Shown here: positions 1 to 64,000 of the stretch, piece after piece
Numbering within the stretch: the first letter of the stretch is position 1
How the letters are laid out: every line of letters starts with the position of its first letter
Virus record (IMG/VR): IMGVR_UViG_3300030339_000003
Span: 1 to 64,000 of that record
DNA length: 64,000 bases
Direction: 5' to 3' (one strand)
Made by a program: the position numbers and the translations under genes
Notes under the pieces: model-generated
The model's database searches: none
Told to the model about the DNA's origin: nothing
Seen by the model: only the letters and a program-made list of their open reading frames with translations

Positions 1-480
1 CGTACCAATGCCCGAACTTCCAGACCCAAATAAACTATTATAAGAATAGTAGTTATTTGGAATAAAAATAATGCGACCGTTAACAACCCATTTCAGCCAT
101 GTATCCATTGTACCGATTTGGTTTATAACCGCCTGAACCTTAGCAGTGATATCACTATAAAGGAACAATTGACTGGCAGGAATTTCACCAAAGAATCCGA
201 ACTCCCAATCACCACGAGTTAATGTGGTGGGCCCTGGACCTGTGTCAGGATAGAAGCCTAACGGGAATTCAATTGAGTCGGAAAACTGTTCACCTTTAAT
301 AAAACGAACAGTATAGAAGTAAGTTGCGTTAGATGTTACGTTCTCATCTAAGTAACCCAGTGTATCTTTATCTAAGGTGGCGATAAGCGCTTTAACACCC
401 CCTCTGGTTGCTGTACGATAAATTTCAATGGAATCCATAACTACATCATTAGGATTTATCCAGCTCACTTGTATGGTCAT
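1..480 (-). CDS. Virion structural protein, paralog family (3' end runs off the window)
   Basis: Manual translation MTIQVSWINPND...FYPDTGPGPTTLTRGDWEFGFFGEIP...KWVVNGRIIFIP; same motif as the next genes; not in the ORF track. Confidence 0.85.
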   Translation of the reverse strand, partial: MTIQVSWINPNDVVMDSIEIYRTATRGGVKALIATLDKDTLGYLDENVTSNATYFYTVRFIKGEQFSDSIEFPLGFYPDTGPGPTTLTRGDWEFGFFGEIPASQLFLYSDITAKVQAVINQIGTMDTWLKWVVNGRIIFIPNNYYSYNSLFGSGSSGIGT

Positions 481-489
481 TTGGAAGCC

Positions 490-1404
490 TTAGAGTTGAA
501 GTTCAAAAATGGGGAATAGAGTAGAATTTACTGTGATCTGATTAGCCACTAACCCCATAGGCGTACCAGCCGGTTTATAAGCAACAGAGCGATTACTTGC
601 CAAATATGTATTGGTTATAATCTGTTCAACACTCGCATCATACATATAAAGTGCTTGGTCATTTACACTATTAAAAGATAATAATGGATCACGACTTGTT
701 GCATTAAAACTTGCCAATAATGCCGCCAATTCAGATTTATTTAAAGTAGAATCCATTTGAGACATTGTTCGATAAGACCCATTATAATAAATATCGGCTA
801 ATTCATTATTAGGGTTTTGTTCTGTAGTAAATTTAGTTGTAGCGTATGGAGCACGAACTAAATAACTGTTGGAATCTTTGGTCATAAACAAACCATATGT
901 TATTCTGTCTCGACCTGGAGGGTAAACAAACATTTTACCCATTCCATCATACGTCCGGACATTGCGAACAAACATAGTCCCGCTAATAAAAATAATCCGC
1001 CCACCCACAATCCATTTGTGGTAATACTGTAATGTGGCTTGGTTTTGTTTAGTTATACCAGATGCTGTAGCAATTTCGTCTTGATTAAAAAATAATGAGG
1101 CACTTATACTTCCGAAATAACCAAATTCCCAATCGCCTTTATTAATGGTAGTTGGTCCTGGTCCAGTATTAGGAAAATCTGCAAAAGGAATAATCTGCGA
1201 TTGCCCGGTATCCGTTCCGACTACAGTGTCGATCCGATAAAAATAAAGGGTATTGATATCCGTCGTTGTATCGGTATATGTTAATTGATCACCAGCAATT
1301 GTGTCAATTAAAACAAATGTACCAGTTCTACTGTTTGATCGCAGTATTTGAATTTGATCTGGCACAATACCATGGAAATTAGCCCAGCTCAAAACGATTG
1401 ACAT
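490..1404 (-). CDS. Virion structural protein (FN3-like N-terminus; baseplate/tail-tip paralog family)
   Basis: FN3-like LSW..YTD..YFYRI, then NTGPGPTT..GDWEFGYFG; C-terminal PIFEL. Confidence 0.8.
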   Translation of the reverse strand: MSIVLSWANFHGIVPDQIQILRSNSRTGTFVLIDTIAGDQLTYTDTTTDINTLYFYRIDTVVGTDTGQSQIIPFADFPNTGPGPTTINKGDWEFGYFGSISASLFFNQDEIATASGITKQNQATLQYYHKWIVGGRIIFISGTMFVRNVRTYDGMGKMFVYPPGRDRITYGLFMTKDSNSYLVRAPYATTKFTTEQNPNNELADIYYNGSYRTMSQMDSTLNKSELAALLASFNATSRDPLLSFNSVNDQALYMYDASVEQIITNTYLASNRSVAYKPAGTPMGLVANQITVNSTLFPIFELQL

Positions 1405-1424
1405 AAATGTACCTTGCTTTGGAA

Positions 1425-1452
1425 GTAGCAGTGAGCGCTAGCCCACCGCTAC
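1425..1452 (-). terminator. Intergenic stem-loop (terminator or processing/stability hairpin)
   Basis: Minus strand GUAGCGGUGGGC-UAGC-GCUCACUGCUAC, 12 bp with G-U pairs that form only on -. Confidence 0.6.
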
Positions 1453-1469
1453 GATTATTTACGGTTATG

Positions 1470-2369
1470 TTACAGCAGTAATTCCAATACAGGAACAACG
1501 TAAATCGTACCAGTTGTAATAGAAGTAATCACCCCTGTTGCGCTGTATACCGCCATAGAGTTCGCATTAGCTGCTAATCCTAAACCAATGGCGGTGTTAG
1601 CTTGGACAGTGGTGTCACCCAAATGGTAATACACGCCAGGTAATGACGAATCGTTTTGTGCAGTTAAGCCTGGTTTAACTGCCGTGGTGTTACCCAGAGA
1701 CGAGATCATTGCAGCTTCTGATTTAAGGAAGTCCAATGAAGTCGTGTCAACAGTTTGCGCCGTCAAGTAATTCGCGTCAACCAAAGACAGTGCCGGTAAG
1801 CGATAATGGAAATCATAACCATTTTTGCTTAATGTCAAACCAGCACTGATAGGCGGAGCAAAGCCAAGACCCGCCAACACTGGTAATTGCGCAACGTTAC
1901 TGATCCCGATATTTTGACGATAGGAATCAGGAATGAACAAAATACGTCCATTACAAACCACTTTGAAATACTTACCAATTTCGGTAGCATTCTTTGAACC
2001 AGTCACGTTAGCTGTGGTCAGCATGACGTTAATTTCTGATGCTGAGAACAAACTCGCGATAGGAACTTCACCAAAGAACCCGAACTCCCAGTCGCCACGT
2101 AACAATGATGTAGGACCGGGACCCGTGTCAGGGAAATAACCGACAGTAAAGACATTACCGTAAGTTTCAATGCCGCCGGAATCGACAGAAGAGATCATAA
2201 AGAAATATACTGTATTACTTACCACGTCAGTAAATTCTTTACTTACCGCAGGCGCAGCAACCGTAGTTGGGCTTGCAGGCAGATTCCCTTTATTAAACGT
2301 TGTGGTGGAACGGTAGATCTTGTAATTAGCTGCGCCATTGGCGGCATTCCAATTCAGAGTTAAAGACAT
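1470..2369 (-). CDS. Virion structural protein, paralog family
   Basis: FN3-like start; DTGPGPTSLLRGDWEFGFFGEV; C-terminal PVLELL. Confidence 0.8.
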   Translation of the reverse strand: MSLTLNWNAANGAANYKIYRSTTTFNKGNLPASPTTVAAPAVSKEFTDVVSNTVYFFMISSVDSGGIETYGNVFTVGYFPDTGPGPTSLLRGDWEFGFFGEVPIASLFSASEINVMLTTANVTGSKNATEIGKYFKVVCNGRILFIPDSYRQNIGISNVAQLPVLAGLGFAPPISAGLTLSKNGYDFHYRLPALSLVDANYLTAQTVDTTSLDFLKSEAAMISSLGNTTAVKPGLTAQNDSSLPGVYYHLGDTTVQANTAIGLGLAANANSMAVYSATGVITSITTGTIYVVPVLELLL

Positions 2370-2372
2370 TTA

Positions 2373-3287
2373 TTAATTCTCCACCAGTTCTAACACAGGC
2401 CACCAAAGGTTTGTAGCTGCCGCAGTCGCAATGGCAACATGAGAACCAGCAACTAAACCTGCACGCGCAGTAATGTTACCCAGCCCACGAGCTTGACCGT
2501 ATGCCGCGTTACTGGTTAACTCGGCAGTTAAAACGGTTTGGTTGGCAGAACCCATTGCCATTTGTGCACCGGTCTGTTGTACGATGTTTGGTAGTTTCTG
2601 ACCATTTGGCGTCCAAATAGATAACGGATAAACCAGATCATTGAATTCACAGGTATTGGCCAACACATCAGAGTCAGTAGCCGTAGCACTGTAAGTAGGT
2701 ACTGCGCCAGTGTCACTGAAACCAGACATCAAACGAACTTTGTATGCGTTACCGTTGTAGTTATATACCAACGTGCCATCAATCGCACCAGCGTTAGCTA
2801 ATTGCGAACGGTTCAGTGTTGTGCCCACTGCGGAGTTCGGGACAAACAGAACTTTACCTTTACGGCTGAATTTATGCCAGAACGTAGGGACTGCAGAAGA
2901 AGCCACGATACCAGTAGCTTGGCTAGAAACCAATGAACGTAAACCAGCAGCATTGATTAAACCATCAATAACGACGCTACCGAAGTAACCGAGGTTATCG
3001 TCACCCATCTGAAGGTTGTTAGGACCTTCACCGCGTGTACGAGTTGCTTGGGTATAAAAGTTACGACTGATTTGACGGTCTTTAGAACCGATGGTTTCAA
3101 AGACGTAGTAATACCAGGCATCTTGAACAGCAGTGGTATCATTGAATACCAGAGTAGATGCAGTCTGCTGGGTCAGCGTACCAATTGGGGTTCCCAAGTT
3201 AGTACGATCGATTACCGTGGCAGAACGATAGATATTAACATCCACCGCCTCGGTATTCGTGTTTTGCATCTGTAACTGTACAGTCAT
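2373..3287 (-). CDS. Virion structural protein, paralog family
   Basis: GEGPNNLQMGDDNLGYFG, WHKFSRKGKVLFVP, WWPVLELV. Confidence 0.8.
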   Translation of the reverse strand: MTVQLQMQNTNTEAVDVNIYRSATVIDRTNLGTPIGTLTQQTASTLVFNDTTAVQDAWYYYVFETIGSKDRQISRNFYTQATRTRGEGPNNLQMGDDNLGYFGSVVIDGLINAAGLRSLVSSQATGIVASSAVPTFWHKFSRKGKVLFVPNSAVGTTLNRSQLANAGAIDGTLVYNYNGNAYKVRLMSGFSDTGAVPTYSATATDSDVLANTCEFNDLVYPLSIWTPNGQKLPNIVQQTGAQMAMGSANQTVLTAELTSNAAYGQARGLGNITARAGLVAGSHVAIATAAATNLWWPVLELVEN

Positions 3288-3296
3288 GTTAAATCC

Positions 3297-4964
3297 TTAA
3301 TGAAGTAAACTTAATGGAATAGGGATTGGGAAAGCAGAAGGTTTTCTGATTGTTTTAACCGTGGCCATCGTGTAACCGGTATAAACAACTTTGTCAGGCA
3401 CGCCAACTGTTTTAAAGTTGATAGACTTAATCGTCTTAACAACATTAAAGGTTGTAGGAAGCACAACAACTGGAGTAGAACTACCACCAGGATAGGCGTG
3501 CAATAAACGAACCCCTTTAACCGTATTAGTTAAGGCATAAGTTGCAGACGTAATTTGACGCGGAATAACATCAACTTTAAATTGCAGAATTTTCTTTAAA
3601 GCATTCTGAATAGTTGAATAACTGAATACCGGAGCTAAAGCGGCACCGCCTTGATACAGCGAACCAGTCGCACGCACGGCCCTTACAACATCTGTTAAGG
3701 CAAACGTAGCTGATGTGACTTTATCAGGGCTTAGTGACGCTTTGATGCCCATCATTTTACGCACCGCGCCTTGTGTTAACGACGTGTGGTTAATGACTGG
3801 AACCGGATGACCTAATTCTAAATTCACTACATTTAATGAATTTAAATTCTTAACACCAATTAGAATCAATAAAGGACGCCATGCAACGTAGTTGTCAACA
3901 CCTCCCGCGCCAATGACTTCTTTTGATGTTAAAGCAGTAGCGCCACGACTGTAGATCAATCCATCGGTATCTGAAACAATCGTCTGGTCACCAATGATCG
4001 GGTCACCGTTACCGTCTAACCCAATGTTCATGTTCGCATTAGTAAAGACTTCCCAATGCGTATTTGTTGGGTCATCACGATGCACACGATAAATCAGATC
4101 TTCCCACTCATTACTACCCAGGTCACCCAATCCCCTCGGTGTCCCAACATAATAACGGCTTTTCCCGATGGTTGCTAACTTAGTACGGTTAATTAAACCC
4201 GCTGTGACTAAGTTATTATAACTGATTTGGTTAACAACAGTTTTCTGAGCAATATACATGATCTGCCCATAATAACTAAACTTTAACCAAATGCTATCAG
4301 GTGTAATAGTGTGTGCTGTACCTAATCCGACTAATGAAGCCAATGACCCTGTCGTGATAAGATCTTTACCCAACACTTGTCCAAGGTAACCTAACGTCCA
4401 ATTACCTTTAATAATTTTAGATTCGTCAAAACGAACAAGTAACATTTCGCCGGATAAATAGTTACTGTTAATCTTTACAACCCAACCATTGTCAGTTGTA
4501 TCGACTAAAGAAACATCATCTGCGCTAATTCGGTAGTTAGAAATGTCCTCGAGTTGGTCTAACGCGGCATTCAAAACCCCAGTGTAATCTACAAAGTTAG
4601 TTAAAACAATTTGTGCAACTTTAACGTTCTCGCCGTCATTATACTTGTAAACACCCTTAGCATTAAGATTCAATAATGTCGTTAGGTCTTCAATCGTATC
4701 ATCAACGGTAAAATTCAGAACAACCGGGCCTAACAACGTTGCGCATTCCCATTCCTGGTCTACTGCATCGATCTTTAAAGATTGTGATTCTAAACGTGCA
4801 ATACGTTTATTCTCATTTTCCGGAACGATATCAATAGAAACGACTTCGATGTTATCCACAGTAACTTGATCTAAGCGTTCTACCGCCGAAGGACGATCTT
4901 GATAAGTTACTTTGTTAATTGCTATGAATTTGTCGAGTAACAGTTGCATGGCGTTAGGACCCAT
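3297..4964 (-). CDS. Virion/tail-associated protein carrying the family domain plus C-terminal repeats
   Basis: GNWTLGYLG..WLKFSYYG..WRPLLIL; start moved to ATG 4964 (SD AGAGGA) because ATG 5021 lies in a terminator tail. Confidence 0.75.
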   Translation of the reverse strand: MGPNAMQLLLDKFIAINKVTYQDRPSAVERLDQVTVDNIEVVSIDIVPENENKRIARLESQSLKIDAVDQEWECATLLGPVVLNFTVDDTIEDLTTLLNLNAKGVYKYNDGENVKVAQIVLTNFVDYTGVLNAALDQLEDISNYRISADDVSLVDTTDNGWVVKINSNYLSGEMLLVRFDESKIIKGNWTLGYLGQVLGKDLITTGSLASLVGLGTAHTITPDSIWLKFSYYGQIMYIAQKTVVNQISYNNLVTAGLINRTKLATIGKSRYYVGTPRGLGDLGSNEWEDLIYRVHRDDPTNTHWEVFTNANMNIGLDGNGDPIIGDQTIVSDTDGLIYSRGATALTSKEVIGAGGVDNYVAWRPLLILIGVKNLNSLNVVNLELGHPVPVINHTSLTQGAVRKMMGIKASLSPDKVTSATFALTDVVRAVRATGSLYQGGAALAPVFSYSTIQNALKKILQFKVDVIPRQITSATYALTNTVKGVRLLHAYPGGSSTPVVVLPTTFNVVKTIKSINFKTVGVPDKVVYTGYTMATVKTIRKPSAFPIPIPLSLLH

Positions 4965-5002
4965 ATCTTTGTTCCTCTTAGTGTTAAGCATAAAATCAGA
5001 AA

Positions 5003-5053
5003 TAAAAAATAAAGCATACATATAGCAGACCTAGAGGGTTTCCCCTCTAAGTC
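5003..5053 (-). terminator. Hairpin terminator with GAAA loop
   Basis: GACUUAGAGGG-GAAA-CCCUCUAGGUC, then spacer and CUUUAUUUUUU. Confidence 0.75.
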
Positions 5054-5205
5054 CGCAAGTATCATTGTTTGAGTTGTTTTTGTTTAAATTAAACGGGCCT
5101 GTGTTAACCCAATCGTTGGAACGAAAGAACACCGATATCGAGTATCGATCTTTTAATTTGTAACTTTGTTTATTCTTCCGTATATACTATTATTTATAGT
5201 AAATA
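5028..5205 (-). ncRNA. Candidate structured non-coding RNA
   Basis: Interval with no credible ORF between two terminators; 74-nt multi-stem fold at 5086-5159 with minus-specific G-U pairs. Confidence 0.4.
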
Positions 5206-5248
5206 AAAAAATAAAGAAATAGCTGGCAAGGAGCCGAAGCTCCTCACC
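5203..5248 (-). terminator. Hairpin terminator with UUCG loop
   Basis: GGUGAGGAGC-UUCG-GCUCCUUGCC, then AGCUAUUUCUUUAUUUUUUU. Confidence 0.8.
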
Positions 5249-5255
5249 ATATAGG

Positions 5256-5555
5256 TTAAAAGATCAGTTGACCTAAACGAATGATTTCATCATAATCCAT
5301 GATAACCGTTTGGCGATTGTCAATAGACACTTTGAAAGAGTGTTTGTTCACTAATCCGTTGTAATGGATGGCAATAGGTGTTTCACCGATGACACCGGTA
5401 GCGATACCCGTTACACCGATAAACATAGTTGATAATTCCGAGTCTTGCCCGTGGATAGTGCCTTTACGAATGGTAGCACCATGAGAAGGAATACCGTCGA
5501 CCTGGGTTAACGACAAGAAATGTTTCAGTGTTTGTTCTAACAAGTTGTCATCCAT
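5256..5555 (-). CDS. Hypothetical protein
   Basis: 99-aa ORF with SD GAGG. Confidence 0.75.
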   Translation of the reverse strand: MDDNLLEQTLKHFLSLTQVDGIPSHGATIRKGTIHGQDSELSTMFIGVTGIATGVIGETPIAIHYNGLVNKHSFKVSIDNRQTVIMDYDEIIRLGQLIF

Positions 5556-5572
5556 TTGCTTACCTCATCGGT

Positions 5573-6067
5573 TTATGTTCTAAAGGTTCGGTAAGAACCG
5601 TCAATAATTTCTTCATGACTTACTAAACGATAACCCGCCGCTTCCATGCTGACATTAATATACCGTGTATCGGGTATGATCTTTTCGTGTAAATGGCCGT
5701 GAATGTTTAGTCGTTGACGTAACGCCATTTCGTGTACCGGAAAGTGACTTACTAAGAAGGGATGACGAGGCCAACGCCAACTCCCTTCAATGTGATCTAA
5801 GATCCCATCAAAGTCTCTGTAATGAAGCTTTCTTTCAAAGTCATGGTTACCCACAACTAAACGTTTCTTAAAAGAAAACTTTCTTAATATATCCGGACAC
5901 TCTGCACCAACAAAACAATCCCCAACAAAAGTGACTTCATCGTTTGCTTTAACATCAGCTAATAGGTTCCACATGAACTCGTCATGGTATCCCAATGTCA
6001 CAAATTGGGGACGTTGTTTCAAGATGCTTTTATCGCCGTTGTGCATGTCTGCACAGAAATAATGCAT
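5573..6067 (-). CDS. Calcineurin-like metallophosphoesterase
   Basis: Motifs DMH, GD, GNHD, SH, HGHLH. Confidence 0.9.
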   Translation of the reverse strand: MHYFCADMHNGDKSILKQRPQFVTLGYHDEFMWNLLADVKANDEVTFVGDCFVGAECPDILRKFSFKKRLVVGNHDFERKLHYRDFDGILDHIEGSWRWPRHPFLVSHFPVHEMALRQRLNIHGHLHEKIIPDTRYINVSMEAAGYRLVSHEEIIDGSYRTFRT

Positions 6068-6153
6068 AATAACCTCTAGTCTAAAAATACGTTTATATAC
6101 ATAGAGATCACATAGAGGTTAAAAAATAATAGACAAAAATTAAAGGGCAGATC

Positions 6154-6177
6154 GGTAGAGAGCGAAAGCTCTCTACC
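6154..6177. terminator. Hairpin terminator
   Basis: Perfect stem GGTAGAGAGC-GAAA-GCTCTCTACC. Confidence 0.75.
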
Positions 6178-6196
6178 ATAAAATATATGTAATATG

Positions 6197-6466
6197 TTAT
6201 TTAAATGCTAATAACTTACGATAATCAATTGTTTCTGCTTCTAAACTAATCAAAGCTCGCTTATAATCTTCGATTTGTTTAGGGTTGGTTTCGTGGTCTG
6301 CTCTCTTTTGAAGTGCAGTTAATGAAACGGCAAAAGCGTTGTATTGCGCTTGTAACCAGGATTCATTAAGTTGGTTAGTTTCTTTCTTACGATCCAGTAG
6401 ACGTTGTTTGAACGTGTTACTTTCAGCAAGATCTTTACTGCTTGTCATTACACCGTCTACGACCAT
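6197..6466 (-). CDS. Hypothetical coiled-coil protein
   Basis: 89-aa helical ORF, SD AGGTGG. Confidence 0.7.
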   Translation of the reverse strand: MVVDGVMTSSKDLAESNTFKQRLLDRKKETNQLNESWLQAQYNAFAVSLTALQKRADHETNPKQIEDYKRALISLEAETIDYRKLLAFK

Positions 6467-6477
6467 AATAAGCCACC

Positions 6478-6942
6478 TTATTGGTAAATAGCAATACCTG
6501 TAGGATTGCGGGCTAATAAAACTTTGTTTGTTTCAAAACACAATCGAGCGTCATCATAAGAATCGCTAACACGCAAGACCATAATAGGTGGCATGTGCTC
6601 ATCCGGAACTGTGCCGTTTTTCATTTGTAATAAAGATTCGGATTCTTGGAATCGACGACTAAACATATCAGAGACAACATTGATTTCCAATGAATCTATA
6701 AACTCTTTACTTAATCCTTCTAAATACGTTCTTTTCCAGATGGTTAATTTTGAAAGAATAACGTCACCGAATGCTTCAGGTGAAAGAGATGGAGAAACAT
6801 TATTAGTCAATTCTTCCATTAAGTTTGCATAGTTTATTTTGTTAGCATTAATAAAGAAATGCTTACTTAAAACTAATGAACATTCTTTACGTTCTTCTTC
6901 GGACAACGGTGGAACATATTGTTTAATATTAACGATACCCAT
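6478..6942 (-). CDS. Hypothetical protein, PL[ST]xE paralog family
   Basis: KQYVPPLSEEERKEC; start probably ATG 6942, just after the upstream stop. Confidence 0.7.
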   Translation of the reverse strand: MGIVNIKQYVPPLSEEERKECSLVLSKHFFINANKINYANLMEELTNNVSPSLSPEAFGDVILSKLTIWKRTYLEGLSKEFIDSLEINVVSDMFSRRFQESESLLQMKNGTVPDEHMPPIMVLRVSDSYDDARLCFETNKVLLARNPTGIAIYQ

Positions 6943-6944
6943 AA

Positions 6945-7073
6945 TTACATCCACCCTAATACTTTACCGATGATGATACCAATACCTGCAATACCAAAAG
7001 AGGCAAGGATAACAAAAACCCAAAATAATGCTTTAATGCCGTCTTCAAATGCTTTAGTTACAGGGTTGCTCAT
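6945..7073 (-). CDS. Small membrane protein (42 aa)
   Basis: Manual: MSNPVTKAFEDGIKALFWVFVILASFGIAGIGIIIGKVLGWM; TAATG-coupled to the upstream gene, SD AAGGA. Confidence 0.7.
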   Translation of the reverse strand: MSNPVTKAFEDGIKALFWVFVILASFGIAGIGIIIGKVLGWM

Positions 7074-7654
7074 TACGCGTCCTTAAACTTGTTATCGAAA
7101 ATAGATTGTATTTCAGATATCCAGTTATTGATAATATCACGGTCAGTTTCGCTAAATTTATTAACATCCAACGGGAATGTCGGCAATTTATAAACTGCCG
7201 GCGCAGATGAAGGATGAACAATTTCTGTAGCGCGAGCAAGCAATAATTCATCTGGAATATTTTTGTAATATGCCGGATAAATGATAGTATCTAATTCACC
7301 TAACAAAAGTTTATTAGTAAAGGAATTAAAACAGATTTTCCACAATTGTTCATCATTGGTATCTTGAATCTCGAAATTTAATTTATTTACGAAATCAAGA
7401 GAACAAAGATTAAAATATTGTGTTTTCCAATTATTAAATACTTCGGATACCGCATGAGCATAATAAATTTTCATTGCGTGAATTGATAAATTGTTGGCGT
7501 CTGACATTTTGATTTGTGCAAGCGCTTTAGTTAATGCCTTACCAGCTCTGAGTTGATCTTGTTTATTCCCTGCGGTTGATACCAACCAATAGCACTGTTC
7601 GCGTTCATGTGGAGTTAACGGTAAAGTGCATAAATTAAATTTAGACGTATCCAT
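7073..7654 (-). CDS. Hypothetical protein, PL[ST]xE paralog family
   Basis: LCTLPLTPHEREQC; WKTQY..S.DFV segment shared with the 6478 ORF. Confidence 0.75.
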   Translation of the reverse strand: MDTSKFNLCTLPLTPHEREQCYWLVSTAGNKQDQLRAGKALTKALAQIKMSDANNLSIHAMKIYYAHAVSEVFNNWKTQYFNLCSLDFVNKLNFEIQDTNDEQLWKICFNSFTNKLLLGELDTIIYPAYYKNIPDELLLARATEIVHPSSAPAVYKLPTFPLDVNKFSETDRDIINNWISEIQSIFDNKFKDA

Positions 7655-7662
7655 AGGTCACC

Positions 7663-7794
7663 TTATTTTAAACAATATTCAAAAAAAGTATTGTTATTAC
7701 TAAACAGTTTATTAATGGCGTGTTGATAACGAATACCATGTTCAGCAGTCAATGGAGGGAAAAATTGATTAACATTAATCGATACTTTAGACAT
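7663..7794 (-). CDS. Small protein (43 aa), PL[ST]xE family fragment
   Basis: Manual: MSKVSINVNQFFPPLTAEHGIRYQHAINKLFSNNNTFFEYCLK; SD AAGGA; first gene after the early promoter. Confidence 0.65.
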   Translation of the reverse strand: MSKVSINVNQFFPPLTAEHGIRYQHAINKLFSNNNTFFEYCLK

Positions 7795-7810
7795 TACATA
7801 TTCCTTATTA

Positions 7811-7862
7811 ACTAGAGTAAATTAAGATGGGATTAATCTACTCTAGTAATGTAGGGTTGAGA
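7811..7862 (-). promoter_or_regulatory. phiKZ-type early promoter plus 5' hairpin
   Basis: TCAACCC-TACATTAC (core 7846-7853); 15-bp stem at 7811-7847. Confidence 0.7.
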
Positions 7863-7885
7863 TCTTTTGTATTACAACGTTTTAA

Positions 7886-8446
7886 TTATTTTGAATAAGG
7901 AAAATCATTCTTTTTGATTTTAACCATACGGCCATCGGGATGATGCCAAACGATACCTTCGATGTCACTATCTTTAAGGTATTCCATTATACCTTCGTAA
8001 TCACGCGGACCGTGCATTAACCAATGAGCGCCATGACGATAAAGAACATGCTCAGTTAAGTTTTCAGGATTAGGACCATGCCGCGTACCAATTTTTGGGC
8101 CGCATACTTCATACGTTCCATCTTCCGGATAATCGGACAGAGCTGCGATAGCTTCTTTAATAAACTTATCTTGACCTTTGGTAGGTAACACCCAGCCAGG
8201 CCAATGCCCAGTAACTGGATCTGGTTCAGGTTGCGCAGGAATAAAATCAGGTGGTGGTGTGCGACCAGTTTTTGCATCATAACGAATATAGACAATACCT
8301 TTTTCTATCAATATCGCCATACCATCGTATTTGCGCGTGGCAGTTCCTTCCCCGGCAATAACCCACTCGGCACCTTCACTGATTTCGTTATAAACTTTAC
8401 GATTACCTTCATAACTTCTTTTAAATAAAGATAAAATCTTTTTCAT
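7886..8446 (-). CDS. ATP-dependent RNA ligase-like nucleotidyltransferase (DUF5565/Rlig1-like)
   Basis: WVIAGEGTATRKYDG (motif I KxDG), GTYEVCG, EGIVW, KIK. Confidence 0.7.
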   Translation of the reverse strand: MKKILSLFKRSYEGNRKVYNEISEGAEWVIAGEGTATRKYDGMAILIEKGIVYIRYDAKTGRTPPPDFIPAQPEPDPVTGHWPGWVLPTKGQDKFIKEAIAALSDYPEDGTYEVCGPKIGTRHGPNPENLTEHVLYRHGAHWLMHGPRDYEGIMEYLKDSDIEGIVWHHPDGRMVKIKKNDFPYSK

Positions 8447-8455
8447 AACTGGCCC

Positions 8456-9502
8456 TTAAATAGCTACTGGTGCTTTGATAGGATCGTGATGGTTATAATT
8501 GATCAACTCAAAATCATCAATCGTGTAATCGAAGATAGAATCCTTTTTCTTAATATACATAAGCGGCTTTGCATATGGTTCACGAGTTAATTGCAACTTA
8601 ACTTGTTCCAGATGGTTTTGATAGATGTGCACATCAACACCATTGTAAACAAGTTCACCTGGCACCATGTTAACTTGCTGGGCAATCATTTGCGTAAGCA
8701 AAGCATATGAAGCGATGTTAAACGGTAAACCTAAGAAAGTGTCCGAACTACGCATGAGGAAGAAGCAGTTTAGTCGACGAGTGGGGATACCAGCGTCATC
8801 AAACTGTTTCTTTAATTTCTCAGGTTCTGCTATCTCGCCGTTTTCTGGATTAAGAAGCAACATGTGAACCACACCGAATTGATATTTTTTATGACGAAAC
8901 AGTTCAAAACGTTCGTACAATGACAATTCGGTAGTAGTGAACTGGAAATAGTTGTGACAAGGTTCTAATGCCATTTGATCTAACTGACCCACATTAATAG
9001 CACTGACATAAATACGACGGTTATCGGGATCGTTCTTTAACAAGTCAATTACTTTTTGAATCTGATTAGTGGAACGACGATAAACACACGCAGGAGGGTT
9101 GCCATTATCTTTCTGCATGTAACCTTCAAAATGGTAACCTTTGGATTCCAAATGGCATCTGATACGGTGTCCGGTATCATGTGTTATATAAGTGTCAACC
9201 CAATCGGTCCATTGTTTACCATAGACTGGACCCAAGTCACCATTTTTATCAGCCCATTCTCGCCAGATCTTAACCCCATTATCTTCCAGGTACTCAATGT
9301 TGGTTTCGCCTTTAAGGAACCAAAGCAGTTCATGGATGATTGAACGCAAATGAGTTTTCTTGGTAGTAACCAAAGGGAAACCATCTGCCAGATTAAAACG
9401 TAACATACGACCAAATACAGATAACGTGCCAGTACCAGTACGATCTGATTTAGGAGTACCGCTCGTTAATACATCTTCGAGTAATGCCAAATAGTTTTTC
9501 AT
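8456..9502 (-). CDS. thyA: Thymidylate synthase
   Basis: [49 protein letters not shown]. Confidence 0.97.
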
Positions 9503-9519
9503 TTTAAAGGTTTCCTTAA

Positions 9520-9822
9520 TTAAGCAATCATTGTTCCGAGAATATCTTTACGCAAACCCGTGGTGATTTTAAATTCACTCAGCTCATCTTTTTCTTGGTC
9601 GTAAACAAATTGTACTACTTTGATCAAAGCGTTAGGCGGGAATTTGCGTAACACATTATCAGAAATGAATTTATAATTTAAACATTTGGTTTTGGGTGTT
9701 GCTCTAAAGCGTTGGCTTATATTAACTCCTTTTGTATCTCGGATGATGATACCGGCCATATCCTTGGTAACAGAAAGATCTAATATAAGCTCAATTTCCA
9801 TTTTCTTTTTAAACATGATCAC
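9520..9822 (-). CDS. Hypothetical protein
   Basis: 100-aa ORF within the operon. Confidence 0.7.
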
Positions 9823-9823
9823 C

Positions 9824-10375
9824 TTAAAAGATTAAATTATTGCCTGGAGTGGGTTCGGGTGTCGCATCTTTAAACCCTTCCATACCTTTATTAAACAATA
9901 GTTCATTATAGGCAGTGATCTTTTGTTGGATGGATGGATAGATTTCATCCAGGTTAATGTCCATGTAAAGTTTGCCTTCCTGCAAAGCGATTAACGTTGG
10001 ACCTAATTCCATATCAATCAACAATTGGCCTTTTGGTGTACCATCGTGGTTTTTAGACGAACCCGTAGTAATTTTAACAAAGACACCTTCAATTTGTTCT
10101 GGTGTCAATTGAACTGTTTTTAAGAAATCATCAACAAGGTTATCAGCTCCTGCTTGAACTTTAGCAATGCTTTCCTCAATACGCATTACGTCAAAATCAT
10201 TATGAATGCCAAAACCCAAACACGTTGCTAAAGTAAATTCATTATTAAACTTTTTAAATGAATCTTTATTAAGTTCTAACAATTCATGTTCTGCAAGTTC
10301 AACATTCATTTGCTCGATTTCTTCGGGTGTTAACGGCAGGGCAACCTGCCGTATTAAACGTTTCTTAGTTACCAT
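9824..10375 (-). CDS. Hypothetical protein, PL[ST]xE paralog family
   Basis: RQVALPLTPEEIEQM. Confidence 0.75.
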   Translation of the reverse strand: MVTKKRLIRQVALPLTPEEIEQMNVELAEHELLELNKDSFKKFNNEFTLATCLGFGIHNDFDVMRIEESIAKVQAGADNLVDDFLKTVQLTPEQIEGVFVKITTGSSKNHDGTPKGQLLIDMELGPTLIALQEGKLYMDINLDEIYPSIQQKITAYNELLFNKGMEGFKDATPEPTPGNNLIF

Positions 10376-10376
10376 A

Positions 10377-10703
10377 TTAACTTAACCACCTTTCAAGGTC
10401 ACTTTCTTTGCGACAAACTAGCGTCTCAAAGATTTCAATTTCGTTGTAATAGTCTTCACTATCAACGCCGTGTTTACAACGATCGTAAATAGAGCCTTCG
10501 CTCATTTCTTCCCACGGAGTCCAAGGGTGTTTGGTTCCCCACTTGGGTTTGGTGTGAGTACGAGCCATGATGTTTTTATCGTGCTTACGAGCAAAAAGAA
10601 CTTTAGTAATCAGCTCTTTGGTTTTCTCATCAGCAGTAATAAACAGAACTTCAAGCTGTTCATCACTCATGTATTCTTTATCATTTAGTTTCATAATGAT
10701 CAC
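10377..10703 (-). CDS. Hypothetical protein
   Basis: 108-aa tightly packed ORF. Confidence 0.7.
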   Translation of the reverse strand: MIIMKLNDKEYMSDEQLEVLFITADEKTKELITKVLFARKHDKNIMARTHTKPKWGTKHPWTPWEEMSEGSIYDRCKHGVDSEDYYNEIEIFETLVCRKESDLERWLS

Positions 10704-11108
10704 CTAAGGTTTAATCATACGCTGCATTATTTTTACAGCCAATTGTTTATTGATAAGAGAATCCGACCCAGTATTTGAATGAGCCGTGAATTCTACTACG
10801 ATATTTTTTTGTGGATTAGGGTTAGGGTTACGTTGGACCTTTGCGCCTAAAACAATATCGGCATTTATAATCTCGTCGCCATCAACAGTGACTTTTAAGA
10901 AATTAACGTGTCGTTCACCAGTTGTCAAAAGATGAATATCTTCAAAAGTAACGGGAGGAAGATTATTAGTGCCGCTAAATTGATCGCTAATACAGTGACC
11001 GTCTTTATCGATATACAACACACCGGCGAGCTGAACACTAGCGTCAACACCTTTATATGCGCCAGCAATATCGATATCAGGTATCCCGCTTAAGTCTAAA
11101 GTTTTCAT
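10704..11108 (-). CDS. Hypothetical protein
   Basis: Start moved to ATG 11108 (MKTLDL), which abuts the exonuclease stop; the longer call overlaps that gene. Confidence 0.7.
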   Translation of the reverse strand: MKTLDLSGIPDIDIAGAYKGVDASVQLAGVLYIDKDGHCISDQFSGTNNLPPVTFEDIHLLTTGERHVNFLKVTVDGDEIINADIVLGAKVQRNPNPNPQKNIVVEFTAHSNTGSDSLINKQLAVKIMQRMIKP

Positions 11109-11109
11109 A

Positions 11110-11727
11110 TTAACGCTCGATGATTTGTTCAGTGGTGAGTTTGGCATTAGGGTCAGTAATGAACGCAAGTTGCAATCCATCACGTTGACAATCACCCAAT
11201 GCATTATGGTTAGCGAACTCCATACCGGTTTTAATGTAACCTTTGATTTCACCCGTTGCTTGGAAAATAGCAGTAGGGACGTCAAGGATTTCATTATAAC
11301 CAATTGGGTTCTTGATCTTTAATAACTTGCACGCATTATTCGTCCAAACATAATCAGCATGTGTACGACGACAGAACACGATAGGTTTGTTCGACATAAG
11401 CCATTTAAAGAACTCAGGTAATGACTTAGAAATACTGGTCGGGTTTTTTAATACTTCTGCAATTTGAGAAGCATTACGTTCACGCCACCACTTGCCTGTT
11501 GCTTTGTCAATATCAAACCCTAAGAAAAACTGCTCAGTTAAATCCAGATTAACATAGAAGTTAAGGTCAGGAATTTCCATCGCCAATTTAGTTTCTTCCA
11601 CACTGAAACGGTTAAACTTAAACCCGCCAAAGCTTAACAGACCAGCATCAGGTTGTAGAGATGCAGATTCGTAATCGATCACAGCAGTGTTCGCATTAGC
11701 AATAACTTGTTCTGTAGAAATAGACAT
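11110..11727 (-). CDS. DEDDh 3'-5' exo(ribo)nuclease (Rv2179c/DUF5051-like)
   Basis: VIDYES, WW, HAD, HNALGDC motifs. Confidence 0.8.
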   Translation of the reverse strand: MSISTEQVIANANTAVIDYESASLQPDAGLLSFGGFKFNRFSVEETKLAMEIPDLNFYVNLDLTEQFFLGFDIDKATGKWWRERNASQIAEVLKNPTSISKSLPEFFKWLMSNKPIVFCRRTHADYVWTNNACKLLKIKNPIGYNEILDVPTAIFQATGEIKGYIKTGMEFANHNALGDCQRDGLQLAFITDPNAKLTTEQIIER

Positions 11728-11765
11728 AAAGATCCTTAATAAAAGAAAGTTGCACCATATTAATA

Positions 11766-11782
11766 ATAATACAGTGTAAAAG
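11766..11782 (-). promoter_or_regulatory. Possible early promoter variant
   Basis: TTTTACAC-TGTATTAT just downstream of a terminator, as at the other early promoters. Confidence 0.4.
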
Positions 11783-11802
11783 TGTTAAAATAAAGTTTAT
11801 AC

Positions 11803-11832
11803 TAATACTCCTACCGTGAGGTAGGAGTATTA
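11803..11832. terminator. Hairpin terminator
   Basis: TAATACTCCTACC-GTGA-GGTAGGAGTATTA. Confidence 0.8.
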
Positions 11833-11844
11833 AAGTATGATCAA

Positions 11845-12270
11845 TTATTCAAAACGAGCTTTACTGTCACTCGTGTAGATTGTACCGAATTTGGTAAGCA
11901 ATTCCGTAATAGCATGAAACACATCCATGTTATCTTTGAAATTCCATTTATTGTGTTTTGCAAAATACATTACAAAGTTATCGACGTTATGGACATCATA
12001 AGTGCCGCAAATATGCCTAACGGTTTGTTCAATAACCTTTTTAACTGTGTCACGATAACCGTACACATGGTTCTTCACTTTTAAGTATTCAGAAACCAAG
12101 CACGTAATAATAGTCGGAAGACAACGCAAATCCATGTTGTCATTTTTAACTTTATCAAAGATGGTAACAATACGATCATCATTGATAGGGATATTTAATT
12201 CCATTTTGTTATTGTAATAACGGAACTTAAATTTAAAGTTGTGTAATTTACTCATAAAGCTTAACCCCAT
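11845..12270 (-). CDS. Hypothetical protein
   Basis: 141-aa ORF; start uncertain. Confidence 0.65.
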   Translation of the reverse strand: MGLSFMSKLHNFKFKFRYYNNKMELNIPINDDRIVTIFDKVKNDNMDLRCLPTIITCLVSEYLKVKNHVYGYRDTVKKVIEQTVRHICGTYDVHNVDNFVMYFAKHNKWNFKDNMDVFHAITELLTKFGTIYTSDSKARFE

Positions 12271-12278
12271 GAAAATAA

Positions 12279-12300
12279 AAGGGTAGGAAAGTCTACCCTT
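12279..12300 (-). terminator. Hairpin terminator
   Basis: AAGGGUAG-ACUUUC-CUACCCUU, then UUAUUUU. Confidence 0.65.
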
Positions 12301-12308
12301 ATTATCTG

Positions 12309-12623
12309 TTACTTATTACATGTGTTTGGTAATAAAACATAACTTGTTTGTGAATCAGTCTTAGCGATAAATGAACACCCCGTTAACTTATCATTAACTA
12401 AAACAAGATTAACATTATTACCTTTAATTTCTTCAAAACGCTGATCAACCAAATTGTCAGTTTGTTGTCGAGCTTTGTTTTCCATCGAAATTGGGTCATT
12501 ACCTTGAGACGCCCATAATACACCCATAATGATCATCGCAACCATAGTAAACATTACAATTGCTTGACGACGTACGATTAACAATCTTGCAATCCATTTC
12601 ATAGAACGATAAAATACAGACAT
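12309..12623 (-). CDS. Membrane-anchored protein with a DUF6440-like DxxTGC motif
   Basis: N-terminal TM helix AIVMFTMVAMIIMGVLW; VNDKLTGCSFI. Confidence 0.6.
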   Translation of the reverse strand: MSVFYRSMKWIARLLIVRRQAIVMFTMVAMIIMGVLWASQGNDPISMENKARQQTDNLVDQRFEEIKGNNVNLVLVNDKLTGCSFIAKTDSQTSYVLLPNTCNK

Positions 12624-12630
12624 TTAAAAC

Positions 12631-12774
12631 CTACTTAGCAAAGTTAGGAGCAAACCCATCAACCAGTTTAAAGGTCACTGCAACGACTGCTGCAATAACT
12701 GCCATAGTCACCAGAAAGTCTTGGTTTTCTTTTGGTGTTTTATTAAGTGAATTAATAATATCTTTATCGAACAT
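12631..12774 (-). CDS. Small membrane protein (47 aa)
   Basis: Manual: MFDKDIINSLNKTPKENQDFLVTMAVIAAVVAVTFKLVDGFAPNFAK; SD GGGAG; fills the gap. Confidence 0.65.
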   Translation of the reverse strand: MFDKDIINSLNKTPKENQDFLVTMAVIAAVVAVTFKLVDGFAPNFAK

Positions 12775-13318
12775 GTACAATTCTCCCTACGCCTTGTTCA
12801 TAAAGGAAATCTTCAATACGCGCATTTAGTGATTCAATCTTTTCTAAATAAGCGCCATGATCTTTAACGCGATAAATAAACCCGAATTCCCAAACTGGAT
12901 AAACTTGGAATCCTGGTGGCGCATTAAAGTTTGGTGAACCATCTTCATTAAAACACCAGTTAAGCGTTTTGGCGGCTAATGAATAACCATGGAATCCACT
13001 TTCTTTTAATAACTTACTTAAGAAATTAAAGAATGGATCGGCATTTCTCCCAGCTGCAAAGATAAAGTAAAAAGCATCATTGCGAGGTTCTAGAAACTCT
13101 TCTCTTTTATTATTTGCTGGCGCGTTCAACCATTTTTGATATTGCTCAACGATAGTGTGTCCAGAACAACTCCAAACGGTCTGAATTCCATCAATGTTAT
13201 TTAATAAACGTAAAGTGTTAATCATGCGTTCATCAATACCACGATAACCACCATCGATGATCTTTTGATTACGTAACTTTAAAATACGATACTTTTTATC
13301 ACTTACTGTATGAAACAT
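12764..13318 (-). CDS. TYW3-like protein
   Basis: IDERMINTLRLLNNIDGIQTVWSCSGH resembles TYW3 D..I..l..iN....T.sSCsGr. Confidence 0.55.
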   Translation of the reverse strand: MFHTVSDKKYRILKLRNQKIIDGGYRGIDERMINTLRLLNNIDGIQTVWSCSGHTIVEQYQKWLNAPANNKREEFLEPRNDAFYFIFAAGRNADPFFNFLSKLLKESGFHGYSLAAKTLNWCFNEDGSPNFNAPPGFQVYPVWEFGFIYRVKDHGAYLEKIESLNARIEDFLYEQGVGRIVHVR

Positions 13319-13590
13319 TAAGGGCGCTCCATTTTAAAACAAGTCCATGAATTAATAATGTGTTTGCGTACTTTATTTAATTCTTTATCTACTGATTTCC
13401 AAGAAACACCATTAGCTAATGGTTCTTGAGGAGCACCCCAGATTGTTCCCTGCGTATTATTTTGAAAAATAATATCAAAATGTTCGCAACGGTCTTCATT
13501 GGAGCGTATGATGGGTTCAATCATAACAATACTACCAAGATCAATAACAATTTCACCAATAACCGTATCGAATCCTTTAATTTGATTCAT
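13318..13590 (-). CDS. Hypothetical protein
   Basis: 90-aa ORF, TAATG-coupled. Confidence 0.7.
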   Translation of the reverse strand: MNQIKGFDTVIGEIVIDLGSIVMIEPIIRSNEDRCEHFDIIFQNNTQGTIWGAPQEPLANGVSWKSVDKELNKVRKHIINSWTCFKMERP

Positions 13591-13593
13591 AGC

Positions 13594-14223
13594 TTAATAT
13601 CCTTTCTTTGCAGGAGGAACCGGTAATGAAGAATCGAAGTTTACTGTTCTTTTACCAGCAGGCATTTCACCATCGGTATTAAACTTAACAGTATCGTTAT
13701 CAGTCGGTGGTGTGACGTTATAAGTAATACTAATATAACGTTTGTATTCCGTATCCAGGAACTTATTCAGGTCACCGGTATATGGGACAGTCACGTCTAC
13801 GTTTTCATACTTAGCGAGACGCCCACGCGCTACGGAGAGCAACTTTAAAACAGTAGTGAGTGATCTGCTCAACCAACGAATGCGGTCCTTACCGGCCGTT
13901 AAGAGCGCAATAGTGGATACGCCGCGCATGTAACCATCACCACCCATAAACAATGCATTGGCCATTGCGTCATCTGACAGATTACCATAAGCAATACGTG
14001 CACGTTCTTCATTGTACATTTCTTTGTGGGGATCGGATTCACCTTCACCAAACCAATTGTTAGCCGGCGTCCACGGACGGTTAAAGGTAAAGTTCCTTAA
14101 AGTAAATGCCAGCAATTGACGACACTCGGTGTTATCCAGGTCATTCAAATTTGTTAAGATACTTTTAGCGCCATCGTAAGTAATGATTTCGCTTTCTAAT
14201 TCTTTCATGCTTTTAGTTGACAT
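13594..14223 (-). CDS. Hypothetical phage protein
   Basis: 209 aa; motif-like segment W..EGESDPH..Y..ERA...SDD.MAN...AGKDRIRWLSRSL. Confidence 0.75.
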   Translation of the reverse strand: MSTKSMKELESEIITYDGAKSILTNLNDLDNTECRQLLAFTLRNFTFNRPWTPANNWFGEGESDPHKEMYNEERARIAYGNLSDDAMANALFMGGDGYMRGVSTIALLTAGKDRIRWLSRSLTTVLKLLSVARGRLAKYENVDVTVPYTGDLNKFLDTEYKRYISITYNVTPPTDNDTVKFNTDGEMPAGKRTVNFDSSLPVPPAKKGY

Positions 14224-14235
14224 ATCGATACCCCA

Positions 14236-14400
14236 TTATTTGTTTGCGGTATTGACCATTAACATGGTGCTTACCAAAAGTGCAATAAACCAGCACATGA
14301 TTTTAAACTTATATTTAGAACGACTCTTTTCTGCCGTCAAAGCGGTTTCTAAAGAAAACCAAAAAGAAATCATCCAACAAACAAACCAGACAATAAACAT
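14236..14400 (-). CDS. Small two-TM membrane protein (54 aa)
   Basis: Manual: MFIVWFVCWMISFWFSLETALTAEKSRSKYKFKIMCWFIALLVSTMLMVNTANK. Confidence 0.65.
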   Translation of the reverse strand: MFIVWFVCWMISFWFSLETALTAEKSRSKYKFKIMCWFIALLVSTMLMVNTANK

Positions 14401-14411
14401 ATTTGCCCCAA

Positions 14412-14738
14412 TTAAAAAATCAAACTACGTTTAATACGTTGGATGTCTTTATAGATAGTCCCGCTAGACATTTTAAACAGTTCCTGAAACACCGCAGGCT
14501 CAAACCGTGGGATATTACGAGTAACCAACAACTCGTTATAAAAGTCCGCACGTTCTTTTTGAGTAGGTGCTTTCCTTAGCTTTAACAATTTAAGTTCACG
14601 TGTTGTTTTATCATACAACTCGAATTGAACATAGATATGATGCACACCAGTTCGAAATACTTTAACCTTACTTTGAACGGGCTGCGTACAGATATCTAAA
14701 CGTATGCTCGTTAATAACTTTAATAAATCGTAATTCAT
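14412..14738 (-). CDS. Helix-turn-helix DNA-binding protein
   Basis: C-terminal FQELFKMSSGTIYKDIQRI HTH pattern. Confidence 0.6.
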   Translation of the reverse strand: MNYDLLKLLTSIRLDICTQPVQSKVKVFRTGVHHIYVQFELYDKTTRELKLLKLRKAPTQKERADFYNELLVTRNIPRFEPAVFQELFKMSSGTIYKDIQRIKRSLIF

Positions 14739-14750
14739 ACTGCCCCCAAT

Positions 14751-15143
14751 TTATTGTAAACATTTCTCAAAATAACTTAGTAAATCTTTTTTCCAACCCA
14801 ATTGATGTGGGTCAACATGTTGTTCAATAGATAGTCCCGACTTTCCGTATTTATTTCTACTTATATCCAAACAAAAGTGAGTCAATAAATCTTGACTTAC
14901 TGTCATTTCAACTTGACAAGAAAGTTCTGTATTAGAAATAAATCTTTTGTCACTTAAAAGTAATGCACGATATTTAGTGCGGGACGATTTAACAATGGTA
15001 GTAAACAATCCATCTTTTTCTGGCAAAGACAGAGAATTGAAAGTAGGGTCTTCTTCCCAATGTTTACTTAAATTAGGAACCGATTCAATTAATTGCTTAA
15101 TTGCAGCAAGCAATGCTTCTTTGTAGTTCTCTGCATTTAACAT
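14751..15143 (-). CDS. Hypothetical protein
   Basis: 130-aa ORF, SD GAGG. Confidence 0.7.
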   Translation of the reverse strand: MLNAENYKEALLAAIKQLIESVPNLSKHWEEDPTFNSLSLPEKDGLFTTIVKSSRTKYRALLLSDKRFISNTELSCQVEMTVSQDLLTHFCLDISRNKYGKSGLSIEQHVDPHQLGWKKDLLSYFEKCLQ

Positions 15144-15164
15144 AGTAATACCTCGACAGTTAAG

Positions 15165-15350
15165 TTATTTGTTTTCTTTCCATGCAAGCTTAGCCAACAA
15201 AATGGCAACAGATTTATTGTGGCCTGCAGCACGGAATGTTCTAACCTTATTTTTCATAAAGTCAGCTTTCTTTTGTTTAGCCGAACGGATGTCAATAGCA
15301 AATTTGGTGCGATCAACATTATCGAGCGTTTGGGTAGTTTTTTCGTTCAT
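15165..15350 (-). CDS. Small basic protein
   Basis: 61 aa, K/R-rich, SD AGGA. Confidence 0.65.
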   Translation of the reverse strand: MNEKTTQTLDNVDRTKFAIDIRSAKQKKADFMKNKVRTFRAAGHNKSVAILLAKLAWKENK

Positions 15351-15361
15351 AACAAAATCCT

Positions 15362-15811
15362 ATGCTGAATAACAAAATGGAAATACAGAAAATGATTGAG
15401 AAGTTTTTAAGCCGTTTCTTTAAAACACAGCTTACACCGTTTGACTATCCCGACATGCCGTTACAATTCTTAGTAAAGGAAGATAAGTTTCAGTTTACGG
15501 AAGATTATACGACGCCCGATACTGTTATCCCAAAAGGCTTTATAACAGACGGTGCGAGTACTCCACGTTTACTGCAAGGATTGTATCCAGGTTATTACAA
15601 ATACTTTCCAGCAGCTGCTGTGCATGATTTCTTGTACGGTGAAGGTGAACTGTCCAGAAAAGATTGTGATGCAGCTTTACGTGACATCATTCGTTGCCGT
15701 TTAAAGATGGGATGGGAATACTGGTTTATTATGTGGCTAGTGGTTCGCATGTTTGGTGCAAGTCATTATATCAAACGTAATGATCAAGGTAACACAATTA
15801 AGCCAGTTTAA
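15362..15811 (+). CDS. DUF1353 family protein
   Basis: IPKGFITDGASTP..AAAVHDFLY..VRMFG signature; true start may be downstream. Confidence 0.85.
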   Translation: MLNNKMEIQKMIEKFLSRFFKTQLTPFDYPDMPLQFLVKEDKFQFTEDYTTPDTVIPKGFITDGASTPRLLQGLYPGYYKYFPAAAVHDFLYGEGELSRKDCDAALRDIIRCRLKMGWEYWFIMWLVVRMFGASHYIKRNDQGNTIKPV

Positions 15812-15822
15812 AATATACAAAA

Positions 15823-15840
15823 GCAATATATACTAAAACA
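15823..15840 (-). promoter_or_regulatory. Possible early promoter variant
   Basis: TTTTAGTA-TATATTGC immediately downstream of the 15851-15878 terminator. Confidence 0.4.
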
Positions 15841-15850
15841 AATACAAAAA

Positions 15851-15878
15851 TAATAAGGGAGCGCAAGCTCCCTTATTA
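15851..15878. terminator. Bidirectional terminator between convergent genes
   Basis: TAATAAGGGAGC-GCAA-GCTCCCTTATTA. Confidence 0.85.
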
Positions 15879-15888
15879 GATGTGTTTA

Positions 15889-16473
15889 TTAAAACCGATC
15901 TTGGTATTTACCAACTGCAATACGAGCAACTGCATCACTTAATTGATCGTGTTCCAACAACACCGGATTGTAGATCACTTTGTTAACAATATCACCACAA
16001 GTGATTACAACATCTTTCCAACCTTCTGGAGTAGGTTCACTTGGAAGTACGACATTAAACACAAATACTTCCGAACCACCAGACGTTGACACACCGTAAA
16101 CACCACCTGATCTTTCGACCAGACCGGCAAACTGAACTAAATCAAAGACTTTGTATTTCAAGTCAAAGTTAGTTAAAAACATATGGGTGTTTTCGGCTTT
16201 TAATAATGCTAAGCGTTTGCCCATACGTTTCTTTAGTTCGATTTGAATATAACGATCAATAAACTCTTGCACCGTTTCCATGCGTTGACGCGTTAATGGA
16301 ATGTCCGCAATAAACTGTTTGATATCTTCCAGGTTAAAGCGGTAATCCATACTTTGAGCGATACTTGACATGGACCAAAGTGCAATCATGTCATGGGTAA
16401 GTTTATAAGAAGCTTCAACACGAGAACCTTTCTTATAATAGCTAACATCTAAAACATGTGTTGATTTAACCAT
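15889..16473 (-). CDS. Hypothetical protein (paralog of 16497)
   Basis: MVKSTH..W..SS..R.ETVQEFIDRY..GD.V..V.YN. Confidence 0.75.
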   Translation of the reverse strand: MVKSTHVLDVSYYKKGSRVEASYKLTHDMIALWSMSSIAQSMDYRFNLEDIKQFIADIPLTRQRMETVQEFIDRYIQIELKKRMGKRLALLKAENTHMFLTNFDLKYKVFDLVQFAGLVERSGGVYGVSTSGGSEVFVFNVVLPSEPTPEGWKDVVITCGDIVNKVIYNPVLLEHDQLSDAVARIAVGKYQDRF

Positions 16474-16496
16474 TATTCAATTACCCCCGGTCAAAG

Positions 16497-17105
16497 TTAT
16501 TTATGTTGTGTTATTGTATTCAAAAGAGCATTGCCTACAGTCATCTTAACGGCACGAACTGTTTCAGCCATTTTACGAAGAACCGCTGCTGACAAGTATT
16601 TATGGTTATAAGTAACATACCCAATGTTATCGCCATGACGTAATGTAATATCACGATGACCTGCGCGACCACAATACTGATGCGAAACATCCATAATGAA
16701 CTCTTTCTTGTTTCCGCTAAGGATGCCATAACAACCTAACGGCTGAACAACGATTTGTTCAAACTTGCCCGGGAATTTCTTATTAATGTGCGCTGTGACC
16801 AGATCTTTGAAATTAGACGTGTCCAGCGCCAGGAACCCTTCCGCATAACGCGCGTTTTGGAAACGGTAGTTAAGCTCAACAAACATATAACGGTCGATGT
16901 ATTCCTGCGGGGATTCTTTACGACGGTTATAAACTTGAACGGATTCAACAAAACGTTTTACTTCCTGGATTGCCATCATGTGCGTGACGTTACGAGGAAG
17001 TGAACTGGTTTTCCAAAGTTCCAGGATTTCTGGACGAATCAAATAGCTAACGTCTTTACCTGTTTCAATTTCGACAATGGATGCTGCGTGTGTTGCTTTG
17101 ATCAT
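16497..17105 (-). CDS. Hypothetical protein (paralog of 15889)
   Basis: MIKATH..W..SS..RKESPQEYIDRY..GD.I..V.YN. Confidence 0.75.
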   Translation of the reverse strand: MIKATHAASIVEIETGKDVSYLIRPEILELWKTSSLPRNVTHMMAIQEVKRFVESVQVYNRRKESPQEYIDRYMFVELNYRFQNARYAEGFLALDTSNFKDLVTAHINKKFPGKFEQIVVQPLGCYGILSGNKKEFIMDVSHQYCGRAGHRDITLRHGDNIGYVTYNHKYLSAAVLRKMAETVRAVKMTVGNALLNTITQHK

Positions 17106-17135
17106 TGAATATACCTTTTAAATAAAGTTGCTAAT

Positions 17136-17762
17136 TTAAGTGGTTTGTTGGTAGTCAATAGTAAGTGCGTTACTATTGACCAAATGGAACTTATCAATAT
17201 TTAACGCATTATGCAAACGTTCTAATGTGATAGTTATTGTATCGGGGCGAATCTCTTCTAACGATCGAGTAGTTTTCAAGAAAGTTTCAGCTAACTGATT
17301 TTCCACACTATCGATATTAAGATCTTTGCCGTAGGTCAGGTAATAACCATAAAACGCAAGCTCATCACGTTGTAGGGTTGAGTCTTCCTTACATACTTGT
17401 TCGGCCATACTTTTAATGTATGATTCACCACATGTCCCGAAGTGCTCCAACGTAACATCTTCTTTTACGGTTACGGCTATGGAGACTTCGACTTTATCGT
17501 CGGATTTAAAATAATAAATCCCCATCATTGTCCAGGGTTGTTTCTTTTCTAACAAAAATTCCCTGGCGTATTCTTGTGCGATTTTAAGGTCGCCTCCCTT
17601 TAGGTGTAAGCTCAGGTCAGCGTAGTGGAAAGCAGTTGGTAGATGATTCATATCCCCGATAATGTGAAACTTAGCTAAGCAACGTTCAAGTACTGCATTG
17701 ATATGATTAGCCTTGTTACGGATAAGACTGATTTTCTTCCGTGGCTTTTTATTCTGTCCCAC
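17136..17762 (-). CDS. Hypothetical protein
   Basis: 208 aa, GTG start, basic N-terminus KKPRKK. Confidence 0.75.
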   Translation of the reverse strand: MGQNKKPRKKISLIRNKANHINAVLERCLAKFHIIGDMNHLPTAFHYADLSLHLKGGDLKIAQEYAREFLLEKKQPWTMMGIYYFKSDDKVEVSIAVTVKEDVTLEHFGTCGESYIKSMAEQVCKEDSTLQRDELAFYGYYLTYGKDLNIDSVENQLAETFLKTTRSLEEIRPDTITITLERLHNALNIDKFHLVNSNALTIDYQQTT

Positions 17763-17790
17763 AATTTACCCCTTTTAAAAAATGTTTAAG

Positions 17791-18456
17791 TTAGTCGCGT
17801 GAATAAGGAGAATTAATATCATAAGGATGTTGATATTGTGGTCTGTTATAATTTGGCCCTTGCATTTGTTGGTTGGGTTGACCACCGCCATAAACATTTT
17901 GCGCAAACCCTGGTCCCATTGGCGCACCTTGATACGCTTGCTCTGTTTGTTGACCCCATACAACCATGTCACGAATTACAAAAGCAGAAATTTCAACCAG
18001 AGGCTCATCTACTTTGCCAGATGTGAATTCAAAATTAAATGAATTGATATAAGCTTCAACATCGACTTTATTAAAGAACCAATGAATCCTTTTGAATTCG
18101 ACAACTCGGTCAAACTTTTCTTCGAGTGCGGTAAAAATATTACGAGTTGTTAACGGCTCGCCAAACATATTTTGGTCTATAATCAAGAAAGACGACATTA
18201 ATTTAACCGGTGGCATATATGTCGGAAGTGGCGAGTGTAAACAAATTGCTGACAAGGTTGAAACTACCTCAACACCTGTTAACAATTCAAGAATACGTTT
18301 GTCATCCCAACCCATATTTGCATCAAGCTCTGCAACACAATATATGGCATCTTTACGGTTATCGATATCTGCGAATTCCATTACCAAAGTTTTGTTTAAT
18401 TGGAGATTTAGATCACCCAACTCGGGAACAGTACCCCATGAATTATTGTCAGTCAT
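17791..18456 (-). CDS. Hypothetical protein with Q/N/G/P/Y-rich C-terminal tail
   Basis: Overlaps the AAA gene by 8 nt; SD AAGGAG. Confidence 0.75.
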   Translation of the reverse strand: MTDNNSWGTVPELGDLNLQLNKTLVMEFADIDNRKDAIYCVAELDANMGWDDKRILELLTGVEVVSTLSAICLHSPLPTYMPPVKLMSSFLIIDQNMFGEPLTTRNIFTALEEKFDRVVEFKRIHWFFNKVDVEAYINSFNFEFTSGKVDEPLVEISAFVIRDMVVWGQQTEQAYQGAPMGPGFAQNVYGGGQPNQQMQGPNYNRPQYQHPYDINSPYSRD

Positions 18457-19681
18457 TTTTAATAAACTCCTTTAATGCTAAGTTAAATTGATTGAAGTCC
18501 CATTTGTTTGCAATAACCAATTCTTGTAATTCACCACCGGTAATCTTCACACCGGCAGGTAATTCGAATTGTGCATCTGGGTACATCATGGTAATGTATT
18601 CTTTAATTTCAACATCAGTAAAGGCAGGGATAAAGATTTTCTTATCCACACGACCCGGACGTGTTAATGCTTTAGACAATTTATCGGCGATGTTAGTAGT
18701 AATGAAAATGATTTCACCACTCAATTCTTTTAACCCGTCTAATGTATTTAAAATAGTAACGATAGACACTTCATCGGTATCTACAGGTTTTTCATCTTCA
18801 ACTTTTTGTGCTCGAGTTTGTGCCCCCTTACAACTTTCAATATCTTCCAAGGTAATAATACTGTTCTTGGGTGCGCTGTAAAACGCTGCAGCGAATGTAA
18901 GATTAGTCATGGTAGATATATTTAACATAGCAATTTCACGATCGTATTCGTGCGCTACGGCTTTAATAATACTGGTCTTACCCGTTCCAGGAGGCCCATA
19001 CAAAAGAATCGTCAATTTGTATGGGATGCCGCGATCAACGTACCATTGTTTATTATTTAAAAACTTATCAATAGTTTCGATGATTTCAGCTTTAGCTGTT
19101 TTGTTAATAATAACGGAACTTAATTTACGTTTAGGCGCGGCACCTAATAAACTCCAACACACGTCTTTACCTGCAAAGGTAAATATTTCACGTTCATCGG
19201 GTAAACGCTTTTCACTAAACTCATTAAAGAAATTAACCATGATTCTTTTATTTAAAGAAACGGTTGATATGGTGATCTTTAATTTTTCTTTTGTAGATGC
19301 TTGTGATTCTAATCGACTTATGACAACACGGTACAAACGCTTTTTATAAATCATCCAATGGGTGCCTACTCCTGGGCCTAGTGCGCCAAAAGCTGACCAA
19401 GAACTATTCACTAAGCCAACGGATTTTGTAAACTTAAAACATTCTACTTTTTCAAACCATTCTAAAAAGTTCTTAAAGTTTTTGTCTGAATTACCTTCCC
19501 CGCTATTATCCATAGAAAGACGAACAACAAACATATCTTCAAATCTATTTTGAAGATATTTCGGACCTTTCCAAAAAGCACCTACAACACCAGCAGCCAA
19601 CGTGATACTAATTGTGCTACCTATTAATGGTAGTTCTTTAGCAAGTTCGTTAAACTTAGTAAACATATCAAGCAACAACAT
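18449..19681 (-). CDS. BCS1-like membrane-anchored AAA+ ATPase
   Basis: N-terminal TM; BCS1_N-like GPGVGTHWMIY; WYVDRGIPYK..LLYGPPGTGKTS; LEDIE; LNTLDG; TTN; RPGRVD. Confidence 0.85.
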   Translation of the reverse strand: MLLLDMFTKFNELAKELPLIGSTISITLAAGVVGAFWKGPKYLQNRFEDMFVVRLSMDNSGEGNSDKNFKNFLEWFEKVECFKFTKSVGLVNSSWSAFGALGPGVGTHWMIYKKRLYRVVISRLESQASTKEKLKITISTVSLNKRIMVNFFNEFSEKRLPDEREIFTFAGKDVCWSLLGAAPKRKLSSVIINKTAKAEIIETIDKFLNNKQWYVDRGIPYKLTILLYGPPGTGKTSIIKAVAHEYDREIAMLNISTMTNLTFAAAFYSAPKNSIITLEDIESCKGAQTRAQKVEDEKPVDTDEVSIVTILNTLDGLKELSGEIIFITTNIADKLSKALTRPGRVDKKIFIPAFTDVEIKEYITMMYPDAQFELPAGVKITGGELQELVIANKWDFNQFNLALKEFIKND

Positions 19682-19691
19682 GATTTATCCT

Positions 19692-19735
19692 TTAAATAGA
19701 GTGGTTAACTACTTAAGTAATATAGGTTTAAAAAT
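19692..19735 (-). promoter_or_regulatory. phiKZ-type early promoter plus 5' hairpin
   Basis: TTTTTAAACC-TATATTAC (core 19717-19724) followed by the stem TTAAGTAG/CTATTTAA. Confidence 0.75.
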
Positions 19736-19738
19736 ATA

Positions 19739-19768
19739 TACTACTATCTCCTAACGGAGATAGTAGTA
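19739..19768. terminator. Hairpin terminator
   Basis: TACTACTATCTCC-TAAC-GGAGATAGTAGTA. Confidence 0.8.
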
Positions 19769-19780
19769 GCTTATTATGTT

Positions 19781-20143
19781 TTATTTTTTACCAGACATCC
19801 AGAATATTAAATGCAGCACTATCTCTATGCCGACCACATAGGCTAATGCTTCTAAATAATTCGGGAATAGGAATGAATCATTTAAGAACGACATACATGA
19901 GAAAAATAACACTGCATCGAACAATCGTTCTCTATGATCAAACCACGGATTAACTTTTAGCTTAAAGGCATACATAATTGCCATAGCTAATCCACCAGAA
20001 ACAATAGCAAGTGCTAAAGAAAAAACGAAATAGCTGATTTTGTTACTGTTTGACACGTCAAGTAAAATATAAGTTTCTACTACGGTAGCAAACAAAATAA
20101 TTATGCTGGTGTAAAATTTATTGTAACTTGATACCTTTTCCAC
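19781..20143 (-). CDS. Four-TM membrane protein
   Basis: Four hydrophobic segments in 120 aa. Confidence 0.7.
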   Translation of the reverse strand: MEKVSSYNKFYTSIIILFATVVETYILLDVSNSNKISYFVFSLALAIVSGGLAMAIMYAFKLKVNPWFDHRERLFDAVLFFSCMSFLNDSFLFPNYLEALAYVVGIEIVLHLIFWMSGKK

Positions 20144-20408
20144 TTTTCGTCTCCTGTTTAGGAAGCGGTTGTAATTGTTCTAACATAATAGGGTAATGCG
20201 CAGGACACCCCATACGAGCAGTGCAGTTGTCCAATACATCCAATTCACCATTAATTTTAACAATTGCTAAATTAACGGGATAAGGAACATTAATGTCATT
20301 AACTGAATTAATACGAGTGTAACCTTCAGCACTGACTTTTGCAGACTTGCGAACGGGTTTTAATCTTTCGCCTACAAAGATAACAAAGTTCTCATATTCT
20401 TTTACCAT
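20118..20408 (-). CDS. Hypothetical protein
   Basis: 96 aa, SD GAGG. Confidence 0.7.
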   Translation of the reverse strand: MVKEYENFVIFVGERLKPVRKSAKVSAEGYTRINSVNDINVPYPVNLAIVKINGELDVLDNCTARMGCPAHYPIMLEQLQPLPKQETKSGKGIKLQ

Positions 20409-20460
20409 TTTAAAAAATACCTCAAATTAACATAATAATAGATGTGCTACTTATTTTTTA

Positions 20461-20482
20461 TTGTGGGGATCGCTCCCCACAA
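20461..20482. terminator. Hairpin terminator
   Basis: TTGTGGGGA-TCGC-TCCCCACAA (GCGA loop on -). Confidence 0.7.
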
Positions 20483-20487
20483 CTTAT

Positions 20488-20610
20488 TTAATCTTCAAAA
20501 ATATTGCGGAGTAAAATACTCACACTCGCAAGTTTAATAAATAATTCTACCAAAAAGGGAATAACCAATATGAAACCAAACAAGCATAATAATTTATCTT
20601 CTACGGACAT
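20488..20610 (-). CDS. Small membrane protein (40 aa)
   Basis: Manual: MSVEDKLLCLFGFILVIPFLVELFIKLASVSILLRNIFED. Confidence 0.55.
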   Translation of the reverse strand: MSVEDKLLCLFGFILVIPFLVELFIKLASVSILLRNIFED

Positions 20611-20657
20611 TTACTTTTAATACCCCTAATAAAAATAACAAACAATAAGTATAAGAT

Positions 20658-21080
20658 CTACACGGTACTGTACAAGCGGACATAGTCTAATGATTTTAAC
20701 AAATAAGGAATTTCTTTGGTCAAAGTCCCTACCATTTTAACATTGATTGGGTAATCAGAATCCGCGAACATATATTTAACTACCCGTTCTTTTTTACCTT
20801 TAGGAATGATACGCGCATAGATGCCATCTTTCTTTTCGTACACTTCAATAATTTCTGCGCATTTGTTTGAAGCGATTGTTTCATCGCTCATACACGGTGT
20901 TGCCAATAAAGGAACATCCTTGTTTTTAAACATGTTAAGCAACTTTGCTTTTAAGGCAGCAGTAACTAATAACGTACTGTAATCTACAACTTTTAATTCT
21001 AACGAACCTCCAGACCCGATACCTGTCAAGACTTTGGGAATGGAGATTGCGTTATTGTTGGTATATTGTTTCTTAGACAT
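20658..21080 (-). CDS. Hypothetical protein, possible degenerate prohead-protease-like fold
   Basis: IASNKCAEIIEV..IYARIIPKG pattern; no catalytic His recognisable. Confidence 0.6.
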   Translation of the reverse strand: MSKKQYTNNNAISIPKVLTGIGSGGSLELKVVDYSTLLVTAALKAKLLNMFKNKDVPLLATPCMSDETIASNKCAEIIEVYEKKDGIYARIIPKGKKERVVKYMFADSDYPINVKMVGTLTKEIPYLLKSLDYVRLYSTV

Positions 21081-21624
21081 TTCTTTTCCTGAATACTAAT
21101 ACGGGTGATTGAGTTAACGCCGGAATAAACAACGGCGGGCCTACAAGTGCACTATAGTCATCGCGTAAGTGTATGTTGCTAACAAATACAGCAATACGTT
21201 TACCCTTGGTCATAGCGCGTTTAATTTGGTAAATCATTTCTGTTTCACGAATCACTGTAGAATGTACTTGATTAATCCCCGGTGTATCACAACTATGGAT
21301 ATTAGGTTGCCACGTATCCATTCCGATAAAAGGAATACGTTTGGTTTCGCACAACACTAATACACGTCTTTGTAAAAATACCATTTCATTAACCGTAGTT
21401 GGGTTAATCATTTCTTTATCGTCGTAACGATAAGGATTAGCAATTTCAACAAAGATCTGGTCAAACTTTTTTATTTCGTGGTGTTTTAAAAACAAAGTAC
21501 GTGATTGCTGCATATTGCGAAGTACATCATCGACGCCGTAAATAATACAATTGTAGCCTTTTACATCAATATTTTTATTATCTCTTTGACCATAAGCTGC
21601 AAGGTGAAATGGTAAAGCCGTCAT
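21073..21624 (-). CDS. EreA/ChaN/TIKI-like fold protein
   Basis: IFVE, FIGMD, RETEM..I, RIAVFVSNIHL pattern. Confidence 0.5.
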   Translation of the reverse strand: MTALPFHLAAYGQRDNKNIDVKGYNCIIYGVDDVLRNMQQSRTLFLKHHEIKKFDQIFVEIANPYRYDDKEMINPTTVNEMVFLQRRVLVLCETKRIPFIGMDTWQPNIHSCDTPGINQVHSTVIRETEMIYQIKRAMTKGKRIAVFVSNIHLRDDYSALVGPPLFIPALTQSPVLVFRKRNV

Positions 21625-21633
21625 AATGTTTCC

Positions 21634-22089
21634 TTAGAAACGAAAATCAACATTATCCTTATTAATTAAAGGCAATGCATCGATAATCGCCTGGCGGTTA
21701 AATAATTGATAGCTGACGCCAATACGTGCGACAGCTGCCCGGTTTAAAAAGTCTTGTACAGTGCATTTGTTTTTAGCAAAGTCTGCACGCAACAAATAAG
21801 CAAAGTGTTGATCCCAATCATTGTACCCATGACAAAAGCTTGGTGTTACTAATGGCAATGGATAAAATTCTTTAAGGTTCCCACTTTCTACTATTACATT
21901 TACAGGACGATTAGATTTCCCGATCATGACATAGTTTTGTTGCATTAGCTCCGGGGATTCATCCACAAGAAACCCATAAACAAAATCTTTACGGAATTGC
22001 ATTTTGATCATGCTATCTTGAATTTCGTACGTTCTGGAGCGCCTTGCTATTTTAACGCACGCCAAATGACCAGGGTCAAGAATTATCAT
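21634..22089 (-). CDS. Hypothetical protein
   Basis: 151 aa, ATGA-coupled to the HslV-like gene. Confidence 0.7.
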   Translation of the reverse strand: MIILDPGHLACVKIARRSRTYEIQDSMIKMQFRKDFVYGFLVDESPELMQQNYVMIGKSNRPVNVIVESGNLKEFYPLPLVTPSFCHGYNDWDQHFAYLLRADFAKNKCTVQDFLNRAAVARIGVSYQLFNRQAIIDALPLINKDNVDFRF

Positions 22090-22607
22090 TTCTTTTTCCT
22101 TTTAGAGATCAATGTTAAAGAACGCCGATCAAAAGCGATACTTTCATTGTTTATATGATATTGTTTGTTTATCGCCAAGCAATCAAAGATTTCTTGTGCA
22201 GACAAATTAATACAATCGTAGAATTCAAAAGAAGTATCAGGGGAAACATACGTTAAATCACGATGGATTATAATTTCAAATGTTTCCCCATCTCCTATAA
22301 CCGTATATGCGTTACGCTTAGTTAAAAACAATGCTTTGAATTTCTCAGTTGTCTTTTCACCAATGTTAAGGAATTCCCCTTTCATACCGCCCAATTCAAA
22401 CAACGTTATGACCAAGCACAATGGCTCGGTCATGATTACCGATTGATCATTGTCATAGATCCACGCGATTGTGTTGTCCGCATTGACATGATGTTTAGGT
22501 TCTTTTAGTTCGTGGTAAATTTCTGCAAATACCCCTACTTTAGGTTTCTTTACAACTACTCGTGTATCTGCTACTAACACGTTATCACGGTAAACAATTA
22601 AAGTCAT
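22086..22607 (-). CDS. HslV/proteasome-like Ntn hydrolase
   Basis: (M)TLIVYRDNVLVADTR with N-terminal Thr and ADxR; SD spacing favours ATG 22607. Confidence 0.6.
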   Translation of the reverse strand: MTLIVYRDNVLVADTRVVVKKPKVGVFAEIYHELKEPKHHVNADNTIAWIYDNDQSVIMTEPLCLVITLFELGGMKGEFLNIGEKTTEKFKALFLTKRNAYTVIGDGETFEIIIHRDLTYVSPDTSFEFYDCINLSAQEIFDCLAINKQYHINNESIAFDRRSLTLISKRKKK

Positions 22608-22619
22608 ATCCATTCCTAC

Positions 22620-22645
22620 ATGAATGGAGCCGAAGCCCCATTCAT
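22620..22645 (-). terminator. Hairpin with UUCG loop
   Basis: AUGAAUGGGGC-UUCG-GCUCCAUUCAU. Confidence 0.7.
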
Positions 22646-22662
22646 TATTTTAATTTAAACGA

Positions 22663-22938
22663 TTACAGACTAGGCCACATGCCTGCGCGCGGCGATGTTG
22701 CTGGATTAGATTTAGTATCTTTGCTAACTTTAACAGGCTTGGTAGTTAATACATTACCATCGACCAACAAAGTGTTACCCATTTTGAATTCACCCACCTG
22801 AGTAGGTTCCAGCAACACTTTGACGATAGTAGTACCGTGACCAGCATACAGTGTGTTACCGTTAACACCAGTAACAACAACTTGATCTACGCCTTCCAGG
22901 TCTTTAGCTTGCTGGTCGCTCAATTGTAATACGGTCAT
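22663..22938 (-). CDS. Hypothetical protein
   Basis: 91 aa, coupled to the upstream gene. Confidence 0.7.
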   Translation of the reverse strand: MTVLQLSDQQAKDLEGVDQVVVTGVNGNTLYAGHGTTIVKVLLEPTQVGEFKMGNTLLVDGNVLTTKPVKVSKDTKSNPATSPRAGMWPSL

Positions 22939-23372
22939 TTCATTTCCTTAGTTGCAATATAGTGTTTAGTTGAAAGGTCCGGTTTAAAAGAAGCCCAATC
23001 AAATTCAACCGGTGTTCTTTTAAATCCACGGTTACTGCGACGGACATACCATTTATTCAATAACTGTCCAGCGTAACATAACTCGTAATTGGAATAAAGA
23101 TCAGGGCTGTTATACAGCTCGACCGATAATTCATTGGTTTTGTTGTGTTTCTTTAACTGCAGCTTAGTGACTTTACCAACTGGTTGATGAACATTCGGGG
23201 CATAGGTATCGTAAACTGCTAACGTACCTTCGCTAATCATCTTATCCAAATTACGGATAACTGATTTGGTCAAACGATTGATCATGTAGCCTAAACGCAT
23301 TACACCTTTAGACTGATAAACATTGTTAGGTGTAAACCCTACAATTACGGCATCTACAATTTCGTTTTCCAT
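22935..23372 (-). CDS. Hypothetical protein (paralog of 23382)
   Basis: I.EGTLAV..VGKVTKLQL..TNELSVEL. Confidence 0.75.
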   Translation of the reverse strand: MENEIVDAVIVGFTPNNVYQSKGVMRLGYMINRLTKSVIRNLDKMISEGTLAVYDTYAPNVHQPVGKVTKLQLKKHNKTNELSVELYNSPDLYSNYELCYAGQLLNKWYVRRSNRGFKRTPVEFDWASFKPDLSTKHYIATKEMK

Positions 23373-23381
23373 CGTATTACC

Positions 23382-23678
23382 TTAATAGATCCAAACGTAC
23401 CATTTATGAGGAGCATCGTAAGCCGTATTTCGTTCTAAGTTGAACGATGGTTTCCAACCAGGATGACGGTCTAATTCCATCCCTAGTGTGTTCGTGTTCT
23501 TATGGAGACGTAGGGTTTTTACTTTCCCAACAACGTCGTGTTCAACACCCCAACCTGCGTGCACTAATAATGTGCCTGCATCAATTTGTTCTTGGAGTTC
23601 TTTTGTCACAGACCGTTTAAGTTTGTGTGGACCAACGAACAATACGTTTTTGTAACTGATTACTTCTTTACCGGACAT
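23382..23678 (-). CDS. Hypothetical protein (paralog of 22935)
   Basis: IDAGTLLV..VGKVKTLRL..TNTLGMEL. Confidence 0.75.
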   Translation of the reverse strand: MSGKEVISYKNVLFVGPHKLKRSVTKELQEQIDAGTLLVHAGWGVEHDVVGKVKTLRLHKNTNTLGMELDRHPGWKPSFNLERNTAYDAPHKWYVWIY

Positions 23679-23688
23679 TTTACTACCC

Positions 23689-23738
23689 CTATGAAAATAT
23701 ATCGTGAGCTATACTTATAGATAATGTAGAACTAAAAT
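23689..23738 (-). promoter_or_regulatory. phiKZ-type early promoter plus 5' hairpin
   Basis: TTTTAGTTC-TACATTAT (core 23721-23728), then CTAT-AAGTATA/TATATTT-ATAG stem. Confidence 0.65.
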
Positions 23739-23755
23739 ACTTTATACATTAACAT

Positions 23756-23785
23756 TATACTACTAGGGTTGCCCCTAGTAGTATA
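23756..23785. terminator. Hairpin terminator
   Basis: TATACTACTAGGG-TTGC-CCCTAGTAGTATA. Confidence 0.8.
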
Positions 23786-23796
23786 TGTATTTTTTA

Positions 23797-24243
23797 TTAT
23801 GGCGCTGTGGTAGTCTTTGCTTTAGAGCTTTTTGTACGTGGAACGACTTTCTTCTTAGCTTTGATGGCTTCGAGTTCAGCCGGAAGTTTTCCTAATTCAA
23901 CTTTAATTTGTTTCAGCAAAGAGCTGTTACTAAAGTCTAGGTCTTCCTGTACCTTTGTTGTGAGCTTAGTACTTTGATTGTCGATATCATCCAAAATGAA
24001 GCGGATGTTTTCATTAAGTCGGTCAATCTTTTCATCAGTTGCAACTGATTGGGTATCAATGGCACTCAAATAGATTTCCAATTGATCCAAACGTGTTGCG
24101 ATACTTCCAAACTTGCGTTCAAACATCCTTTCAAAATCATAAGGCGTCATGAACATACAGACGTACTTATTCCAAAGTACAAACAAGATGAGTACTGACA
24201 AACCCCCCGTTAAAACTTGTAAATAAATCATACAATACTCCAT
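23797..24243 (-). CDS. Membrane-anchored coiled-coil protein
   Basis: N-terminal TM, heptad region, basic tail. Confidence 0.7.
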   Translation of the reverse strand: MEYCMIYLQVLTGGLSVLILFVLWNKYVCMFMTPYDFERMFERKFGSIATRLDQLEIYLSAIDTQSVATDEKIDRLNENIRFILDDIDNQSTKLTTKVQEDLDFSNSSLLKQIKVELGKLPAELEAIKAKKKVVPRTKSSKAKTTTAP

Positions 24244-24263
24244 GCTCGGTTATAAACATAATA

Positions 24264-24443
24264 TTAGTTAGATGAGCTGGTTGTATATACAATACGATAA
24301 AGTACTTCAAACATTTCTAAACTTAAATGAGGAAGAAATACTGGTACGCTATTAATGTTAAAAGTATAATCTCTAACTTGTGATACTACATTACACATCA
24401 ATGTTGGACCAAAGACACATATCGGTAATTTTTTATTATTCAT
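24264..24443 (-). CDS. Hypothetical protein (59 aa)
   Basis: Start moved to ATG 24443; the longer call crosses a terminator. Confidence 0.5.
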   Translation of the reverse strand: MNNKKLPICVFGPTLMCNVVSQVRDYTFNINSVPVFLPHLSLEMFEVLYRIVYTTSSSN

Positions 24444-24452
24444 TATTTTAAC

Positions 24453-24494
24453 CAAAAAATAAAAGAAGGAGGTCATCCCTCCTTTCGGAGGGGT
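24453..24494 (-). terminator. Hairpin terminator with GAAA loop
   Basis: CCCUCC-GAAA-GGAGGG, then spacer and CUUUUAUUUUUU. Confidence 0.7.
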
Positions 24495-24495
24495 A

Positions 24496-24924
24496 TTAAA
24501 GTGATTGACAGTTAACGTGTGTGACATAAGTTAACTTAGATTGGTCGGCAATTGTTTTCAATTCAAAGGTACGATTACAAGTAGGTCCTCTTAATGCGTA
24601 CAACATCCTTGGAGCGTAGTTAGGTTCTGGAGTTAAGATAGCACAGACTTTTCCATGATAACCGTCAGCACCGTTTGATGTCGTTACGCGTACGTTTTTA
24701 AAGCGACCACAGACTAATGACTCATCCGGGATCTGACATTGTAATAAAGGACCTTCTTCATTTAACGTAACCCAACCTGCATTGCGTATAAATCTATTGA
24801 ATACTTTATTTACATTCTGGTTTAATTTTACATTACAGTCTTTACCTATTTTGGTGTTATCAAAGATAGTAACGTGAAAAGCTTTGGGATCGTCTAGACA
24901 TCTCCCGTCTATTTGAATATACAT
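24496..24924 (-). CDS. Hypothetical protein, possible degenerate prohead-protease-like fold
   Basis: PDESLVCGRFKNVRV..VCAILTP. Confidence 0.6.
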   Translation of the reverse strand: MYIQIDGRCLDDPKAFHVTIFDNTKIGKDCNVKLNQNVNKVFNRFIRNAGWVTLNEEGPLLQCQIPDESLVCGRFKNVRVTTSNGADGYHGKVCAILTPEPNYAPRMLYALRGPTCNRTFELKTIADQSKLTYVTHVNCQSL

Positions 24925-24943
24925 TGGTTCTTTCCTTTAAGTT

Positions 24944-24998
24944 AAATCATTAAGAATAATTTTCTTTATTATTAATGACTCATAAATTAGGCAAAAAA
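24944..24998 (-). promoter_or_regulatory. Possible TATG-type promoter followed by a leader hairpin
   Basis: TATG at 24981-24984, then GAGTCATTAA-TAATAA/TTATT-C-TTAATGATTT stem. Confidence 0.4.
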
Positions 24999-25038
24999 TA
25001 AAGCACATAAAAAAGAACCCCTCCGGTTAAGGAGAGGT
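24993..25038 (-). terminator. Intrinsic terminator
   Basis: ACCUCUCC-UUAACC-GGAGGGGU followed by UCUUUUUU and CUUUAUUUUUU. Confidence 0.8.
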
Positions 25039-25126
25039 GGGGCAATAACTTCCCCGGGGGTAATTTATCCCTTTCTTATTTATGCGCTTTAATAACCGGT
25101 AGTGTTACCTACCGGTTTGATGATGA

Positions 25127-25972
25127 TTACATCCAGGCAGTCAGTTCAGCAGTCGCCGCAGGAATAGCTGACACTTCGGCATCAGCAATATCTACGTTAC
25201 CATTGTTTGACCAGCTTTTGTAGAACGCCGCACCCTGAGTTGCACCGACACCAACGCCCATACCCAGGGCAGAAGCAACCACGTTAGCGATCAACGGGTT
25301 CAGTGTTTTCAGGAACGCAACTTTGTCGAACAGGTAATCGGTACCGAAGTACGCCACAGCGACGCCACCAATACCAGCGCCTACAGTTTCATACGATACA
25401 CCCGCAGATGTATAGATAGAAATACCGGCACCCAGCGCAGCAGAAACAGATGCGATAACTTTAGGTTGCAGCCAGTTGTTTTCTTCACCAGTGAAGGTTT
25501 CAGTTGGAGCTTCTACATTGGAGATTGCGTGTTTGCTACTGTTGAGGCCCAGCGCGTTCAGCAGACGGATTTCTGCTTCGGTACGTGAGGTGCCAGCTTT
25601 CAGATCTTTTTCGTATTGGGAAAATTGTGTATTCAGCATATCGACGCTCTGCATTTCTTCAGGAGTTAAGACTTCGCCATTGGCGATGCGATTATTAATT
25701 GAAGCTTGACCGGAACGAAGCGCTTTAACTTGCGCCGATGATGTTGACGTTGCTTCTTTGGCATAAAGTGCTTTCAGCGCTTTAACTGTATATTTGGTGC
25801 CCAACGCCGAATTGATTTTGTTGATGAATTCGCCATGGTGCTGAGTTTCAACATCTTCGACTAATGATGTTGCGACACTGGTATCAATAGATGCGTCGTC
25901 GATATTTTCAGCGCGCATACGAGTTACTACTGCAACAGTTTCGTTGATGATCAGTTCGAGTGGAGTTGTCAT
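25127..25972 (-). CDS. Early membrane protein with three Gly/Ala-rich hydrophobic helices
   Basis: Own early promoter and terminator; VSAALGAGISIY, VGAGIGGVAVAYF, ALGMGVGVGA. Confidence 0.75.
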   Translation of the reverse strand: MTTPLELIINETVAVVTRMRAENIDDASIDTSVATSLVEDVETQHHGEFINKINSALGTKYTVKALKALYAKEATSTSSAQVKALRSGQASINNRIANGEVLTPEEMQSVDMLNTQFSQYEKDLKAGTSRTEAEIRLLNALGLNSSKHAISNVEAPTETFTGEENNWLQPKVIASVSAALGAGISIYTSAGVSYETVGAGIGGVAVAYFGTDYLFDKVAFLKTLNPLIANVVASALGMGVGVGATQGAAFYKSWSNNGNVDIADAEVSAIPAATAELTAWM

Positions 25973-26006
25973 TACAATATCCTTAAAAAAGTGAAATAAG
26001 TTAATT

Positions 26007-26063
26007 GATAAATAAAGATAAATACTGCATCTTTATACACCTAAGTAATGTAGATCTGAAAAT
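26007..26063 (-). promoter_or_regulatory. phiKZ-type early promoter plus 5' hairpin
   Basis: TTTTCAGATC-TACATTAC (core 26045-26052), then GGTG-T-ATAAAGAT/ATCTTTAT-T-TATC. Confidence 0.7.
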
Positions 26064-26101
26064 AACTATAATCTAATTTTAAACAAATATAATAAGACGT
26101 T

Positions 26102-26133
26102 TATTATCCCTATCCTCACGGATAGGGATAATA
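26102..26133. terminator. Hairpin terminator
   Basis: TATTATCCCTATCC-TCAC-GGATAGGGATAATA. Confidence 0.8.
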
Positions 26134-26145
26134 GTAAGTTAAAAT

Positions 26146-26724
26146 TTAAAGATCTATGTCGACAATCAAAGCCATAACCCTTTTGGGAGACAACGGCCCA
26201 TATTTGTTATCCCGGTCACCCAAATAATAAACCGCTTCTGTTTGACGCAACCAATTACTATCAAATTTCTCAATAGTGATTCGCAAGTTGTGAAGTTTAG
26301 ATGTTTTAGCAATACTTAAATGTGCGTGATTATTTTTATCGATATATTTAAATGAACCATCTTCAAAACATGTTTCATGATAGATCATGGCACCGGGTGT
26401 AGTTGGGTGCTCGTCATCATGATAAACTGAAAGATACTGTTGACCGCCAATGCCGCGTAACAAATGATTAAGATTATCTTTTAGATTATTGTCGGCTTTA
26501 AGCATATCAGGAATAGCTAAAGCATCTAATTCTAAATGATTTAAGAAATGCTCTAATAGTGTGCTGAGTAACCCATTCCTTAATCCAGTTTCAATAAAGA
26601 TTCTTGAAGCGGGATGCTCTTGCAGGTAAATATAAGCTTTATCATCGTCAGCCGAAATAATGTATTGACGACCATTAACTTTTGCATTCCAAAGACCTGC
26701 GCTATTGAATTTTAATTCAATCAT
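26146..26724 (-). CDS. Hypothetical protein
   Basis: 192-aa ORF. Confidence 0.7.
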   Translation of the reverse strand: MIELKFNSAGLWNAKVNGRQYIISADDDKAYIYLQEHPASRIFIETGLRNGLLSTLLEHFLNHLELDALAIPDMLKADNNLKDNLNHLLRGIGGQQYLSVYHDDEHPTTPGAMIYHETCFEDGSFKYIDKNNHAHLSIAKTSKLHNLRITIEKFDSNWLRQTEAVYYLGDRDNKYGPLSPKRVMALIVDIDL

Positions 26725-26728
26725 TGTG

Positions 26729-27442
26729 TTAACCTTTAATTAATTGTTGGAAACGTGTTGAGATAATTGCATAATACAAATAAGGTGGGACGTTCTCATA
26801 AGCGCCTAATGAGAAACCTTCATTAACTTCTACCAACCCCCACTGACCGTTGATTAATCCCATATCAAAACTTCCTACGGTATAACCCCTTACCCGTAAT
26901 AACGTCATGATATCTTTAATAATAGGAATTAATTCTTTTGATCCATCAGAACAATAAAACGTATCGTTTTTGTAATACACTCGGCACTCGTCGGTAATGC
27001 TAGCTACGGCAGCAGAATAGATTTCAACCTTTGGACTAAATGCATCAAAGTAAAGGTTAGAAGTCGAATGCGCAATGTAACCGGTAAACAGTTTTAACAC
27101 TTTCACTGGCTTAATAAAACGAGGCAAAGTGGATTCGTCTAACTTACCCATCGTTGTTTTAATGATATCGCGGTGTAAATATTGCTTGAGGTAATCGGGA
27201 TAGTCGTTAGGGATAGGTAAATCTTTCTTATACTTTCTTAACGTGTGTTTAACAAAGTCAATATCGCCTGCCGCAAAAGCTAATTTATCAGGCAAAGACT
27301 TCCGAATGATTTCTTTACTCCCCACTAATTCAACAATAAGTTTTAATTCAGCAACATGAGCTTGGATATAATCCTTTAGTATTTGTTCTTCTTTATCTAA
27401 CTTACCTGTACCATGTTGTTCTAACCAAACCATTTTCCACAT
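26729..27442 (-). CDS. ATP-grasp domain protein (DUF4343/R2K-like)
   Basis: DYP..L..YLHR, FIKP...KLFTG, ECRVY, FDMG..W.LVEVNEGFSLGAY. Confidence 0.8.
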   Translation of the reverse strand: MWKMVWLEQHGTGKLDKEEQILKDYIQAHVAELKLIVELVGSKEIIRKSLPDKLAFAAGDIDFVKHTLRKYKKDLPIPNDYPDYLKQYLHRDIIKTTMGKLDESTLPRFIKPVKVLKLFTGYIAHSTSNLYFDAFSPKVEIYSAAVASITDECRVYYKNDTFYCSDGSKELIPIIKDIMTLLRVRGYTVGSFDMGLINGQWGLVEVNEGFSLGAYENVPPYLYYAIISTRFQQLIKG

Positions 27443-27452
27443 ACATAACTCC

Positions 27453-27479
27453 TTACCTTACCCACTTAGGGTAAGGTAA
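27453..27479. other. Intergenic hairpin abutting the SD of the ATP-grasp gene
   Basis: TTACCTTACCC-ACTTA-GGGTAAGGTAA; no U tract. Confidence 0.6.
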
Positions 27480-27484
27480 TATGT

Positions 27485-27916
27485 TTATTCGCAATCACGA
27501 ACGTGTTCGTAAGTAAAGATGACTTCTTTACCAAGCCAATTAGCCAACTCAGTATTAATCTTAATTAAATCAAAACGAGTAGGGTCGTACACCAAAGACA
27601 TGTGCAATAACAACGTAGAATAAGAATGAGTATAACCTGCGTCTGTTAAGCGTCTGAATTCCTGTTGTAAGCCCACGCTATGCAGTTCTGCTACAATTGC
27701 ATCGCCCAGTTCTTTAAACCCAATGATGGTGGCTTTAAAGAGCACGTGCGAGTTAATATCACAACGTGGTTCATCACATTCTGATTTATCATACATCAGC
27801 GTAATATGAAACGGATAAGTGGTAGCGGGCTGTATGCTCAGATCGGTTAATGCTGTTTTTAATTGCTTTTCGGTTTCTTCAAGTAGGTTAACCGATATGT
27901 ACCCCAGCTTTGGCAT
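27485..27916 (-). CDS. 2H phosphodiesterase, anti-CBASS Acb1 (T4 gp57B)-like
   Basis: Two Hx[T/S] motifs, FHITLMY and LHMSL; 143 aa. Confidence 0.7.
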   Translation of the reverse strand: MPKLGYISVNLLEETEKQLKTALTDLSIQPATTYPFHITLMYDKSECDEPRCDINSHVLFKATIIGFKELGDAIVAELHSVGLQQEFRRLTDAGYTHSYSTLLLHMSLVYDPTRFDLIKINTELANWLGKEVIFTYEHVRDCE

Positions 27917-28463
27917 GTTGGTTCCTCAAATGTTTAATGGTCTTATACATAACATTTTGATTACGCTTTTGCTTACGGTACTTTGAACTTACCTTTAAAT
28001 ACTTACGCAATCCAACAGGTAACACCAGGCCATGTTTCTTTAACACATAGTCAATAAAGATGGATCTTGACGGAGCATTATTAAAGTAACCTGTTAAACT
28101 TAAATAAGAATTAAAAGGATTACCCGAATAAAAGGTGGGCTCTTCATCAGCCACTTTATTAACTTTCAGTTCCTCAACATCAAATGCAGTAATGCCGTCG
28201 GGGAAATAAGCATCGTGTATGTAACCATCGTCAGTAATATACACGTGGAAAGGACCCACATTAATCGTGGGCGTTAATCCATAGCCAATCGCAATACGTT
28301 CTACTAATAAAGCCATGACATGACAATCCCCACTGTTAATGATTCCAGGGATTGAAAGTTTCGACTTATTACCCTCAGCGATATACAATAATTCAAATTC
28401 TTGAATTAAGCTATCAATGATCGATTTGTATAACTTTCTTTTAGGGCTCATATCCTGCGTCAA
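27888..28463 (-). CDS. Transglutaminase/papain-like Cys-His-Asp protein
   Basis: INSGDC..MA, FHVYI, IHDAYFPDG. Confidence 0.5.
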   Translation of the reverse strand: MTQDMSPKRKLYKSIIDSLIQEFELLYIAEGNKSKLSIPGIINSGDCHVMALLVERIAIGYGLTPTINVGPFHVYITDDGYIHDAYFPDGITAFDVEELKVNKVADEEPTFYSGNPFNSYLSLTGYFNNAPSRSIFIDYVLKKHGLVLPVGLRKYLKVSSKYRKQKRNQNVMYKTIKHLRNQHAKAGVHIG

Positions 28464-28947
28464 TCTCCGTTACACCAACACTTGCCGCTTTAGCAAGAAC
28501 GTCAACCATTTCATTATACTTATCGCCTGTGTGTGCTTTGACTTTGTGGAAATAGATTTTGTTTTCCTTAATCAAAGGATAAGCACGTTGCCACAAGTCC
28601 AAGTTCTTGATAGGTTTCTCTGCACCTGTTTCCCAATCAACACGTACCCAATTCTTACGCTTCCATCCATGAATCCATTTCATCAATCCATCTTTGGCGT
28701 AATTGGAATCAATATAGATGTCAAAGGTTTTGTTAGGACCAAATTCCTCTAAAGCTTTAATAACAGCTAAAAGCTCCATACGGTTATTGGTTGTCTTAAT
28801 AAACCCACCGCTTAATTTAAGTTCGGTGTTTTCATCGATAGGGATAACACAGCCCCAACCACCAGGCCCAGGATTAGGTGAAGCACTACCATCGGTATAA
28901 ACTACGATAGACTTATCTTTAGCAGGCTCTTCATATTTAGCCGTCAT
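28441..28947 (-). CDS. rnhA: Ribonuclease HI
   Basis: YTDGS..NPGPGGWG, TTNNRMEL, DS.Y, KN.DLW, VKAH..NE.VD. Confidence 0.97.
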   Translation of the reverse strand: MTAKYEEPAKDKSIVVYTDGSASPNPGPGGWGCVIPIDENTELKLSGGFIKTTNNRMELLAVIKALEEFGPNKTFDIYIDSNYAKDGLMKWIHGWKRKNWVRVDWETGAEKPIKNLDLWQRAYPLIKENKIYFHKVKAHTGDKYNEMVDVLAKAASVGVTEIDAGYEP

Positions 28948-28962
28948 AACGATCCTTATAGT

Positions 28963-28984
28963 TTAGGGGGCTTTCACCCCCTAA
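28963..28984 (-). terminator. Hairpin with GAAA loop
   Basis: UUAGGGGGU-GAAA-GCCCCCUAA. Confidence 0.65.
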
Positions 28985-28993
28985 GTTTATTGA

Positions 28994-30598
28994 TTAAAAA
29001 TCAAAACCATCTTCGCTATATGGGTGACAAACAGAATTTGCCATATGCGCAAAACGATTTTCAGGTGGTAACATCAAACGGATTTGGCGAGCATGTTCTG
29101 AAATATCAAAACGACGACCAATTGTTGAAACAACATCATCCAGAATTTGATCAGCCATCGTACCTTGAATACGGCCTTTAAACAAATCTATATTGAGGTT
29201 CTCAATAATTTGTGTGCGTAAAGTATAAAAATCGCTAGCTGGGCGAGAAGCTAATGGGGGTGGAGTCATAAATGGTCGTGGACCATTGTTGTATGGGTGA
29301 TTAATGCCCGACCCGTTATCTGGTTTATAAACAAAGATTTTGTCACCTGGGGTGTAATTAGATTTCATTACAAACCCTTCGGTACTGCGAACCGCGGTAA
29401 TTTCTTGGTTATCCGTTACGCGGAATAAGTTGATGTCAAACATAGATTGAATATCGAAATCGTACGCACCATTTAAATAAATGGCACTGTTATCAGCGGT
29501 ACGATAAGACGTGTCTTTAACCGTCAAACTTTTCGCGTCTGAATTTAACGTAATCCCTTTAAGAGAAGAATTTTGAACATCAAATAAATTCAAGAACCCT
29601 TGATAGTTAAAATAGTTAAAATTGACCACATTAGAACCAATAACGCGGAACTGATGCGTATTGATATTCACGTTTTCTAATACTGAATTTTTAATAGTGC
29701 CTTGGTGTCTTGAGTTTTCAATATTACACCCAAACAGCATACTGTTAATGATATTCAAATTCTTTACAGTATGCATTGTGTGACCAAAACGGAAATTATT
29801 TTCTTTTGGTAAACGCAAGCTGCTGTTAACTAAAAGACATTTATTTACTTTCTGATGTTCGATTGAGTTATTGCCTTTAAATGCGACGTTAACCAATTCA
29901 CTATTAACTGCCCACGTTATATTAGCAATACGGCCAGCCAACAAATCGACATCAAAATAATTCCATTTATCATGACCTTCGGTGTCAATAGTCATGGACG
30001 AGTCATTGTCTAATAAAAGAATCTGATAAACAACTTTTTGGTCGCCATCAATTTTTTGTTTTAGATTATCAACCAGAGCCGACCCTGTGTCTCTGCCGAT
30101 ACCTGGAATGGTAATGGAATAGACGTACAGATCAAATTTGCATTTGAGCGGTTGTGTGTCTTTTGGGGAATATTTTTCCCGAGCGGTTTTACTGTTTGCC
30201 AGGGATTCAAATGTCCCGAACAATCTAATAAAACTGTAGAATTCCATTCCCATCTCAATGCCGCTAACAATTGGGGTAATGGTTGCACCATTGATGACAA
30301 GTTTACTTGATTTTTCATTTTCATTCAAACGTTTTTTACGCATCCAGCCTTCGGGCATTCTGAATGATAACACTTTATCCAGTTCGAGTTCGGAAATAGC
30401 TTTGAAATTGAGTTTAGCTGTTTTGATTGACTCTTCAATAACGCCCATATCGGCTATTTTATTTTCACCAAACTTTGGTTCTGCGGTTACTTTAATTTCA
30501 GTAACAGTTTCAGCAGCAACTACTTCAACTACTGGTGAGTCAATAGTAACCTTAACTTCTTTGTCAGCAACTTTAACGATTTCTTTAGACTTAGCCAT
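28994..30598 (-). CDS. Hypothetical protein with a beta-helix-like repeat region
   Basis: Repeated I.NS.L pattern (LVNSSL, IINSML, IKNSVL, VQNSSL). Confidence 0.75.
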   Translation of the reverse strand: MAKSKEIVKVADKEVKVTIDSPVVEVVAAETVTEIKVTAEPKFGENKIADMGVIEESIKTAKLNFKAISELELDKVLSFRMPEGWMRKKRLNENEKSSKLVINGATITPIVSGIEMGMEFYSFIRLFGTFESLANSKTAREKYSPKDTQPLKCKFDLYVYSITIPGIGRDTGSALVDNLKQKIDGDQKVVYQILLLDNDSSMTIDTEGHDKWNYFDVDLLAGRIANITWAVNSELVNVAFKGNNSIEHQKVNKCLLVNSSLRLPKENNFRFGHTMHTVKNLNIINSMLFGCNIENSRHQGTIKNSVLENVNINTHQFRVIGSNVVNFNYFNYQGFLNLFDVQNSSLKGITLNSDAKSLTVKDTSYRTADNSAIYLNGAYDFDIQSMFDINLFRVTDNQEITAVRSTEGFVMKSNYTPGDKIFVYKPDNGSGINHPYNNGPRPFMTPPPLASRPASDFYTLRTQIIENLNIDLFKGRIQGTMADQILDDVVSTIGRRFDISEHARQIRLMLPPENRFAHMANSVCHPYSEDGFDF

Positions 30599-30629
30599 TT
30601 AAAAACATCCTATAAAAGTATAGTGGGTA

Positions 30630-30657
30630 ATAGGCAAGAGGTTACCCTCCCACCTAT
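30630..30657 (-). terminator. Hairpin with GUAA loop
   Basis: AUAGGUGGGAGG-GUAA-CCUCUUGCCUAU with G-U pairs on -. Confidence 0.65.
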
Positions 30658-30683
30658 AATTTTGGGTTATTAGTTTATTAAAA

Positions 30684-30938
30684 CTACGCGAAATCGCCCA
30701 GGCGCAAACCGGCATTTAGATTAGGACTTTGAAGGAAGATGTATACCTTTTCATCACCCACGGTGCGGTAATCGTGAGGGATTTCATCCAACCATTTCAT
30801 TTCCGCTCTGCTTGAAACAACAACCAAACGGGTCAATGTTTCAAAGGTAATGAATTTAGCCACAGTACCCAACTTAGAACGAACTAAATTGATATCGGCT
30901 TCTTTACCAACAAAATGAACTTCAAAATGACTACCCAT
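30684..30938 (-). CDS. Hypothetical protein
   Basis: 84 aa, overlaps the ligase stop. Confidence 0.65.
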   Translation of the reverse strand: MGSHFEVHFVGKEADINLVRSKLGTVAKFITFETLTRLVVVSSRAEMKWLDEIPHDYRTVGDEKVYIFLQSPNLNAGLRLGDFA

Positions 30939-32817
30939 TGATCTTCCTTACTATATCGTTGATGGAGATTTCATTGTTTACATAATAAACAGGAATATTT
31001 AACTTTAATGCCTGCGTAGTGGATGCAGTTTCTGTGTCACTAAACCCTACAATAACACACTCTACACCTTTAACTACTCGAGGCAGTACTTCGATATCAC
31101 TTTTCAGTAACTGCTCTGCAATGAAGTTACGCGGCGCTTCAAACTTACCCGTTAATACGACTTTCTTATAACCACGAATGAACGTATCAGGACGAATCAC
31201 TAAAGCTGTCGCAAAGCGTTCAATATAACGCACACGCTTTTTATCTGTAAATGCTTTTAACAGATACATTGTTTTAGCAGGAGTGAATGTTTTCTTAATA
31301 AGTTCATGGTCTTTAATGAACTCTAAGAACTTTTCGATATTAACACAAAGATGACTGATTTCGTCTGCGGTTGATTTGCCCACTTCTTCGATATTTAACG
31401 CGTAGATAAATTGACTCAACGTCTTTTTACGGTTTTGACGAATGATCTCGTAAAAACGTGGACCGACTTGTTCCAATTCTAAACTATAAATATCTAAAGC
31501 AGTTTTAATGAACCCACGACCAGCCCACTCGGTAATGGTTTCACGACCTACGTCTTTAATATCCAACCCTTCTTTGCCTGTTGCACGAACAATGTCATTA
31601 ATGAATTGATCCGCACAATCAGCGGTATTGTTACAGGTTAATGTTGGACCAATCAAAGACACCGGACCACCACAACACGGACATACTTCAGGTAAACGCA
31701 TGCGTGGTGTGTCGGTACGATCAATGACTTCATCCAGATGCGGAACAGAGTCGCCAGACATAACAATACGGATACGATCACCTGCACCAATCTGCAAGCC
31801 TAACAACTTACCTGCGTTAAATCCATTGGCACGTTGGCATTTAGACCCAGCAATCATTACTGGTTCGTAAATAAGAGTAGGGGTAATGCGACAACGGGTT
31901 ACAGACCATTCAACATCTTTAAACCGCGTTACACCAAACAACGTATTGTATTTAAAAGCAATAGACCATTTCATTTCATCGCCCAAACGCTGACGAGTAG
32001 ACAGTTTGTTTGCTTTCATGACATAACCATCAAAAGGTTCAACCGTATTGGGTGCTTGAGTTAACAATTCTTTTTCTGTTACCAGGCGAGGAATGTCAAA
32101 CCCTTGATCGGCAAACCAATTACGAAGTTGTACACCGCTTTCAATTTTCAATAGCGGTAACACTTTAGGGTCGATCGCATAAACACTGCACGTAATCTTA
32201 CCCTTAACGCTAAAACGATTATTTAAACTACTGCGTAACCAGCCACTGATTTGATTACGTTGTTTAAAGTCTGGAGTATTCGTTGATTCTTTAAGATCTT
32301 CGATATCCAGATAAGTAAGGTGTGCTTCTGCACGAATATCAAACTTATCTACATCTTTAAGTTGTTCAATAAAAGGCGGGATATGTTTGAAGTAACTTAA
32401 CTGATGCGTGATGTTTTCACCTTCAGTTAATGTACCTTTGGTGACCAGGTGTTTTAACTTACCGAATTCATATTGAAGTTCAAGAGCCATACCGTCTAAC
32501 TTTGTTTCAATATAAACATCATTGTCAAAAGAAGCTTTTAATTCATCGTAAGCACCAAAGTCGTACGTACGATTCAAAGAAGGAAAAGGTCTAAAATGCG
32601 GAACTCTTTTCAATTCTGCTTTATTGGAAAACACAACGGTCGCTTTTTGATCTAAGTTGTATTCCCAATTAGGGTGTTCGGCCGCTAACGTATCAAAGCG
32701 GTTCTTTAACAGATCGTATTCGGAATCACTGATGATGCTTTTGTTCTCACCCCAAAACAATCCATTGTGGTAATCCAATTGCTCTTTTAAATCTGCTAAT
32801 GTGGTAAATGTGCTCAT
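30931..32817 (-). CDS. ligA: NAD-dependent DNA ligase
   Basis: ISDSEYD, KLDG adenylation motif, DG..K, AFKY, Zn finger CPCC..C..C, C-terminal BRCT VVLTG. Confidence 0.92.
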   Translation of the reverse strand: MSTFTTLADLKEQLDYHNGLFWGENKSIISDSEYDLLKNRFDTLAAEHPNWEYNLDQKATVVFSNKAELKRVPHFRPFPSLNRTYDFGAYDELKASFDNDVYIETKLDGMALELQYEFGKLKHLVTKGTLTEGENITHQLSYFKHIPPFIEQLKDVDKFDIRAEAHLTYLDIEDLKESTNTPDFKQRNQISGWLRSSLNNRFSVKGKITCSVYAIDPKVLPLLKIESGVQLRNWFADQGFDIPRLVTEKELLTQAPNTVEPFDGYVMKANKLSTRQRLGDEMKWSIAFKYNTLFGVTRFKDVEWSVTRCRITPTLIYEPVMIAGSKCQRANGFNAGKLLGLQIGAGDRIRIVMSGDSVPHLDEVIDRTDTPRMRLPEVCPCCGGPVSLIGPTLTCNNTADCADQFINDIVRATGKEGLDIKDVGRETITEWAGRGFIKTALDIYSLELEQVGPRFYEIIRQNRKKTLSQFIYALNIEEVGKSTADEISHLCVNIEKFLEFIKDHELIKKTFTPAKTMYLLKAFTDKKRVRYIERFATALVIRPDTFIRGYKKVVLTGKFEAPRNFIAEQLLKSDIEVLPRVVKGVECVIVGFSDTETASTTQALKLNIPVYYVNNEISINDIVRKING

Positions 32818-32825
32818 GCCAACCC

Positions 32826-33482
32826 CTAGACTAACTTTTTAATATAATTATTAATATGTTCATTCAGTTTTAAAACATCTCTTGCAATGTTTTGCAAATA
32901 GAACTGAGGGAACTGATGATGCTTATCCCAAACAATCAAGTGGTCATTTTTAGGGATGACTTCTGTTTGATGGATTGGAAAGTCGTCTACCAACACATAA
33001 TGTTTATACCCTTGTGCATTCAGGTAGTCTACTTTACTTGGGTGTTCTTTAGAATTAATAACGTGAATAGATTTCCAATCAATGTCATTAAAATGTTTAT
33101 CTAAAGAATGCTTCGTGTAACGCTCACCATTGATACTGTATCCTCGATGGGTGCATACGTTCAGATTAAAGCGTGGGTCCTTGTTAATAGCCCGTAGCCA
33201 TGGCTTAAGTGCCTCATCTGGTTCTACAGTCAACATAAAGCGATCGTATTGTAAACCGTGTTCAAATACGCGCGCTTCTACTAATTTGGCGTCTTTCCCT
33301 TCAAGTGTTTTAACCGCTTTCAGGAAAGTAACATCACGGTTCATTGCGATGCCAAGAATCAAATGGTCAATCGAATCCCAAGAACTTTTGTGTTCGAGGT
33401 AATTCAACATATTGTTTCTAACATGCTTATGTGTTAAAAAAGTAAAATCATCCAGATCACAAAAGATATCAATGGGTTTCAT
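32826..33482 (-). CDS. HAD-superfamily hydrolase (5'-nucleotidase-like)
   Basis: IFCDLDD motif I, CTHRG, K, LVDD motif IV. Confidence 0.7.
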   Translation of the reverse strand: MKPIDIFCDLDDFTFLTHKHVRNNMLNYLEHKSSWDSIDHLILGIAMNRDVTFLKAVKTLEGKDAKLVEARVFEHGLQYDRFMLTVEPDEALKPWLRAINKDPRFNLNVCTHRGYSINGERYTKHSLDKHFNDIDWKSIHVINSKEHPSKVDYLNAQGYKHYVLVDDFPIHQTEVIPKNDHLIVWDKHHQFPQFYLQNIARDVLKLNEHINNYIKKLV

Positions 33483-33512
33483 AAAAAGTCCTTAAATAAA
33501 AAGACAGCATAA

Positions 33513-33542
33513 TAAGTAAAGGGGCGGCCGCCCCTTTACTTA
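33513..33542. terminator. Perfect 30-bp palindrome, probable terminator
   Basis: TAAGTAAAGGGGCGGCCGCCCCTTTACTTA. Confidence 0.75.
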
Positions 33543-33552
33543 GTGCTTAACG

Positions 33553-33819
33553 TTATTTGATTTGTTTTAACAAAGCAGGCATAATGTTTTCAACTGATGT
33601 TTGGTAGTCTATTAAAGTATTGGTAGACAGCAGACGGTAACTTACATCGTCTGGTTTAACAATAATGGAAGCAAAAATAGAGCCCATGTGTTTTAAAGAA
33701 TAAACAACCGAACCATCACCGGTGTCTTTATTTTTATAACCGGTGACCAAAGTTGTTTGACCTTCTACTAAATTCAGAGAGTCGTCTTTAAAATAGCATA
33801 GCAGTTTCAGTTCTGGCAT
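33553..33819 (-). CDS. Hypothetical protein
   Basis: 88-aa ORF. Confidence 0.65.
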   Translation of the reverse strand: MPELKLLCYFKDDSLNLVEGQTTLVTGYKNKDTGDGSVVYSLKHMGSIFASIIVKPDDVSYRLLSTNTLIDYQTSVENIMPALLKQIK

Positions 33820-34507
33820 GAGTATTACCTACTTGAAGCTTAAAGATAAGGTTGTCCATCTTAGACTGGTTCACTAAGTATGAAACTTTCTTTTTGTTGT
33901 TGTTTACCAATTGGTTCATTTTGTTACGGAATTGTTTGACAGTAGCCACTTTCCCGTTAACAGTGTACATGTTCCAATTGCCTTTGGTAAGCTTAACGTA
34001 TTTGCTAATTTTTGCGTTGTCGTTACCTTTCAATATCTTTTCGGCACCATACAAGCCAACGAACCAACTCATATACACATCGCCGTCTGATACTGCCCTT
34101 TTGGTTTTCCTTTCAAGGTAACTGCGATTTTCTGCTAAACCTGCTGCTCCGATTAATATATTGGCTCGCTTATCGTGAACAGAACTCTTAGCAGACAATC
34201 CTAAGCGCTTAGCGTGTAATTGCACATCGTTACGCCATTGGCGGTTTGTGTATTGCATTGCCCCTTTAACATTAGAATGAGGATTAATAGTGTTTTGCCC
34301 AAAACGAGATTCTTTAAGCAAAACTGCACTTACAAGTTCGGCGGATTCACCGGTGAGACTTTCGGCCTCAATAACATATTTTTCTATTTTTGCATAAGCC
34401 TTTGCATCGGCTTTTGAAAGTGGTTGAACAGAATAGCTGGCTAGTGCAGCGCCCATCCCCACCATCATTATTAACATTCCCAAAATAAAAGATTTGATCG
34501 TAGACAT
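33788..34507 (-). CDS. Lytic transglycosylase (SLT, phiKZ gp144-like catalytic domain) with signal peptide
   Basis: Sec-type N-terminus ending ALA-S; KESRF catalytic Glu, GAMQ, DVYMSWFVG. Confidence 0.8.
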   Translation of the reverse strand: MSTIKSFILGMLIMMVGMGAALASYSVQPLSKADAKAYAKIEKYVIEAESLTGESAELVSAVLLKESRFGQNTINPHSNVKGAMQYTNRQWRNDVQLHAKRLGLSAKSSVHDKRANILIGAAGLAENRSYLERKTKRAVSDGDVYMSWFVGLYGAEKILKGNDNAKISKYVKLTKGNWNMYTVNGKVATVKQFRNKMNQLVNNNKKKVSYLVNQSKMDNLIFKLQVGNTHARTETAMLF

Positions 34508-34525
34508 ACGTCCTCCGTTGTTTGA

Positions 34526-34575
34526 CCAGGTGTAACATCATAACTACTGTTACACCTAGATAATATAGGTTTATT
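34526..34575 (-). promoter_or_regulatory. phiKZ-type early promoter plus 5' hairpin
   Basis: TAAACC-TATATTAT (core 34560-34567), then 12-bp stem CTAGGTGTAACA/TGTTACACCTGG. Confidence 0.7.
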
Positions 34576-37042
34576 AATGTATTGACGTATTCGTATTCAC
34601 TTCTCCACTAATAGTAAGACCGTCATAACGAATACCAATGATGTTCGGGTTAGGGAACATATTGGTCTGTGATGCATAATGCGAAACCATGATTAACTGT
34701 TGATGGTCTTTATTAACCATTAACTGTTGCACGTAATTAAAGAAACGACTGCGGTTAATTTCATCTAAGTAAACACCCACTTCGTCCATAATTAAAGGGA
34801 ACCAGTCAGGTTTATAACGCATGCCAACTTTACGGCTTACGAAATTGATTATCTCGGATTCACCCGCACTACATTCTGATGCATCGCTGTTAGAGGTATT
34901 CAAACCATTAATGACAGGAAACTTGTACGTCAGATCGCCATTGGCCTTATTACAGGGTTTGAGTAATAAGGGTATGTTGCTGAATTCCTTAATGTTAGCG
35001 TTAACATTACCGCAAAAAGTTTTAATGAAATCTAGCATGAGTTTTCCGATTAGCCCTTTATTCGGACAAAGCCCATCCATTGATAATTTCACCACTTTAA
35101 TACGACGTTTTAAACGTTTGATATCCGCATCGATTGACTCAACAACACTGGTCAATGATTTGTTACGGATGATCTCCGACATGATGTTATTCTTTTCTTT
35201 GGTACGTTCACTCACACCTATGTTGATGTGGTTTTTCAAACGGTAACGGTATTGGTCTTTAACGCACACACGGTAATTATTTAACAGCGCCTGGATCGAA
35301 GTACGTGTTTGTTCGTATTGTTCGATTTGTGTTAACAATAATTTTTGACGTGTAAGTTTACGTGTAAATAGACGTAAAGATTCGTTGTACCATATAACCT
35401 TACCTTCGGTGTGTTTAATCTTTTCGATTATCCCACCCATATAATTTTGGTTTATAACGTTTAAGCGTTCTAACAAACCTTCCTTTTCATCCATTAAAGG
35501 ATTGATTGCTTGTAAAGTTTGGTTATAAGTTAACAGTAAATTGATACCATTCATTAACCCACTTGATTCAACTTTACCAATTTCGTACTCTTTAACAATA
35601 TCAAACAGGGGTGCCGATGTACTACGTTGTTGTCTAATAAACGACATGATAGACTGCATCGTATTAAACCATTCGGCATCGTTCTCAATTAACTTGGTAT
35701 ACTTTTCAATGTCAGTATCGTATTGTTCCATTGAACGAGTTAATCCAGTGATATCAATTTGTAGATCTTTGATATCTTTAGGACTGATGCCCACTTTAAA
35801 GACGTGTGTGCAATCAGGACACGTTATATCAGTAGCCCCCAAGTAATGCTTCAACTTATGTTGCTTGGCTTCTAACAGCGCGCGAGTCTTGTGTTGTTCG
35901 TTAGACAACTTATCACGTAACTCGATATACTTGGTATAAGCGCCCCCAGTTAATTCAGGTGTTGAAGATATTTCTACACGGTACAAGTATTGTTTGAATT
36001 CATCCAATGCATTGACGTAACCTTTATAAAGATTAAATTGCTCCATCAACACGGGGTGTTCTGCTAACAGTGACTTTAACTGGTCGGCTTTGGTATTGTG
36101 ACGTTTAAGTTCAGACATAATCAAACTGAGACGTTTTTCAATTTGTTTAGGGTCTTGCTTAATATCTTGCATTGAAACATGTTCACTCAATTCAGCCATT
36201 AAGCCGGAATAGTAAGATTGCTTTTCTTTAACAATCACTAATGAACGTTCATTAATTTCAATGGTTTGACGTAATGAACTTAACGTGTAGCCTTCTGGGT
36301 TAGCGATAGATGTTTTTAATGCAGAGCCTAACAACGTTAACAGTTGTTGACGCATATCCAATAATCCAGGTTGCTCTAATGAACTTGACAGTTCGCCCAA
36401 CAATACCAGCCCTTGGCGTATTTCGTCATCAAGTTTGTTTGCATTAAGTAACAAATCAGTTTCACTCATGGATTGTAAATTTTCTAAATTAACCTTTTCC
36501 ATTGTGTAACGACCAATCTGATTTTTCAATGCTCCACGTAAAGAGTTATACTCGTCTTTTAGTTTATAGAACACTCCCATAACGTAATCGACATTATTTG
36601 GGTACAATGACATAATGTATTCTTTACGACGAGCTGGAGACATATTTGTAAACAAATCAATAGGGAACATGCCACTCAAAGTACGACACGTTGTTTGGTC
36701 AACACCAAAATGTGTTTCTGCTAACATCTTTTGTGCTGTTGCGGTTCCGCCCTTATTAAGGTTCTCGCCGTCTATCTCAAATTTGTGAATAGCTTCTTTA
36801 CCCATAATAGAAGTCATCACGTATTCTTTACCTTGCCACCGTATCGTAATTTGTTTACGACCACCGTCTTCAAACTTACTGGTTTCTGGTGGGAACGGAT
36901 GCATTTCTTTAATTGTTGTACTTTTACCGCTTCCGTTTGTACTGATGAATAAATTAACATCAGTAAGCTTTTTAAGTTCTAATAAGTGCACACCTGACGT
37001 TTTTAAAGGAATAAATCCTTCGAGTAAAAATGATGTAATCAT
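34574..37042 (-). CDS. sbcC: SbcC/Rad50-like ATPase (phiKZ gp165-like)
   Basis: NGSGKS Walker A, coiled coils, CPDC zinc hook, SAGE signature, MDE Walker B, VSH. Confidence 0.85.
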   Translation of the reverse strand: MITSFLLEGFIPLKTSGVHLLELKKLTDVNLFISTNGSGKSTTIKEMHPFPPETSKFEDGGRKQITIRWQGKEYVMTSIMGKEAIHKFEIDGENLNKGGTATAQKMLAETHFGVDQTTCRTLSGMFPIDLFTNMSPARRKEYIMSLYPNNVDYVMGVFYKLKDEYNSLRGALKNQIGRYTMEKVNLENLQSMSETDLLLNANKLDDEIRQGLVLLGELSSSLEQPGLLDMRQQLLTLLGSALKTSIANPEGYTLSSLRQTIEINERSLVIVKEKQSYYSGLMAELSEHVSMQDIKQDPKQIEKRLSLIMSELKRHNTKADQLKSLLAEHPVLMEQFNLYKGYVNALDEFKQYLYRVEISSTPELTGGAYTKYIELRDKLSNEQHKTRALLEAKQHKLKHYLGATDITCPDCTHVFKVGISPKDIKDLQIDITGLTRSMEQYDTDIEKYTKLIENDAEWFNTMQSIMSFIRQQRSTSAPLFDIVKEYEIGKVESSGLMNGINLLLTYNQTLQAINPLMDEKEGLLERLNVINQNYMGGIIEKIKHTEGKVIWYNESLRLFTRKLTRQKLLLTQIEQYEQTRTSIQALLNNYRVCVKDQYRYRLKNHINIGVSERTKEKNNIMSEIIRNKSLTSVVESIDADIKRLKRRIKVVKLSMDGLCPNKGLIGKLMLDFIKTFCGNVNANIKEFSNIPLLLKPCNKANGDLTYKFPVINGLNTSNSDASECSAGESEIINFVSRKVGMRYKPDWFPLIMDEVGVYLDEINRSRFFNYVQQLMVNKDHQQLIMVSHYASQTNMFPNPNIIGIRYDGLTISGEVNTNTSIH

Positions 37043-37121
37043 CTGCTCGCCTAATCGTATGTAAATTTAATTAACTGGACTATTAAATAGTCGCTGCAGT
37101 ATCAAATTATGGTGGGGCCTT

Positions 37122-38069
37122 ATGAACGTTTTACAATGTGTCGGTACGGGTACTGTTTCGAATACTAAGAATACAAACACAAAAGAAATATTTGTGTATT
37201 TACCTTTAAATAACCCAACTGCCGAAGGGGGTGTTCAACTCGATGTTAAACAAGTTGAAAACACCGCTCAAGACTCGGAAGGTAAACCTGTTACTACCAA
37301 TGTACTCAAATCTAACAAAATGGTACCAGCTACTTGGATAGCATTAGGTGAACCTAACCGCTTAACACCCCCAGACGTTCGTGAAGGTACACAGGTCGCA
37401 CTGTATAACGTTACCGGGTCTTCTGACTACTACTGGACTACTTTTGGTTTTGCTGCCGAAACCATGCGTTTAGAAACAGTTATATTCGGTTGGAACGGTG
37501 ACCCTAATATCAGTAAAGATTCTACCTTTGATATTAGTAAGTATTATCAGTTTACAATTGATACTCGTAGTGGCGTAGTGAGTTTCCGTAACAGTAATGC
37601 TAATGGTGAAGCAACTATTTTAGATTTGACCTTTAACTATATGGCGGGTCATCTTTCTTTGTCAGGTGCTCAGAAAAGTCAATTAATCTTTGATGATGTG
37701 GAACATTCAATAACTTACATCAATGCCGAAGAATCCATATTTTCAATCAATAAAGAAAAAGCATTAATTTACACCAAAGATTCAATTGTGATGCATGCAG
37801 AAAAGCTTATGCAATTTGAGACAAAGCAATTCTTTTTAACAGCAGAGCAAACAGTCATTGAATCTACTGTCGGTACTCGCATTACAAGTCCAATCACAGA
37901 GCACATTGGGGATTTTAATGTAACTGGTGGCATTACTGCCAGTAAAGATATTGAAGCAAAAGGGATGGTCAAAGGTCTTAAAGGCGTTGGAAGTTCTACC
38001 ATTGATCTGGATAAACACGTCCATGGTAATGGTAACGATGGTAACGATACAAACATTCCACACATGTAA
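37122..38069 (+). CDS. Baseplate central spike (phiKZ gp164-like)
   Basis: NRLTPPDVREG, beta-rich C-terminus, tip motif LDKHVH (HxH). Confidence 0.75.
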   Translation: MNVLQCVGTGTVSNTKNTNTKEIFVYLPLNNPTAEGGVQLDVKQVENTAQDSEGKPVTTNVLKSNKMVPATWIALGEPNRLTPPDVREGTQVALYNVTGSSDYYWTTFGFAAETMRLETVIFGWNGDPNISKDSTFDISKYYQFTIDTRSGVVSFRNSNANGEATILDLTFNYMAGHLSLSGAQKSQLIFDDVEHSITYINAEESIFSINKEKALIYTKDSIVMHAEKLMQFETKQFFLTAEQTVIESTVGTRITSPITEHIGDFNVTGGITASKDIEAKGMVKGLKGVGSSTIDLDKHVHGNGNDGNDTNIPHM

Positions 38070-38072
38070 ATA

Positions 38073-38104
38073 TAACTACTACTCCCGCAAGGGAGTAGTA
38101 GTTA
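38073..38104. terminator. Bidirectional terminator
   Basis: TAACTACTACTCCC-GCAA-GGGAGTAGTAGTTA between convergent genes. Confidence 0.85.
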
Positions 38105-38110
38105 GTATTA

Positions 38111-39694
38111 TTAATAAGCGTTTGTATTGATGTTAAACGTATAGTTAGCCGCGCCACTTGCTTTCTCACGAATATGTACAATAACAGTAAAGTCATTTGC
38201 AGCAGATGGCATTTGAGTAATAGAAACAGTCCCACGTCCTACTACATTGGACAATGATGCTGTAACCGTACCCGCTTGAGCAATGTTGGCATTTGCTTGG
38301 TTAGGGAATGTTTGTGTTGCACTAATATAAGTATTAATGTCACCACCGCCACCAACCCACGCTAAGCCAGTATCCCATTGTTCCCCACCTACGTAGAATG
38401 TACCCGCTGATGAGTTTTGGCCTGTATTCACACGAACAGTACATTGACCTGTACGCATGTTGTAATACACGTCACCTTGGTCATCTGGTGTCACGTTACA
38501 TTGAACTACAACCGCTTTAACATAAGGCACTTGAGATACGACAGCACCATAAGGAATACTGGTTTGTTGCCCCAAGTTAGTGCCGCTGACCAAGAGCTGA
38601 GCAGTAACACGTCTTACACCACTTTGGTTATCATTAAAGCGAACGTACACACGAGCAGATGTTACATTACTAATGCTAAGGTTGTCCTGCCAGTTTGCAT
38701 TATCAAAACTGTACTGGAAGAAGTTCCCATTGTTTGATGAAGGTTCGGCATCACTGATATTAAACGTATTATTCGGTGATGAATCACTAATAGGTAACGT
38801 TAAATCAATGAACCCAATGGTGTAGTTATTAATGAGATAACCACGTTCAGTACCGGTATTATCATAATAACGGAAACCAAATCCTTGGGATATATTCGCG
38901 CCGTATACTGCCGAAGTTAAACTACGCGCTTGTCCTGCAATAGAACCGTTTGTAACCAACTGAGACGTTACACGCCGCCAACCTGCGCCCGTGTCATTAA
39001 AGCGCACATAGACACGTACGGCTGAACCGTTTTGAACAGTACCGGGATTCCATGTTAATGAATCGGCCCAACTGGCGTTATCAAAACTGTATTGGAAATA
39101 ATTACCGCCATTAGACCCGGGTTCGGCGTCACTAATGTTAAAACTGGCATTAGGGAAACTAAATGGAAGATCCAATACAAGATCGATGAAACCGATACGG
39201 TAATTATTAATATCTCCTGCTGAACGTTCGACACCATTAGAATCATAATAACGATAACGTAACGCATTGGCAGGAACTGCATACAAATCATAACCGTAAG
39301 TCGTTGAAGTCCAAGTCGGTGGATTCCATTGCCCAACAGGTGTTAGAACGAATTTAGCTTTGACGTGTTTGGTTTCATTATAGTTATCCACACACTTGAT
39401 ATAAACACGGATTGTTCCATTGGCTGGAATTGACACGTAATCAAATGTTAATGAATTGCTATAAGTTCCGTTTTGGGTAGTAGAATAAGTGAAATAATTA
39501 CCTCCGTTACCGCCGTCTTCCACATCAGTTAACGTAAAGAACAAATAGTTAACGTCCTTCGTATTAAACTTAATATCCATCGATTTAATACGACCGGTTG
39601 AAGACGTGTCTTGTGGAAGATCGTTAACGTTGTATTGTGCGTAACTCAGACTACCATTTAAGAGAGTCTGAATCCATCCATAATCAACTATCAT
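38111..39694 (-). CDS. Tail-associated/adhesin-like protein with three internal repeats
   Basis: Repeats containing D.E..[GS]N[GN]GN[YF]F.YS..RVY; lies at the end of the tail-fibre operon. Confidence 0.7.
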   Translation of the reverse strand: MIVDYGWIQTLLNGSLSYAQYNVNDLPQDTSSTGRIKSMDIKFNTKDVNYLFFTLTDVEDGGNGGNYFTYSTTQNGTYSNSLTFDYVSIPANGTIRVYIKCVDNYNETKHVKAKFVLTPVGQWNPPTWTSTTYGYDLYAVPANALRYRYYDSNGVERSAGDINNYRIGFIDLVLDLPFSFPNASFNISDAEPGSNGGNYFQYSFDNASWADSLTWNPGTVQNGSAVRVYVRFNDTGAGWRRVTSQLVTNGSIAGQARSLTSAVYGANISQGFGFRYYDNTGTERGYLINNYTIGFIDLTLPISDSSPNNTFNISDAEPSSNNGNFFQYSFDNANWQDNLSISNVTSARVYVRFNDNQSGVRRVTAQLLVSGTNLGQQTSIPYGAVVSQVPYVKAVVVQCNVTPDDQGDVYYNMRTGQCTVRVNTGQNSSAGTFYVGGEQWDTGLAWVGGGGDINTYISATQTFPNQANANIAQAGTVTASLSNVVGRGTVSITQMPSAANDFTVIVHIREKASGAANYTFNINTNAY

Positions 39695-39703
39695 ACTGAA
39701 TCC

Positions 39704-42577
39704 TTATCGATCACGAATAACGTCAACGTACTGGAAGAAGTCCGTAGAACCACGAACTGACCCGTCATCCACCACCATCGGAATCGTACGACCATGACGT
39801 TCACTGGAAATCAAATGTTTATCCAACACGATATAACTACGCGTATAAACAACACCAGTACCGTCCAAGTCTTGAGCAATCAATAACGCATTGTTGTCCG
39901 GAGGCAACATCACGTTGGAAGCAGTTAACTCAACCACACCAAAGTTTTCTTCTAAATAGAAGTAAGCTGGAGATGTAGTATAACTGACTTCCATAGCTTC
40001 TGCTATTTTAATCGCTAATCCGTTAATGACACAACGATAACCTTCCGGGATAATAACAAACTTTGCAGCCGCTGGCCGGTATGGGTCAAAATATGGTGCG
40101 GCGTTTGGAGAAGTCATCAGTGTTTCGGTAATGGAATTAGAACGGTTTTGGAAGATACCCACTTTAGGGATGACTACAGGCGGATATAATTCCTTGGCTA
40201 CATCGAATGAAGCACTACCATTATAAAGCTGAGCTGGAATGGTGTAAGTCCGATTAAACCCTGGAGCAGTGGCAGTGTAATCAGATAACCAAAACGAAAC
40301 ATCACCAGCCACTTTACCAAATGCTCGGTTCAGTACAAATTTCATTCCGTTACCCGCTTGGTAAACTAACAAATCAGAATGATAAGAATAAAGATTATCA
40401 TTTGATTTAGAAGTACGGGTTCCTGAATTAATTTGAGTTGCGTTACTGATGGTGTAACGAGTATCCGAACTTGACAAATTCAATGTAAATACATTTGCCG
40501 CTAACGTATAAGTGGTGAGAGCCGCCTCTAAATAAACCAGACCGTCAGACCAAATACACAAAGCTCGGTTGTTAGGAAGTGCAAATATAGATTGACTAAA
40601 TTCACGAGGATAATTATCCGCATTCCCGCCGTAAAGTCCAAGCGCGCTACTGTTACGCTTAAAGGAAGCCATATGCAAATTCATAACCAATTGCGATACA
40701 GCATCCAATGTGACTTTAGCGCCTAAAACCCAAGCACCGTTATTGTACGCGACAGACGCATAACCGGTAAACTGATTAGCATCTGTAAAGCACAACCCAT
40801 TCAAACTGACTTCACCTGTCATTTGTGAAATAGACACTAATGACTTAGGTGTAGTAACCGAAATGTCTCGCTCAGTAATACTGTCTGGTGTATTCACACC
40901 ATAACGTGTAGCCGGGTTCCCCACAACGGTATGAATCAGTGAATTGTTCCAATTCAATTCCTTATAGATATAACTGCCTTTATCATTTGCCAAACAATAA
41001 CTTAACATTACTGTACGGTTTGCAGTTCCACTGATAGGAATAACGCGTTCTGACAAATCACCAAAACTAAAGTGACGAGTTGGTGTAAAGATTTGGGTAT
41101 TCGCATCAGAAGCAGGGTAAGTGATCGTAGGGTCTTCCAATAAAGGAATAACACCTTCGTATTCTGTTTGGATTAATTTCATCCGCAAAGAGTTACGAGT
41201 AGCAAAAGCATTGACGACCAAACCGTTTTCATTGATAACGCCAGGCGCGCTAACCAAGTCTAACAAGTTATCGTCCACCACATCCACTAACCATTTGCAA
41301 TTAGCCAGATCATCAACCGTAGTGATGCTATCAACAGTAAATGGAATTAGTGATGCAATTGACCCGACGTCATTAATAACCAATTTGCCCGGATGGACAG
41401 ATTCGGTAAACGTTAAGATTTTGTTTACTACTGTTGTTCCAATCGTAATCTTAACAGGTAAAGAAACGCTCATTAAGAACTCTTTATCCTGTACGCGCCA
41501 ATCTGCCGTAATGGTTGGATTATCACCTGCTGCTAAAGCAGACTCAATAATGACACCAGGACCCGTTGTGAAGAAATCCAGTAAACGAATAGAACGTGTT
41601 TTCTGGATAGCATCGGTAACGTTAGACATATTAACCGTGTTGTACACAGCTTTATAAGCAGTGGTTACAATCTGGGATAATGTTGGATTGTTTTCAGGGT
41701 CGTTAACACCAAAGAAATAATGACCTAAAGACAACACGTTGTTAGCAATGCTGCAACTGATCAAACAACCTTTATGTGTAATGTCACCAAAAGTCGAAGA
41801 CAGCACCACGTACGTGTTACCACTGGACGGAATAGTAGAAGCATAGTCGTACACCCCTTTATTCGCCAATGGTCTGAAAATGCCAATTTGACCAGCAGAA
41901 TTCATCGCTCCCTTCATGTTCCAACCGGTGCCAGTATAATAATTCGCAATCATGCGTTCTTCACTTAAAGATAATGCATTGAGCGACTTAACCGTATCTG
42001 AATAGAACATCGAGTACGGTCCGGCAAAAGATGATTCATAACCAGGAGAAACAATCACGCGGTCAGAGTTCATGATTAACGTACAAGGACCCGGTTTAAA
42101 ATAAGGAACCGTCCATGGGTCTTTAGCCGCACGTTTGAATTGATCGATGTGATGTAAGAATGCAAAAGGTAACCGCACGTTCTGCTGATAAATAGACGTG
42201 TCATATCCAATCAAAGAAGTTTGGATTTTGCTTTTCATCCCAGCTGGGGTAACAAAAGCATTAGATACGTTATTATTGTAATCAGTAGGAATAACCGCAG
42301 TACGGAAGTTATCAACTTTTTCCAGTTTAACTGTTTGAGTTGTTTCACCGTGTACCAATCCTACTTGTGCGATATGTTGGTCTGTGGGTGTTTGGTGTAA
42401 TGTTACCCATGAAGCTATTACGCCGGCTAAGTAATTTAAGTTATCTTGGATAACGCCATTATCTTCATTAATAGTGTTTTCCAATTTATAACGTAATGCA
42501 TTCAAAGAACTCAATAAACCCCCAAGGTGGGGGTCTTTGTTTTCTTCTACAGGAGGCTCTCCGCCCAAAATGATCAT
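39704..42577 (-). CDS. Tail fibre-like virion protein
   Basis: HI....VHGET..V.L.KVDNF motif; C-terminal ..S.ERHG..IP shared with paralogs. Confidence 0.7.
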   Translation of the reverse strand: MIILGGEPPVEENKDPHLGGLLSSLNALRYKLENTINEDNGVIQDNLNYLAGVIASWVTLHQTPTDQHIAQVGLVHGETTQTVKLEKVDNFRTAVIPTDYNNNVSNAFVTPAGMKSKIQTSLIGYDTSIYQQNVRLPFAFLHHIDQFKRAAKDPWTVPYFKPGPCTLIMNSDRVIVSPGYESSFAGPYSMFYSDTVKSLNALSLSEERMIANYYTGTGWNMKGAMNSAGQIGIFRPLANKGVYDYASTIPSSGNTYVVLSSTFGDITHKGCLISCSIANNVLSLGHYFFGVNDPENNPTLSQIVTTAYKAVYNTVNMSNVTDAIQKTRSIRLLDFFTTGPGVIIESALAAGDNPTITADWRVQDKEFLMSVSLPVKITIGTTVVNKILTFTESVHPGKLVINDVGSIASLIPFTVDSITTVDDLANCKWLVDVVDDNLLDLVSAPGVINENGLVVNAFATRNSLRMKLIQTEYEGVIPLLEDPTITYPASDANTQIFTPTRHFSFGDLSERVIPISGTANRTVMLSYCLANDKGSYIYKELNWNNSLIHTVVGNPATRYGVNTPDSITERDISVTTPKSLVSISQMTGEVSLNGLCFTDANQFTGYASVAYNNGAWVLGAKVTLDAVSQLVMNLHMASFKRNSSALGLYGGNADNYPREFSQSIFALPNNRALCIWSDGLVYLEAALTTYTLAANVFTLNLSSSDTRYTISNATQINSGTRTSKSNDNLYSYHSDLLVYQAGNGMKFVLNRAFGKVAGDVSFWLSDYTATAPGFNRTYTIPAQLYNGSASFDVAKELYPPVVIPKVGIFQNRSNSITETLMTSPNAAPYFDPYRPAAAKFVIIPEGYRCVINGLAIKIAEAMEVSYTTSPAYFYLEENFGVVELTASNVMLPPDNNALLIAQDLDGTGVVYTRSYIVLDKHLISSERHGRTIPMVVDDGSVRGSTDFFQYVDVIRDR

Positions 42578-42585
42578 GGTTGCTC

Positions 42586-45500
42586 CTAGAGATTGGAACC
42601 CGTCGGTAAATCTGATTGATAGATGTAATCCAATACACCTGCATCCATTGGTAGACCGATAGACACTGGGACTGAACCCGCAATACGTGCTGTAGACAAT
42701 ATTGCGTCACCAATCATAAACGTTGATTTCCGATTGATTAACAGAATTTGCAAAGCATTGGTAATAACTTCAGCAGCAGGAATTAAAGACAGATTATGTC
42801 TGATCTTTTTACCCGATACAATAAAGTAAGCTTTGTCACCGTAACACGTTGCATAAACATAAAACGTTTTGTTACCCGGGGATGGATCGATATCACGTAA
42901 ATCAACTGTGCCTGTTGGGGCGTCGTATTGAGTTCCGTTGATAACTAACTTAGTCCCTGCTTTGAAATAGATAATCCAACCTGAGTCAGGATAGCAACTG
43001 GATAACAAATAAGGGCCATCAGTTGTGTTAGCGATACAACATGCTTGTCCTGTATAGGTTTGGTCGTACAAAGCAGCAAAACCTACTTTAGGAATCATTG
43101 CAATAGAACCACTTGGTGTATAGCTTCCTGAGGTAACCACACTACGGGTAAACTTATTCGTACTCAGATTATAATCGTAATCCGGATAGAATGCCGTACT
43201 ACCACCTGAAACTTTACCCAGTAAACCAGAACTTCCTTTTACAGTAATAACGTTTCCATTTTTGTAACTTTGGAAATGTCCTGTTGTCCCACCTACTTGA
43301 ACATAGAAACTAGGACTTGCTGTGTCCCCGCCACCCATTGTTAAAATAGTAGAAGCATCAAGGAAAACTGGAGCAGTGATTGGGTATACACCATTGACAG
43401 GCGCGCCTACAGTAAAGTTAATTGCCAACACTTGAAGACGGATAGTTGACGGGCTGCTCGGCGAGTACCAATGAACATTAACAAACATTGGTTGGTTAGC
43501 TGATAGCCCGGCGTTGGAGATATCCCGCTGAGGAATACTAACACGTAATCCCATAACAGTAGCGGTAGATCCATCTGACTGCACCATAGACTTGATTTGG
43601 TTCAGTACGCTTGCCGTCATACCGTAATAATTATTAGCGACAACATTTAACGTCATGTCATCATCTTTAAATGTTTTAGTCACTGACCGTGGGCAAACAT
43701 AATAATTATCCAAAACGGTAGCCATATTACCGACTTGACGTGAAACATTATTCCATGCACCATTAACCAACAACAGTCCCATTCCTGACAATGTTGTTAC
43801 GCCCATCTCGACACCAGCTGCTGCTAATTCGGCTGCTGTTCCGCTATATGCGTTAAACAATTGCCCGTTATGAAGGTTACTACGATAAACGGTATTTACT
43901 AAAGGGCGCGCTTTCATATTACTAAGTTTAATGTTAGTAATGCCCGCTCTCAAAGCAAAAGCACCGGTTACTTTGCGGAAACCCATAATGGAGTTTTGTG
44001 CATTAATGTCTAACCCAGGAATCCATTCTCCATCGATATCATTGGCTGGAACGTTAGAACCTCCACCAATTTGTAAAGGCGCTGGAGTTTTAATTGCGAT
44101 GTTAAATGAAGTCCAATTATTCGCCGCAAGTGTTGCATTAGCTGTTGATTTTAACAAAGCGTCAGCTGCAGTGGTATTACCGCCTTTAAGCCCTATGAAC
44201 CCGGTAGGCACATAAACGTGGTCACCGTTATCACGAAGTACCAACAAGTCACCAGTACGCGTTACAATCCCGCCATAAGGTCCCCAGTTATATCCCGCCA
44301 CGTTAGCCGCAAAATCGCTCAATACAAATTTACTTGAACCCGACAAACCATCATTCGCATTTAACGCATTAATGGGTTGTTGCGCCGCAATAGTAATTGC
44401 CCCACTGATACAATTTATACGAATAGTCATTTCAAAACTGACGTATTGGAACCAGTTCAAATCAGCATTACGATACAAAGGACGATGCACAACTTTCATC
44501 AACATGACGTCAGGTGATTCTTCGGCAAAGAAAATAGCCGCATTATAACGTCTAACAATGTCGGTTGCATAAGGTGTGATTGTATTAATAAAACGAGTAA
44601 TGTGACCTTGCGCATCTGTTACCGTAGCATCAGGAATCCAATATGCCGAATTAGTATATTGATTACCTGTCAGATCTTTAAAGGTCACCGGCACCGCTGT
44701 AAAAGTCACAACAGTTTTAGTCGTCAAATCACTGACTAATGCGCGATAGAAATAAACTTTAAGATCGTCTGGCTGGCTTACAATGTAAATGTAAGTTTTT
44801 GTCTTAAAGCAATGACAAAACGTTGGGTCGGTTAAAGAAGCGCCAGGGATATTACTTAAATCAAATTCTTTATAGTTGTGTGTGTCAGGATTTAACGTGC
44901 CGTTAGTTAAAGCACCAAACCATTTCCCTTTAACTGAGTCACCCGCAACCATAACCCCAGGGCCTGAGCCTAACATAACTGTATCTAAAGCATATCCCTG
45001 AGCTGTTAAAGCAGCGTTGGCATATTTAAACCCGGTAAAATAATAAGGTTTAGTCGCGTCTTTATAATCGTCAATAAAACTAAAGTACAAACCTTTTACA
45101 CGACCGTCATAATGACGTTTAACGGAAACCAAACGACCATTGTTTTCAAGACACATAGCAGCGCAGTTGTTGTCAGTCCCTAAACCTTCAAAAGAGCCAT
45201 CGATGACAGGTGGCAAATAATCATCAGCTGTTAAAGAAGAAATTGGTAGTAGACCGTTATTTAATAAACCTGATGTATCAGGAACAGCTGCTTTAATGGC
45301 TGCTAATGCACCGGCGCTGGTAGAAAACAAATTAGTTGTTGTACCTAGAACATCTTGCGCTACAGTAGCAGTAGCAAAGTTATCGATGTTTTGTAATAAC
45401 AACATGGCTGCTGTAACTTTGTGGGGGTTACCACTATTCCGACCATGATTAATTAAATTGGTATTAACTAGATTATATTTAGCAATCAAGTTTTTAAGTG

Positions 45501-46065
45501 TTGTATCAACCAACGCAAAGATTTGAGTAATAGTTTGGCTTTTACTTACTTTGTTCTGATAAACACCTACCAGGTATTTAACGTACAGAACCAGTTCAGA
45601 CCAATCCATTAATTCTTCTTTTGAATGCCAGTGATAAGAAGATGGCAACGTTGGAGGAATTTGAATTACCTTAGACCATGGGATAGGTTCAGACCCATGC
45701 GAAATAGCATCGAGTTGGTCTTCCAAGCTACTACGCGGAATAAAGGAAGCGCCGACTGAATGATAGCTAATGGTCAACTCGTCGTAAGACTGTAATAAAA
45801 CGTCATCCAATTCGATAAACGTATTAATGTCCAATCCGGTCATTTCAATTAATGGCATGGGTTTAAAGACTTCTTTCCAACCCGTTTTAATTGATTGCCC
45901 ACTGGCGTCTTTGATCTTAACTGAACCTGCTTTAAAGGGCGCGCCGTTAGGAACAATCCAAGGACACTGTTTATCGCTCAGTTTTTGTACTTCGTCTTTA
46001 ATGTCGTTAACGGGGTTAGTCCCTGCCGGATCAAACTGCAAAGCCGGCCACATTTCAATTAACAT
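42586..46065 (-). CDS. Tail fibre protein (phiKZ gp145/146-like)
   Basis: NPHKVTA..L.NIDNFATA, PPVIDGSFEGLG, DLR.I..SPGNKTFYVY. Confidence 0.75.
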   Translation of the reverse strand: MLIEMWPALQFDPAGTNPVNDIKDEVQKLSDKQCPWIVPNGAPFKAGSVKIKDASGQSIKTGWKEVFKPMPLIEMTGLDINTFIELDDVLLQSYDELTISYHSVGASFIPRSSLEDQLDAISHGSEPIPWSKVIQIPPTLPSSYHWHSKEELMDWSELVLYVKYLVGVYQNKVSKSQTITQIFALVDTTLKNLIAKYNLVNTNLINHGRNSGNPHKVTAAMLLLQNIDNFATATVAQDVLGTTTNLFSTSAGALAAIKAAVPDTSGLLNNGLLPISSLTADDYLPPVIDGSFEGLGTDNNCAAMCLENNGRLVSVKRHYDGRVKGLYFSFIDDYKDATKPYYFTGFKYANAALTAQGYALDTVMLGSGPGVMVAGDSVKGKWFGALTNGTLNPDTHNYKEFDLSNIPGASLTDPTFCHCFKTKTYIYIVSQPDDLKVYFYRALVSDLTTKTVVTFTAVPVTFKDLTGNQYTNSAYWIPDATVTDAQGHITRFINTITPYATDIVRRYNAAIFFAEESPDVMLMKVVHRPLYRNADLNWFQYVSFEMTIRINCISGAITIAAQQPINALNANDGLSGSSKFVLSDFAANVAGYNWGPYGGIVTRTGDLLVLRDNGDHVYVPTGFIGLKGGNTTAADALLKSTANATLAANNWTSFNIAIKTPAPLQIGGGSNVPANDIDGEWIPGLDINAQNSIMGFRKVTGAFALRAGITNIKLSNMKARPLVNTVYRSNLHNGQLFNAYSGTAAELAAAGVEMGVTTLSGMGLLLVNGAWNNVSRQVGNMATVLDNYYVCPRSVTKTFKDDDMTLNVVANNYYGMTASVLNQIKSMVQSDGSTATVMGLRVSIPQRDISNAGLSANQPMFVNVHWYSPSSPSTIRLQVLAINFTVGAPVNGVYPITAPVFLDASTILTMGGGDTASPSFYVQVGGTTGHFQSYKNGNVITVKGSSGLLGKVSGGSTAFYPDYDYNLSTNKFTRSVVTSGSYTPSGSIAMIPKVGFAALYDQTYTGQACCIANTTDGPYLLSSCYPDSGWIIYFKAGTKLVINGTQYDAPTGTVDLRDIDPSPGNKTFYVYATCYGDKAYFIVSGKKIRHNLSLIPAAEVITNALQILLINRKSTFMIGDAILSTARIAGSVPVSIGLPMDAGVLDYIYQSDLPTGSNL

Positions 46066-46080
46066 AAAAAACTCCTAATG

Positions 46081-46100
46081 GGGGAGGTAACTACCTCCCC
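46081..46100. other. Intergenic hairpin
   Basis: GGGGAGGT-AACT-ACCTCCCC between the two long fibre genes. Confidence 0.6.
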
Positions 46101-46107
46101 ACATGGT

Positions 46108-49100
46108 TTAGCTTTGTATAATTTCAGATGGATATGCCCAATGCATTACACCGGTTTCATCAATGTTACCCGTGACCGCAGGAATAGCTCCACCACGTTT
46201 TGTTTCTGATACACGTTTGCCGTTTAACAAAAGAACATTTGAACGGGCAATGTTTAATATTTGGTTAGCATTCGTTGTCACTGTCCCAATCCAAATATTA
46301 AATGAAGTATCATAACGTTTTGATTCTGAGATTTCGTAACCCGCTATACCGTCTGTTACTGACGCGTAAATATAGAAAGTCGAATTACCCGGGTTTGCCT
46401 TAACTGTACGCAAATCAATAACACCCGCTGGAATGGTGTAAGTCTTACCATTGAACATTGGATACGTTGTTGATTGGAAGAACACAGACCAAGCCGGGTC
46501 AGGATAACAAGAGCTTAACCCAACTGCCTGAGAGCCCACTTTAACTAAGTTAGCGGCACCACCTGAATATTGCTGGTCATACTTCAACCCTTTACCCACT
46601 TTAGGTACGTACGATATATTGTTAACACCTAAAATATTTTGCATATAAACAGAAGTACGTTTAATCAGTTTATCACTAATGCCTACATCCCAATCAGAAC
46701 CACAATGAGAAGCATTGCCAGTGTATGAGGTACGTAAATAACTGTTAAACGCGATAGACATCAAAGATCCGTTAAAATAGATATTTGATACGTTTTCAAC
46801 CAAATTATTTATAGCATAAGTGAAAGGATAAGCAGTGGCAGTCAGTGCGTTTTGACGAGTCATATCGTTGATGTCACTTTTCGATATAACGGTATATCCT
46901 GTTACTGTGCGGTCATTACCACTCGTACTGTAAGTAACAGACAACACGCCCAATGCCGTACGACGTGTACGGTTTGCAACATCACCATAAGACACTTGAA
47001 CCAATACAGGTTTAGACGTGATCGCTGCATTAGGAACAAATGTTAAATCAATAATGATCGCTGCATAGTTTGGTGTATTTTGATATTGCGCTGGAATTAA
47101 TTCTGCTGCAATCGCGTCGACAATTGCTTTCGGGTAAGTAATATAACCCGACGGGGTAATGTTTAATACGTTATTTGACCCATTTGATAACGTAACACCA
47201 ATCGGCATTAAAATGGATTCATCTTTAACCGGAACACGCCATCCCGGATTACCTCCGGCATAATACTTGCCTTGTAGCCCAATAGACCACACTGTCAATC
47301 CTAAACCAGTAATCCCGAAAGCACTAATTGCCGCGGCATCGCCTGTCAAGTTAACGCGTGGAGTCAATGGAGAAATATTTGTTTTACGCACATTATTAGA
47401 CAAAGGTCGTGATAATACCGATGCAAAATTAATGTTCTTAAAACTATCCCTTACCGCATAATCACCTGTTACGTCACGATGGAATACACCTAATGCTGAA
47501 TTAGACGACTGTCCAATTGCATTATAAAACTCACCTGAAATATCGTACGATACAGATGAGCTAAAAGTTGAACTCAATATTGGTGATACAATAACTTCAA
47601 CACTTGATTTGTAATTGAAGTTAGGGTAATTCACTTTATTAAAGTTCTTAGCAATTGCATCGTAAGGTGATGTAGCGCCGGTAGTAATCAACTGAACGTA
47701 ATGTGGTGTGTTGGTATTGTTAACTGTAGCTGTTATCAGCATATTGCCGTCAGGCATTAAAGACCAACCGTTCTCATTACGTGCGCCGTTAGACCAAGGT
47801 AAGTTAGCCCCACCATTCGGACGATTATAATACGCATTTAACACTGCACCGGGATTAGCAGAACTACTAGGATCAATAGTTGGGGGTTCCAAGTAATCAA
47901 CCATAGTCATAATGCCTGTTGCAGGGTCAAACTTATAATTATTTTCAGGTGTAAATGCAAATGATGAGTTGTCAGTGTCGTTCACAATGTTGACGTTAAG
48001 AAACCCAAATATTTTAATCAACCATGTGTTTGTATCGCCTTCTGTTTTGGTACAAAAGTTAAGCATTGCACGATAAAACGTTTGCATCGTTAACGTGTTA
48101 ACGAGCGGTGGATTAAATTTAACATATGAACTTAAATAATTACCGTTTGCATCAGTTTTATTTTTAGCCCAAAGGAACGTATCACTGTTTGTAAAGGAAT
48201 CTCCGTCCGCATTGGTATAAGTCAGGTTCATTCGTGTAGGAATAACTTTCGCACCTGTTACTAATGCCGAAGTTGGCATGCGATAAAATGCACGCGCATT
48301 AACACCTGTATTATCTGCTGCAAAAGCCTGGATAATAACAACGTAAGCTCCCATTAAGTGAATGCTCATTACTTGGCCAGTTAAATTGGCTTGAATTAAT
48401 GCACTTAAATCAACTTCCACCACGGTGTGGTAGGCTGGGTTCAACGTTCCGTTAGTAAATACAACGAACCATCTGGAACCCGACCCAATGAGCATAATGT
48501 CTCGCCCTTCGGATTGAGCAATTGTATCAACCACTACACCTGCTGCGGTTAATACTGGGTGCGTGTAACGATAAGACTGATAATTAACCGTTAGTGTGTT
48601 GGGGTAACCTGTGATGATCGAGAAAAACAAACCTGATGTTTGTCCGTCAAAATGGTTACTCAACATACTGATCGTGCCGTCTGTTTCGGTACAAAAAACC
48701 GCACACTCAGATAATGAACCCAGCCCTTCAAATGAACCACCAATAGTTGGTGGAATAAATGAAGTGTTACCGTAAAAGGATATTGGCAATACGTCGGCTT
48801 TAAGATAAGCATCACCATTGAATCCGTAACGCTCAATCAGTTTGTCTAATCCGTTTGGCGTAAGGCGTTGGTTAGGAACACCCCGTAATACTTCAGCAAT
48901 GGAGGACGTTGGGATGTTATCAACTAAACCTTTACCGATTTGTGCTTTAGTTAATCCATGCGCATCAATAGCTGTTTTATGGCGCGCTAAAGCATAATCA
49001 ATGAAAGCACCATTACGTTCAAAATACTTACGGACTAATGCAGTTTGTGTTTCAACTGCTATGCGTCCATAGTTCTGTTCGGTTTGTTGCAACATGGATG

Positions 49101-49590
49101 ACCATTCATTAATCATGTCTACGACATCACCAAAAGTCGTGATTTCGTAAGTCAATGAATGTGTGTGCCAAATCGGATCAAACACAACGGGCTTGTTTTT
49201 AATATTGGACCATTTAATTAAACGCTGATCATTTGCTGCGTTATTAATCAGTTCAATAAAGGAAGCATCAAACAAAGTAGAAGAACCTGTTTGATGATAA
49301 TCCATAACGACTTGTTTAATATCAGGGTTGGTCATTTCAATTAAACAAGCGACAGGTGCAGCGCACAATGCAGATAACGACCCCATCATGCGATAAATAC
49401 GATAATCGTTTTTGGTTAACAGATTACCATCAAGATCATAGACCTTAAGAGACTCTACGAAAAAAGGCGCATAACGAGGTACGAATACGTTTTGGTTATC
49501 GTCTAATACGTATGACTCGTCATAGACTTTGTTTTCGGTAAACTCTTGATACAGATCAAGTTTAAAACCAGGAATGATGGGATAGTTCAT
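46108..49590 (-). CDS. Tail fibre protein (paralog of 42586)
   Basis: DAHGLTKAQIG..VDN, PPTIGGSFEGLG, DLR.V..NPGNSTFYIY. Confidence 0.75.
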   Translation of the reverse strand: MNYPIIPGFKLDLYQEFTENKVYDESYVLDDNQNVFVPRYAPFFVESLKVYDLDGNLLTKNDYRIYRMMGSLSALCAAPVACLIEMTNPDIKQVVMDYHQTGSSTLFDASFIELINNAANDQRLIKWSNIKNKPVVFDPIWHTHSLTYEITTFGDVVDMINEWSSMLQQTEQNYGRIAVETQTALVRKYFERNGAFIDYALARHKTAIDAHGLTKAQIGKGLVDNIPTSSIAEVLRGVPNQRLTPNGLDKLIERYGFNGDAYLKADVLPISFYGNTSFIPPTIGGSFEGLGSLSECAVFCTETDGTISMLSNHFDGQTSGLFFSIITGYPNTLTVNYQSYRYTHPVLTAAGVVVDTIAQSEGRDIMLIGSGSRWFVVFTNGTLNPAYHTVVEVDLSALIQANLTGQVMSIHLMGAYVVIIQAFAADNTGVNARAFYRMPTSALVTGAKVIPTRMNLTYTNADGDSFTNSDTFLWAKNKTDANGNYLSSYVKFNPPLVNTLTMQTFYRAMLNFCTKTEGDTNTWLIKIFGFLNVNIVNDTDNSSFAFTPENNYKFDPATGIMTMVDYLEPPTIDPSSSANPGAVLNAYYNRPNGGANLPWSNGARNENGWSLMPDGNMLITATVNNTNTPHYVQLITTGATSPYDAIAKNFNKVNYPNFNYKSSVEVIVSPILSSTFSSSVSYDISGEFYNAIGQSSNSALGVFHRDVTGDYAVRDSFKNINFASVLSRPLSNNVRKTNISPLTPRVNLTGDAAAISAFGITGLGLTVWSIGLQGKYYAGGNPGWRVPVKDESILMPIGVTLSNGSNNVLNITPSGYITYPKAIVDAIAAELIPAQYQNTPNYAAIIIDLTFVPNAAITSKPVLVQVSYGDVANRTRRTALGVLSVTYSTSGNDRTVTGYTVISKSDINDMTRQNALTATAYPFTYAINNLVENVSNIYFNGSLMSIAFNSYLRTSYTGNASHCGSDWDVGISDKLIKRTSVYMQNILGVNNISYVPKVGKGLKYDQQYSGGAANLVKVGSQAVGLSSCYPDPAWSVFFQSTTYPMFNGKTYTIPAGVIDLRTVKANPGNSTFYIYASVTDGIAGYEISESKRYDTSFNIWIGTVTTNANQILNIARSNVLLLNGKRVSETKRGGAIPAVTGNIDETGVMHWAYPSEIIQS

Positions 49591-49600
49591 GTCATGACCT

Positions 49601-50347
49601 TTATTTAAGAATTAACGTCCCGTTAACCAACTGAGTCAATATTGTTTTCAATACACCAATCGTAACAAACATGTTGGGGTTGGTACCCGTAATATCTGTA
49701 GCGGCGGCAGTTGGGAAGTTATCGACGTTGTTTAACCCAACCATGGATTTATCTGCTGAGTGTGCATGTGCCAGATCAGCCAACAAGTGAGCAGCCAACA
49801 ATGCCGATGCTTGGTTAGGGTCGGTGACTTTGGTTAACAGTAATTGACGGATTTGTACCATCAGGTCTGTAACGTTATAAACCATGTTCACAGGGTGATC
49901 ATGCGGGTCAGAAGGCCATTCTGTAGGAACATTGATAAAGTCTTCCCAGAACGCTTCACGGTCGTGATTTAAGATGTTTGCTACGAGTGTTGCATAAGCA
50001 GCGTCATCTAAAACGAACGGACCACCAACTGTGTTGTAACGTACAACGTAATTACCAGTACCAGGATCAGGAACAACAAGGCTACTGAAAATGTTTTTAT
50101 TATATTTTTGAGTAAAGACATCAAAAGTATTTGCCAACGCATATTGCTGTCCTGCGTTTATTAATGTCCCCGTAATGGTTTTATCTGCATTAATAACAGC
50201 ATTACGGTACAACTGAATTCCATCAAAAAAGAAAGGTGTAGCGCGAGGGAAATAAACGGTATTACCACCGCTGAATTTGAAAGATTCCGTAACGACACAA
50301 TTAAGATTATCGTTAAACGGGTTAAACGGATATACAGGCTGAGCCAT
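49601..50347 (-). CDS. Virion protein sharing the tail-fibre N-terminal module
   Basis: PRATPFF, WEDFINVP..PHDH, VGLNNVDNFPTA. Confidence 0.7.
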   Translation of the reverse strand: MAQPVYPFNPFNDNLNCVVTESFKFSGGNTVYFPRATPFFFDGIQLYRNAVINADKTITGTLINAGQQYALANTFDVFTQKYNKNIFSSLVVPDPGTGNYVVRYNTVGGPFVLDDAAYATLVANILNHDREAFWEDFINVPTEWPSDPHDHPVNMVYNVTDLMVQIRQLLLTKVTDPNQASALLAAHLLADLAHAHSADKSMVGLNNVDNFPTAAATDITGTNPNMFVTIGVLKTILTQLVNGTLILK

Positions 50348-50425
50348 AATTGTAGTCCTTAATAAATTCTATGTTACTATGACTAAAGGGGTGAGTTCAT
50401 AAAATCTCACTTTGGGAGCCAATAC

Positions 50426-51655
50426 ATGTACACTTATGTAAGAGGTATTGTCCGTTGGGCTACTGGTCCTACGGGTTATAAGCCTTATGATGTTTCTAAT
50501 ATTCCGCTGAATGCTTTCTATAAATATTTTAAAGAAGCACTTATTGTCATTGAAGATTCATTATATCAGACGAAAGTCGCGATTAAGTTCCAAGATTACC
50601 AAGCGGTCTTTGGTTCTTATACCGGAACAATTCAACAATGGTTAAATGACAACGCTGCCAACCCATTGATAACCTATAGCGAATACCCTTCTGATGTTTA
50701 TCGTTCTGCGACATTACACGATATCCAATATGAATGGTTTACGTTGTTACCAGGTGATCTGCGCAAGTCTTCTGCGGATCAAGATAAAATACGTGTAGGT
50801 AATGGTCCTGACATCCGTGTACATAAAACGGATAACAGTTCAGTTGACTATAACAAACTGAATGCTTGTACTTTGTGGTTAGTCAATAATCATTTTGTAC
50901 GACATATCACGGACGGGACTGACATCTACTTAATTAATGCCGGTAAGCATTATGCGGTAAATAGTCGTACTCATGCGTGTTGCATTAACTTTAACGGTAT
51001 TGGAACTATTCAAACAGCTCCTATATTAAAAGACGATATCCATTATACCATCGATGGTTCATCGCCCCACGTTAAAGTCAAGACTACCATGGATTTAAAT
51101 AACCAAACGGTATGGATGGTTATTGGTGGTCGCTTATACATGGATGATGTTGTACGTGTTACCGGGGACAATACTGTAACGTTAAATGTTACACAGGTAG
51201 ATTGGTTCGATAAGATCTTTACCAGTCGTAACTTCATTGATCTTACAAATGTTATTGGTTCGGAAGTTAAGATGGTAGCAAGTGATTTCTTCAGTAATGA
51301 AGCATTCTTTACTAACTTATTAACTGACCCTTCTTCTTTCTTTGTATTGATCGACAACACCACTTTAGTTGTTTCTTTGATACCGACAACGGAATACTTA
51401 TATCCGTTCACGTACCATACAGAACGTATCGAAAAATTACCACTGCTCTTGAACAATGGGCTTATGCCTAAGTACTTCACTCGTAAATTCAACAATCGAC
51501 GTTTATTGGACATTGATGCCGGTACGCATAAACGTTATGTCTATCCTTCTGCTGGGAGTAATAATGGTGGTGGAATTTTTCATGGGGAAATTAACCTTGG
51601 TTTTCCTGAAAGATATAATCGTGGATATCTTCTCGAAATTAAAGCCCTGGTCTAA
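50426..51655 (+). CDS. Virion structural protein (putative)
   Basis: 409 aa; location in the structural block; TATG late-type motifs upstream. Confidence 0.6.
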   Translation: MYTYVRGIVRWATGPTGYKPYDVSNIPLNAFYKYFKEALIVIEDSLYQTKVAIKFQDYQAVFGSYTGTIQQWLNDNAANPLITYSEYPSDVYRSATLHDIQYEWFTLLPGDLRKSSADQDKIRVGNGPDIRVHKTDNSSVDYNKLNACTLWLVNNHFVRHITDGTDIYLINAGKHYAVNSRTHACCINFNGIGTIQTAPILKDDIHYTIDGSSPHVKVKTTMDLNNQTVWMVIGGRLYMDDVVRVTGDNTVTLNVTQVDWFDKIFTSRNFIDLTNVIGSEVKMVASDFFSNEAFFTNLLTDPSSFFVLIDNTTLVVSLIPTTEYLYPFTYHTERIEKLPLLLNNGLMPKYFTRKFNNRRLLDIDAGTHKRYVYPSAGSNNGGGIFHGEINLGFPERYNRGYLLEIKALV

Positions 51656-51668
51656 AGGAGTACATACT

Positions 51669-52106
51669 GTGACTGATATTAAATCAACTGCTGAAGCAGC
51701 ACCCGAAGAAGTCAGAACTGTAATTGAAAGTAAACTGTCTACTTTTCATTATGTCATTTGGGCTGCTGTAATTATTTTGACTATCGCAAGTGTGTCAATC
51801 AGCTACGTTGCATTGAAACGCAGTACACTTGATAACGAGTCCATCCGATCTCTTAATGAAATATCATTAAGAATGAAAACATCGCTGGACACGCTGACCA
51901 AACTCAATAAAGACAACCTTGAGTTTAACGCCAACAAAAATGCGTATATTGCTCAGCAAAATACTCAGACGGATTTTAATTATGATGACTTGGTTAAAAA
52001 GTACGGCGCTCCTTCCACTGCTCTTAATCCTGATGACGGCAGTAATAAGTGGCTGTTCTCACAACCCGACGATCAACGAAGCAACAAACCGACTGGAGAT
52101 AAATAA
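51669..52106 (+). CDS. Inner-membrane spanin (Rz-like)
   Basis: GTG start after AAGGAG; one TM followed by a coiled coil; overlaps the lipoprotein gene. Confidence 0.7.
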   Translation: MTDIKSTAEAAPEEVRTVIESKLSTFHYVIWAAVIILTIASVSISYVALKRSTLDNESIRSLNEISLRMKTSLDTLTKLNKDNLEFNANKNAYIAQQNTQTDFNYDDLVKKYGAPSTALNPDDGSNKWLFSQPDDQRSNKPTGDK

Positions 52107-52455
52107 ACAACAAATCGTTATCGGAACATACGTGGACCAAATGACTAACCTTACCGATTCCATGTCGGCAATCCCTGTTCAATTGGATATTGACAATAAC
52201 CCACCGCCTACTCCGGTTCAAACCGATTTGGATGCCTTTCTAAAAGAGAACGATTGCACGGTAGTACCGACCGATCAAAAGGACGGGTGTTATGTGCGTA
52301 CGCGTTTAGTGTTAATTAAAATGGCGAGACGTATTGATTATTTGAGTACCAATAATTATGTCGCCAAAGATACCATTAAACATTTACAAACTAACGTTAA
52401 ATCTATCATCACAGGTTTACAAGATTTAAAGACCGGTGCAGCGTTAGCAAAATAA
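51982..52455 (+). CDS. Outer-membrane lipoprotein spanin (Rz1-like)
   Basis: MMTWLKSTALLPLLLILMTAVISG-C lipobox; Pro-rich stretch; starts in the +1 frame inside the i-spanin. Confidence 0.75.
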   Translation: MMTWLKSTALLPLLLILMTAVISGCSHNPTINEATNRLEINKQQIVIGTYVDQMTNLTDSMSAIPVQLDIDNNPPPTPVQTDLDAFLKENDCTVVPTDQKDGCYVRTRLVLIKMARRIDYLSTNNYVAKDTIKHLQTNVKSIITGLQDLKTGAALAK

Positions 52456-52472
52456 AAATAAAGCATACATAA

Positions 52473-52502
52473 CCTAATCCTACCCGAAAGGGTAGGATTA
52501 GG
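52473..52502. terminator. Bidirectional terminator
   Basis: CCTAATCCTACCC-GAAA-GGGTAGGATTAGG. Confidence 0.85.
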
Positions 52503-52563
52503 AATTATGATTTATGCTCTCTTATTTAAGAGAAATCACCCAACTTATATGACGTGGGAGGAA

Positions 52564-53106
52564 TTACTTTACTTCTGCAGTCGTTACCCACATTTGTTCC
52601 ACAGGATCCCATGTACTGGACTCAGTAGGACGTTTAGAAGGCACACGAACATAACCTGCTGCTGTAAGGTCGGTAGTATCAACAAGTGTTACAAAAGAAC
52701 CACTGGCGGAATTCCACCAAAAATAACTTGTACCGTCGGCACTCATTCCGCTACCCGAGATCTTTGATAACAACAGATCTTTAGCACGGTCTTTTAATGT
52801 AGTCGTAGAAAGAATGGTACTAATGGTTTTGTTGGCATTAGAGAAAGACATAGCGCAAATAGTAACGCCCACAGTCATAATAAAGAAATGCCACTCACTA
52901 GGCCACCCAGTTCCACGTTCAATTGAAATACGAACAGTAACCGCATCCATGTAAGCAATGTAACACATTGTAAACACCGATACGACACCGCTGATGTAAC
53001 GAATGATGTTACCCCAAATACCAAATACGCGAGCTTCAAACCCCGGCTCTCTTGAACTTAAAGGAGCCGTGGGTGAATCGTCAGGTGTGTCTTGTTCAGT
53101 TGTCAT
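52564..53106 (-). CDS. Two-TM membrane protein, putative holin
   Basis: Two TM helices; adjacent to spanins; TAATG-coupled to RuvC at 53106. Confidence 0.5.
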   Translation of the reverse strand: MTTEQDTPDDSPTAPLSSREPGFEARVFGIWGNIIRYISGVVSVFTMCYIAYMDAVTVRISIERGTGWPSEWHFFIMTVGVTICAMSFSNANKTISTILSTTTLKDRAKDLLLSKISGSGMSADGTSYFWWNSASGSFVTLVDTTDLTAAGYVRVPSKRPTESSTWDPVEQMWVTTAEVK

Positions 53107-53711
53107 TATATTCTTAGTCCGGTTTTCCAATCTATAAGGATAATTTCGGCCTGGTATAACCCAATAGCGACTGAGTCAATAGAGTGTTCATCTAACTGAG
53201 ACAAATCGATTCCATTAGCATCCAGGTTCTCATAAGCCATGACTCCTATTTTTACATCTTCTTTCTGCGTACCAGAGAAATCAGCACCAACAGTTGCTTT
53301 AGCTAACTTAGGTAATACGTAGGAAAGATGTAAAGGTCGTTCAGCTTTGTTACAAGCTTCTCTTAATAATGCAACGGCTTGTATAAGTTGCTTAAACGTA
53401 CCAGGAGATACACCCAGAAAGTTATCTTCACAAATAGCCACATCCGGCTCATAAATGTTAGCAATACTTTTTAATGCACGAGCAAGTCCATAAGTGCGCG
53501 CTAAAACTCCAGTACCATTTATAGTGTCGTCAAATTGTTCAGGAATGTCAAATTTAACTTGTTCACCAAAAATGGTATTAGAATAAATCAATTTAGGTTT
53601 AACATCTTTAATGACGTCAACATCAATGATGCTAACGCCCATATTAGTGGTAGAAGGGTCAACGCTCATGACCCTTATTTTACCGTCGTTTACTGCATAA
53701 CGAGAAAACAT
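53106..53711 (-). CDS. ruvC: Holliday junction resolvase
   Basis: SVDPS..NMG, ICE, K..V, DEHSIDSVAIG. Confidence 0.8.
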   Translation of the reverse strand: MFSRYAVNDGKIRVMSVDPSTTNMGVSIIDVDVIKDVKPKLIYSNTIFGEQVKFDIPEQFDDTINGTGVLARTYGLARALKSIANIYEPDVAICEDNFLGVSPGTFKQLIQAVALLREACNKAERPLHLSYVLPKLAKATVGADFSGTQKEDVKIGVMAYENLDANGIDLSQLDEHSIDSVAIGLYQAEIILIDWKTGLRI

Positions 53712-54307
53712 ATCAAGCCTTGATTTTTACCGGCTTGTATATCGACGACTAAACAACGTACACCTGTTTTGCCTAAGCGTAATTCAGCAGGTGCGTCATC
53801 TGTTAATCCTTGGTAAACTAACGTAAATGCCGATGTGGAATAATCAGCATAGCTGCTCATTTTCCATGAACCGGTCAACGTGTAGTCATTAAGTAATGTA
53901 GCCAGTGTATAAGCCCAATCACCCAGTGATGTCATCGCGTCGTATACAAAACCATTGGATAACACAGCAAATGGATTCAACAATACCTCGTCGGGCAATG
54001 TGACTTGTTTTGCCAACCATGTTAATTCTTTTAAAGTCAATGTTTGTAACACAGGCGAATCGGTAGCAGTAACAGTTAATGACGCACGGTTTTTAAATGA
54101 AGTCAATGCGTTACGGTTAAGATCTTGTAAGTCAAAGTAAACATATCCGTCATCACCTTTATAAGCTTGTGATTCAAAATAGTTAGCTTTGTCTAAATCA
54201 TAACCGTAAACGATTGCTACCAAACCGACAACGTCACTTAACAACATACCTTCTTTAATAGGAAGGTGTGGGCTGTTTAACAGATAGTCAGGTAAGGTAG
54301 TCATCAT
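53690..54307 (-). CDS. Hypothetical (probable virion) protein
   Basis: 205 aa in the structural operon. Confidence 0.65.
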   Translation of the reverse strand: MMTTLPDYLLNSPHLPIKEGMLLSDVVGLVAIVYGYDLDKANYFESQAYKGDDGYVYFDLQDLNRNALTSFKNRASLTVTATDSPVLQTLTLKELTWLAKQVTLPDEVLLNPFAVLSNGFVYDAMTSLGDWAYTLATLLNDYTLTGSWKMSSYADYSTSAFTLVYQGLTDDAPAELRLGKTGVRCLVVDIQAGKNQGLICFLVMQ

Positions 54308-55245
54308 TAACTCCCAGTGGTGCTAGAAGCAGGCGCGCCGGCTACCAACATAGGGTCACTGTTACCGTGGTCGAAGCGCAGAGTAACTACACTGTTAGAC
54401 TGTGCGTTACGGCCGTCACGTTCGCTTAAGAAGTGTGCAATATTCAAAGACAGCGCTTCTTTATAACTGATTGTTGCGTCACCAATACTACCGCGTTGAT
54501 CGGTGTCAATGCCCCAAAGAATGCCTACTTCATTAATAGCAGTTTTGGAAGCGTCACCTTTAACAATACGTGCAGCATTAACAATTTCAGCCAGATCGTT
54601 GGCATCTAAAGAACAGTCCAAAATAGCCGAACCGTTAACGTAAGTATTAGACGCTTGGATAGTGCCATCGGAACCATAAATGACAGGCTCTGGATTAAAG
54701 AGATCATCTTTCTGGTGGATCAATGGATCTGGAATTTCGTTGTTGGTGTTAGGATCGCGCACTACAACCAGCTCTTGTGGATTGTAGTTAGTGAAGTCGA
54801 TAAGCTTCACGTAATAAACAGCATACTGAATACCGTTATAAGTGGCAACAATACGCAGGCGATATTTGGCACGGGTTACATCGTCCAGGTCATTGCTTAA
54901 CGGACGAGCAATCAGTGGGATCATTGTAAACAGGGATTGGTCGATAGGCTGGTGCGCATTGACACGCATGTTAGAAACACCATCGCCATCAGTACCTGCG
55001 CAGTTCGAACCACGAATACCTAAACAGAAGTATTTAAGCTCAAAGTCACGGGCTGCTTTTTGACCCAAAGATTCATCACCAAACAAAGACATCAACTCAT
55101 TAAGAGTGGTGTACTTAGGAACAGTGATTGGGCGATTGGTCGCCACGCATTTATAAAGTAAACCGCCAAACGAAGTATTCGCGTACACTTGTGCGGGATT
55201 ATCAGACCTGGCTTGGTCTTGTAATTCCGTGTTGGATAAAGCCAT
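54307..55245 (-). CDS. Virion structural (baseplate-region) protein
   Basis: TTLNE, YFCLG, H.P.D..LF..IP, KYRLR..Y..YY.K; typical of phiKZ-like structural genes. Confidence 0.7.
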   Translation of the reverse strand: MALSNTELQDQARSDNPAQVYANTSFGGLLYKCVATNRPITVPKYTTLNELMSLFGDESLGQKAARDFELKYFCLGIRGSNCAGTDGDGVSNMRVNAHQPIDQSLFTMIPLIARPLSNDLDDVTRAKYRLRIVATYNGIQYAVYYVKLIDFTNYNPQELVVVRDPNTNNEIPDPLIHQKDDLFNPEPVIYGSDGTIQASNTYVNGSAILDCSLDANDLAEIVNAARIVKGDASKTAINEVGILWGIDTDQRGSIGDATISYKEALSLNIAHFLSERDGRNAQSNSVVTLRFDHGNSDPMLVAGAPASSTTGS

Positions 55246-55255
55246 TTAAAACTCC

Positions 55256-55645
55256 TTAAGCGGTATACATAATGAAATAGTTTGTAAAATACATAGAATC
55301 CACAGACATCATCACTTGGTATTTCTTTGACGTGAGTTCGTGTATAAATTCAATGTCATCGTATTTCATTCCAATACCGCTTTTATTATTAATGAAATTG
55401 GCAACAGATAATGGGTTTATTGTGACACCGACTGGAAACTTAAATGTTTCATAACCGGCCACATCAATTTTTGTTAATGCCCACGTAATGGGTGTAGCTC
55501 CAGGTGAAAGATACACTTCAAAAATAGCTTGGTTCTTTTTATCAATTCCGCTAAATTGCAAATTGATCTTTGCTATTTCTGCTGGGCTAGTAATCTTTTT
55601 CTCAATGCAATAAACTTTTTTAGCTAATCCCAAATCGACATTCAT
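55256..55645 (-). CDS. Hypothetical (probable virion) protein
   Basis: 129 aa in the operon. Confidence 0.65.
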   Translation of the reverse strand: MNVDLGLAKKVYCIEKKITSPAEIAKINLQFSGIDKKNQAIFEVYLSPGATPITWALTKIDVAGYETFKFPVGVTINPLSVANFINNKSGIGMKYDDIEFIHELTSKKYQVMMSVDSMYFTNYFIMYTA

Positions 55646-55652
55646 AAATCAC

Positions 55653-57980
55653 CTATAACAGTTCGGCGTACATTGCGTTACTAAAGTTTATTGTGGATTT
55701 ATTAGGTGCGCTAACAAACACAGTACCGTAATACGTAGGAGGGATAATCAGCTCGACAATGTCTTTACCTTGCAATACACCATAATACGTTGGTGGTATT
55801 AACAAAGTAGTAGATTGACCGTCTTTACCGATGTTTCCGTAATACGTGCCAGGTAACACTAAACCGTCGCTTGGAACGCTACTAACTTCAGCTGCAATAT
55901 AACTACTGTTCGGGATTTTGAATACATCTTTAAGTCTATCGTCCGCAGTAATCACACGTCTAAAGTTTGTTGAATCAGGGAGGCGACCAACAATAGTCGT
56001 ACTGGTTTCAAGACGTAAACGATCACGATGATTAAAGACAACAGTTGTTTCAGTATTGGCGTATAAACGTGGATCCCATTTTTGTTTAAATTGAACCCCG
56101 CTAAAGTCCCCTACTTCTCCATGTCCTAATCCTATCCAATCTGAATTACCTATCATGTTGTTAACAGGCATTTCAGTAACGTCTACGCCATCATCAATGG
56201 TTTTAACGGTATGAATAGTGTAAGAACTTAACGTCATCATTAAGTCGATTAAATCGGATTGTATCGACCGCATAGTTGGGTTAGAAGCCAAATCCCAACC
56301 TGTTGCTGTTTTAAAGATAGTCCAGGCAAAGTCAATCATTTCGCTAGAAGTATATTCAGCAAAATCTAACGCATAACGACCTAAGAAAGTATCGTATGAT
56401 GTTTCATCGGTTATTTTTGCTAACCCGGTTTGATACATAAGCGTTGTAGCGGTCTTCACGCAACTGCGTTGGGTTACGTCACCGTATTGACTGTAAAGCT
56501 TTTTATGCTGCCACATTGCGTTGTAGACGTCAAGAGCATAGGACATCAGTTCTTCCGCAGAAGTTACGGAAGTTACTGTAACAAATTGCTCACGAATAGT
56601 TTCAGCAATTTTGTCTGTCACATACTTAACACCCCCACCAATGTCTTGTAGTCCCTTTATAGACGGTGGACTTAAACGCATAACGTTTTGATAATAAGGT
56701 GCTTCAATAACAAGCAAATTATTACCTTGTGCAGCTTGTGTCAAATAACGCCACAATACAAAAGCATCATTCGCATTCATACGAAGAACACGACCATCTT
56801 TTGGATTGGAGACACTGACACTGATATTGTAGATTCCTTGACTTGCCAAATAAATCCATTCATTAAACGCAACGGTCATAGAAGAATCATTGTGACGGTT
56901 AGTAAAGTCAGCAACTTGTGATTCTAATACTTTGGTTGGTATATCCGTGTGAAGTGAATGTGTGGCTTTATAGTCAGCATCGTTTTCGTAAATAGAGAAC
57001 ATTAAACGGTTATCAGTCGCTAATGAAGCTTCTTTAGTAATCAACTGTTCCGTCGAAAAGAATTCAGGTTCGTATTGATTATTATCGTTTAAGTTTTTAC
57101 GGGTACGACGCCAGGAAGGTGTTGGGTACAAGTCTTTAATTTGAGACTCTGTGTTTAACACCAAATCGTATTCCATGATAGGAATATTACGGGGCGTTAA
57201 CAAGTTTACTATCATACGTTCTAACGTATAAGACTGTCCCGCATTCCTTGACAGCCATTCAATGTTTTTATGTAACCACATTGTTTGGGTGTTGGTCAAA
57301 GAAGACTTATAAATACTAAAGTTCCCGTACGAATCGATATGACTCCAAATATAAAAGTCATGTGCGTATCGTGTTTTAATGGCCTGGAAACGAGTTAAGT
57401 GTAAACACTTTAATATCCCTGCTGACAACTCTACCACCATCTGGTGGAGCATGAGGTCTTCAGTAACATGGTACTCGCTTTCAAACATTGCAGGGGCTTC
57501 TGCATTAATATATTGCTGCACTGCCGGAATGAGTTGTTCTTCATTCCACAAAACATAATCTTGGTTGTAACGCAGAATCTTATAGTTCTTAGCATTAATG
57601 GACACGTCATATGCTATCGGAAACAAAATACCATTAATCAATACTGATTGAGAAGGGTATTGGGCCACGAGTCTTTTATAAAGATCTCCACCCTTTAAGT
57701 ATCCACGACGCGTTAACAAATGGGTGGTCAAATTTTCTTTATTAAAGACAATGAGTTTCCCAGTGTCCAATGATATAACTGACATTTCGCTATCTGTGGC
57801 ATGGTAATCGCCAGCCAGATTCATGTAATAGCGCCAAGTCGTTTTATCTAATCCTACTTCATATCCTGCGGCTTCCAAGGTATCGTTATCGCGTTGAGCG
57901 ATAGCCTCTAGTTTCACCACCATTGTGCGTGCTAACTGAGAAGTCACAGAATAAAAATTGTCTAGATCAATTCTATTCAT
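55653..57980 (-). CDS. Virion structural protein (phiKZ gp128-like)
   Basis: TWRYYMNLAGDYH..D..M.V.SLDT; divergent from the portal. Confidence 0.7.
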   Translation of the reverse strand: MNRIDLDNFYSVTSQLARTMVVKLEAIAQRDNDTLEAAGYEVGLDKTTWRYYMNLAGDYHATDSEMSVISLDTGKLIVFNKENLTTHLLTRRGYLKGGDLYKRLVAQYPSQSVLINGILFPIAYDVSINAKNYKILRYNQDYVLWNEEQLIPAVQQYINAEAPAMFESEYHVTEDLMLHQMVVELSAGILKCLHLTRFQAIKTRYAHDFYIWSHIDSYGNFSIYKSSLTNTQTMWLHKNIEWLSRNAGQSYTLERMIVNLLTPRNIPIMEYDLVLNTESQIKDLYPTPSWRRTRKNLNDNNQYEPEFFSTEQLITKEASLATDNRLMFSIYENDADYKATHSLHTDIPTKVLESQVADFTNRHNDSSMTVAFNEWIYLASQGIYNISVSVSNPKDGRVLRMNANDAFVLWRYLTQAAQGNNLLVIEAPYYQNVMRLSPPSIKGLQDIGGGVKYVTDKIAETIREQFVTVTSVTSAEELMSYALDVYNAMWQHKKLYSQYGDVTQRSCVKTATTLMYQTGLAKITDETSYDTFLGRYALDFAEYTSSEMIDFAWTIFKTATGWDLASNPTMRSIQSDLIDLMMTLSSYTIHTVKTIDDGVDVTEMPVNNMIGNSDWIGLGHGEVGDFSGVQFKQKWDPRLYANTETTVVFNHRDRLRLETSTTIVGRLPDSTNFRRVITADDRLKDVFKIPNSSYIAAEVSSVPSDGLVLPGTYYGNIGKDGQSTTLLIPPTYYGVLQGKDIVELIIPPTYYGTVFVSAPNKSTINFSNAMYAELL

Positions 57981-58007
57981 TTTATTTTTCCATAATCGAG
58001 GTTAATA

Positions 58008-61000
58008 ATGGCTCAAACGCGAAGTATGACACGGGGGAATGACCGTGCACAACTTTCCCAACTTCGGGAAAGTATCACATCTACTAACCCCTTGGCTGCA
58101 GCTACCCTTCGTAATGCTGTTGCGCGAAATGGTCGTGGACCAGAGTCGGACGAATTAACAGCTGGAAGACAACGTAATAACATATACCCGCATAAGTTGG
58201 AGAAGCTGAGTAACATCTTAGCTAACAACATTAATGCGGCTCATGACCTTCGTGCTATTACACCCTACATAGACCGAGCGGAGCTGATTTGGTCGTCTCT
58301 GTTACTTTACCCGAATGGTGAACAAACAGATATTTTACGCTACGACACAAAGAAATCTCGTCACAAAAGTACGGCGATGCATAACGCCCTTATAAAAATC
58401 TGGAAAGATTATTATACAAACGACTATAAAATCGAGGATGAACTCCGAGATATGATAAATGACATATTGTGGAATACAGGTTCCCACATTACGTTGTCCT
58501 TATCTCGTGTAGCAATCGATTATTTGATCAACGGTATGGAAGTGGTTAATCGCGAAGGTAATGAAGCGTTTGATCCAGAAAAAGTTTATCAAGCATCAAA
58601 CGGTAACATGACATATGATGTTAACAAAAAAGGCTTCCGTGCGATTAACAAAGGCATTTATGTTGCCTCTCCTGTAAAGGAAGAAGTCAGCACTTTAAGC
58701 ATTAATGGTTTGGAATCATTCTTAACTCGCAAGCAAGGGACTAACCAAACTGAATTTGATATTTTGGCGGGTTCTAAATTAGCGGGTACGGGCTTTGAAA
58801 TTACAATGACGGATAACCCTGTCATCTTAGCATCCAAGTATATTGAGGATAAACGTAAAACTTTTAACCAGCAGAACTATGCAGGTAATGAATCTTTTTC
58901 GAGCATCATTCAAACTACGGTCAGCAATAACCAACAGCGTTCTATTGCTGAAATGGAAGCTGACGATGGTAAGTCTAACCCAGAAGGGAAACACGCTAAA
59001 GGGCCTAAAGATCCTAAAGCCAAAACACTTAACTTGGATTTGTCTCAGTTGAATTCAATCCAAAATGAGTTATTCCCGAACCGTCGTGCAAGTAGTCAAT
59101 TCGTTCAGTTTGTTAAGCAAGACACCGACCTGGGTGTTGAGAACTACGGCGCACCAATTGAATTTAACGTTCCTTCTACCGCGTGTATTCCGATCCATAT
59201 TAACGGTAACACTAAGAAGAAGAAAGACTACATTCTTTTAATCGACCCAGACACAGGCGAATTCCTAAACTCTGCTCAAGACTATAATTTCTATCAGTCA
59301 CCTAAATCCCAAGATGATAAAATCCGTAATAAGAATCAACAAGGCAGTACTAACTCCTTGATTGATAATTTACGTACTTTGCAAGAAGGGAAAGAGTGTC
59401 AGACGGATATGACTGAATTTGCTGAACTCAGTAGCGGTATCGTTATTGAACAGTTTATGAAATCGATTATCAGTGGTCGTGGTGGCTCTATTTCGATTGA
59501 GCTAGATGAAGAAGTTAACAAAATCTTCCTATCTCGTATGTTCCGGGGTCAATCAATTCGTTGTCTGTATGTCCCAGGTGAATGTATTACTTATTCGGCG
59601 TTTAAGTACAGTCGTTTAGGTTTGGGTCAATCGCTCACACAAGCTGCTAAAATGCCTATCGCGCGTTTAGCCGCATTAGACTTGGCAGATGCCATGGCTA
59701 ACATGGAAATGGCTCAGAACACCAACAAAATGCGTGTTGTGATCGATAAGGATGACCCTACGCCAGAAGTCACTATTGCCATGGCTCGTGAGGTCTTCTT
59801 CCGTGCTAACCCACGTTTCTATAACGTGTTGGCTTCAAGTCAGATGTCTATTCCGGTATTAGTTGATGCGTTCAAAGAACTGTCATTAACTATGGAAATC
59901 GATGCGAGTGATAACCCACACTTACCTGTACCATCGGTAGAAATATCGCCAATGGAAAAACAGACATTCCGTCGTGTGGATCCTGAGTCACGCAATGAAG
60001 TGCTGAACAAAATCGCCAACTACTTTATGTTACCTAAGGGTTGGTTGGATGTTGCTGATGAAAACAACAACTTCCAAATTGAAGCATTGACTGAACACCG
60101 TTTAGTTTATAACCAAACCATTAACTGGCAGTTGTTGTTGTGTAAGACAGTAATGGAGCGTGAGATTAAACACGTTAAAGGTAACCGTCCACTTTTAACT
60201 ACTTTAATCCAATGCATCAATGATAATAAAGCACATTGGCAAACCGATTCAAAAGAAGATATTCCGGGTAAGACTGATGCTGAAAAGATTGAATCAATCT
60301 TGGAAGACTTCTTAAACAATCTGTTCTGTAATCTTCCTGTTCCTGCTGCAATGGAAAAAGCAGCTAAGATCAAAGAAGGTTTAGCCGCAACTAAAGAATT
60401 GGTAGATCAGTGGTATGAGTCAAGTGGTAAGTCCGCATTAATGACAAAAGCCATGCAGGCATTGAATGTTTCTGGCATGTATGAAGACTCCGATATGGAA
60501 GGTATGATTAAAGCTTATCTGTACACGCGTGCTCATAAGTTATTGAACATTCCTAGTCCATTTGACGAAGCTGTTGACGACCCTACTAGTGGCGGTATTG
60601 CTGGTGCGGTTGAAAGTATTGCTCTTCAGAATGCGGGCGTCTATAAATTCATTTCTGAATTGGTCCAACGTGATCTTAAAGATCGTACGGACATCGTTAA
60701 GAAAGCATCACCGAAAATTGAGAAGTTGATGACTAAATATCAATCTGTCGATAACAGTGATAATCCTGACGAGAACGCAAATGAATTTGGGGGTGGTGGC
60801 ATGCCACCGGATGAATCAGGTGAACAAACTACTGATGAGAACCTGGAAGAAACCAAAACTACTGACGCAGTTACGACCGATGAAAATGGTGAAGAAACTG
60901 AAACTGAAACCACTACAGATGAAAATGTAGATGATGACGGCGAGCCTAAAGTAAAAGAAGGCGGGGAAGAAGCTGGAGCAGAACCTAAACCAGGTGATGT

Positions 61001-61037
61001 TGCATCTGACGCATCTCAAGTTAAAGATCCATTTTAA
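58008..61037 (+). CDS. Portal protein (phiKZ gp129-like)
   Basis: About 1000 aa; LYVP..Y.AF.Y..G.G.SL; acidic tail; synteny with the gp128-like gene. Confidence 0.65.
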   Translation: MAQTRSMTRGNDRAQLSQLRESITSTNPLAAATLRNAVARNGRGPESDELTAGRQRNNIYPHKLEKLSNILANNINAAHDLRAITPYIDRAELIWSSLLLYPNGEQTDILRYDTKKSRHKSTAMHNALIKIWKDYYTNDYKIEDELRDMINDILWNTGSHITLSLSRVAIDYLINGMEVVNREGNEAFDPEKVYQASNGNMTYDVNKKGFRAINKGIYVASPVKEEVSTLSINGLESFLTRKQGTNQTEFDILAGSKLAGTGFEITMTDNPVILASKYIEDKRKTFNQQNYAGNESFSSIIQTTVSNNQQRSIAEMEADDGKSNPEGKHAKGPKDPKAKTLNLDLSQLNSIQNELFPNRRASSQFVQFVKQDTDLGVENYGAPIEFNVPSTACIPIHINGNTKKKKDYILLIDPDTGEFLNSAQDYNFYQSPKSQDDKIRNKNQQGSTNSLIDNLRTLQEGKECQTDMTEFAELSSGIVIEQFMKSIISGRGGSISIELDEEVNKIFLSRMFRGQSIRCLYVPGECITYSAFKYSRLGLGQSLTQAAKMPIARLAALDLADAMANMEMAQNTNKMRVVIDKDDPTPEVTIAMAREVFFRANPRFYNVLASSQMSIPVLVDAFKELSLTMEIDASDNPHLPVPSVEISPMEKQTFRRVDPESRNEVLNKIANYFMLPKGWLDVADENNNFQIEALTEHRLVYNQTINWQLLLCKTVMEREIKHVKGNRPLLTTLIQCINDNKAHWQTDSKEDIPGKTDAEKIESILEDFLNNLFCNLPVPAAMEKAAKIKEGLAATKELVDQWYESSGKSALMTKAMQALNVSGMYEDSDMEGMIKAYLYTRAHKLLNIPSPFDEAVDDPTSGGIAGAVESIALQNAGVYKFISELVQRDLKDRTDIVKKASPKIEKLMTKYQSVDNSDNPDENANEFGGGGMPPDESGEQTTDENLEETKTTDAVTTDENGEETETETTTDENVDDDGEPKVKEGGEEAGAEPKPGDVASDASQVKDPF

Positions 61038-61057
61038 ACAAAAATAAAAAGACAACT

Positions 61058-61089
61058 TATAACTCCTACCCGCAAGGGTAGGAGTTATA
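61058..61089. terminator. Bidirectional terminator
   Basis: TATAACTCCTACCC-GCAA-GGGTAGGAGTTATA. Confidence 0.85.
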
Positions 61090-61103
61090 GTTTATTATGT
61101 TGT

Positions 61104-63422
61104 TTATCCGTATAACGGATTCAATAATGTACGACGCGGAATGATAGAACGTAAAGTAACTACATTCGGATCATAGACGCTATTAGAAACTAAGAACAGG
61201 CTACCCCCCATATCAAATCGGATAATGATGTTTGTGTCGGTAAGCGTTTTATCTTTCTTATTAAGAACTTTGTCAAGTTCATCCAACAATAAGAACATTT
61301 CTGGTTTGTTACTGCGGCGAACAACAATTGGTTCATTGTTCGTTAAGCCAGGCCCACGTTCGTTGCAGATAGTGATGTAATGATAATTTTTACTTCTATC
61401 CAGTGTCATGTCATATTCTTTTGCTGTGATTGGGTCAGCGCCATCAGGTAGATCTTTAATGGCATCAAACAAACACAACTGCTGAGTAATCACTAATGAT
61501 TCGCCAACACGATTCAGCTTATCATAAATGACTTTATCATTTTTCAGTAACCAACCTTTCAAGTCCTGAACATCTTCAATGATATCTCCTACATCAAGAT
61601 GCGGGCCAGAAATCTCCCGTGGAACATAACCGCAGCTATGAACCAGCCAGTTGTTGAGATCGTTTGTCAGACGATTACGTAAATATGTTTCAAATCTATC
61701 ATCGCCAGGGCTGTCTTGGTCATCAAAGATTGTACCTGCGAGAATGCGTTTGATTTCTTCAATAGCGTTAAAGTATGAACGTTCTTCTAATAATGAATTA
61801 CCTGAGAACAAAATAGGGAGCTTGCGAGCTATCAGGTCACGCTTTTCACGATCTGATACCATATAACGATCTTTGATATTAAAGCTACCCATGAGTGCTA
61901 CAGGACGGTCTGTGTCTTTAGAATATACATTAGCACTGATGATCATACGTTCAATGATTTCTTTAGAATTGGAAGATTCCATTTCATCAGTATCAGTGAT
62001 CACATGATAGTTATAATACGCTTCGCGTAATTGAGCAAACGCATCGTCCACGTTACGCATGTTTTCTTCATCTTTGTCACGGTTGAAGAAAGCTTTAGCA
62101 TCTAATACAGAAACCTTTTCAGTACCTTCCTCGATAATTTCATCTTCTAACAAAGGAATCAGTTTAGTAGGATCAGATAAGATCATTTCTTTATCCACAT
62201 CTTTAAAACGAATTGAACGAGACGTCCAACCAGCAAATGAAGATTCATTATCAAAGTCATATTGCACTAAGCGCACACAACCACTGAATAATGTTTCTTC
62301 TGAACGTTGACTTGGATTTCTTTTTAATACATGTTTAATATATTTCCAGTTGGATTCATCAATGGTAAACCAATTAGACAAACACGTTTTACGGAAATAA
62401 CCTTTGATATTAAACATCTGAACATTATCTGGTTTAATATTTTCCAGATCTTCACGGTAACTACCATTAGGACCATAATACGTTTTAGCATACCCATCAT
62501 TAACAGGTGGCGCCGCATTATAATCAATAGGCTGATGACGTGATGATTGCGCCATACGTAAAGGAATTTCATACAGCTCTTGGTCACCACGGTATTGTGA
62601 CTCAGGACTGTCGATTACTTGAGGCATACCAAATGCTACCAGTTCTGGGAACACTTGAGCACCATTGAGTGAACTTTCTCCTTTATTAGTAAAGTCCATA
62701 CGATCGTACGGAGATTGCTCGTCAAACACAGCCCAGATTGCAGAAGCAATTTCTTTCTTCTGTTGGAACTTAGACAACAGTTGAATGATATCTGGGGTTT
62801 GGTTATATAAATAATGCTTGGCCTTACTAAAGCCATGCAACCAGGCAATAATTTCAATATTTAAAATATTGACGACTGCTATGTCTAATGCATTAAACAT
62901 CTCATTAGGATTGACCGTCATGTTGCCATTCGTTTGGCCTTTCTTTATAATCTCCATCATTAAACGACTGAACCAAAAAGAAGCGTTAGTCATAATGTTG
63001 TTTGAAAAGTCAATGCGCTTTAAAATGAATTGCGCAAATTCTTGTTTGGCTTGAGAGTTCTCATTACCCATACGCCCGTAGTTATTTAAGATCTGATAAA
63101 AACGGGAATGGAAGCGACCTATACGTGATATCTTAGCTTCTTCTAAGAAAGCAATACCATAACGCGCTGCGTGATCGCGATAATAGTTGGTAGTCTCTTT
63201 TGAATTAGCACCACGAGCTTCTTCCAATTGCTGAAGAGTTACGTCTTCATACATATTGTTATATTGTGGATCGTACTCGATAGTTTGCTGCGCCGTGCGA
63301 CGCAGCTCACCACGTAGAGCATTGGTGTAACTATTTTGTTGGGCCATTCCTTGACCCGGTTCGGCACCCGCTCCCGCATTTGGCTGACCAACTGTTGCGG
63401 TGTATTTATTAGGAGCTAACAT
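61104..63422 (-). CDS. Hypothetical protein
   Basis: 772 aa, low-complexity N-terminus. Confidence 0.75.
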   Translation of the reverse strand: MLAPNKYTATVGQPNAGAGAEPGQGMAQQNSYTNALRGELRRTAQQTIEYDPQYNNMYEDVTLQQLEEARGANSKETTNYYRDHAARYGIAFLEEAKISRIGRFHSRFYQILNNYGRMGNENSQAKQEFAQFILKRIDFSNNIMTNASFWFSRLMMEIIKKGQTNGNMTVNPNEMFNALDIAVVNILNIEIIAWLHGFSKAKHYLYNQTPDIIQLLSKFQQKKEIASAIWAVFDEQSPYDRMDFTNKGESSLNGAQVFPELVAFGMPQVIDSPESQYRGDQELYEIPLRMAQSSRHQPIDYNAAPPVNDGYAKTYYGPNGSYREDLENIKPDNVQMFNIKGYFRKTCLSNWFTIDESNWKYIKHVLKRNPSQRSEETLFSGCVRLVQYDFDNESSFAGWTSRSIRFKDVDKEMILSDPTKLIPLLEDEIIEEGTEKVSVLDAKAFFNRDKDEENMRNVDDAFAQLREAYYNYHVITDTDEMESSNSKEIIERMIISANVYSKDTDRPVALMGSFNIKDRYMVSDREKRDLIARKLPILFSGNSLLEERSYFNAIEEIKRILAGTIFDDQDSPGDDRFETYLRNRLTNDLNNWLVHSCGYVPREISGPHLDVGDIIEDVQDLKGWLLKNDKVIYDKLNRVGESLVITQQLCLFDAIKDLPDGADPITAKEYDMTLDRSKNYHYITICNERGPGLTNNEPIVVRRSNKPEMFLLLDELDKVLNKKDKTLTDTNIIIRFDMGGSLFLVSNSVYDPNVVTLRSIIPRRTLLNPLYG

Positions 63423-63428
63423 TATTAA

Positions 63429-64000
63429 TTATTCCTGTGAATCGATGGTTCTTATTTCCCTGAACTTTAATCGCTTCTCCATTGACTCAAGTAACTCAAG
63501 TCTTTCCGGCCGCACCCCTGTCAAATTACCGCTGACGGTGTACACACATGGGGCCAGATAACCACTAGCATTCGGGTAAGGTTTGGTTACACGCTGATAG
63601 CTATTGATAAAGGCTTGTGTTGCGTTGGTCAAATTGGCTGTGTCATGAACATCGAAATCCCCAGACGACTGCTTCCTTTTACCCGTGAATACTTTATGCT
63701 GAGGCATGCAACCCAGCATATATTCCGAAAAAGGATTATCTGTTGGTGTGGGTTCCAATATCATATTCGATATACGCGCGTTATCGATTGACCGCAGCTT
63801 AAAGCTATTATTAGTCAAGAACTGTTTAAGTTTGTGGTAACTTAATTCGGAATTATTTTTGATATAATGTTTAAATTGGTTTGCTAATGTGATCATACAG
63901 TCGAACGTGAATTCCAACGAAGCAAGCTCTTTATGCAACATTGAACTACGATCGGTAGTTTGAACAATTTCAGAACGGTTGGCAATGATGTAGTTGAATA
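63429..64000 (-). CDS. Non-virion RNA polymerase beta subunit (phiKZ gp123-like), C-terminal part
   Basis: Frame stays open to the window edge (FNYIIANRSEIVQTTDRSSMLHKEL); C-terminal SYQRVTKPYPNASGYLAPCV; synteny. Confidence 0.6.
   Translation of the reverse strand, partial: FNYIIANRSEIVQTTDRSSMLHKELASLEFTFDCMITLANQFKHYIKNNSELSYHKLKQFLTNNSFKLRSIDNARISNMILEPTPTDNPFSEYMLGCMPQHKVFTGKRKQSSGDFDVHDTANLTNATQAFINSYQRVTKPYPNASGYLAPCVYTVSGNLTGVRPERLELLESMEKRLKFREIRTIDSQE

What the first reader, a model, noticed from the sequence alone, without database searches (positions are those of the whole stretch)
17136..19735. Early operon led by a mitochondrial BCS1-like membrane AAA+ ATPase: candidate phage protein translocase
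Seen: the complete BCS1 architecture, with a single N-terminal TM helix, a BCS1-specific middle domain (GPGVGTHWMIYKKR..V..SR) and a BCS1-type AAA domain (WY.DRGIPY..LLYGPPGTGKTS, LEDIE, LNTLDG, RPGRVD). It is the first gene behind a perfect TATATTAC early promoter and is translationally coupled to a protein with a prion-like tail. Known: Bcs1 is a heptameric ring that moves the folded Rieske protein across the mitochondrial inner membrane, and Chimalliviridae enclose their genome in a lipid early-infection vesicle. Inference: a phage machine that moves folded proteins across, or extracts them from, the inner membrane or early vesicle, with the downstream genes (17791, 17136, 16497, 15889) as adaptors or cargo.
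Basis: partly seen in the sequence, partly recalled or inferred. Interest (0 to 1): 0.8.

Follow-up and report, generated by a model that had tools for sequence, protein, structure and literature searches.

The report
Phage BCS1-like membrane AAA+ ATPase
This jumbo-phage gene really does encode a membrane-anchored ATPase built like the mitochondrial folded-protein translocase Bcs1, but the same family is already recorded in about 200 sequenced phages, is dispensable in the model phage phiKZ, and has no fixed partner genes, so it is an ordinary member of a known family whose job has not been tested.

Summary
ORF 18449..19681 (-) encodes a 410-aa protein with an N-terminal hydrophobic helix, a Bcs1 middle domain and an intact AAA domain. 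Pfam BCS1_N scores 34 bits against a cut-off of 28.1. The best PDB sequence match is yeast Bcs1 (E 6.6e-40). The AF2 model has pLDDT 90.7, and the 17 best Foldseek matches are all Bcs1.

The gene follows a terminator hairpin and a recurrent promoter-like 12-mer, CTAYATTAYYTA (5 copies against 0.14 expected). It overlaps the next gene by 8 nt. A second terminator closes the five-gene unit.

- The family (PHROG 7485) occurs in 198 phage records, including phages outside Chimalliviridae.
- Iyer et al. 2021 already described it as a possible translocase.
- The phiKZ ortholog gp286 is transcribed by 2 min and sediments in heavy and pellet fractions, but it tolerates transposon insertions.
- No neighbour is conserved across phages. 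Three related contigs keep the downstream genes without BCS1. The Q/N-tailed protein has no counterpart at that position in the 57% and 47% orthologous loci.

Most likely it is an early, accessory, membrane-anchored ring ATPase that handles protein clients at the host inner membrane. Its cargo is unknown. A specific link to the early-infection vesicle is not supported.

The parts
18449..19681 (-). BCS1-like AAA+ ATPase gene, 410 aa (PHROG 7485)
   Evidence: ORF. phrog_7485 E 2.8e-98 over the full length. Pfam BCS1_N plus AAA. Best PDB match is Bcs1 at 6.6e-40. AF2 and Foldseek point to Bcs1.
19571..19633 (-). N-terminal membrane helix, residues 17-37
   Evidence: Uncharged 21-residue segment, KD19 1.73, conserved in position in homologs. 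The side before it is net acidic and KGPKYLQNRF follows it. By the positive-inside rule this predicts the N-terminus outside and the ATPase in the cytoplasm (inference).
19112..19528 (-). Bcs1-specific middle domain, residues ~52-190, including the GPGVGTHW motif with invariant G106
   Evidence: PF08740 match at res 101-190. The 6sh3 alignment starts at res 65. G106 is invariant in 58 sequences. A beta-rich domain is modelled at high pLDDT.
18626..19009 (-). AAA domain, residues 225-352: Walker A 18974-18997, Walker B LEDIE 18836-18859, sensor-1 N330, Arg fingers R341/R344 18650-18661
   Evidence: PF00004 E 1.4e-19. G229, G232, K235, E279, N330, R341 and R344 are invariant.
19714..19725 (-).
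   Evidence: 5 exact copies of CTAYATTAYYTA in the window against 0.14 expected. Conserved upstream of the orthologs in L004, L006 and L007. Resembles the AR9 early vRNAP consensus AAATATATATTAT-(6N)-G.
19739..19768 (-). Terminator-like hairpin (13 bp stem, T-rich tail) that ends the upstream unit
   Evidence: The hairpin is kept, with different stem sequences, in L004 and L005.
19688..19693 (-). Shine-Dalgarno AAAGGA, 6 nt before the ATG
   Evidence: Read directly from the sequence.
17791..18456 (-). 221-aa protein. Its start overlaps the BCS1 stop by 8 nt. The last 56 residues (17794-17961) are rich in Q, G, P, Y and N.
   Evidence: No Pfam, PHROG or NCBIfam hit. Conserved in the 90% relative L006. 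L004 and L005 carry unrelated short ORFs at this position.
17136..17762 (-). 208-aa protein, phrog_6965, function unknown
   Evidence: phrog_6965 E 1.4e-23. 33 phage records. AF2 pLDDT 80. No PDB fold match. BFVD matches only to uncharacterised jumbo-phage proteins.
16497..17105 (-). 202-aa protein, paralog of the next gene
   Evidence: 27% identity and E 5e-17 to the 194-aa protein. No family hits.
15889..16473 (-). 194-aa protein, paralog of the previous gene and last gene of the unit
15851..15878 (.). Bidirectional terminator-like hairpin (12 bp stem) that closes the unit
19781..20143 (-). 120-aa polytopic membrane protein just upstream, separated from BCS1 by the terminator. It is present with BCS1 in three loci and absent in three contigs that lack BCS1.
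   Evidence: Three hydrophobic segments. 62-84% identical in L004 and L006. Absent together with BCS1 from L013-L015.

Best explanation
The gene encodes an ordinary member of the phage BCS1-like AAA+ family (PHROG 7485).

Shown here:
- It has a single N-terminal hydrophobic helix, a Bcs1-type middle domain and a catalytically complete AAA domain.
- It lies behind a terminator and a recurrent phage-specific promoter-like element.
- It heads a five-gene unit.

Inferred:
- The protein inserts in the host inner membrane with its short N-terminus in the periplasm and the ATPase in the cytoplasm. This is the same topology as Bcs1, with N-terminus in the intermembrane space and ATPase in the matrix.
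- It assembles into a ring.
- It uses ATP hydrolysis to grip folded or partly folded protein clients at the membrane. If it acts as Bcs1 does, the direction would be cytoplasm to membrane or periplasm.
- It is made early.

It behaves as a mobile accessory gene, not as a core part of nucleus or early-vesicle biology. The genes downstream are co-transcribed neighbours, not dedicated partners.

My sub-confidences:
- Bcs1-family membrane-anchored active ATPase: about 0.9.
- Early expression: about 0.7.
- Accessory rather than core: about 0.75.
- True folded-protein translocation across the inner membrane: about 0.35.
For: Family membership:
- Pfam BCS1_N above threshold plus AAA.
- Bcs1 is the best PDB match by sequence (6.6e-40) and by fold (E 2e-29; the 17 best matches are all Bcs1).
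- Walker A and B, sensor 1 and both arginine fingers are invariant in 58 homologs.
- The hydrophobic helix is conserved in position, with basic residues on its C-terminal side.

Transcription unit:
- Terminator hairpins lie at 19739-19768 and 15851-15878.
- The 12-mer promoter-like motif is enriched 5 against 0.14 expected. It recurs upstream of orthologs and in intergenic gaps of related loci, including Klebsiella phage Miami.

phiKZ ortholog gp286:
- Transcript values are 0.1 before infection, 87 at 2 min and 562 at 10 min.
- 53% of the protein is in the gradient pellet, and the authors list it among proteins in heavy fractions (PMC10914614).

Accessory status:
- 20 and 55 transposon insertions are tolerated in PHIKZ286, while essential genes have none.
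- The gene is missing from the syntenic block in L013-L015.
- phiTE and Munch copies are 53% identical, and the tree scatters the known phages.
Against: - There are no direct data for this phage. No RNA run was found, and the one candidate run holds a 97% identical strain at a flat, DNA-like depth.
- The membrane helix is only moderately hydrophobic, and its topology is predicted, not measured.
- Ring size could not be modelled.
- No substrate is known for any phage member.
- In phiKZ, gp286 co-eluted with 70S ribosomes and cross-linked to the L7/L12 stalk (PMC10449902). That points to a different client.
- The 47% ortholog (L005) lacks the promoter motif directly upstream.
Confidence: 0.55

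Rival explanations
1. It is a translocase dedicated to the chimallivirus early-infection vesicle or nascent nucleus, moving folded proteins across that lipid boundary, with the four downstream genes as adaptors or cargo.
For: - Early-type promoter motif.
- Early transcription of phiKZ gp286.
- The closest known relatives of the phage are Chimalliviridae.
- If the vesicle is an internalised piece of inner membrane (my assumption, not checked here), a ring with its ATPase in the cytoplasm would push clients into the lumen (inference).
Against: - The family is present in phiTE (Vequintavirinae) and in large phages I take to be non-chimalliviruses: the Munch group, and Caulobacter, Brevundimonas and Erythrobacter phages.
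- gp286 is dispensable in phiKZ, whereas nucleus, import and RNAP genes are not.
- No neighbour is conserved across phages.
- The downstream 208-aa and ~195-aa genes persist without BCS1 in L013-L015.
- The 57% and 47% orthologous loci have no counterpart of the 221-aa gene at that position.
Confidence: 0.07
2. Membrane-proximal virion assembly chaperone. It binds and moves folded proteins destined for the head during prohead assembly at the membrane. This is the proposal of Iyer et al. 2021.
For: Published comparative-genomic proposal (PMC7824862). Half of phiKZ gp286 pellets together with assembly intermediates.
Against: - The gene lies in a block of small early-type genes, not among structural genes.
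- The phiKZ ortholog is transcribed from 2 min.
- It is dispensable for plaque formation.
- As far as I know, chimallivirus capsids assemble on the phage nucleus rather than at the membrane. I did not check this here.
Confidence: 0.1
3. Ribosome- or translation-associated AAA+ remodeller. The ring docks on ribosomes at the membrane and acts on the stalk or on nascent chains.
For: [quoted passage not shown] PHIKZ286 cross-linked to rplL, rplK and rplJ (PMC10449902).
Against: - In the glycerol-gradient study gp286 is not among the nine proteins peaking in ribosome fractions. It is spread over heavy fractions and the pellet.
- A ring of several hundred kDa could co-elute with large particles by size alone (inference).
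- L7/L12 is, as far as I know, abundant and flexible, which would favour incidental cross-links (not checked here).
- Nothing in the sequence suggests RNA or ribosome binding.
Confidence: 0.12
4. Host-takeover or counter-defence extractase. The ring pulls host inner-membrane proteins, such as abortive-infection effectors or receptors, out of the membrane. That would make it conditionally useful only in some hosts.
For: - Accessory, patchy, horizontally moving distribution.
- Early timing.
- Dispensable on a laboratory host.
- Small membrane proteins lie within one or two genes of it in several phages.
Against: - No similarity to known defence or anti-defence proteins beyond the generic AAA domain.
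- Structurally characterised Bcs1 pushes a folded domain across a membrane rather than extracting proteins (PDB entry titles).
- PHIKZ286 is not named anywhere in the main text of the phiKZ TnSeq paper, which describes conditionally essential genes.
Confidence: 0.16

Closest known systems
Mitochondrial Bcs1 / BCS1L (PDB 6sh3, 6uko, 8tp1, 9gs2)
   Same: - The domain order is membrane helix, Bcs1-specific middle domain, then AAA domain.
- It shares the GPGxxHW motif, Walker B written LEDI(D/E), sensor-1 N and RPGR(I/V)D.
- Sequence E is 6.6e-40 over res 65-369. Fold E is 2e-29 with TMq 0.65 over the full length.
- The predicted topology is equivalent.
   Different: - Only 24-28% identity.
- A shorter N-terminal tail: the helix starts at res 17.
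- The first half of the BCS1_N profile is not matched.
- The extra Pfam family PF25426 listed for eukaryotic members is not listed for the phage-like homologs.
- Eukaryotic Bcs1 forms its own clade (100/99), apart from all phage and metagenomic sequences.
- The Rieske substrate is not an obvious client in a phage-infected bacterium.
- The heptameric state was not tested.
Phage BCS1-like AAA+ ATPases: PHROG 7485, e.g. phiKZ gp286, Klebsiella phage Miami gp182, Salmonella phage Munch gp468
   Same: - Full-length profile match, E 2.8e-98.
- 35% identity to Miami over 99% of the length.
- In the tree it falls in a clade with Miami and metagenomic relatives.
- The N-terminal hydrophobic helix is the same.
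   Different: - No known phage record is closer than 35% identity, and there is no DNA-level match.
- phiKZ and PS119XW carry an insertion of about 100 aa between Walker B and sensor 1 that this protein lacks.
- The neighbouring genes differ in every lineage.
Bacillus subtilis YjoB (PDB 7w42), a bacterial AAA+ chaperone
   Same: It is the second-best structural relative after Bcs1 (Foldseek E 4e-17, TMq 0.55) and matches by sequence over res 186-365 at E 2.9e-17.
   Different: The match is much weaker than to Bcs1, and the sequence match is limited to the AAA domain.
FtsH, the label given to some orthologs in GenBank (for example in OMKO1 and RsoM3USA)
   Same: A membrane-anchored classical AAA domain. 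The TIGR01241 match is E 1.6e-16 but only 60 bits against a cut-off of 600.
   Different: There is no protease domain, the protein is only 410 aa, and the region before the AAA domain is the Bcs1 middle domain. The FtsH label on orthologs is a mis-annotation.

Membership tests
Bcs1 family (Pfam BCS1_N + AAA) | Bcs1-specific middle domain between the membrane anchor and the AAA domain | tested here: met
   PF08740 scores 34.0 bits against a cut-off of 28.1. The phmmer alignment to 6sh3 covers res 65-369. Foldseek full-length matches are to Bcs1 chains only, down to rank 17.
Bcs1 family (Pfam BCS1_N + AAA) | Single N-terminal membrane helix with the ATPase on the cytoplasm/matrix side | tested here: met
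   Uncharged 21-residue segment at res 17-37, KD19 1.73, conserved in position. Three basic residues lie in the ten residues after it, and the side before it is net acidic. This is a prediction only; no dedicated topology predictor was available.
Bcs1 family (Pfam BCS1_N + AAA) | Catalytically complete classical AAA module (Walker A, Walker B, sensor 1, arginine fingers) | tested here: met
   K235, E279/D280, N330, R341 and R344 are invariant or nearly so in 58 sequences. PF00004 E 1.4e-19.
Bcs1 family (Pfam BCS1_N + AAA) | Heptameric ring | not testable with these tools
   Only monomer prediction is offered. Indirect evidence: phiKZ gp286 sediments in heavy fractions and the pellet.
Bcs1 family (Pfam BCS1_N + AAA) | Translocation of a folded protein across a membrane | not testable with these tools
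   No substrate or assay data exist for any phage member in the papers searched.
Phage BCS1-like ATPases (PHROG 7485) | Full-length match to the family profile | tested here: met
   E 2.8e-98, res 3-404 on profile positions 5-413 of 430. 198 phage records by tblastn, 136 of them covering at least 80% of the query.
Chimallivirus early (virion RNAP) transcription unit | AT-rich conserved promoter element upstream, recurring across the genome | tested here: inconclusive
   CTAYATTAYYTA has 5 copies against 0.14 expected, all on the coding strand. It is present in related loci and resembles the AR9 early consensus. I found only five copies in 64 kb, one of them inside a gene, and the pattern was partly derived from the same sites.
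Chimallivirus early (virion RNAP) transcription unit | Transcripts present in the first minutes of infection | not testable with these tools
   No RNA run holds this phage. The phiKZ ortholog is transcribed from 2 min.
FtsH | C-terminal zinc metalloprotease domain | tested here: not met
   No protease domain appears among the 25 best Pfam matches shown. TIGR01241 scores 60 bits against a cut-off of 600.
Dedicated BCS1 operon with adaptor or cargo genes | Neighbour genes co-conserved with the ATPase | tested here: not met
   Only the ATPase is shared among the window, Miami, phiTE, Munch, phiKZ and PS119XW. The downstream genes are kept without BCS1 in L013-L015.

The most novel reading that the evidence does not exclude
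Phage BCS1-like rings are a virus-borne route, independent of Tat, for exporting folded proteins from the cytoplasm into or across the bacterial inner membrane. A further possibility is that the large viral diversity of this family, inside which eukaryotic Bcs1 appears as one tight clade in an unrooted tree, is the pool from which the mitochondrial translocase was recruited.
Probability: 0.15. Interest if true: 0.8.

Novelty: new member of a known kind. Interest (0 to 1): 0.35.

Why it matters
The family is widespread in large phages, and its only characterised relative moves a folded protein across a membrane. No phage member has been tested. Finding its client would show what phages need to move or remodel at the host membrane in the first minutes of infection, and it would bear on where mitochondrial Bcs1 came from. 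This particular copy adds a divergent sequence and a clear presence/absence polymorphism, but no new principle. The tractable system is phiKZ gp286, where transposon insertions in the gene were recovered.

Tried and rejected
- A DNA search of the region against known phages found nothing. The window is IMG/VR contig UViG_3300030339_000003, and the only viral-contig hit was itself.
- The sequencing-run searches found peat metagenomes and one run of unknown kind. Laying contigs showed a 97% identical strain at flat depth, so there is no expression information.
- TATATTAC as a stand-alone motif is not enriched.
- NCBIfam gave no family above its cut-off. PADLOC gave only weak generic AAA hits such as IetA. 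I rejected a defence-system identity.
- The ESM Atlas gave no usable lead for the 221-aa and 208-aa proteins; scores were 0.41 and 0.55.
- AF2 plus Foldseek on the 208-aa protein gave no PDB match (best E 0.06), only uncharacterised jumbo-phage proteins.
- The paper that first defined the phiKZ early promoters could not be retrieved, so the comparison with phiKZ rests on my recollection plus the AR9 paper.
- I looked for a recurring small membrane-protein partner. Such genes lie near BCS1 in several phages but are unrelated to each other and inconsistently placed.
Full report
**What is there**

The minus strand between 15.8 and 19.8 kb carries five closely spaced ORFs:
- 410 aa at 18449..19681
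- 221 aa at 17791..18456
- 208 aa at 17136..17762
- 202 aa at 16497..17105
- 194 aa at 15889..16473

Terminator-like hairpins lie immediately upstream (19739-19768, 13-bp stem, T-rich tail) and downstream (15851-15878, bidirectional). They bracket exactly these five genes. The stop of the first gene and the ATG of the second overlap by 8 nt (ATGACTGA), with AAGGAG upstream. The other gaps are 23-30 nt. A five-gene unit is therefore a reasonable reading.

**The 410-aa protein is a Bcs1-family AAA+ ATPase**

- Pfam gives AAA (E 1.4e-19, res 225-352) and BCS1_N (34.0 bits against a cut-off of 28.1). Only the second half of the BCS1_N profile is matched.
- Against all PDB sequences the best matches are yeast and mouse Bcs1 (E 6.6e-40 and 3.5e-34). 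The yeast alignment runs from residue 65 to 369, so it includes the middle domain. The next families match only the AAA domain, at about 1e-24.
- An AlphaFold2 model built on 58 homologs is confident (pLDDT 90.7, pTM 0.78). Its 17 best Foldseek matches in the PDB are all Bcs1 chains (best E 2e-29, TMq 0.65, full length). B. subtilis YjoB follows at E 4e-17.
- In the 58-sequence alignment the following are invariant: the Walker A lysine, Walker B E279 (with D280 nearly so), sensor-1 N330, both arginine fingers, and G106 of the GPGxxHW motif in the middle domain.
- Residues 17-37 form an uncharged 21-residue hydrophobic stretch. It recurs at the same place in Miami, phiKZ gp286 and the metagenomic homologs. 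Three basic residues follow it, and the N-terminal side is net acidic. By the positive-inside rule this predicts the N-terminus outside and the ATPase in the cytoplasm, which is the topological equivalent of Bcs1. This is an inference; no dedicated predictor was available.

**Promoter**

The octamer TATATTAC is not enriched in the window: 3 copies against 4.7 expected. Listing the intergenic regions showed a longer shared element. As CTAYATTAYYTA it has five exact copies, all on the minus strand, against 0.14 expected; none of 100 shuffles reached five.

The sites are at 19714 (before BCS1), 23718, 26042, 34557 and 53890. Four are intergenic and one lies inside a gene. I derived the pattern from four of these sites, so the fifth site and the copies elsewhere are the independent support.

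The motif stands on the coding strand in intergenic gaps of the related loci L004, L005 and L006, and of Klebsiella phage Miami. It lies directly upstream of the BCS1 orthologs at 90% and 57% identity, but not the one at 47%.

It resembles the early virion-RNAP consensus of phage AR9, AAATATATATTAT-(6N)-G (PMC5312081). TATATTAC also lies in intergenic DNA three genes upstream of phiKZ gp286 and one gene upstream of its PS119XW ortholog. That TATATTAC is the phiKZ early consensus rests on my memory, because the original paper could not be retrieved. No transcript data exist for this phage.

**Which phage**

The window is part of a 231-kb IMG/VR contig, and peat metagenome runs hold it. A 775-aa protein in the window is 43-45% identical to proteins of Erwinia phages RisingSun and Joad, Pseudomonas phage EL and Klebsiella phage Miami. 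The genera Risingsunvirus, Elvirus and Miamivirus are all classified in Chimalliviridae. I did not find chimallin in the window, so the assignment rests on these relatives.

**How common the gene is, and what is already known**

- The protein matches PHROG 7485 over its full length (E 2.8e-98, 'unknown function').
- tblastn finds it in 198 phage records, all below 60% identity, the best being Miami at 35%.
- Many carriers are chimalliviruses: phiKZ, PS119XW, Noxifer, Moabite, pEt-SU and Derbicus. phiTE (142 kb), whose record places it in Vequintavirinae, also carries it. So do several large phages that I take to lie outside Chimalliviridae: the 350-kb Munch group, Caulobacter CcrPW, Brevundimonas and Erythrobacter phages and Salicola SCTP-2. 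For these, the records give no family (Munch) or I did not fetch the lineage.
- Several GenBank records already call it 'mitochondrial chaperone BCS1' or 'chaperone'. Some call it FtsH, which is wrong because there is no protease domain.
- Iyer et al. 2021 reported BCS1 orthologs in all three major jumbo-phage groups. They proposed that these bind and translocate folded proteins during membrane-proximal assembly (PMC7824862).
- In a maximum-likelihood tree the eukaryotic sequences form one clade (100/99). The window protein groups with Miami and metagenomic relatives. phiKZ and PS119XW sit elsewhere, near phiTE and Munch.
- phiTE and Munch copies are 53% identical although phiTE is about 142 kb and Munch about 350 kb. 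I read that as horizontal transfer.
- A pattern-limited scan of one genome per prokaryotic species found only about three loci matching the middle domain among the 80 kept. The rest were generic AAA proteins.

**Published data on the phiKZ ortholog, gp286 (33% identity)**

- Transcript values are 0.1 before infection, 87 at 2 min and 562 at 10 min, and the second replicate agrees. So gp286 is an early gene (PMC10914614 supplement).
- In glycerol gradients of cells taken 10-30 min after infection, 53% of the protein is in the pellet and the rest is spread over the gradient. The authors list it among proteins sedimenting in high-molecular-weight fractions. This fits a large, possibly membrane-bound, oligomer.
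- In size-exclusion proteomics gp286 and its neighbour gp285 were predicted to associate with 70S ribosomes. gp286 cross-linked to rplL, rplK and rplJ (PMC10449902).
- In genome-wide transposon mutagenesis PHIKZ286 tolerated 20 and 55 distinct insertions (insertion index 0.016 and 0.036), like its non-essential neighbours. Genes called essential had none (bioRxiv 10.1101/2025.11.23.690004).

**The neighbours are not partners**

- An all-against-all comparison of ORFs around the ATPase in the window, Miami, phiTE, Munch, phiKZ and PS119XW shares only the ATPase itself.
- The 208-aa protein (phrog_6965) has homologs in 33 jumbo phages. In OBP and Kc263 these are not next to any AAA gene.
- Synteny is kept in close relatives at 57% and 47% ATPase identity. 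The order there is: small ORF, ATPase, variable short ORFs, the 208-aa gene, then the 202/194-aa family.
- The Q/N-tailed 221-aa gene is replaced in those relatives by unrelated short ORFs.
- Three further related contigs keep the flanking genes in order but contain no ATPase and no 120-aa membrane protein. The genes kept are homologs of the 151-aa, 96-aa (two contigs), 208-aa and ~195-aa proteins and the DUF1353 gene (two contigs).
- So the ATPase, with the 120-aa membrane protein just upstream of it, behaves as a cassette that is either present or absent.
- The 221-aa gene is real: 20 synonymous against 6 non-synonymous codon differences from the 90% relative. Its last 56 residues are Q/G/P/Y/N-rich. 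It has no detectable relatives or fold lead.
- The 202-aa and 194-aa proteins are paralogs (E 5e-17).
- The 208-aa protein models well (pLDDT 80) but matches only uncharacterised jumbo-phage proteins.

**Mechanism**

The architecture, the intact catalytic residues, the predicted membrane anchoring and the genomic setting are shown here. The rest is inferred from Bcs1. I infer a ring in the host inner membrane, with the ATPase in the cytoplasm, that grips folded or partly folded clients and moves them into or across the membrane.

Early timing is supported by the motif and by phiKZ gp286. Accessory status is supported by the transposon data, the patchy distribution and the presence/absence polymorphism.

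The client is unknown. The ribosome cross-links, an assembly role and extraction of host membrane proteins all remain open alternatives. A role specific to the early-infection vesicle is unlikely, because non-chimalliviruses such as phiTE carry the gene and phiKZ does not need it.

**Verdict**

The evidence does not support the vesicle link or the operon partners, and it overstates novelty. This is a new and rather divergent member of a known, already published phage family whose function is still untested.

Noticed in passing
window 19714-19725, 23718-23729, 26042-26053, 34557-34568, 53890-53901 (all minus strand); also L004 1565, 3872, 6957; L005 3437; L006 1050, 5054; L001 (Miami) 7277: The 12-mer CTAYATTAYYTA recurs on the coding strand, mostly in intergenic gaps. 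There are 5 copies against 0.14 expected. It is a probable phage-specific promoter class shared with Klebsiella phage Miami. Its temporal class is unknown.
   Followed up: partly
window 19739-19768 and 23756-23785; L004 and L005 upstream of their BCS1 genes: Terminator hairpins share TACTACTA...TAGTAGTA-type arms. The stem sequence differs between relatives while pairing is kept, which suggests a conserved terminator family in this lineage.
   Followed up: partly
L013, L014, L015 compared with window 15889-20408: Three related contigs keep the surrounding genes in order but lack both the BCS1 gene and the 120-aa membrane-protein gene. The two therefore look like one insertion/deletion cassette.
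   Followed up: yes
window 16497-17105 and 15889-16473: The 202-aa and 194-aa proteins are tandem paralogs (27% identity, E 5e-17). They have no family or fold assignment. Related copies follow the 208-aa gene in relatives.
   Followed up: partly
L010 (phiKZ) 3848-5374 and L002 (PS119XW) 3004-4518: The phiKZ-type orthologs are about 100 aa longer. The insertion lies between Walker B and sensor 1, opposite a short low-confidence loop (res ~290-305) of the window protein. In classical AAA proteins this region lies near the central channel.
   Followed up: no
L011 (phiTE) and L012 (Munch): The BCS1-like proteins of a 142-kb Vequintavirinae phage and a 350-kb Salmonella phage are 53% identical. 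That is closer than either is to the chimallivirus copies and suggests horizontal transfer among enterobacterial phages.
   Followed up: partly
window 42586-46065 and 46108-49590: Two adjacent proteins of about 1160 aa both match phrog_3573, and their N-terminal parts match virion structural and minor tail families. This is a tandem duplication of a large structural gene.
   Followed up: no
window 15362-15811 (+): A DUF1353 gene lies on the opposite strand at the end of the unit. It is 58-70% identical and syntenic in L005, L014 and L015.
   Followed up: partly
window 17196-17278: In run X3, which holds a 97% identical strain, an 81-nt stretch near the 3' end of the 208-aa gene is replaced by a diverged segment of the same length. 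This is a local hypervariable patch.
   Followed up: no
window 8456-9502: The thymidylate synthase gene (E 1.9e-102) matches its Pfam profile in two stretches, and the protein is 348 aa against a 266-position profile. It may carry an insertion.
   Followed up: no
GenBank records ON631220 (OMKO1), PQ309151 (RsoM3USA): Orthologs of this ATPase are annotated as the zinc metalloprotease FtsH, although the family has no protease domain.
   Followed up: partly

What the first reader, a model, noticed from the sequence alone, without database searches (positions are those of the whole stretch)
26146..28463. ATP-grasp ligase, Cys-His-Asp peptidase-like protein and Acb1-like nuclease: candidate counter-defence or peptide-tagging module
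Seen: contiguous co-oriented genes downstream of rnhA encoding a transglutaminase/papain-like triad protein, a 2H phosphodiesterase, an R2K-type ATP-grasp and an unknown protein, closed by one terminator. An internal hairpin abuts the ATP-grasp SD. Known: ATP-grasp ligases paired with transglutaminase-like peptidases act as peptide-tag writers and erasers, and R2K ATP-grasps occur in conflict and RNA-repair contexts. Inference: reversible modification of host targets coupled with destruction of immune second messengers.
Basis: partly seen in the sequence, partly recalled or inferred. Interest (0 to 1): 0.68.

Follow-up and report, generated by a model that had tools for sequence, protein, structure and literature searches.

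The report
Jumbo-phage accessory genes, not one module
Four neighbouring genes of an uncultured giant phage are real and probably help it against bacterial immunity, but comparison with other phages shows they are a conserved enzyme pair plus an optional add-on, not the single tag-writing and tag-erasing machine that was proposed.

Summary
On the minus strand, downstream of RNase H, lie four genes:
- a 187-aa protein with an invariant Asn-Cys-His-Asp set and a confident transglutaminase-like model
- an Acb1-family 2H phosphodiesterase with both His-x-Thr/Ser motifs
- an R2K.2 ATP-grasp with intact Arg/Lys/Lys and ExN residues
- a fast-evolving orphan of 192 aa

Strong hairpins follow Acb1, abutting the ATP-grasp ribosome-binding site, and follow the last gene.

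The one-module reading is not supported. The four genes occur together only in this phage's own clade (a peat-derived, phiKZ-like, 231-kb genome). Within that clade the ATP-grasp is absent, split or reordered, and the orphan moves.

In 34 other jumbo-phage loci the ATP-grasp has no Cys-His-Asp protein, no Acb1 and no conserved neighbour. The conserved unit is RNase H, then the Cys-His-Asp enzyme, then Acb1, with overlapping reading frames.

Most likely these are independently acting accessory or counter-defence enzymes. Acb1 would degrade cyclic-oligonucleotide immune signals. The ATP-grasp and the orphan form an optional, hairpin-bounded cassette.

One new lead emerged. The Cys-His-Asp family has no Pfam model. 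In 4 of about 14 contexts it directly overlaps a nucleotide phosphohydrolase gene, from four different superfamilies (2H, cREC, HD, NUDIX).

The parts
28441..28947 (-). RNase H gene (168 aa). It is the first gene of the conserved core. Its stop overlaps the next gene's start by 11 nt.
   Evidence: PF00075 at E 1.9e-40 and phrog_531. It lies directly upstream of the Cys-His-Asp gene in every clade relative whose contig reaches that far.
27888..28451 (-). Cys-His-Asp protein (187 aa from the ATG at 28451). It has a transglutaminase-like fold and a basic C-terminal helix. It belongs to a family with no Pfam model.
27485..27916 (-). Acb1-family 2H phosphodiesterase (143 aa). Its start overlaps the Cys-His-Asp gene by 29 nt.
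   Evidence: PF23474 at 8.4e-11, above the cut-off. HxT and HxS motifs are conserved. The best solved-structure matches of the family profile are Acb1 entries 9q2g (1.5e-4) and 7t26 (7.6e-4), with both motifs aligned.
27453..27479 (-). Perfect 11-bp hairpin after the Acb1 stop. It abuts the ATP-grasp Shine-Dalgarno sequence and marks the end of the conserved core.
   Evidence: Folding energy -20 kcal/mol, z = -4.0. A hairpin with a different sequence sits at the same place in six relatives, including those that lack the ATP-grasp.
26729..27442 (-). R2K.2-family ATP-grasp ligase (237 aa). It is the first gene of the optional cassette.
   Evidence: PF18299 at 4e-13, above the cut-off. R91, K111, K117, E152, R154, D193, E205 and N207 are invariant. 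It is missing, split or reordered in relatives.
26146..26724 (-). Orphan protein (192 aa), fast-evolving and confined to this phage clade.
   Evidence: No family, Atlas or phage-database match. There are 14 family members, all from the clade. 470 nt of the gene are replaced in a near-identical relative. The fold prediction is unusable, pLDDT 51.8.
26102..26133 (-). 14-bp hairpin after the last stop codon, without a U-tract. It closes the cassette.
   Evidence: Folding energy -22.1 kcal/mol, z = -5.4, with 0 of 200 shuffles as good. Equivalent hairpins precede the g281 homologue in relatives.
26038..26062 (-). phiKZ-type early-promoter motif for the next gene (g281, 25127-25972). It marks the start of a separate transcription unit.
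   Evidence: The motif is conserved upstream of g281 homologues in L008, L011, L013 and L018. At least 14 copies occur genome-wide, all on the minus strand. It matches the published consensus for phiKZ, EL, OBP and 201phi2-1 (PMC7058600).

Best explanation
The stretch is an accessory region of an uncultured, peat-derived, phiKZ-like jumbo phage, probably devoted to counter-defence or host takeover. It consists of two separable units, not one machine.

Unit 1 is conserved and translationally coupled: RNase H, then the Cys-His-Asp transglutaminase-fold enzyme, then Acb1-type 2H phosphodiesterase. It ends at a hairpin.

Unit 2 is an optional, hairpin-bounded cassette: the R2K.2 ATP-grasp ligase plus a fast-evolving orphan.

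Shown here:
- the genes and their catalytic residues
- the fold class of the Cys-His-Asp protein
- family membership of Acb1 and the R2K ATP-grasp
- the pattern of presence and absence in relatives

Inferred:
- The Acb1-like enzyme hydrolyses cyclic oligonucleotide immune signals (CBASS-type) through its two His-x-Thr/Ser motifs.
- The Cys-His-Asp enzyme is an active thiol hydrolase or transferase (protease, isopeptidase or deamidase) acting on an unknown, probably host, protein.
- The ATP-grasp acts alone as an ATP-dependent carboxylate-amine ligase on an unknown target, as previously predicted for phage R2K enzymes.
For: Genome context:
- The genome is a 231,366-bp viral record with terminal repeats.
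- It carries phiKZ-type early promoters.
- The runs that hold it are peat metagenomes.

Families and residues.

Fold of the Cys-His-Asp protein.

Core conservation:
- RNase H, Cys-His-Asp and Acb1 are adjacent in all clade contigs, at 38-49% Cys-His-Asp identity.
- The Cys-His-Asp and Acb1 frames overlap in all but L013, where a 129-aa ORF intervenes.

The cassette is optional:
- L011 and L012 have no ATP-grasp in the 12.5 kb held, and the orphan lies 3.9 kb downstream.
- L013 has the ATP-grasp but no orphan.
- L017-L019 have the orphan before the ATP-grasp.
- L008 has the ATP-grasp in two frames.

The ATP-grasp stands alone elsewhere:
- 34 loci outside the clade lack Cys-His-Asp, Acb1 and orphan homologues.
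- No neighbour family is shared by more than 6 of 38 loci, and those 6 are related phages.

Hairpins bound the two units, and their positions are conserved with changed sequence.

R2K ligases were already noted as sporadic in jumbo phages and predicted to modify host proteins (PMC4431377, PMC7824862).
Against: - No biochemical or expression data exist for any of the four proteins. No RNA run holds the locus.
- 'Counter-defence' is inferred from family membership (Acb1) and from accessory-gene behaviour. No PADLOC or defence-related model matches.
- Conserved adjacency within one clade may be plain shared ancestry.
- The ATP-grasp and Cys-His-Asp protein could still cooperate in this clade without being linked elsewhere.
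Confidence: 0.6

Rival explanations
1. The ATP-grasp writes a peptide or amino-acid tag on host targets, the Cys-His-Asp enzyme erases it, and Acb1 removes immune messengers. All of this works as one co-regulated module.
Against: The two families are never near each other outside the clade. The ATP-grasp is absent or split in clade relatives that keep Cys-His-Asp and Acb1. In YC1 and AH06 the two families lie 11 kb and 74 kb apart. A conserved hairpin separates the ATP-grasp from the Cys-His-Asp and Acb1 pair.
Confidence: 0.08
2. The Cys-His-Asp enzyme and its neighbouring nucleotide phosphohydrolase (here Acb1) form a two-enzyme unit that attacks one nucleotide-signalling immune pathway at two points. 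For example, one removes or cleaves a protein component or conjugate while the other destroys the signal.
For: - Cys-His-Asp and Acb1 frames overlap in 7 of the 8 distinct clade loci held.
- Cys-His-Asp family genes directly overlap genes of three other nucleotide phosphohydrolase superfamilies in unrelated phages. These are cREC_REC (L015, with an AcrVA2-like gene beside it), HD_4 (FBKp24 group) and NUDIX (Aphrodite1 group).
- N, C, H and D are conserved in those members.
- That is 4 of about 14 independent contexts. My rough expectation, not measured, is under 1.
Against: Ten other contexts show no recognisable hydrolase neighbour. The baseline frequency was estimated, not measured. Anti-defence genes cluster in islands regardless of pathway. 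The Aphrodite1 match is weak (E 8e-3).
Confidence: 0.2
3. The 2H enzyme is an RNA end-healing 2',3'-cyclic phosphodiesterase (LigT-like) working in nucleic-acid metabolism alongside RNase H and DNA ligase. On this reading it is not an immune-signal nuclease.
For: PHROGs labels the family 'RNA ligase' (phrog_755, E 1.3e-18). There is a weak LigT_PEase hit (0.18). RNase H and NAD-dependent DNA ligase lie upstream. Jumbo-phage 2H enzymes have been proposed for RNA repair (PMC7824862).
Against: The Acb1 model scores far better than LigT and passes its cut-off. The nearest solved structures are Acb1. No Rnl2 or RtcB ligase was found in the genome, which is estimated complete. The Rnl1 search was uninformative because its controls did not ring.
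Confidence: 0.12

Closest known systems
Acb1 (T4 gp57B / Erwinia phage FBB1 Acb1; Pfam PF23474; PDB 7t26, 9q2g)
   Same: It passes the Pfam model. It has the same size (about 145 aa), both His-x-Thr/Ser motifs and a phage origin. The family is widespread in jumbo phages, with 95 phage records.
   Different: It is detectable in the PDB only with a family profile (E 1.5e-4). Substrate range is untested. Here it is translationally coupled to a Cys-His-Asp enzyme. Homologues in two jumbo phages are annotated as virion proteins.
R2K.2 family of ATP-grasp ligases (DUF4343/PF18299; Burroughs, Zhang & Aravind 2015)
   Same: It passes the Pfam model. The Arg plus two Lys and the ExN motif are conserved. 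It shows the sporadic phage distribution already described for jumbo phages (PMC7824862).
   Different: There is no linkage to R2K.3, GNAT or ADP-ribosylglycohydrolase genes as in the bacterial operons. No family member has a solved structure or a known substrate.
Transglutaminase-like cysteine enzymes (protein glutaminase, LapG/BTLCP, arylamine N-acetyltransferase, vasohibin)
   Same: The Cys is at a helix N-terminus, with His and Asp on the following beta-hairpin. These proteins dominate the structural match list.
Phage_YunG-like (PF24591)
   Same: It is the nearest cluster by language-model features (0.89) and is among the nearest Atlas shapes (TM 0.47-0.54).
   Different: The Pfam HMM does not match the protein or anything in the genome. 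One relative reaches only E 0.055.

Membership tests
Acb1 (PF23474) | Matches the family HMM above the curated cut-off | tested here: met
   42.2 bits against a cut-off of 27, E 8.4e-11, covering residues 6-122.
Acb1 (PF23474) | Two catalytic His-x-Thr/Ser motifs of the 2H superfamily | tested here: met
   H37-I-T39 and H105-M-S107. Both histidines are invariant in 8 homologues and align to the motifs of solved Acb1.
Acb1 (PF23474) | Hydrolysis of cyclic oligonucleotide immune signals and rescue from CBASS | not testable with these tools
   This needs an enzyme assay and a defence panel.
R2K.2 ATP-grasp (PF18299) | Matches the family HMM above the curated cut-off | tested here: met
   49.9 bits against a cut-off of 26.2. 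R2K_3 scores lower, at 22.5 bits, below its cut-off.
R2K.2 ATP-grasp (PF18299) | Conserved Arg and two Lys, plus the ExN metal-binding motif | tested here: met
   R91, K111, K117 and E205-V-N207 are invariant across 8 sequences of 25-97% identity.
R2K.2 ATP-grasp (PF18299) | ATP-dependent amide ligation | not testable with these tools
   No family member is characterised, and there is no solved relative by sequence.
Transglutaminase-like / papain-like cysteine enzyme superfamily | Conserved Cys-His-Asp triad in the canonical order and secondary-structure positions | tested here: met
   C43 is at the N-terminus of helix 43-56. H69 lies just before strand 70-74, and D80 follows strand 77-79. All three are invariant.
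Transglutaminase-like / papain-like cysteine enzyme superfamily | Fold match to solved members | tested here: inconclusive
Transglutaminase-like / papain-like cysteine enzyme superfamily | Recognised by a curated sequence model | tested here: not met
   The window protein has no Pfam hit. Only the Miami homologue touches Transglut_core3, at E 0.005, below the cut-off.
Phage_YunG-like (PF24591) | Matches the family HMM | tested here: not met
   There is no match in the protein or in the six-frame genome, even at E 10.
ATP-grasp ligase / peptidase tag writer-eraser operon | Ligase and peptidase genes stay linked across unrelated genomes | tested here: not met
   None of 34 non-clade ATP-grasp loci has a Cys-His-Asp gene nearby. 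None of about 13 non-clade Cys-His-Asp contexts has an ATP-grasp nearby.
phiKZ-like jumbo phages (context) | Early-promoter consensus of the TATATTAC type repeated through the genome | tested here: met
   At least 14 copies of TTTCArryCTAyATTACTTAGGTG, all on the minus strand. The consensus is given in PMC7058600.

The most novel reading that the evidence does not exclude
The Cys-His-Asp proteins are a new, jumbo-phage-specific family of transglutaminase-fold enzymes. They work as obligate partners of nucleotide phosphohydrolases (2H/Acb1, cREC, HD, NUDIX). This would give phages a two-pronged weapon against nucleotide-signalling immunity: one enzyme acts on a protein component or conjugate of the pathway, and the other destroys the signal.
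Probability: 0.18. Interest if true: 0.7.

Novelty: new member of a known kind. Interest (0 to 1): 0.4.

Why it matters
Acb1 and R2K ligases are already known in jumbo phages, so most of the locus is ordinary accessory content. Two things have some value.

First, there is a clean natural experiment. Relatives with and without the ATP-grasp cassette argue against a tempting writer/eraser story.

Second, there is a Cys-His-Asp enzyme family with no Pfam model and no solved relative. It occurs in at least 38 cultured jumbo-phage records and repeatedly overlaps nucleotide-hydrolase genes of unrelated folds. If that link is functional, it points to a new class of phage enzymes aimed at nucleotide-signalling immunity (CBASS, Thoeris, alarmone pathways). 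It is testable in cultured phages such as FBKp24, Moabite and OBP.

Tried and rejected
DNA and word searches:
- A megablast of the locus against 50,697 phage records found nothing.
- The word-index protein search found only near-identical relatives of the Cys-His-Asp protein and the ATP-grasp. I therefore spent the one exhaustive search on the Cys-His-Asp protein.
- tblastn of the Cys-His-Asp protein and the orphan against phages found nothing. Distant family members were needed as queries.

Family scans:
- PADLOC and NCBIfam gave no relevant hits.

Structure:
- Foldseek against the PDB gave nothing for the Cys-His-Asp model.
- The orphan's AlphaFold model has pLDDT 51.8 and is unusable, so it was not searched. 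The Atlas feature search for the orphan had no usable hit.
- Profile searches of the PDB for the ATP-grasp and Cys-His-Asp families found nothing meaningful.

Complex prediction:
- The Cys-His-Asp with Acb1 job returned 'no answer', score 0.00. It is not evidence either way.
I left that protein out and did not send it elsewhere.

Locus searches:
A narrower ATP-grasp alignment worked.

Reads:
- Read laying was given 4,001 letters and contigs only, so it says nothing about transcription.

Other points:
- No alternative genetic code was used.
- The YunG literature search returned only author names.
Full report
WHAT IS THERE

The window is the first 64 kb of a 231,366-bp viral record with direct terminal repeats, estimated complete. 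The public runs that hold it are peat metagenomes, and none is on record as RNA.

On the minus strand, ORFs run without a break:
- RNase H, 28441-28947
- a 187-aa protein, 27888-28451
- a 143-aa protein, 27485-27916
- a 237-aa protein, 26729-27442
- a 192-aa protein, 26146-26724

Spacings between them are -11, -29, +42 and +4 nt.

Pfam places the second of the four flagged genes in Acb1 (PF23474, 42 bits, cut-off 27). It places the third in R2K_2 ATP-grasp (PF18299, 49.9 bits, cut-off 26.2). The first and last match nothing. PHROGs adds only phrog_6870 (unknown function) for the first and phrog_755 ('RNA ligase') for the 2H protein. PADLOC and NCBIfam are silent.

THE CYS-HIS-ASP PROTEIN

The word-index search found only a 97% relative. 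I therefore used the exhaustive search, which found 10 representatives among 1.84 billion proteins.

N39, C43, H69 and D80 are invariant in the alignment. They remain so when more distant members from cultured jumbo phages are added.

The AlphaFold model is confident (pLDDT 87.6, pTM 0.86). It puts the Cys at the N-terminus of a helix and the His and Asp on the following beta-hairpin.

Structure searches gave the following:
- Foldseek found nothing in the PDB.
- The Atlas shape search agrees: Transglut_core2, Phage_YunG-like, Peptidase_C93 and Tox-PL-2, at TM of about 0.45.
- BFVD gives clear matches to uncharacterised proteins of cultured jumbo phages: Moabite, FBKp24, USC-1 and Eowyn, at E 1.8e-6 to 6e-4.

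The Pfam YunG-like model does not match the protein or the genome. I do not file it there.

ACB1 AND THE ATP-GRASP

The 2H protein has H37-x-T39 and H105-x-S107, and both histidines are invariant. A profile of the family finds Acb1 structures as the best PDB matches (9q2g at 1.5e-4, 7t26 at 7.6e-4), with both motifs aligned. The family occurs in 95 phage records, mostly jumbo phages.

The genome has no detectable Rnl2 or RtcB ligase. The Rnl1 search was uninformative because its controls did not ring. This weakens the RNA-repair reading.

The ATP-grasp keeps R91, K111, K117, E152, R154, D193 and E205-x-N207 across homologues of 25-33% identity. This is the R2K signature described by Burroughs et al. 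(PMC4431377). The presence of R2K ligases in jumbo phages, and the prediction that they modify host proteins, is already in the literature (PMC7824862).

DO THE GENES BELONG TOGETHER?

(a) Within the clade, contigs encoding Cys-His-Asp relatives of 38-49% identity share the wider gene order: SbcC-like, SLT, ligase, and so on to RNase H. So they are relatives of this phage. All keep RNase H, Cys-His-Asp and Acb1 in order. L013 has a 129-aa ORF between Cys-His-Asp and Acb1. The rest varies:
- L008 has the ATP-grasp in two frames, then the orphan.
- L011 and L012 have no ATP-grasp in the 12.5 kb held, and the orphan lies 3.9 kb downstream.
- L013 has the ATP-grasp but no orphan.
- L017-L019 have the orphan before the ATP-grasp.

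(b) Outside the clade, the ATP-grasp occurs in 5 distinct cultured jumbo phages (6 records) and 29 further IMG/VR loci. None of these has a Cys-His-Asp, Acb1 or orphan homologue within 4-8 kb, even with a broadened Cys-His-Asp profile. Only 1 of the 5 cultured genomes has Acb1 at all, about 66 kb away. Clustering of neighbours finds no family shared by more than 6 of 38 loci, and those 6 are related phages.

(c) In YC1 and AH06, both the ATP-grasp and a Cys-His-Asp-like gene exist, but 11 kb and 74 kb apart.

The ATP-grasp is therefore a solo, optional gene.

HAIRPINS AND TRANSCRIPTION UNITS

Strong hairpins lie:
- upstream of RNase H (28960-28987)
- after Acb1 (27453-27479; -20 kcal/mol, z = -4.0)
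- after the orphan (26102-26133; -22.1 kcal/mol, z = -5.4)

The hairpin after Acb1 is present at the same place, with a different sequence, in six relatives. These include relatives without the ATP-grasp. It therefore belongs to the end of the core unit and is not a device specific to the ATP-grasp, although here and in L008 and L013 its 3' arm runs into the ATP-grasp ribosome-binding site.

Neither hairpin has a canonical U-tract. Calling them terminators is an inference.

Downstream of the last hairpin lies TTTCAGATCTACATTACTTAGGTG. This motif is conserved upstream of the next gene in all relatives. It is repeated at least 14 times in the genome, always on the minus strand. It matches the early-promoter consensus of phiKZ, EL, OBP and 201phi2-1 (PMC7058600).

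Together with weak tubulin-like and RNA-polymerase-beta-like ORFs, this points to a phiKZ-like phage. The next gene starts a separate early unit.

THE ORPHAN

The family has 14 members, all from the clade. Where a close relative has the Cys-His-Asp protein and ATP-grasp at 97% identity, the orphan's nearest relatives are only 82-86% identical. In a roughly 96%-identical strain, 470 nt of the gene are replaced by unalignable sequence. The fold prediction failed (pLDDT 51.8). I can say only that it evolves like a protein under an arms race or frequent exchange.

A LEAD THAT GOES BEYOND THE FINDING

Using distant family members as queries, Cys-His-Asp-like genes turn up in 38 cultured jumbo-phage records.

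In four independent settings the gene directly overlaps a nucleotide phosphohydrolase gene, each time of a different superfamily:
- Acb1/2H, in this clade
- cREC_REC, in L015, next to an AcrVA2-like gene
- HD_4, as in SpoT-type hydrolases, in the FBKp24 group with a 32-nt overlap
- NUDIX, in Aphrodite1 with a 4-nt overlap, although the match is weak at E 8e-3

The N, C, H and D residues are conserved in those members.

Ten other contexts show no recognisable hydrolase.

Four of about 14 is more than the under-1 I would expect if such genes make up 1-2% of a jumbo-phage genome. That baseline is my estimate and was not measured. Anti-defence genes also cluster for other reasons.

A complex prediction for the Cys-His-Asp protein with Acb1 returned no answer.

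VERDICT

The Acb1 inference is supported by homology. The writer/eraser module is not supported.

The most likely picture is a conserved pair, Cys-His-Asp enzyme and Acb1, downstream of RNase H, plus an optional ATP-grasp and orphan cassette. Each acts on its own target in host takeover or counter-defence.

The families are known or belong to known superfamilies, so novelty is modest. The hydrolase adjacency of the Cys-His-Asp family is the part worth a follow-up.

Noticed in passing
window 26038-26062 (-), also about 19716-19731 (-) and 7845-7860 (-); genome-wide in G000: A phiKZ-type early-promoter motif (TTTCArryCTAyATTACTTAGGTG) occurs at least 14 times in the 231-kb genome, always on the minus strand. 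It matches the published consensus of phiKZ, EL, OBP and 201phi2-1.
   Followed up: partly
window 26146-26618: The orphan gene is hypervariable. In a roughly 96%-identical relative, 470 nt are replaced by 475 unalignable letters, while the flanking genes stay near-identical.
   Followed up: partly
L008:7020-7746: The ATP-grasp homologue of a clade relative is split over two reading frames (113 + 130 aa). This is either a real frameshift or an assembly error.
   Followed up: no
L015:93-2197; L055:2825-3989; L056:3091-4634: Cys-His-Asp-family genes overlap cREC_REC, HD_4 and NUDIX hydrolase genes in unrelated phages. In L015 an AcrVA2-like gene lies just upstream.
   Followed up: partly
window 42586-46065 and 46108-49590 (-): Two tandem paralogous genes of 1159 and 1160 aa both match phrog_3573 and virion or tail-protein families.
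   Followed up: no
window 25127-25972 (-): The next gene (281 aa, Gly/Ala-rich hydrophobic C-terminal half) has its own early promoter. It is conserved next to this locus in all relatives. It has no family assignment.
   Followed up: no
G000:C1:135746-136183 (-) and 111616-111726 (-): There are sub-threshold matches to tubulin (344-aa ORF, just downstream of an early promoter) and to RNA polymerase beta (711-aa ORF). These are consistent with a nucleus-forming phiKZ-like phage.
   Followed up: no
L013:2705-3094: A 129-aa ORF with no family match is inserted between the Cys-His-Asp gene and Acb1 in one relative. It is the only case where the pair is not overlapping.
   Followed up: no
phage records MF459646.1 (RisingSun) and KU574722.1 (CBB): Homologues of the Acb1-like protein are annotated as virion structural proteins in two cultured jumbo phages. 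This hints that the enzyme may be packaged and injected.
   Followed up: no

What the first reader, a model, noticed from the sequence alone, without database searches (positions are those of the whole stretch)
33788..34575. Secreted gp144-type lytic transglycosylase under an early promoter, far from the lysis genes
Seen: a signal peptide in place of the peptidoglycan-binding domain of phiKZ gp144-type endolysins, an early core with a 12-bp leader hairpin directly upstream, and a location about 17 kb from the spanins and holin. Inference: holin-independent export early in infection for cell-wall remodelling (such as cell bulging for the nucleus) or exclusion, rather than lysis.
Basis: partly seen in the sequence, partly recalled or inferred. 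Interest (0 to 1): 0.6.

Follow-up and report, generated by a model that had tools for sequence, protein, structure and literature searches.

The report
Secreted early cell-wall cutter of jumbo phage
A nucleus-forming giant phage carries, besides its normal lysis enzyme and its tail enzyme, a third cell-wall-cutting enzyme with an export signal and the same promoter type as its earliest genes. This suggests the phage acts on the host wall well before lysis, but the timing and the function have not been measured.

Summary
Window 33788-34507 (-) encodes a 239-aa protein whose residues 37-201 are a phiKZ gp144-type lytic transglycosylase (LT) domain with the catalytic Glu kept. A classic Sec signal peptide replaces gp144's peptidoglycan-binding domain. 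All 50 relatives examined, down to 27% identity, have the same signal peptide.

Sixty nt upstream lies one of exactly 25 copies of a strong genome-wide motif. The other copies precede the nuclear-shell protein, PhuZ, an RNA polymerase subunit, GroEL and small unknown genes, so it is the predicted virion-RNA-polymerase early promoter. A 12-bp hairpin follows it. Promoter and position are conserved in six other phages.

The spanins lie 17.2 kb away. The genome (231 kb, peat metagenome) also has an EL gp188-type modular endolysin and a gp181-type tail lysin, so this is a third muralytic enzyme.

Most likely it is an accessory periplasmic LT, exported without a holin and made early. A role in wall remodelling rather than lysis is plausible but untested. 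No RNA data exist, and a second secreted endolysin is not excluded.

Verdict: new variant of a known kind, moderately interesting.

The parts
34551..34578 (-). Predicted early (virion RNA polymerase type) promoter: T/A-rich upstream part, CC-TATATTA core (34567-34561) and a conserved downstream TCTAGGTGTA-like part. It starts 2 nt after the stop codon of the upstream SbcC-like gene.
   Evidence: One of 25 genome-wide sites. Leave-one-out PWM score 26.5, with no non-site position scoring 10 or more. Other copies precede the nuclear shell protein, PhuZ, an RNAP beta-like subunit and GroEL. A motif-like site sits at the same place upstream of the orthologue in 6 other phages. The general rule for RNAP-encoding jumbo phages is stated in PMC7598289.
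34526..34559 (-). Leader hairpin: 12-bp stem (one G-U pair), 10-nt loop. Its 5' arm overlaps the conserved downstream part of the promoter. There is no U-tract after it, and the ribosome-binding site is left free.
   Evidence: -16.9 kcal/mol over 50 nt, z -3.9, the most stable of the 25 promoter leaders. Hairpins also lie between promoter and start codon in Joad and Miami, and directly upstream of the gene in PCH45 and PhiEaH1.
34511..34516 (-). Shine-Dalgarno GGAGGA, 3 nt before the ATG
   Evidence: Read directly from the sequence.
34439..34507 (-). Signal peptide, residues 1-23: n-region with K5, hydrophobic core, A-L-A cleavage motif before S24
   Evidence: A23 is invariant and S24 nearly invariant in alignments A1 and A3. 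The same layout occurs in all 50 relatives inspected. The AF2 model has pLDDT below 50 for residues 10-27.
33788..34438 (-). Mature secreted lytic transglycosylase: gp144-type catalytic domain (about residues 37-201, catalytic Glu66 at 34310-34312) plus a C-terminal helix (about residues 190-227) that extends past the end of the gp144 alignment (query residue 201, near the C-terminus of gp144). Includes the stop codon.
33553..33819 (-). Co-transcribed 88-aa protein with no signal peptide. Its start overlaps the LT gene's end by 32 nt. The family is conserved next to the LT gene as far as Pseudomonas phage OBP. Function unknown.
   Evidence: The model is a beta-sheet plus a C-terminal helix with pLDDT 70.7 and has no significant PDB match.
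33518..33536 (-). Terminator-like GC hairpin closing the two-gene operon
   Evidence: A terminator is annotated at the same place in Klebsiella phage Miami.
51669..52106 (+). i-spanin (context only): GTG start with AAGGAG, one N-terminal TM segment
51982..52455 (+). o-spanin (context only): lipoprotein signal with a lipobox Cys, overlapping the i-spanin gene as in phiKZ gp141/141.1
   Evidence: The phiKZ arrangement is described in PMC12894885.
52564..53130 (-). Candidate holin (context only): 188 aa, two TM segments, phrog_14084 of unknown function. It follows the gp139/gp140-like genes where phiKZ has its lysis cassette. No endolysin gene is in this cluster.

Best explanation
The gene encodes an accessory periplasmic lytic transglycosylase (LT) of the phiKZ gp144 structural type.

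Proposed mechanism: the phage's virion RNA polymerase transcribes it from a dedicated early-type promoter. The transcript covers two genes, begins with a stable stem-loop and ends at a terminator after the 88-aa gene. The protein enters the Sec pathway through a cleavable signal peptide and is released into the periplasm by signal peptidase I. It therefore reaches the peptidoglycan without a holin and before lysis. There it cuts glycan strands, loosening or re-modelling the sacculus. Final lysis is left to the cytoplasmic EL gp188-type endolysin together with the holin candidate and the spanins.

Shown here:
- the catalytic fold and catalytic Glu;
- the signal-peptide architecture across the family;
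- membership of the promoter family;
- the operon layout;
- the presence of two other muralytic genes.

Inferred:
- early timing, by analogy with phiKZ-like phages and from the other genes that carry the motif;
- cleavage and periplasmic release;
- enzymatic activity;
- the physiological purpose. Candidates are wall loosening for cell enlargement around the phage nucleus, sustaining wall turnover after host shut-off, or pre-weakening the wall before lysis.
For: Fold and active site. E66 and the G-x-M-Q motif are invariant.

Signal peptide: small residues at -3 and -1 in the target and all 50 relatives at 27-97% identity, including phages OBP, N1M2, Yubaba, Joad, Miami, pEt-SU and PhiEaH1.

Promoter:
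- 25 sites, all on one strand and intergenic, cleanly separated from background.
- Downstream genes include the nuclear shell protein, PhuZ, an RNAP beta-like subunit, GroEL and small unknown genes, with no structural gene among the 20 tested by PHROGs.
- The review states that such motifs were confirmed as early promoters in every RNAP-encoding jumbo phage that has been profiled.
- The best or near-best motif match in each 8-17 kb locus lies 60-70 nt before the orthologue in L030, Joad, Miami, pEt-SU, OBP and N1M2.

A separate lysis enzyme exists:
- An EL gp188-type protein (two PG_binding_1-like repeats plus a catalytic domain, 42% identical to EL gp188) lies beside a virion-type RNAP gene.
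- A gp181-type tail protein is also present.
- Both gp188-type and secreted gp144-type genes co-occur in Joad, Miami, pEt-SU, PCH45 and PhiEaH1.
- phiKZ, whose gp144 is the endolysin, has no gp188-type gene.
- In PCH45 the essential 'lytic transglycosylase' gp152 is the gp188-type gene by position.
Against: - No transcript data exist. The source is a peat metagenome and no RNA run holds the sequence.
- The target's site is at the low end of the promoter scores, and its T-rich upstream part is imperfect.
- The upstream SbcC-like gene is co-directional, with only a U-less hairpin in between, so middle or late read-through is possible.
- In PCH45 and PhiEaH1 the orthologue has no motif directly upstream. 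The nearest motif lies 2.7-5.4 kb upstream in a run of small genes.
- The target's hydrophobic core is fairly rich in Gly, Ala and Met (8 of 19 residues weakly hydrophobic), so an uncleaved, SAR-like anchor is not fully excluded for this member.
- An active soluble LT released early could be harmful to the host cell, so some restraint on its activity would be needed.
- phiKZ lacks a secreted copy, and from my recollection (no paper checked) it still bulges its host.
Confidence: 0.5

Rival explanations
1. It is a second, secretory endolysin that works at lysis. It is exported ahead of time through Sec, either kept tethered by an uncleaved SAR-like anchor or kept inactive in the energised envelope. 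It is unleashed when the holin candidate depolarises the membrane, and acts redundantly or synergistically with the gp188-type enzyme.
For: - gp144 itself is the phiKZ endolysin.
- Several orthologues are annotated 'endolysin'.
- The spanin/holin-candidate cluster contains no endolysin gene.
- Secreted and SAR endolysins are an established class (from my own knowledge of P1 Lyz, phage 21 R, fOg44 Lys44; N4).
- The target's hydrophobic core is fairly Gly/Ala/Met-rich.
- Early synthesis would be harmless if the enzyme were held inactive.
Against: - Small residues at -3 and -1 followed by Ser are conserved in all relatives, and most cores are short and rich in Leu, Ile and Phe. This is typical of cleaved signal peptides, not SAR anchors.
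- The gene is not next to any holin-like gene in any of the loci seen.
- It carries the promoter type of the earliest genes.
- A canonical cytoplasmic endolysin is present in every genome checked that has this gene. That endolysin is the one reported essential in PCH45.
Confidence: 0.25
2. It is a periplasmic competition or exclusion factor. By altering the sacculus, or by producing anhydro-muropeptides, it hinders tail penetration or DNA entry of superinfecting phages, or changes host envelope signalling.
For: - Predicted early expression and a periplasmic location fit known exclusion proteins such as T4 Spackle (from my own knowledge).
- The gene is dispensable in some lineages: none was detected in EL.
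Against: - No known exclusion system uses a muralytic enzyme. Cutting peptidoglycan would be expected to help, not hinder, an incoming tail.
- Nothing in the locus points to it. The neighbours are DNA repair and replication genes.
Confidence: 0.08
3. The motif is not specific to early transcription, or the gene is mainly transcribed by read-through or from a late start. In that case timing carries no special meaning and the protein is simply one of several lysis-phase wall hydrolases.
For: - Only motif evidence for timing exists.
- Some jumbo-phage genes are expressed continuously from both early and late promoters.
- A TATG (the phiKZ late start motif) lies in the hairpin loop at 34539-34542.
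- There is no terminator with a U-tract after the upstream gene.
Against: - The dedicated motif at the same distance from the start codon is conserved in seven phages spanning 27-63% protein identity.
- The TATG is not conserved in Joad or Miami, and a 4-mer is expected by chance.
Confidence: 0.15
4. It is a virion component, like phiKZ gp144, which also sits as a wedge at the neck.
For: phiKZ gp144 is built into the neck. The gene lies near baseplate and tail genes.
Against: - A Sec signal peptide sends the protein out of the cytoplasm where virions assemble.
- It was not among the proteins found in RisingSun lysate, whereas the gp188-type protein gp231 was.
- It has the early-type promoter.
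Confidence: 0.02

Closest known systems
phiKZ gp144 endolysin (PDB 3bkh)
   Same: Same catalytic fold and E-S catalytic motif. It is the best sequence and structure match.
   Different: - gp144 has an N-terminal peptidoglycan-binding domain and no signal peptide.
- It sits in the spanin-holin-regulator-endolysin cassette, needs the holin, and is also a neck component.
- The protein here has a signal peptide, a C-terminal helix extension and an early-type promoter. It lies 17 kb from the spanins.
Secreted and SAR endolysins (P1 Lyz, phage 21 R, N4, fOg44 Lys44)
   Same: A phage muralytic enzyme exported by the host Sec system independently of a holin.
   Different: - Those are late genes in or near lysis cassettes. 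SAR types keep an uncleaved Gly/Ala-rich anchor. They are the phage's only endolysin.
- Here the cleavage motif is conserved, the promoter is of the early type, and a canonical endolysin co-exists.
- The comparison with those proteins rests on my own knowledge, not on a test here.
Host endolytic lytic transglycosylase MltE/EmtA and specialised LTs of secretion systems (VirB1, P19 and similar)
   Same: Small periplasmic SLT-domain enzymes that open the sacculus locally without lysing the cell. MltE is the next-best structural match.
   Different: MltE is an outer-membrane lipoprotein. The protein here has no lipobox Cys and should be soluble. No partner machine is known for it.
EL gp188 / OBP gp279-type modular endolysins
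   Same: Muralytic enzymes of the same phage group. One is encoded in the same genome.
   Different: They have a different catalytic family (best PDB match 9udh), PG-binding repeats, no signal peptide, and sit beside virion RNA polymerase genes.

Membership tests
SLT / gp144-type lytic transglycosylase catalytic domain | Significant sequence match to the family model and to gp144 | tested here: met
   PF01464 scores 22.2 bits against a cut-off of 21.3. phrog_4067 scores 2.6e-37. gp144 matches at E 6e-7 over 165 residues.
SLT / gp144-type lytic transglycosylase catalytic domain | Catalytic Glu in the E-S motif, and the G-x-M-Q motif | tested here: met
   E66-S67 aligns with the gp144 E-S motif. 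E66, S67, G82 and Q85 are invariant in A1 and A3.
SLT / gp144-type lytic transglycosylase catalytic domain | Goose-lysozyme-like all-helical fold | tested here: met
   The AF2 model has pLDDT 84.9. Foldseek's best match is 3bkh (E 1.8e-5, rmsd 2.5 over 168 columns), followed by MltE, MltC, MltF and Slt.
SLT / gp144-type lytic transglycosylase catalytic domain | Produces 1,6-anhydro-MurNAc ends | not testable with these tools
   Needs a muropeptide analysis.
phiKZ gp144-type endolysin (as a lysis-cassette member) | N-terminal PG_binding_1 domain | tested here: not met
   No Pfam hit outside SLT. Residues 1-36 are a signal peptide plus a linker.
phiKZ gp144-type endolysin (as a lysis-cassette member) | Encoded next to the spanins, holin and lysis regulator | tested here: not met
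   The spanins are at 51.7-52.5 kb and this gene is at 33.8-34.5 kb. The gp139/gp140 homologues flank the spanin cluster, which has no endolysin.
phiKZ gp144-type endolysin (as a lysis-cassette member) | Cytoplasmic accumulation and holin-dependent release | tested here: not met
   A predicted Sec signal peptide is present. Localisation itself was not measured.
Sec (SPase I) cleavable signal peptide | Basic n-region, hydrophobic h-region, small residues at -3 and -1 | tested here: met
   K5, an 18-residue core, and A21-L-A23 before S24. The same layout is in all 50 relatives. No SignalP run was available, so this was judged by rule and by conservation.
Sec (SPase I) cleavable signal peptide | Actual cleavage and periplasmic location | not testable with these tools
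   Needs fractionation, N-terminal sequencing or PhoA fusions.
SAR endolysin | Uncleaved, weakly hydrophobic (Gly/Ala/Ser-rich) N-terminal anchor without a cleavage motif | tested here: not met
   The cleavage motif is conserved family-wide. Most relatives have cores rich in Leu, Ile and Phe. The target's own core is 8/19 weakly hydrophobic, which alone is inconclusive.
SAR endolysin | Paired with a (pin)holin in a late lysis cassette | tested here: not met
   The neighbours are the SbcC-like ATPase, an 88-aa protein, a HAD-like protein (as the Miami homologue is annotated) and the NAD ligase, in seven phages.
[quoted passage not shown] | Strongly conserved AT-rich motif repeated upstream of many operons, oriented with them | tested here: met
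   25 sites, all on the minus strand and intergenic, 17-103 nt before the called start for 23 of them, cleanly separated from background.
[quoted passage not shown] | Found before hallmark early genes (nuclear shell, non-virion RNAP) and not before structural genes | tested here: met
   The nuclear shell protein, PhuZ, an RNAP beta-like subunit and GroEL follow motif sites. None of the 20 first downstream genes tested is structural. Whether the RNAP subunit is the non-virion one was not tested.
[quoted passage not shown] | Transcription start a few nt downstream, active in the first minutes without new protein synthesis | not testable with these tools
   No RNA run holds this phage.

The most novel reading that the evidence does not exclude
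Many nucleus-forming jumbo phages export, from the first minutes of infection, their own soluble lytic transglycosylase into the host periplasm. It re-models the sacculus so the cell can enlarge around the phage nucleus, or keep its wall plastic after host shut-off. This would be an early periplasmic effector class distinct from tail lysins and endolysins. It may work with the conserved, co-transcribed 88-aa protein.
Probability: 0.25. Interest if true: 0.75.

Novelty: new variant of a known kind. Interest (0 to 1): 0.55.

Why it matters
Phage wall hydrolases are normally sorted into two jobs: entry (tail lysins) and exit (endolysins). This genome and at least six cultured relatives (Joad, Miami, pEt-SU, PCH45, PhiEaH1 shown here; OBP by its published gp279 endolysin) carry both of those plus a third enzyme. 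The third has its own export signal and, in seven related loci (this genome, a metagenomic relative and five of those cultured phages), an early-type promoter site.

If it acts early, it would show that nucleus-forming phages manipulate the host envelope during the infection, not just at its ends. It would also give a concrete gene to test for the cell-shape changes seen in such infections. In addition it sharpens annotation: these genes are often labelled 'endolysin', while the likely true endolysin is often labelled 'hypothetical protein'.

The papers searched and read do not discuss the signal peptide or the promoter of this family.

Tried and rejected
- Near-identical DNA search in cultured phages found no match.
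- Public sequencing runs: only DNA metagenomes (peat, biofilm, food, freshwater) and no RNA.
- No Phage_lysozyme family hit in the genome.
- A self-protein search found no paralogue.
- No secreted gp144-type gene was detected in phage EL. This is weak evidence, because the search had no positive control in that genome.
- The first strict DNA pattern for the promoter in relatives was too narrow and gave few sites. A weight matrix worked better.
- OBP and N1M2 whole records could not be pattern-searched because they are not held.
- The PCH45 Tn-seq supplementary table is not held, so the essentiality of the PCH45 orthologue (180th CDS) is unknown. The text names only gp152.
- 88-aa partner: no Pfam or PHROG hit for the window's copy, and only a weak PHROG of unknown function for OBP's copy. 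There was no Atlas lead. No significant PDB fold match was found; the weak top rows were Ugi-like inhibitors (E 0.7) and Ivy (E 1.9), too weak to use.
- The word search plus the family scans settled the family.
- A TATG in the hairpin loop was considered as a late start and set aside, because it is not conserved.
Full report
WHAT IS THERE

The window is the first 64 kb of a 231,366-bp virus record with direct terminal repeats, 39.5% G+C, recovered from a peat metagenome. [quoted passage not shown] Its closest named relatives are Erwinia phages Joad and RisingSun (about 50% protein identity for this gene) and Klebsiella phage Miami.

The finding is the ORF at 33788-34507 on the minus strand, 239 aa, with a GGAGGA ribosome-binding site.

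THE PROTEIN

Residues 37-201 are a phiKZ gp144-type lytic transglycosylase (LT) domain.
- Pfam SLT is just above its cut-off.
- phrog_4067 scores 2.6e-37.
- gp144 is the only solved relative by sequence (E about 6e-7), with Glu66 on its catalytic E-S motif.
- An AlphaFold2 model (pLDDT 84.9) has gp144 (3bkh) as its best Foldseek match, followed by the endolytic host enzyme MltE.

Where gp144 has its peptidoglycan-binding domain, this protein has residues 1-23. These carry a basic residue, an 18-residue hydrophobic core and Ala-Leu-Ala before Ser24.

I collected 48 relatives by word and profile search (12 with the single protein, further ones with the profile), plus Joad gp104 and the PhiEaH1 protein. 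They include Pseudomonas phage OBP, Klebsiella phage N1M2 and Serratia phage Yubaba, down to 27% identity. Every one starts with the same n/h/c layout and small residues at -3 and -1, usually followed by Ser. Conservation of the cleavage motif argues for a cleaved Sec signal peptide rather than a SAR anchor. For this one member, whose core is rather rich in Gly, Ala and Met, I put that at about 80:20.

A C-terminal helix (about residues 190-227) extends past the end of the gp144 alignment (query residue 201, near the C-terminus of gp144).

THE PROMOTER AND THE HAIRPIN

Two nt after the stop codon of the upstream SbcC-like gene begins a motif with the core CC-TATATTA (34567-34561). Searching the genome for the core revealed a family with a T-rich stretch upstream and a TTAGGTGTA-like stretch downstream.

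A weight matrix finds exactly 25 sites. All are on the minus strand and intergenic, 17-103 nt before a crudely called minus-strand start for 23 of them; for the other two the longest-ORF call runs over the site. With the target left out of the matrix it still scores 26.5. No other of the 462,646 positions in the genome reaches 10.

The genes directly behind other copies are the nuclear-shell protein, PhuZ, an RNA polymerase beta-like subunit, GroEL, an ATPase, and small proteins of unknown function. None of the 20 tested is structural.

The review PMC7598289 states that such a motif can be found in every RNA-polymerase-encoding jumbo phage. Wherever transcripts were profiled, it proved to be the early promoter read by the virion polymerase, centred near -10. 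So 'early core' is a fair name, but it is inferred and not measured.

The hairpin is real. The arms are at 34559-34548 and 34537-34526, giving 12 bp with one G-U pair and a 10-nt loop. It is the most stable of the 25 leaders (z -3.9), and about a third of the others also start with a stem-loop. It has no U-tract and leaves the ribosome-binding site free. Its 5' arm overlaps the conserved downstream part of the promoter, so depending on the true start site only part of it may be in the RNA.

A terminator-like hairpin follows the next gene, at 33518-33536. The unit is therefore promoter, LT gene, 88-aa gene, terminator.

CONSERVATION

The order baseplate gene, SbcC-like ATPase, (small genes), secreted LT, about 85-aa protein..., NAD ligase, RNase H recurs in these phages and contigs:
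- Joad
- Miami
- pEt-SU
- OBP
- N1M2
- a 232-kb metagenomic relative

In each of these loci the best match to this genome's promoter matrix lies 60-70 nt before the LT start codon. The one exception is N1M2, where it is the second-best match. Scores: 30.7 in the close relative, 19.6 in Joad, 19.0 in pEt-SU, 9.4 in OBP, 9.1 in N1M2 and 6.9 in Miami.

In PCH45 and PhiEaH1 the gene sits elsewhere, in a run of small genes 2.7-5.4 kb downstream of a motif-like site, with only a hairpin directly upstream.

THE REST OF THE LYSIS EQUIPMENT

The spanins are at 51669-52106 and 51982-52455. They overlap as in phiKZ, and the o-spanin has a lipobox. They lie 17.2 kb from the LT gene.

Homologues of phiKZ gp139 and gp140 lie next to them. 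A 2-TM protein of unknown family occupies the place where phiKZ begins its lysis cassette. No endolysin is in this cluster. phiKZ's cassette of spanins, holin gp142, regulator gp143 and endolysin gp144 is described in PMC12894885.

The new fact is that the genome has two more muralytic genes.
- At G000 174829-175698 (-) lies a 289-aa protein with two PG_binding_1-like repeats and a transglycosidase domain. It is 42% identical to EL gp188, the characterised endolysin of phage EL. As in EL, it sits directly after a virion-type RNA polymerase gene.
- At G000 181696-189183 (+) lies a gp181-type giant tail protein.

How the two enzyme types are distributed across phages:

| Phage(s) | Secreted gp144-type | gp188-type |
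|---|---|---|
| Joad, Miami, pEt-SU, PCH45, PhiEaH1 | present | present |
| EL | none detected | present |
| phiKZ | gp144 is the endolysin | none |

In the PCH45 Tn-seq preprint the essential 'putative lytic transglycosylase' gp152 is the gp188-type gene. I established this by counting CDSs, a count confirmed by PhuZ coming out as gp187. The secreted one is the 180th CDS and is not mentioned. In RisingSun lysate the gp188-type protein (gp231) was detected and the secreted one was not.

INTERPRETATION

Entry is covered by the tail protein and exit by the gp188-type enzyme with the spanins. The secreted gp144-type enzyme is therefore a third, accessory activity. It reaches the wall without a holin and, by its promoter, early.

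What it does there is open. The options are wall loosening for cell enlargement, keeping wall turnover going after host shut-off, or pre-weakening the wall before lysis.

The main rival is a second, secretory endolysin held in check until the membrane is depolarised. Early transcription would not contradict that if the enzyme were tethered or inactive, but the conserved cleavage site does. Read-through or late starts cannot be excluded without RNA data.

The bulging link is weak. phiKZ has no secreted copy, and from my recollection (no paper checked here) it still bulges its host.

LIMITS

- No SignalP run was available. The signal peptide was judged by rule and by conservation.
- Gene calls outside the window are crude longest-ORF calls.
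- The promoter class rests on analogy.
- The 88-aa partner's fold model is only moderate (pLDDT 70.7) and matched nothing significant.
- Read laying, complex prediction and the large representative search were not used, for the reasons given under Tried and rejected.

Noticed in passing
G000:C1:174829-175698 (-), outside the window (L005:1213-2082): EL gp188-type modular endolysin: two PG_binding_1-like repeats plus a catalytic domain like PDB 9udh. It lies directly downstream of a virion-type RNA polymerase beta fragment, as in phage EL. Its orthologues are labelled 'hypothetical protein' in many cultured relatives, including Miami, PCH45 and EL itself.
   Followed up: yes
G000:C1:181696-189183 (+), outside the window: Giant (about 2,570-aa open frame) gp181-type tail protein. 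It matches phrog_3201 over nearly its whole length, including the region that carries the lysin domain in that family.
   Followed up: partly
window 33553-33819 (-): 88-aa protein co-transcribed with the LT gene, overlapping it by 32 nt. Its family stays next to the LT gene from this phage to Pseudomonas phage OBP (16-30% identity). It has no signal peptide and a predicted beta-sheet plus C-terminal helix. No known family or fold was matched.
   Followed up: partly
window 27485-27916 (-): Acb1 anti-CBASS nuclease homologue (PF23474, E 8e-11). Next to it is an R2K-clade ATP-grasp protein (26729-27442). The same pair is in the 232-kb relative (L030).
   Followed up: partly
whole genome; window sites at 7853, 19724, 23728, 26052, 34567: All 25 predicted early promoters are on the minus strand, as are 219 of 260 crude ORF calls. 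About a third of them are followed at once by a stem-loop. The site at 7853 has a 14-bp stem that starts at the same offset as the target's, and precedes only a 43-aa ORF.
   Followed up: partly
window 34539-34542 (-): A TATG, the four-base late-promoter start motif of phiKZ, lies in the loop of the leader hairpin. It is not conserved in Joad or Miami and is probably chance.
   Followed up: partly
window 52564-53130 (-): 188-aa protein with two TM segments (phrog_14084, unknown function). It lies convergent with the spanin pair and directly after the gp139/gp140-like genes. It is a holin candidate and is unlike the single-TM phiKZ holin gp142.
   Followed up: partly
G000:C1:212368-213993 (-), outside the window (L009): A GroEL-type chaperonin gene lies directly behind one of the early-type promoters, recalling the phage EL chaperonin.
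   Followed up: no
L024:7944-8603 (PCH45) and L016:3899-4597 (PhiEaH1): In these two phages the secreted LT gene has left the SbcC-ligase locus and sits among small genes near PhuZ. It still has a GC-rich hairpin just before its ribosome-binding site.
   Followed up: partly
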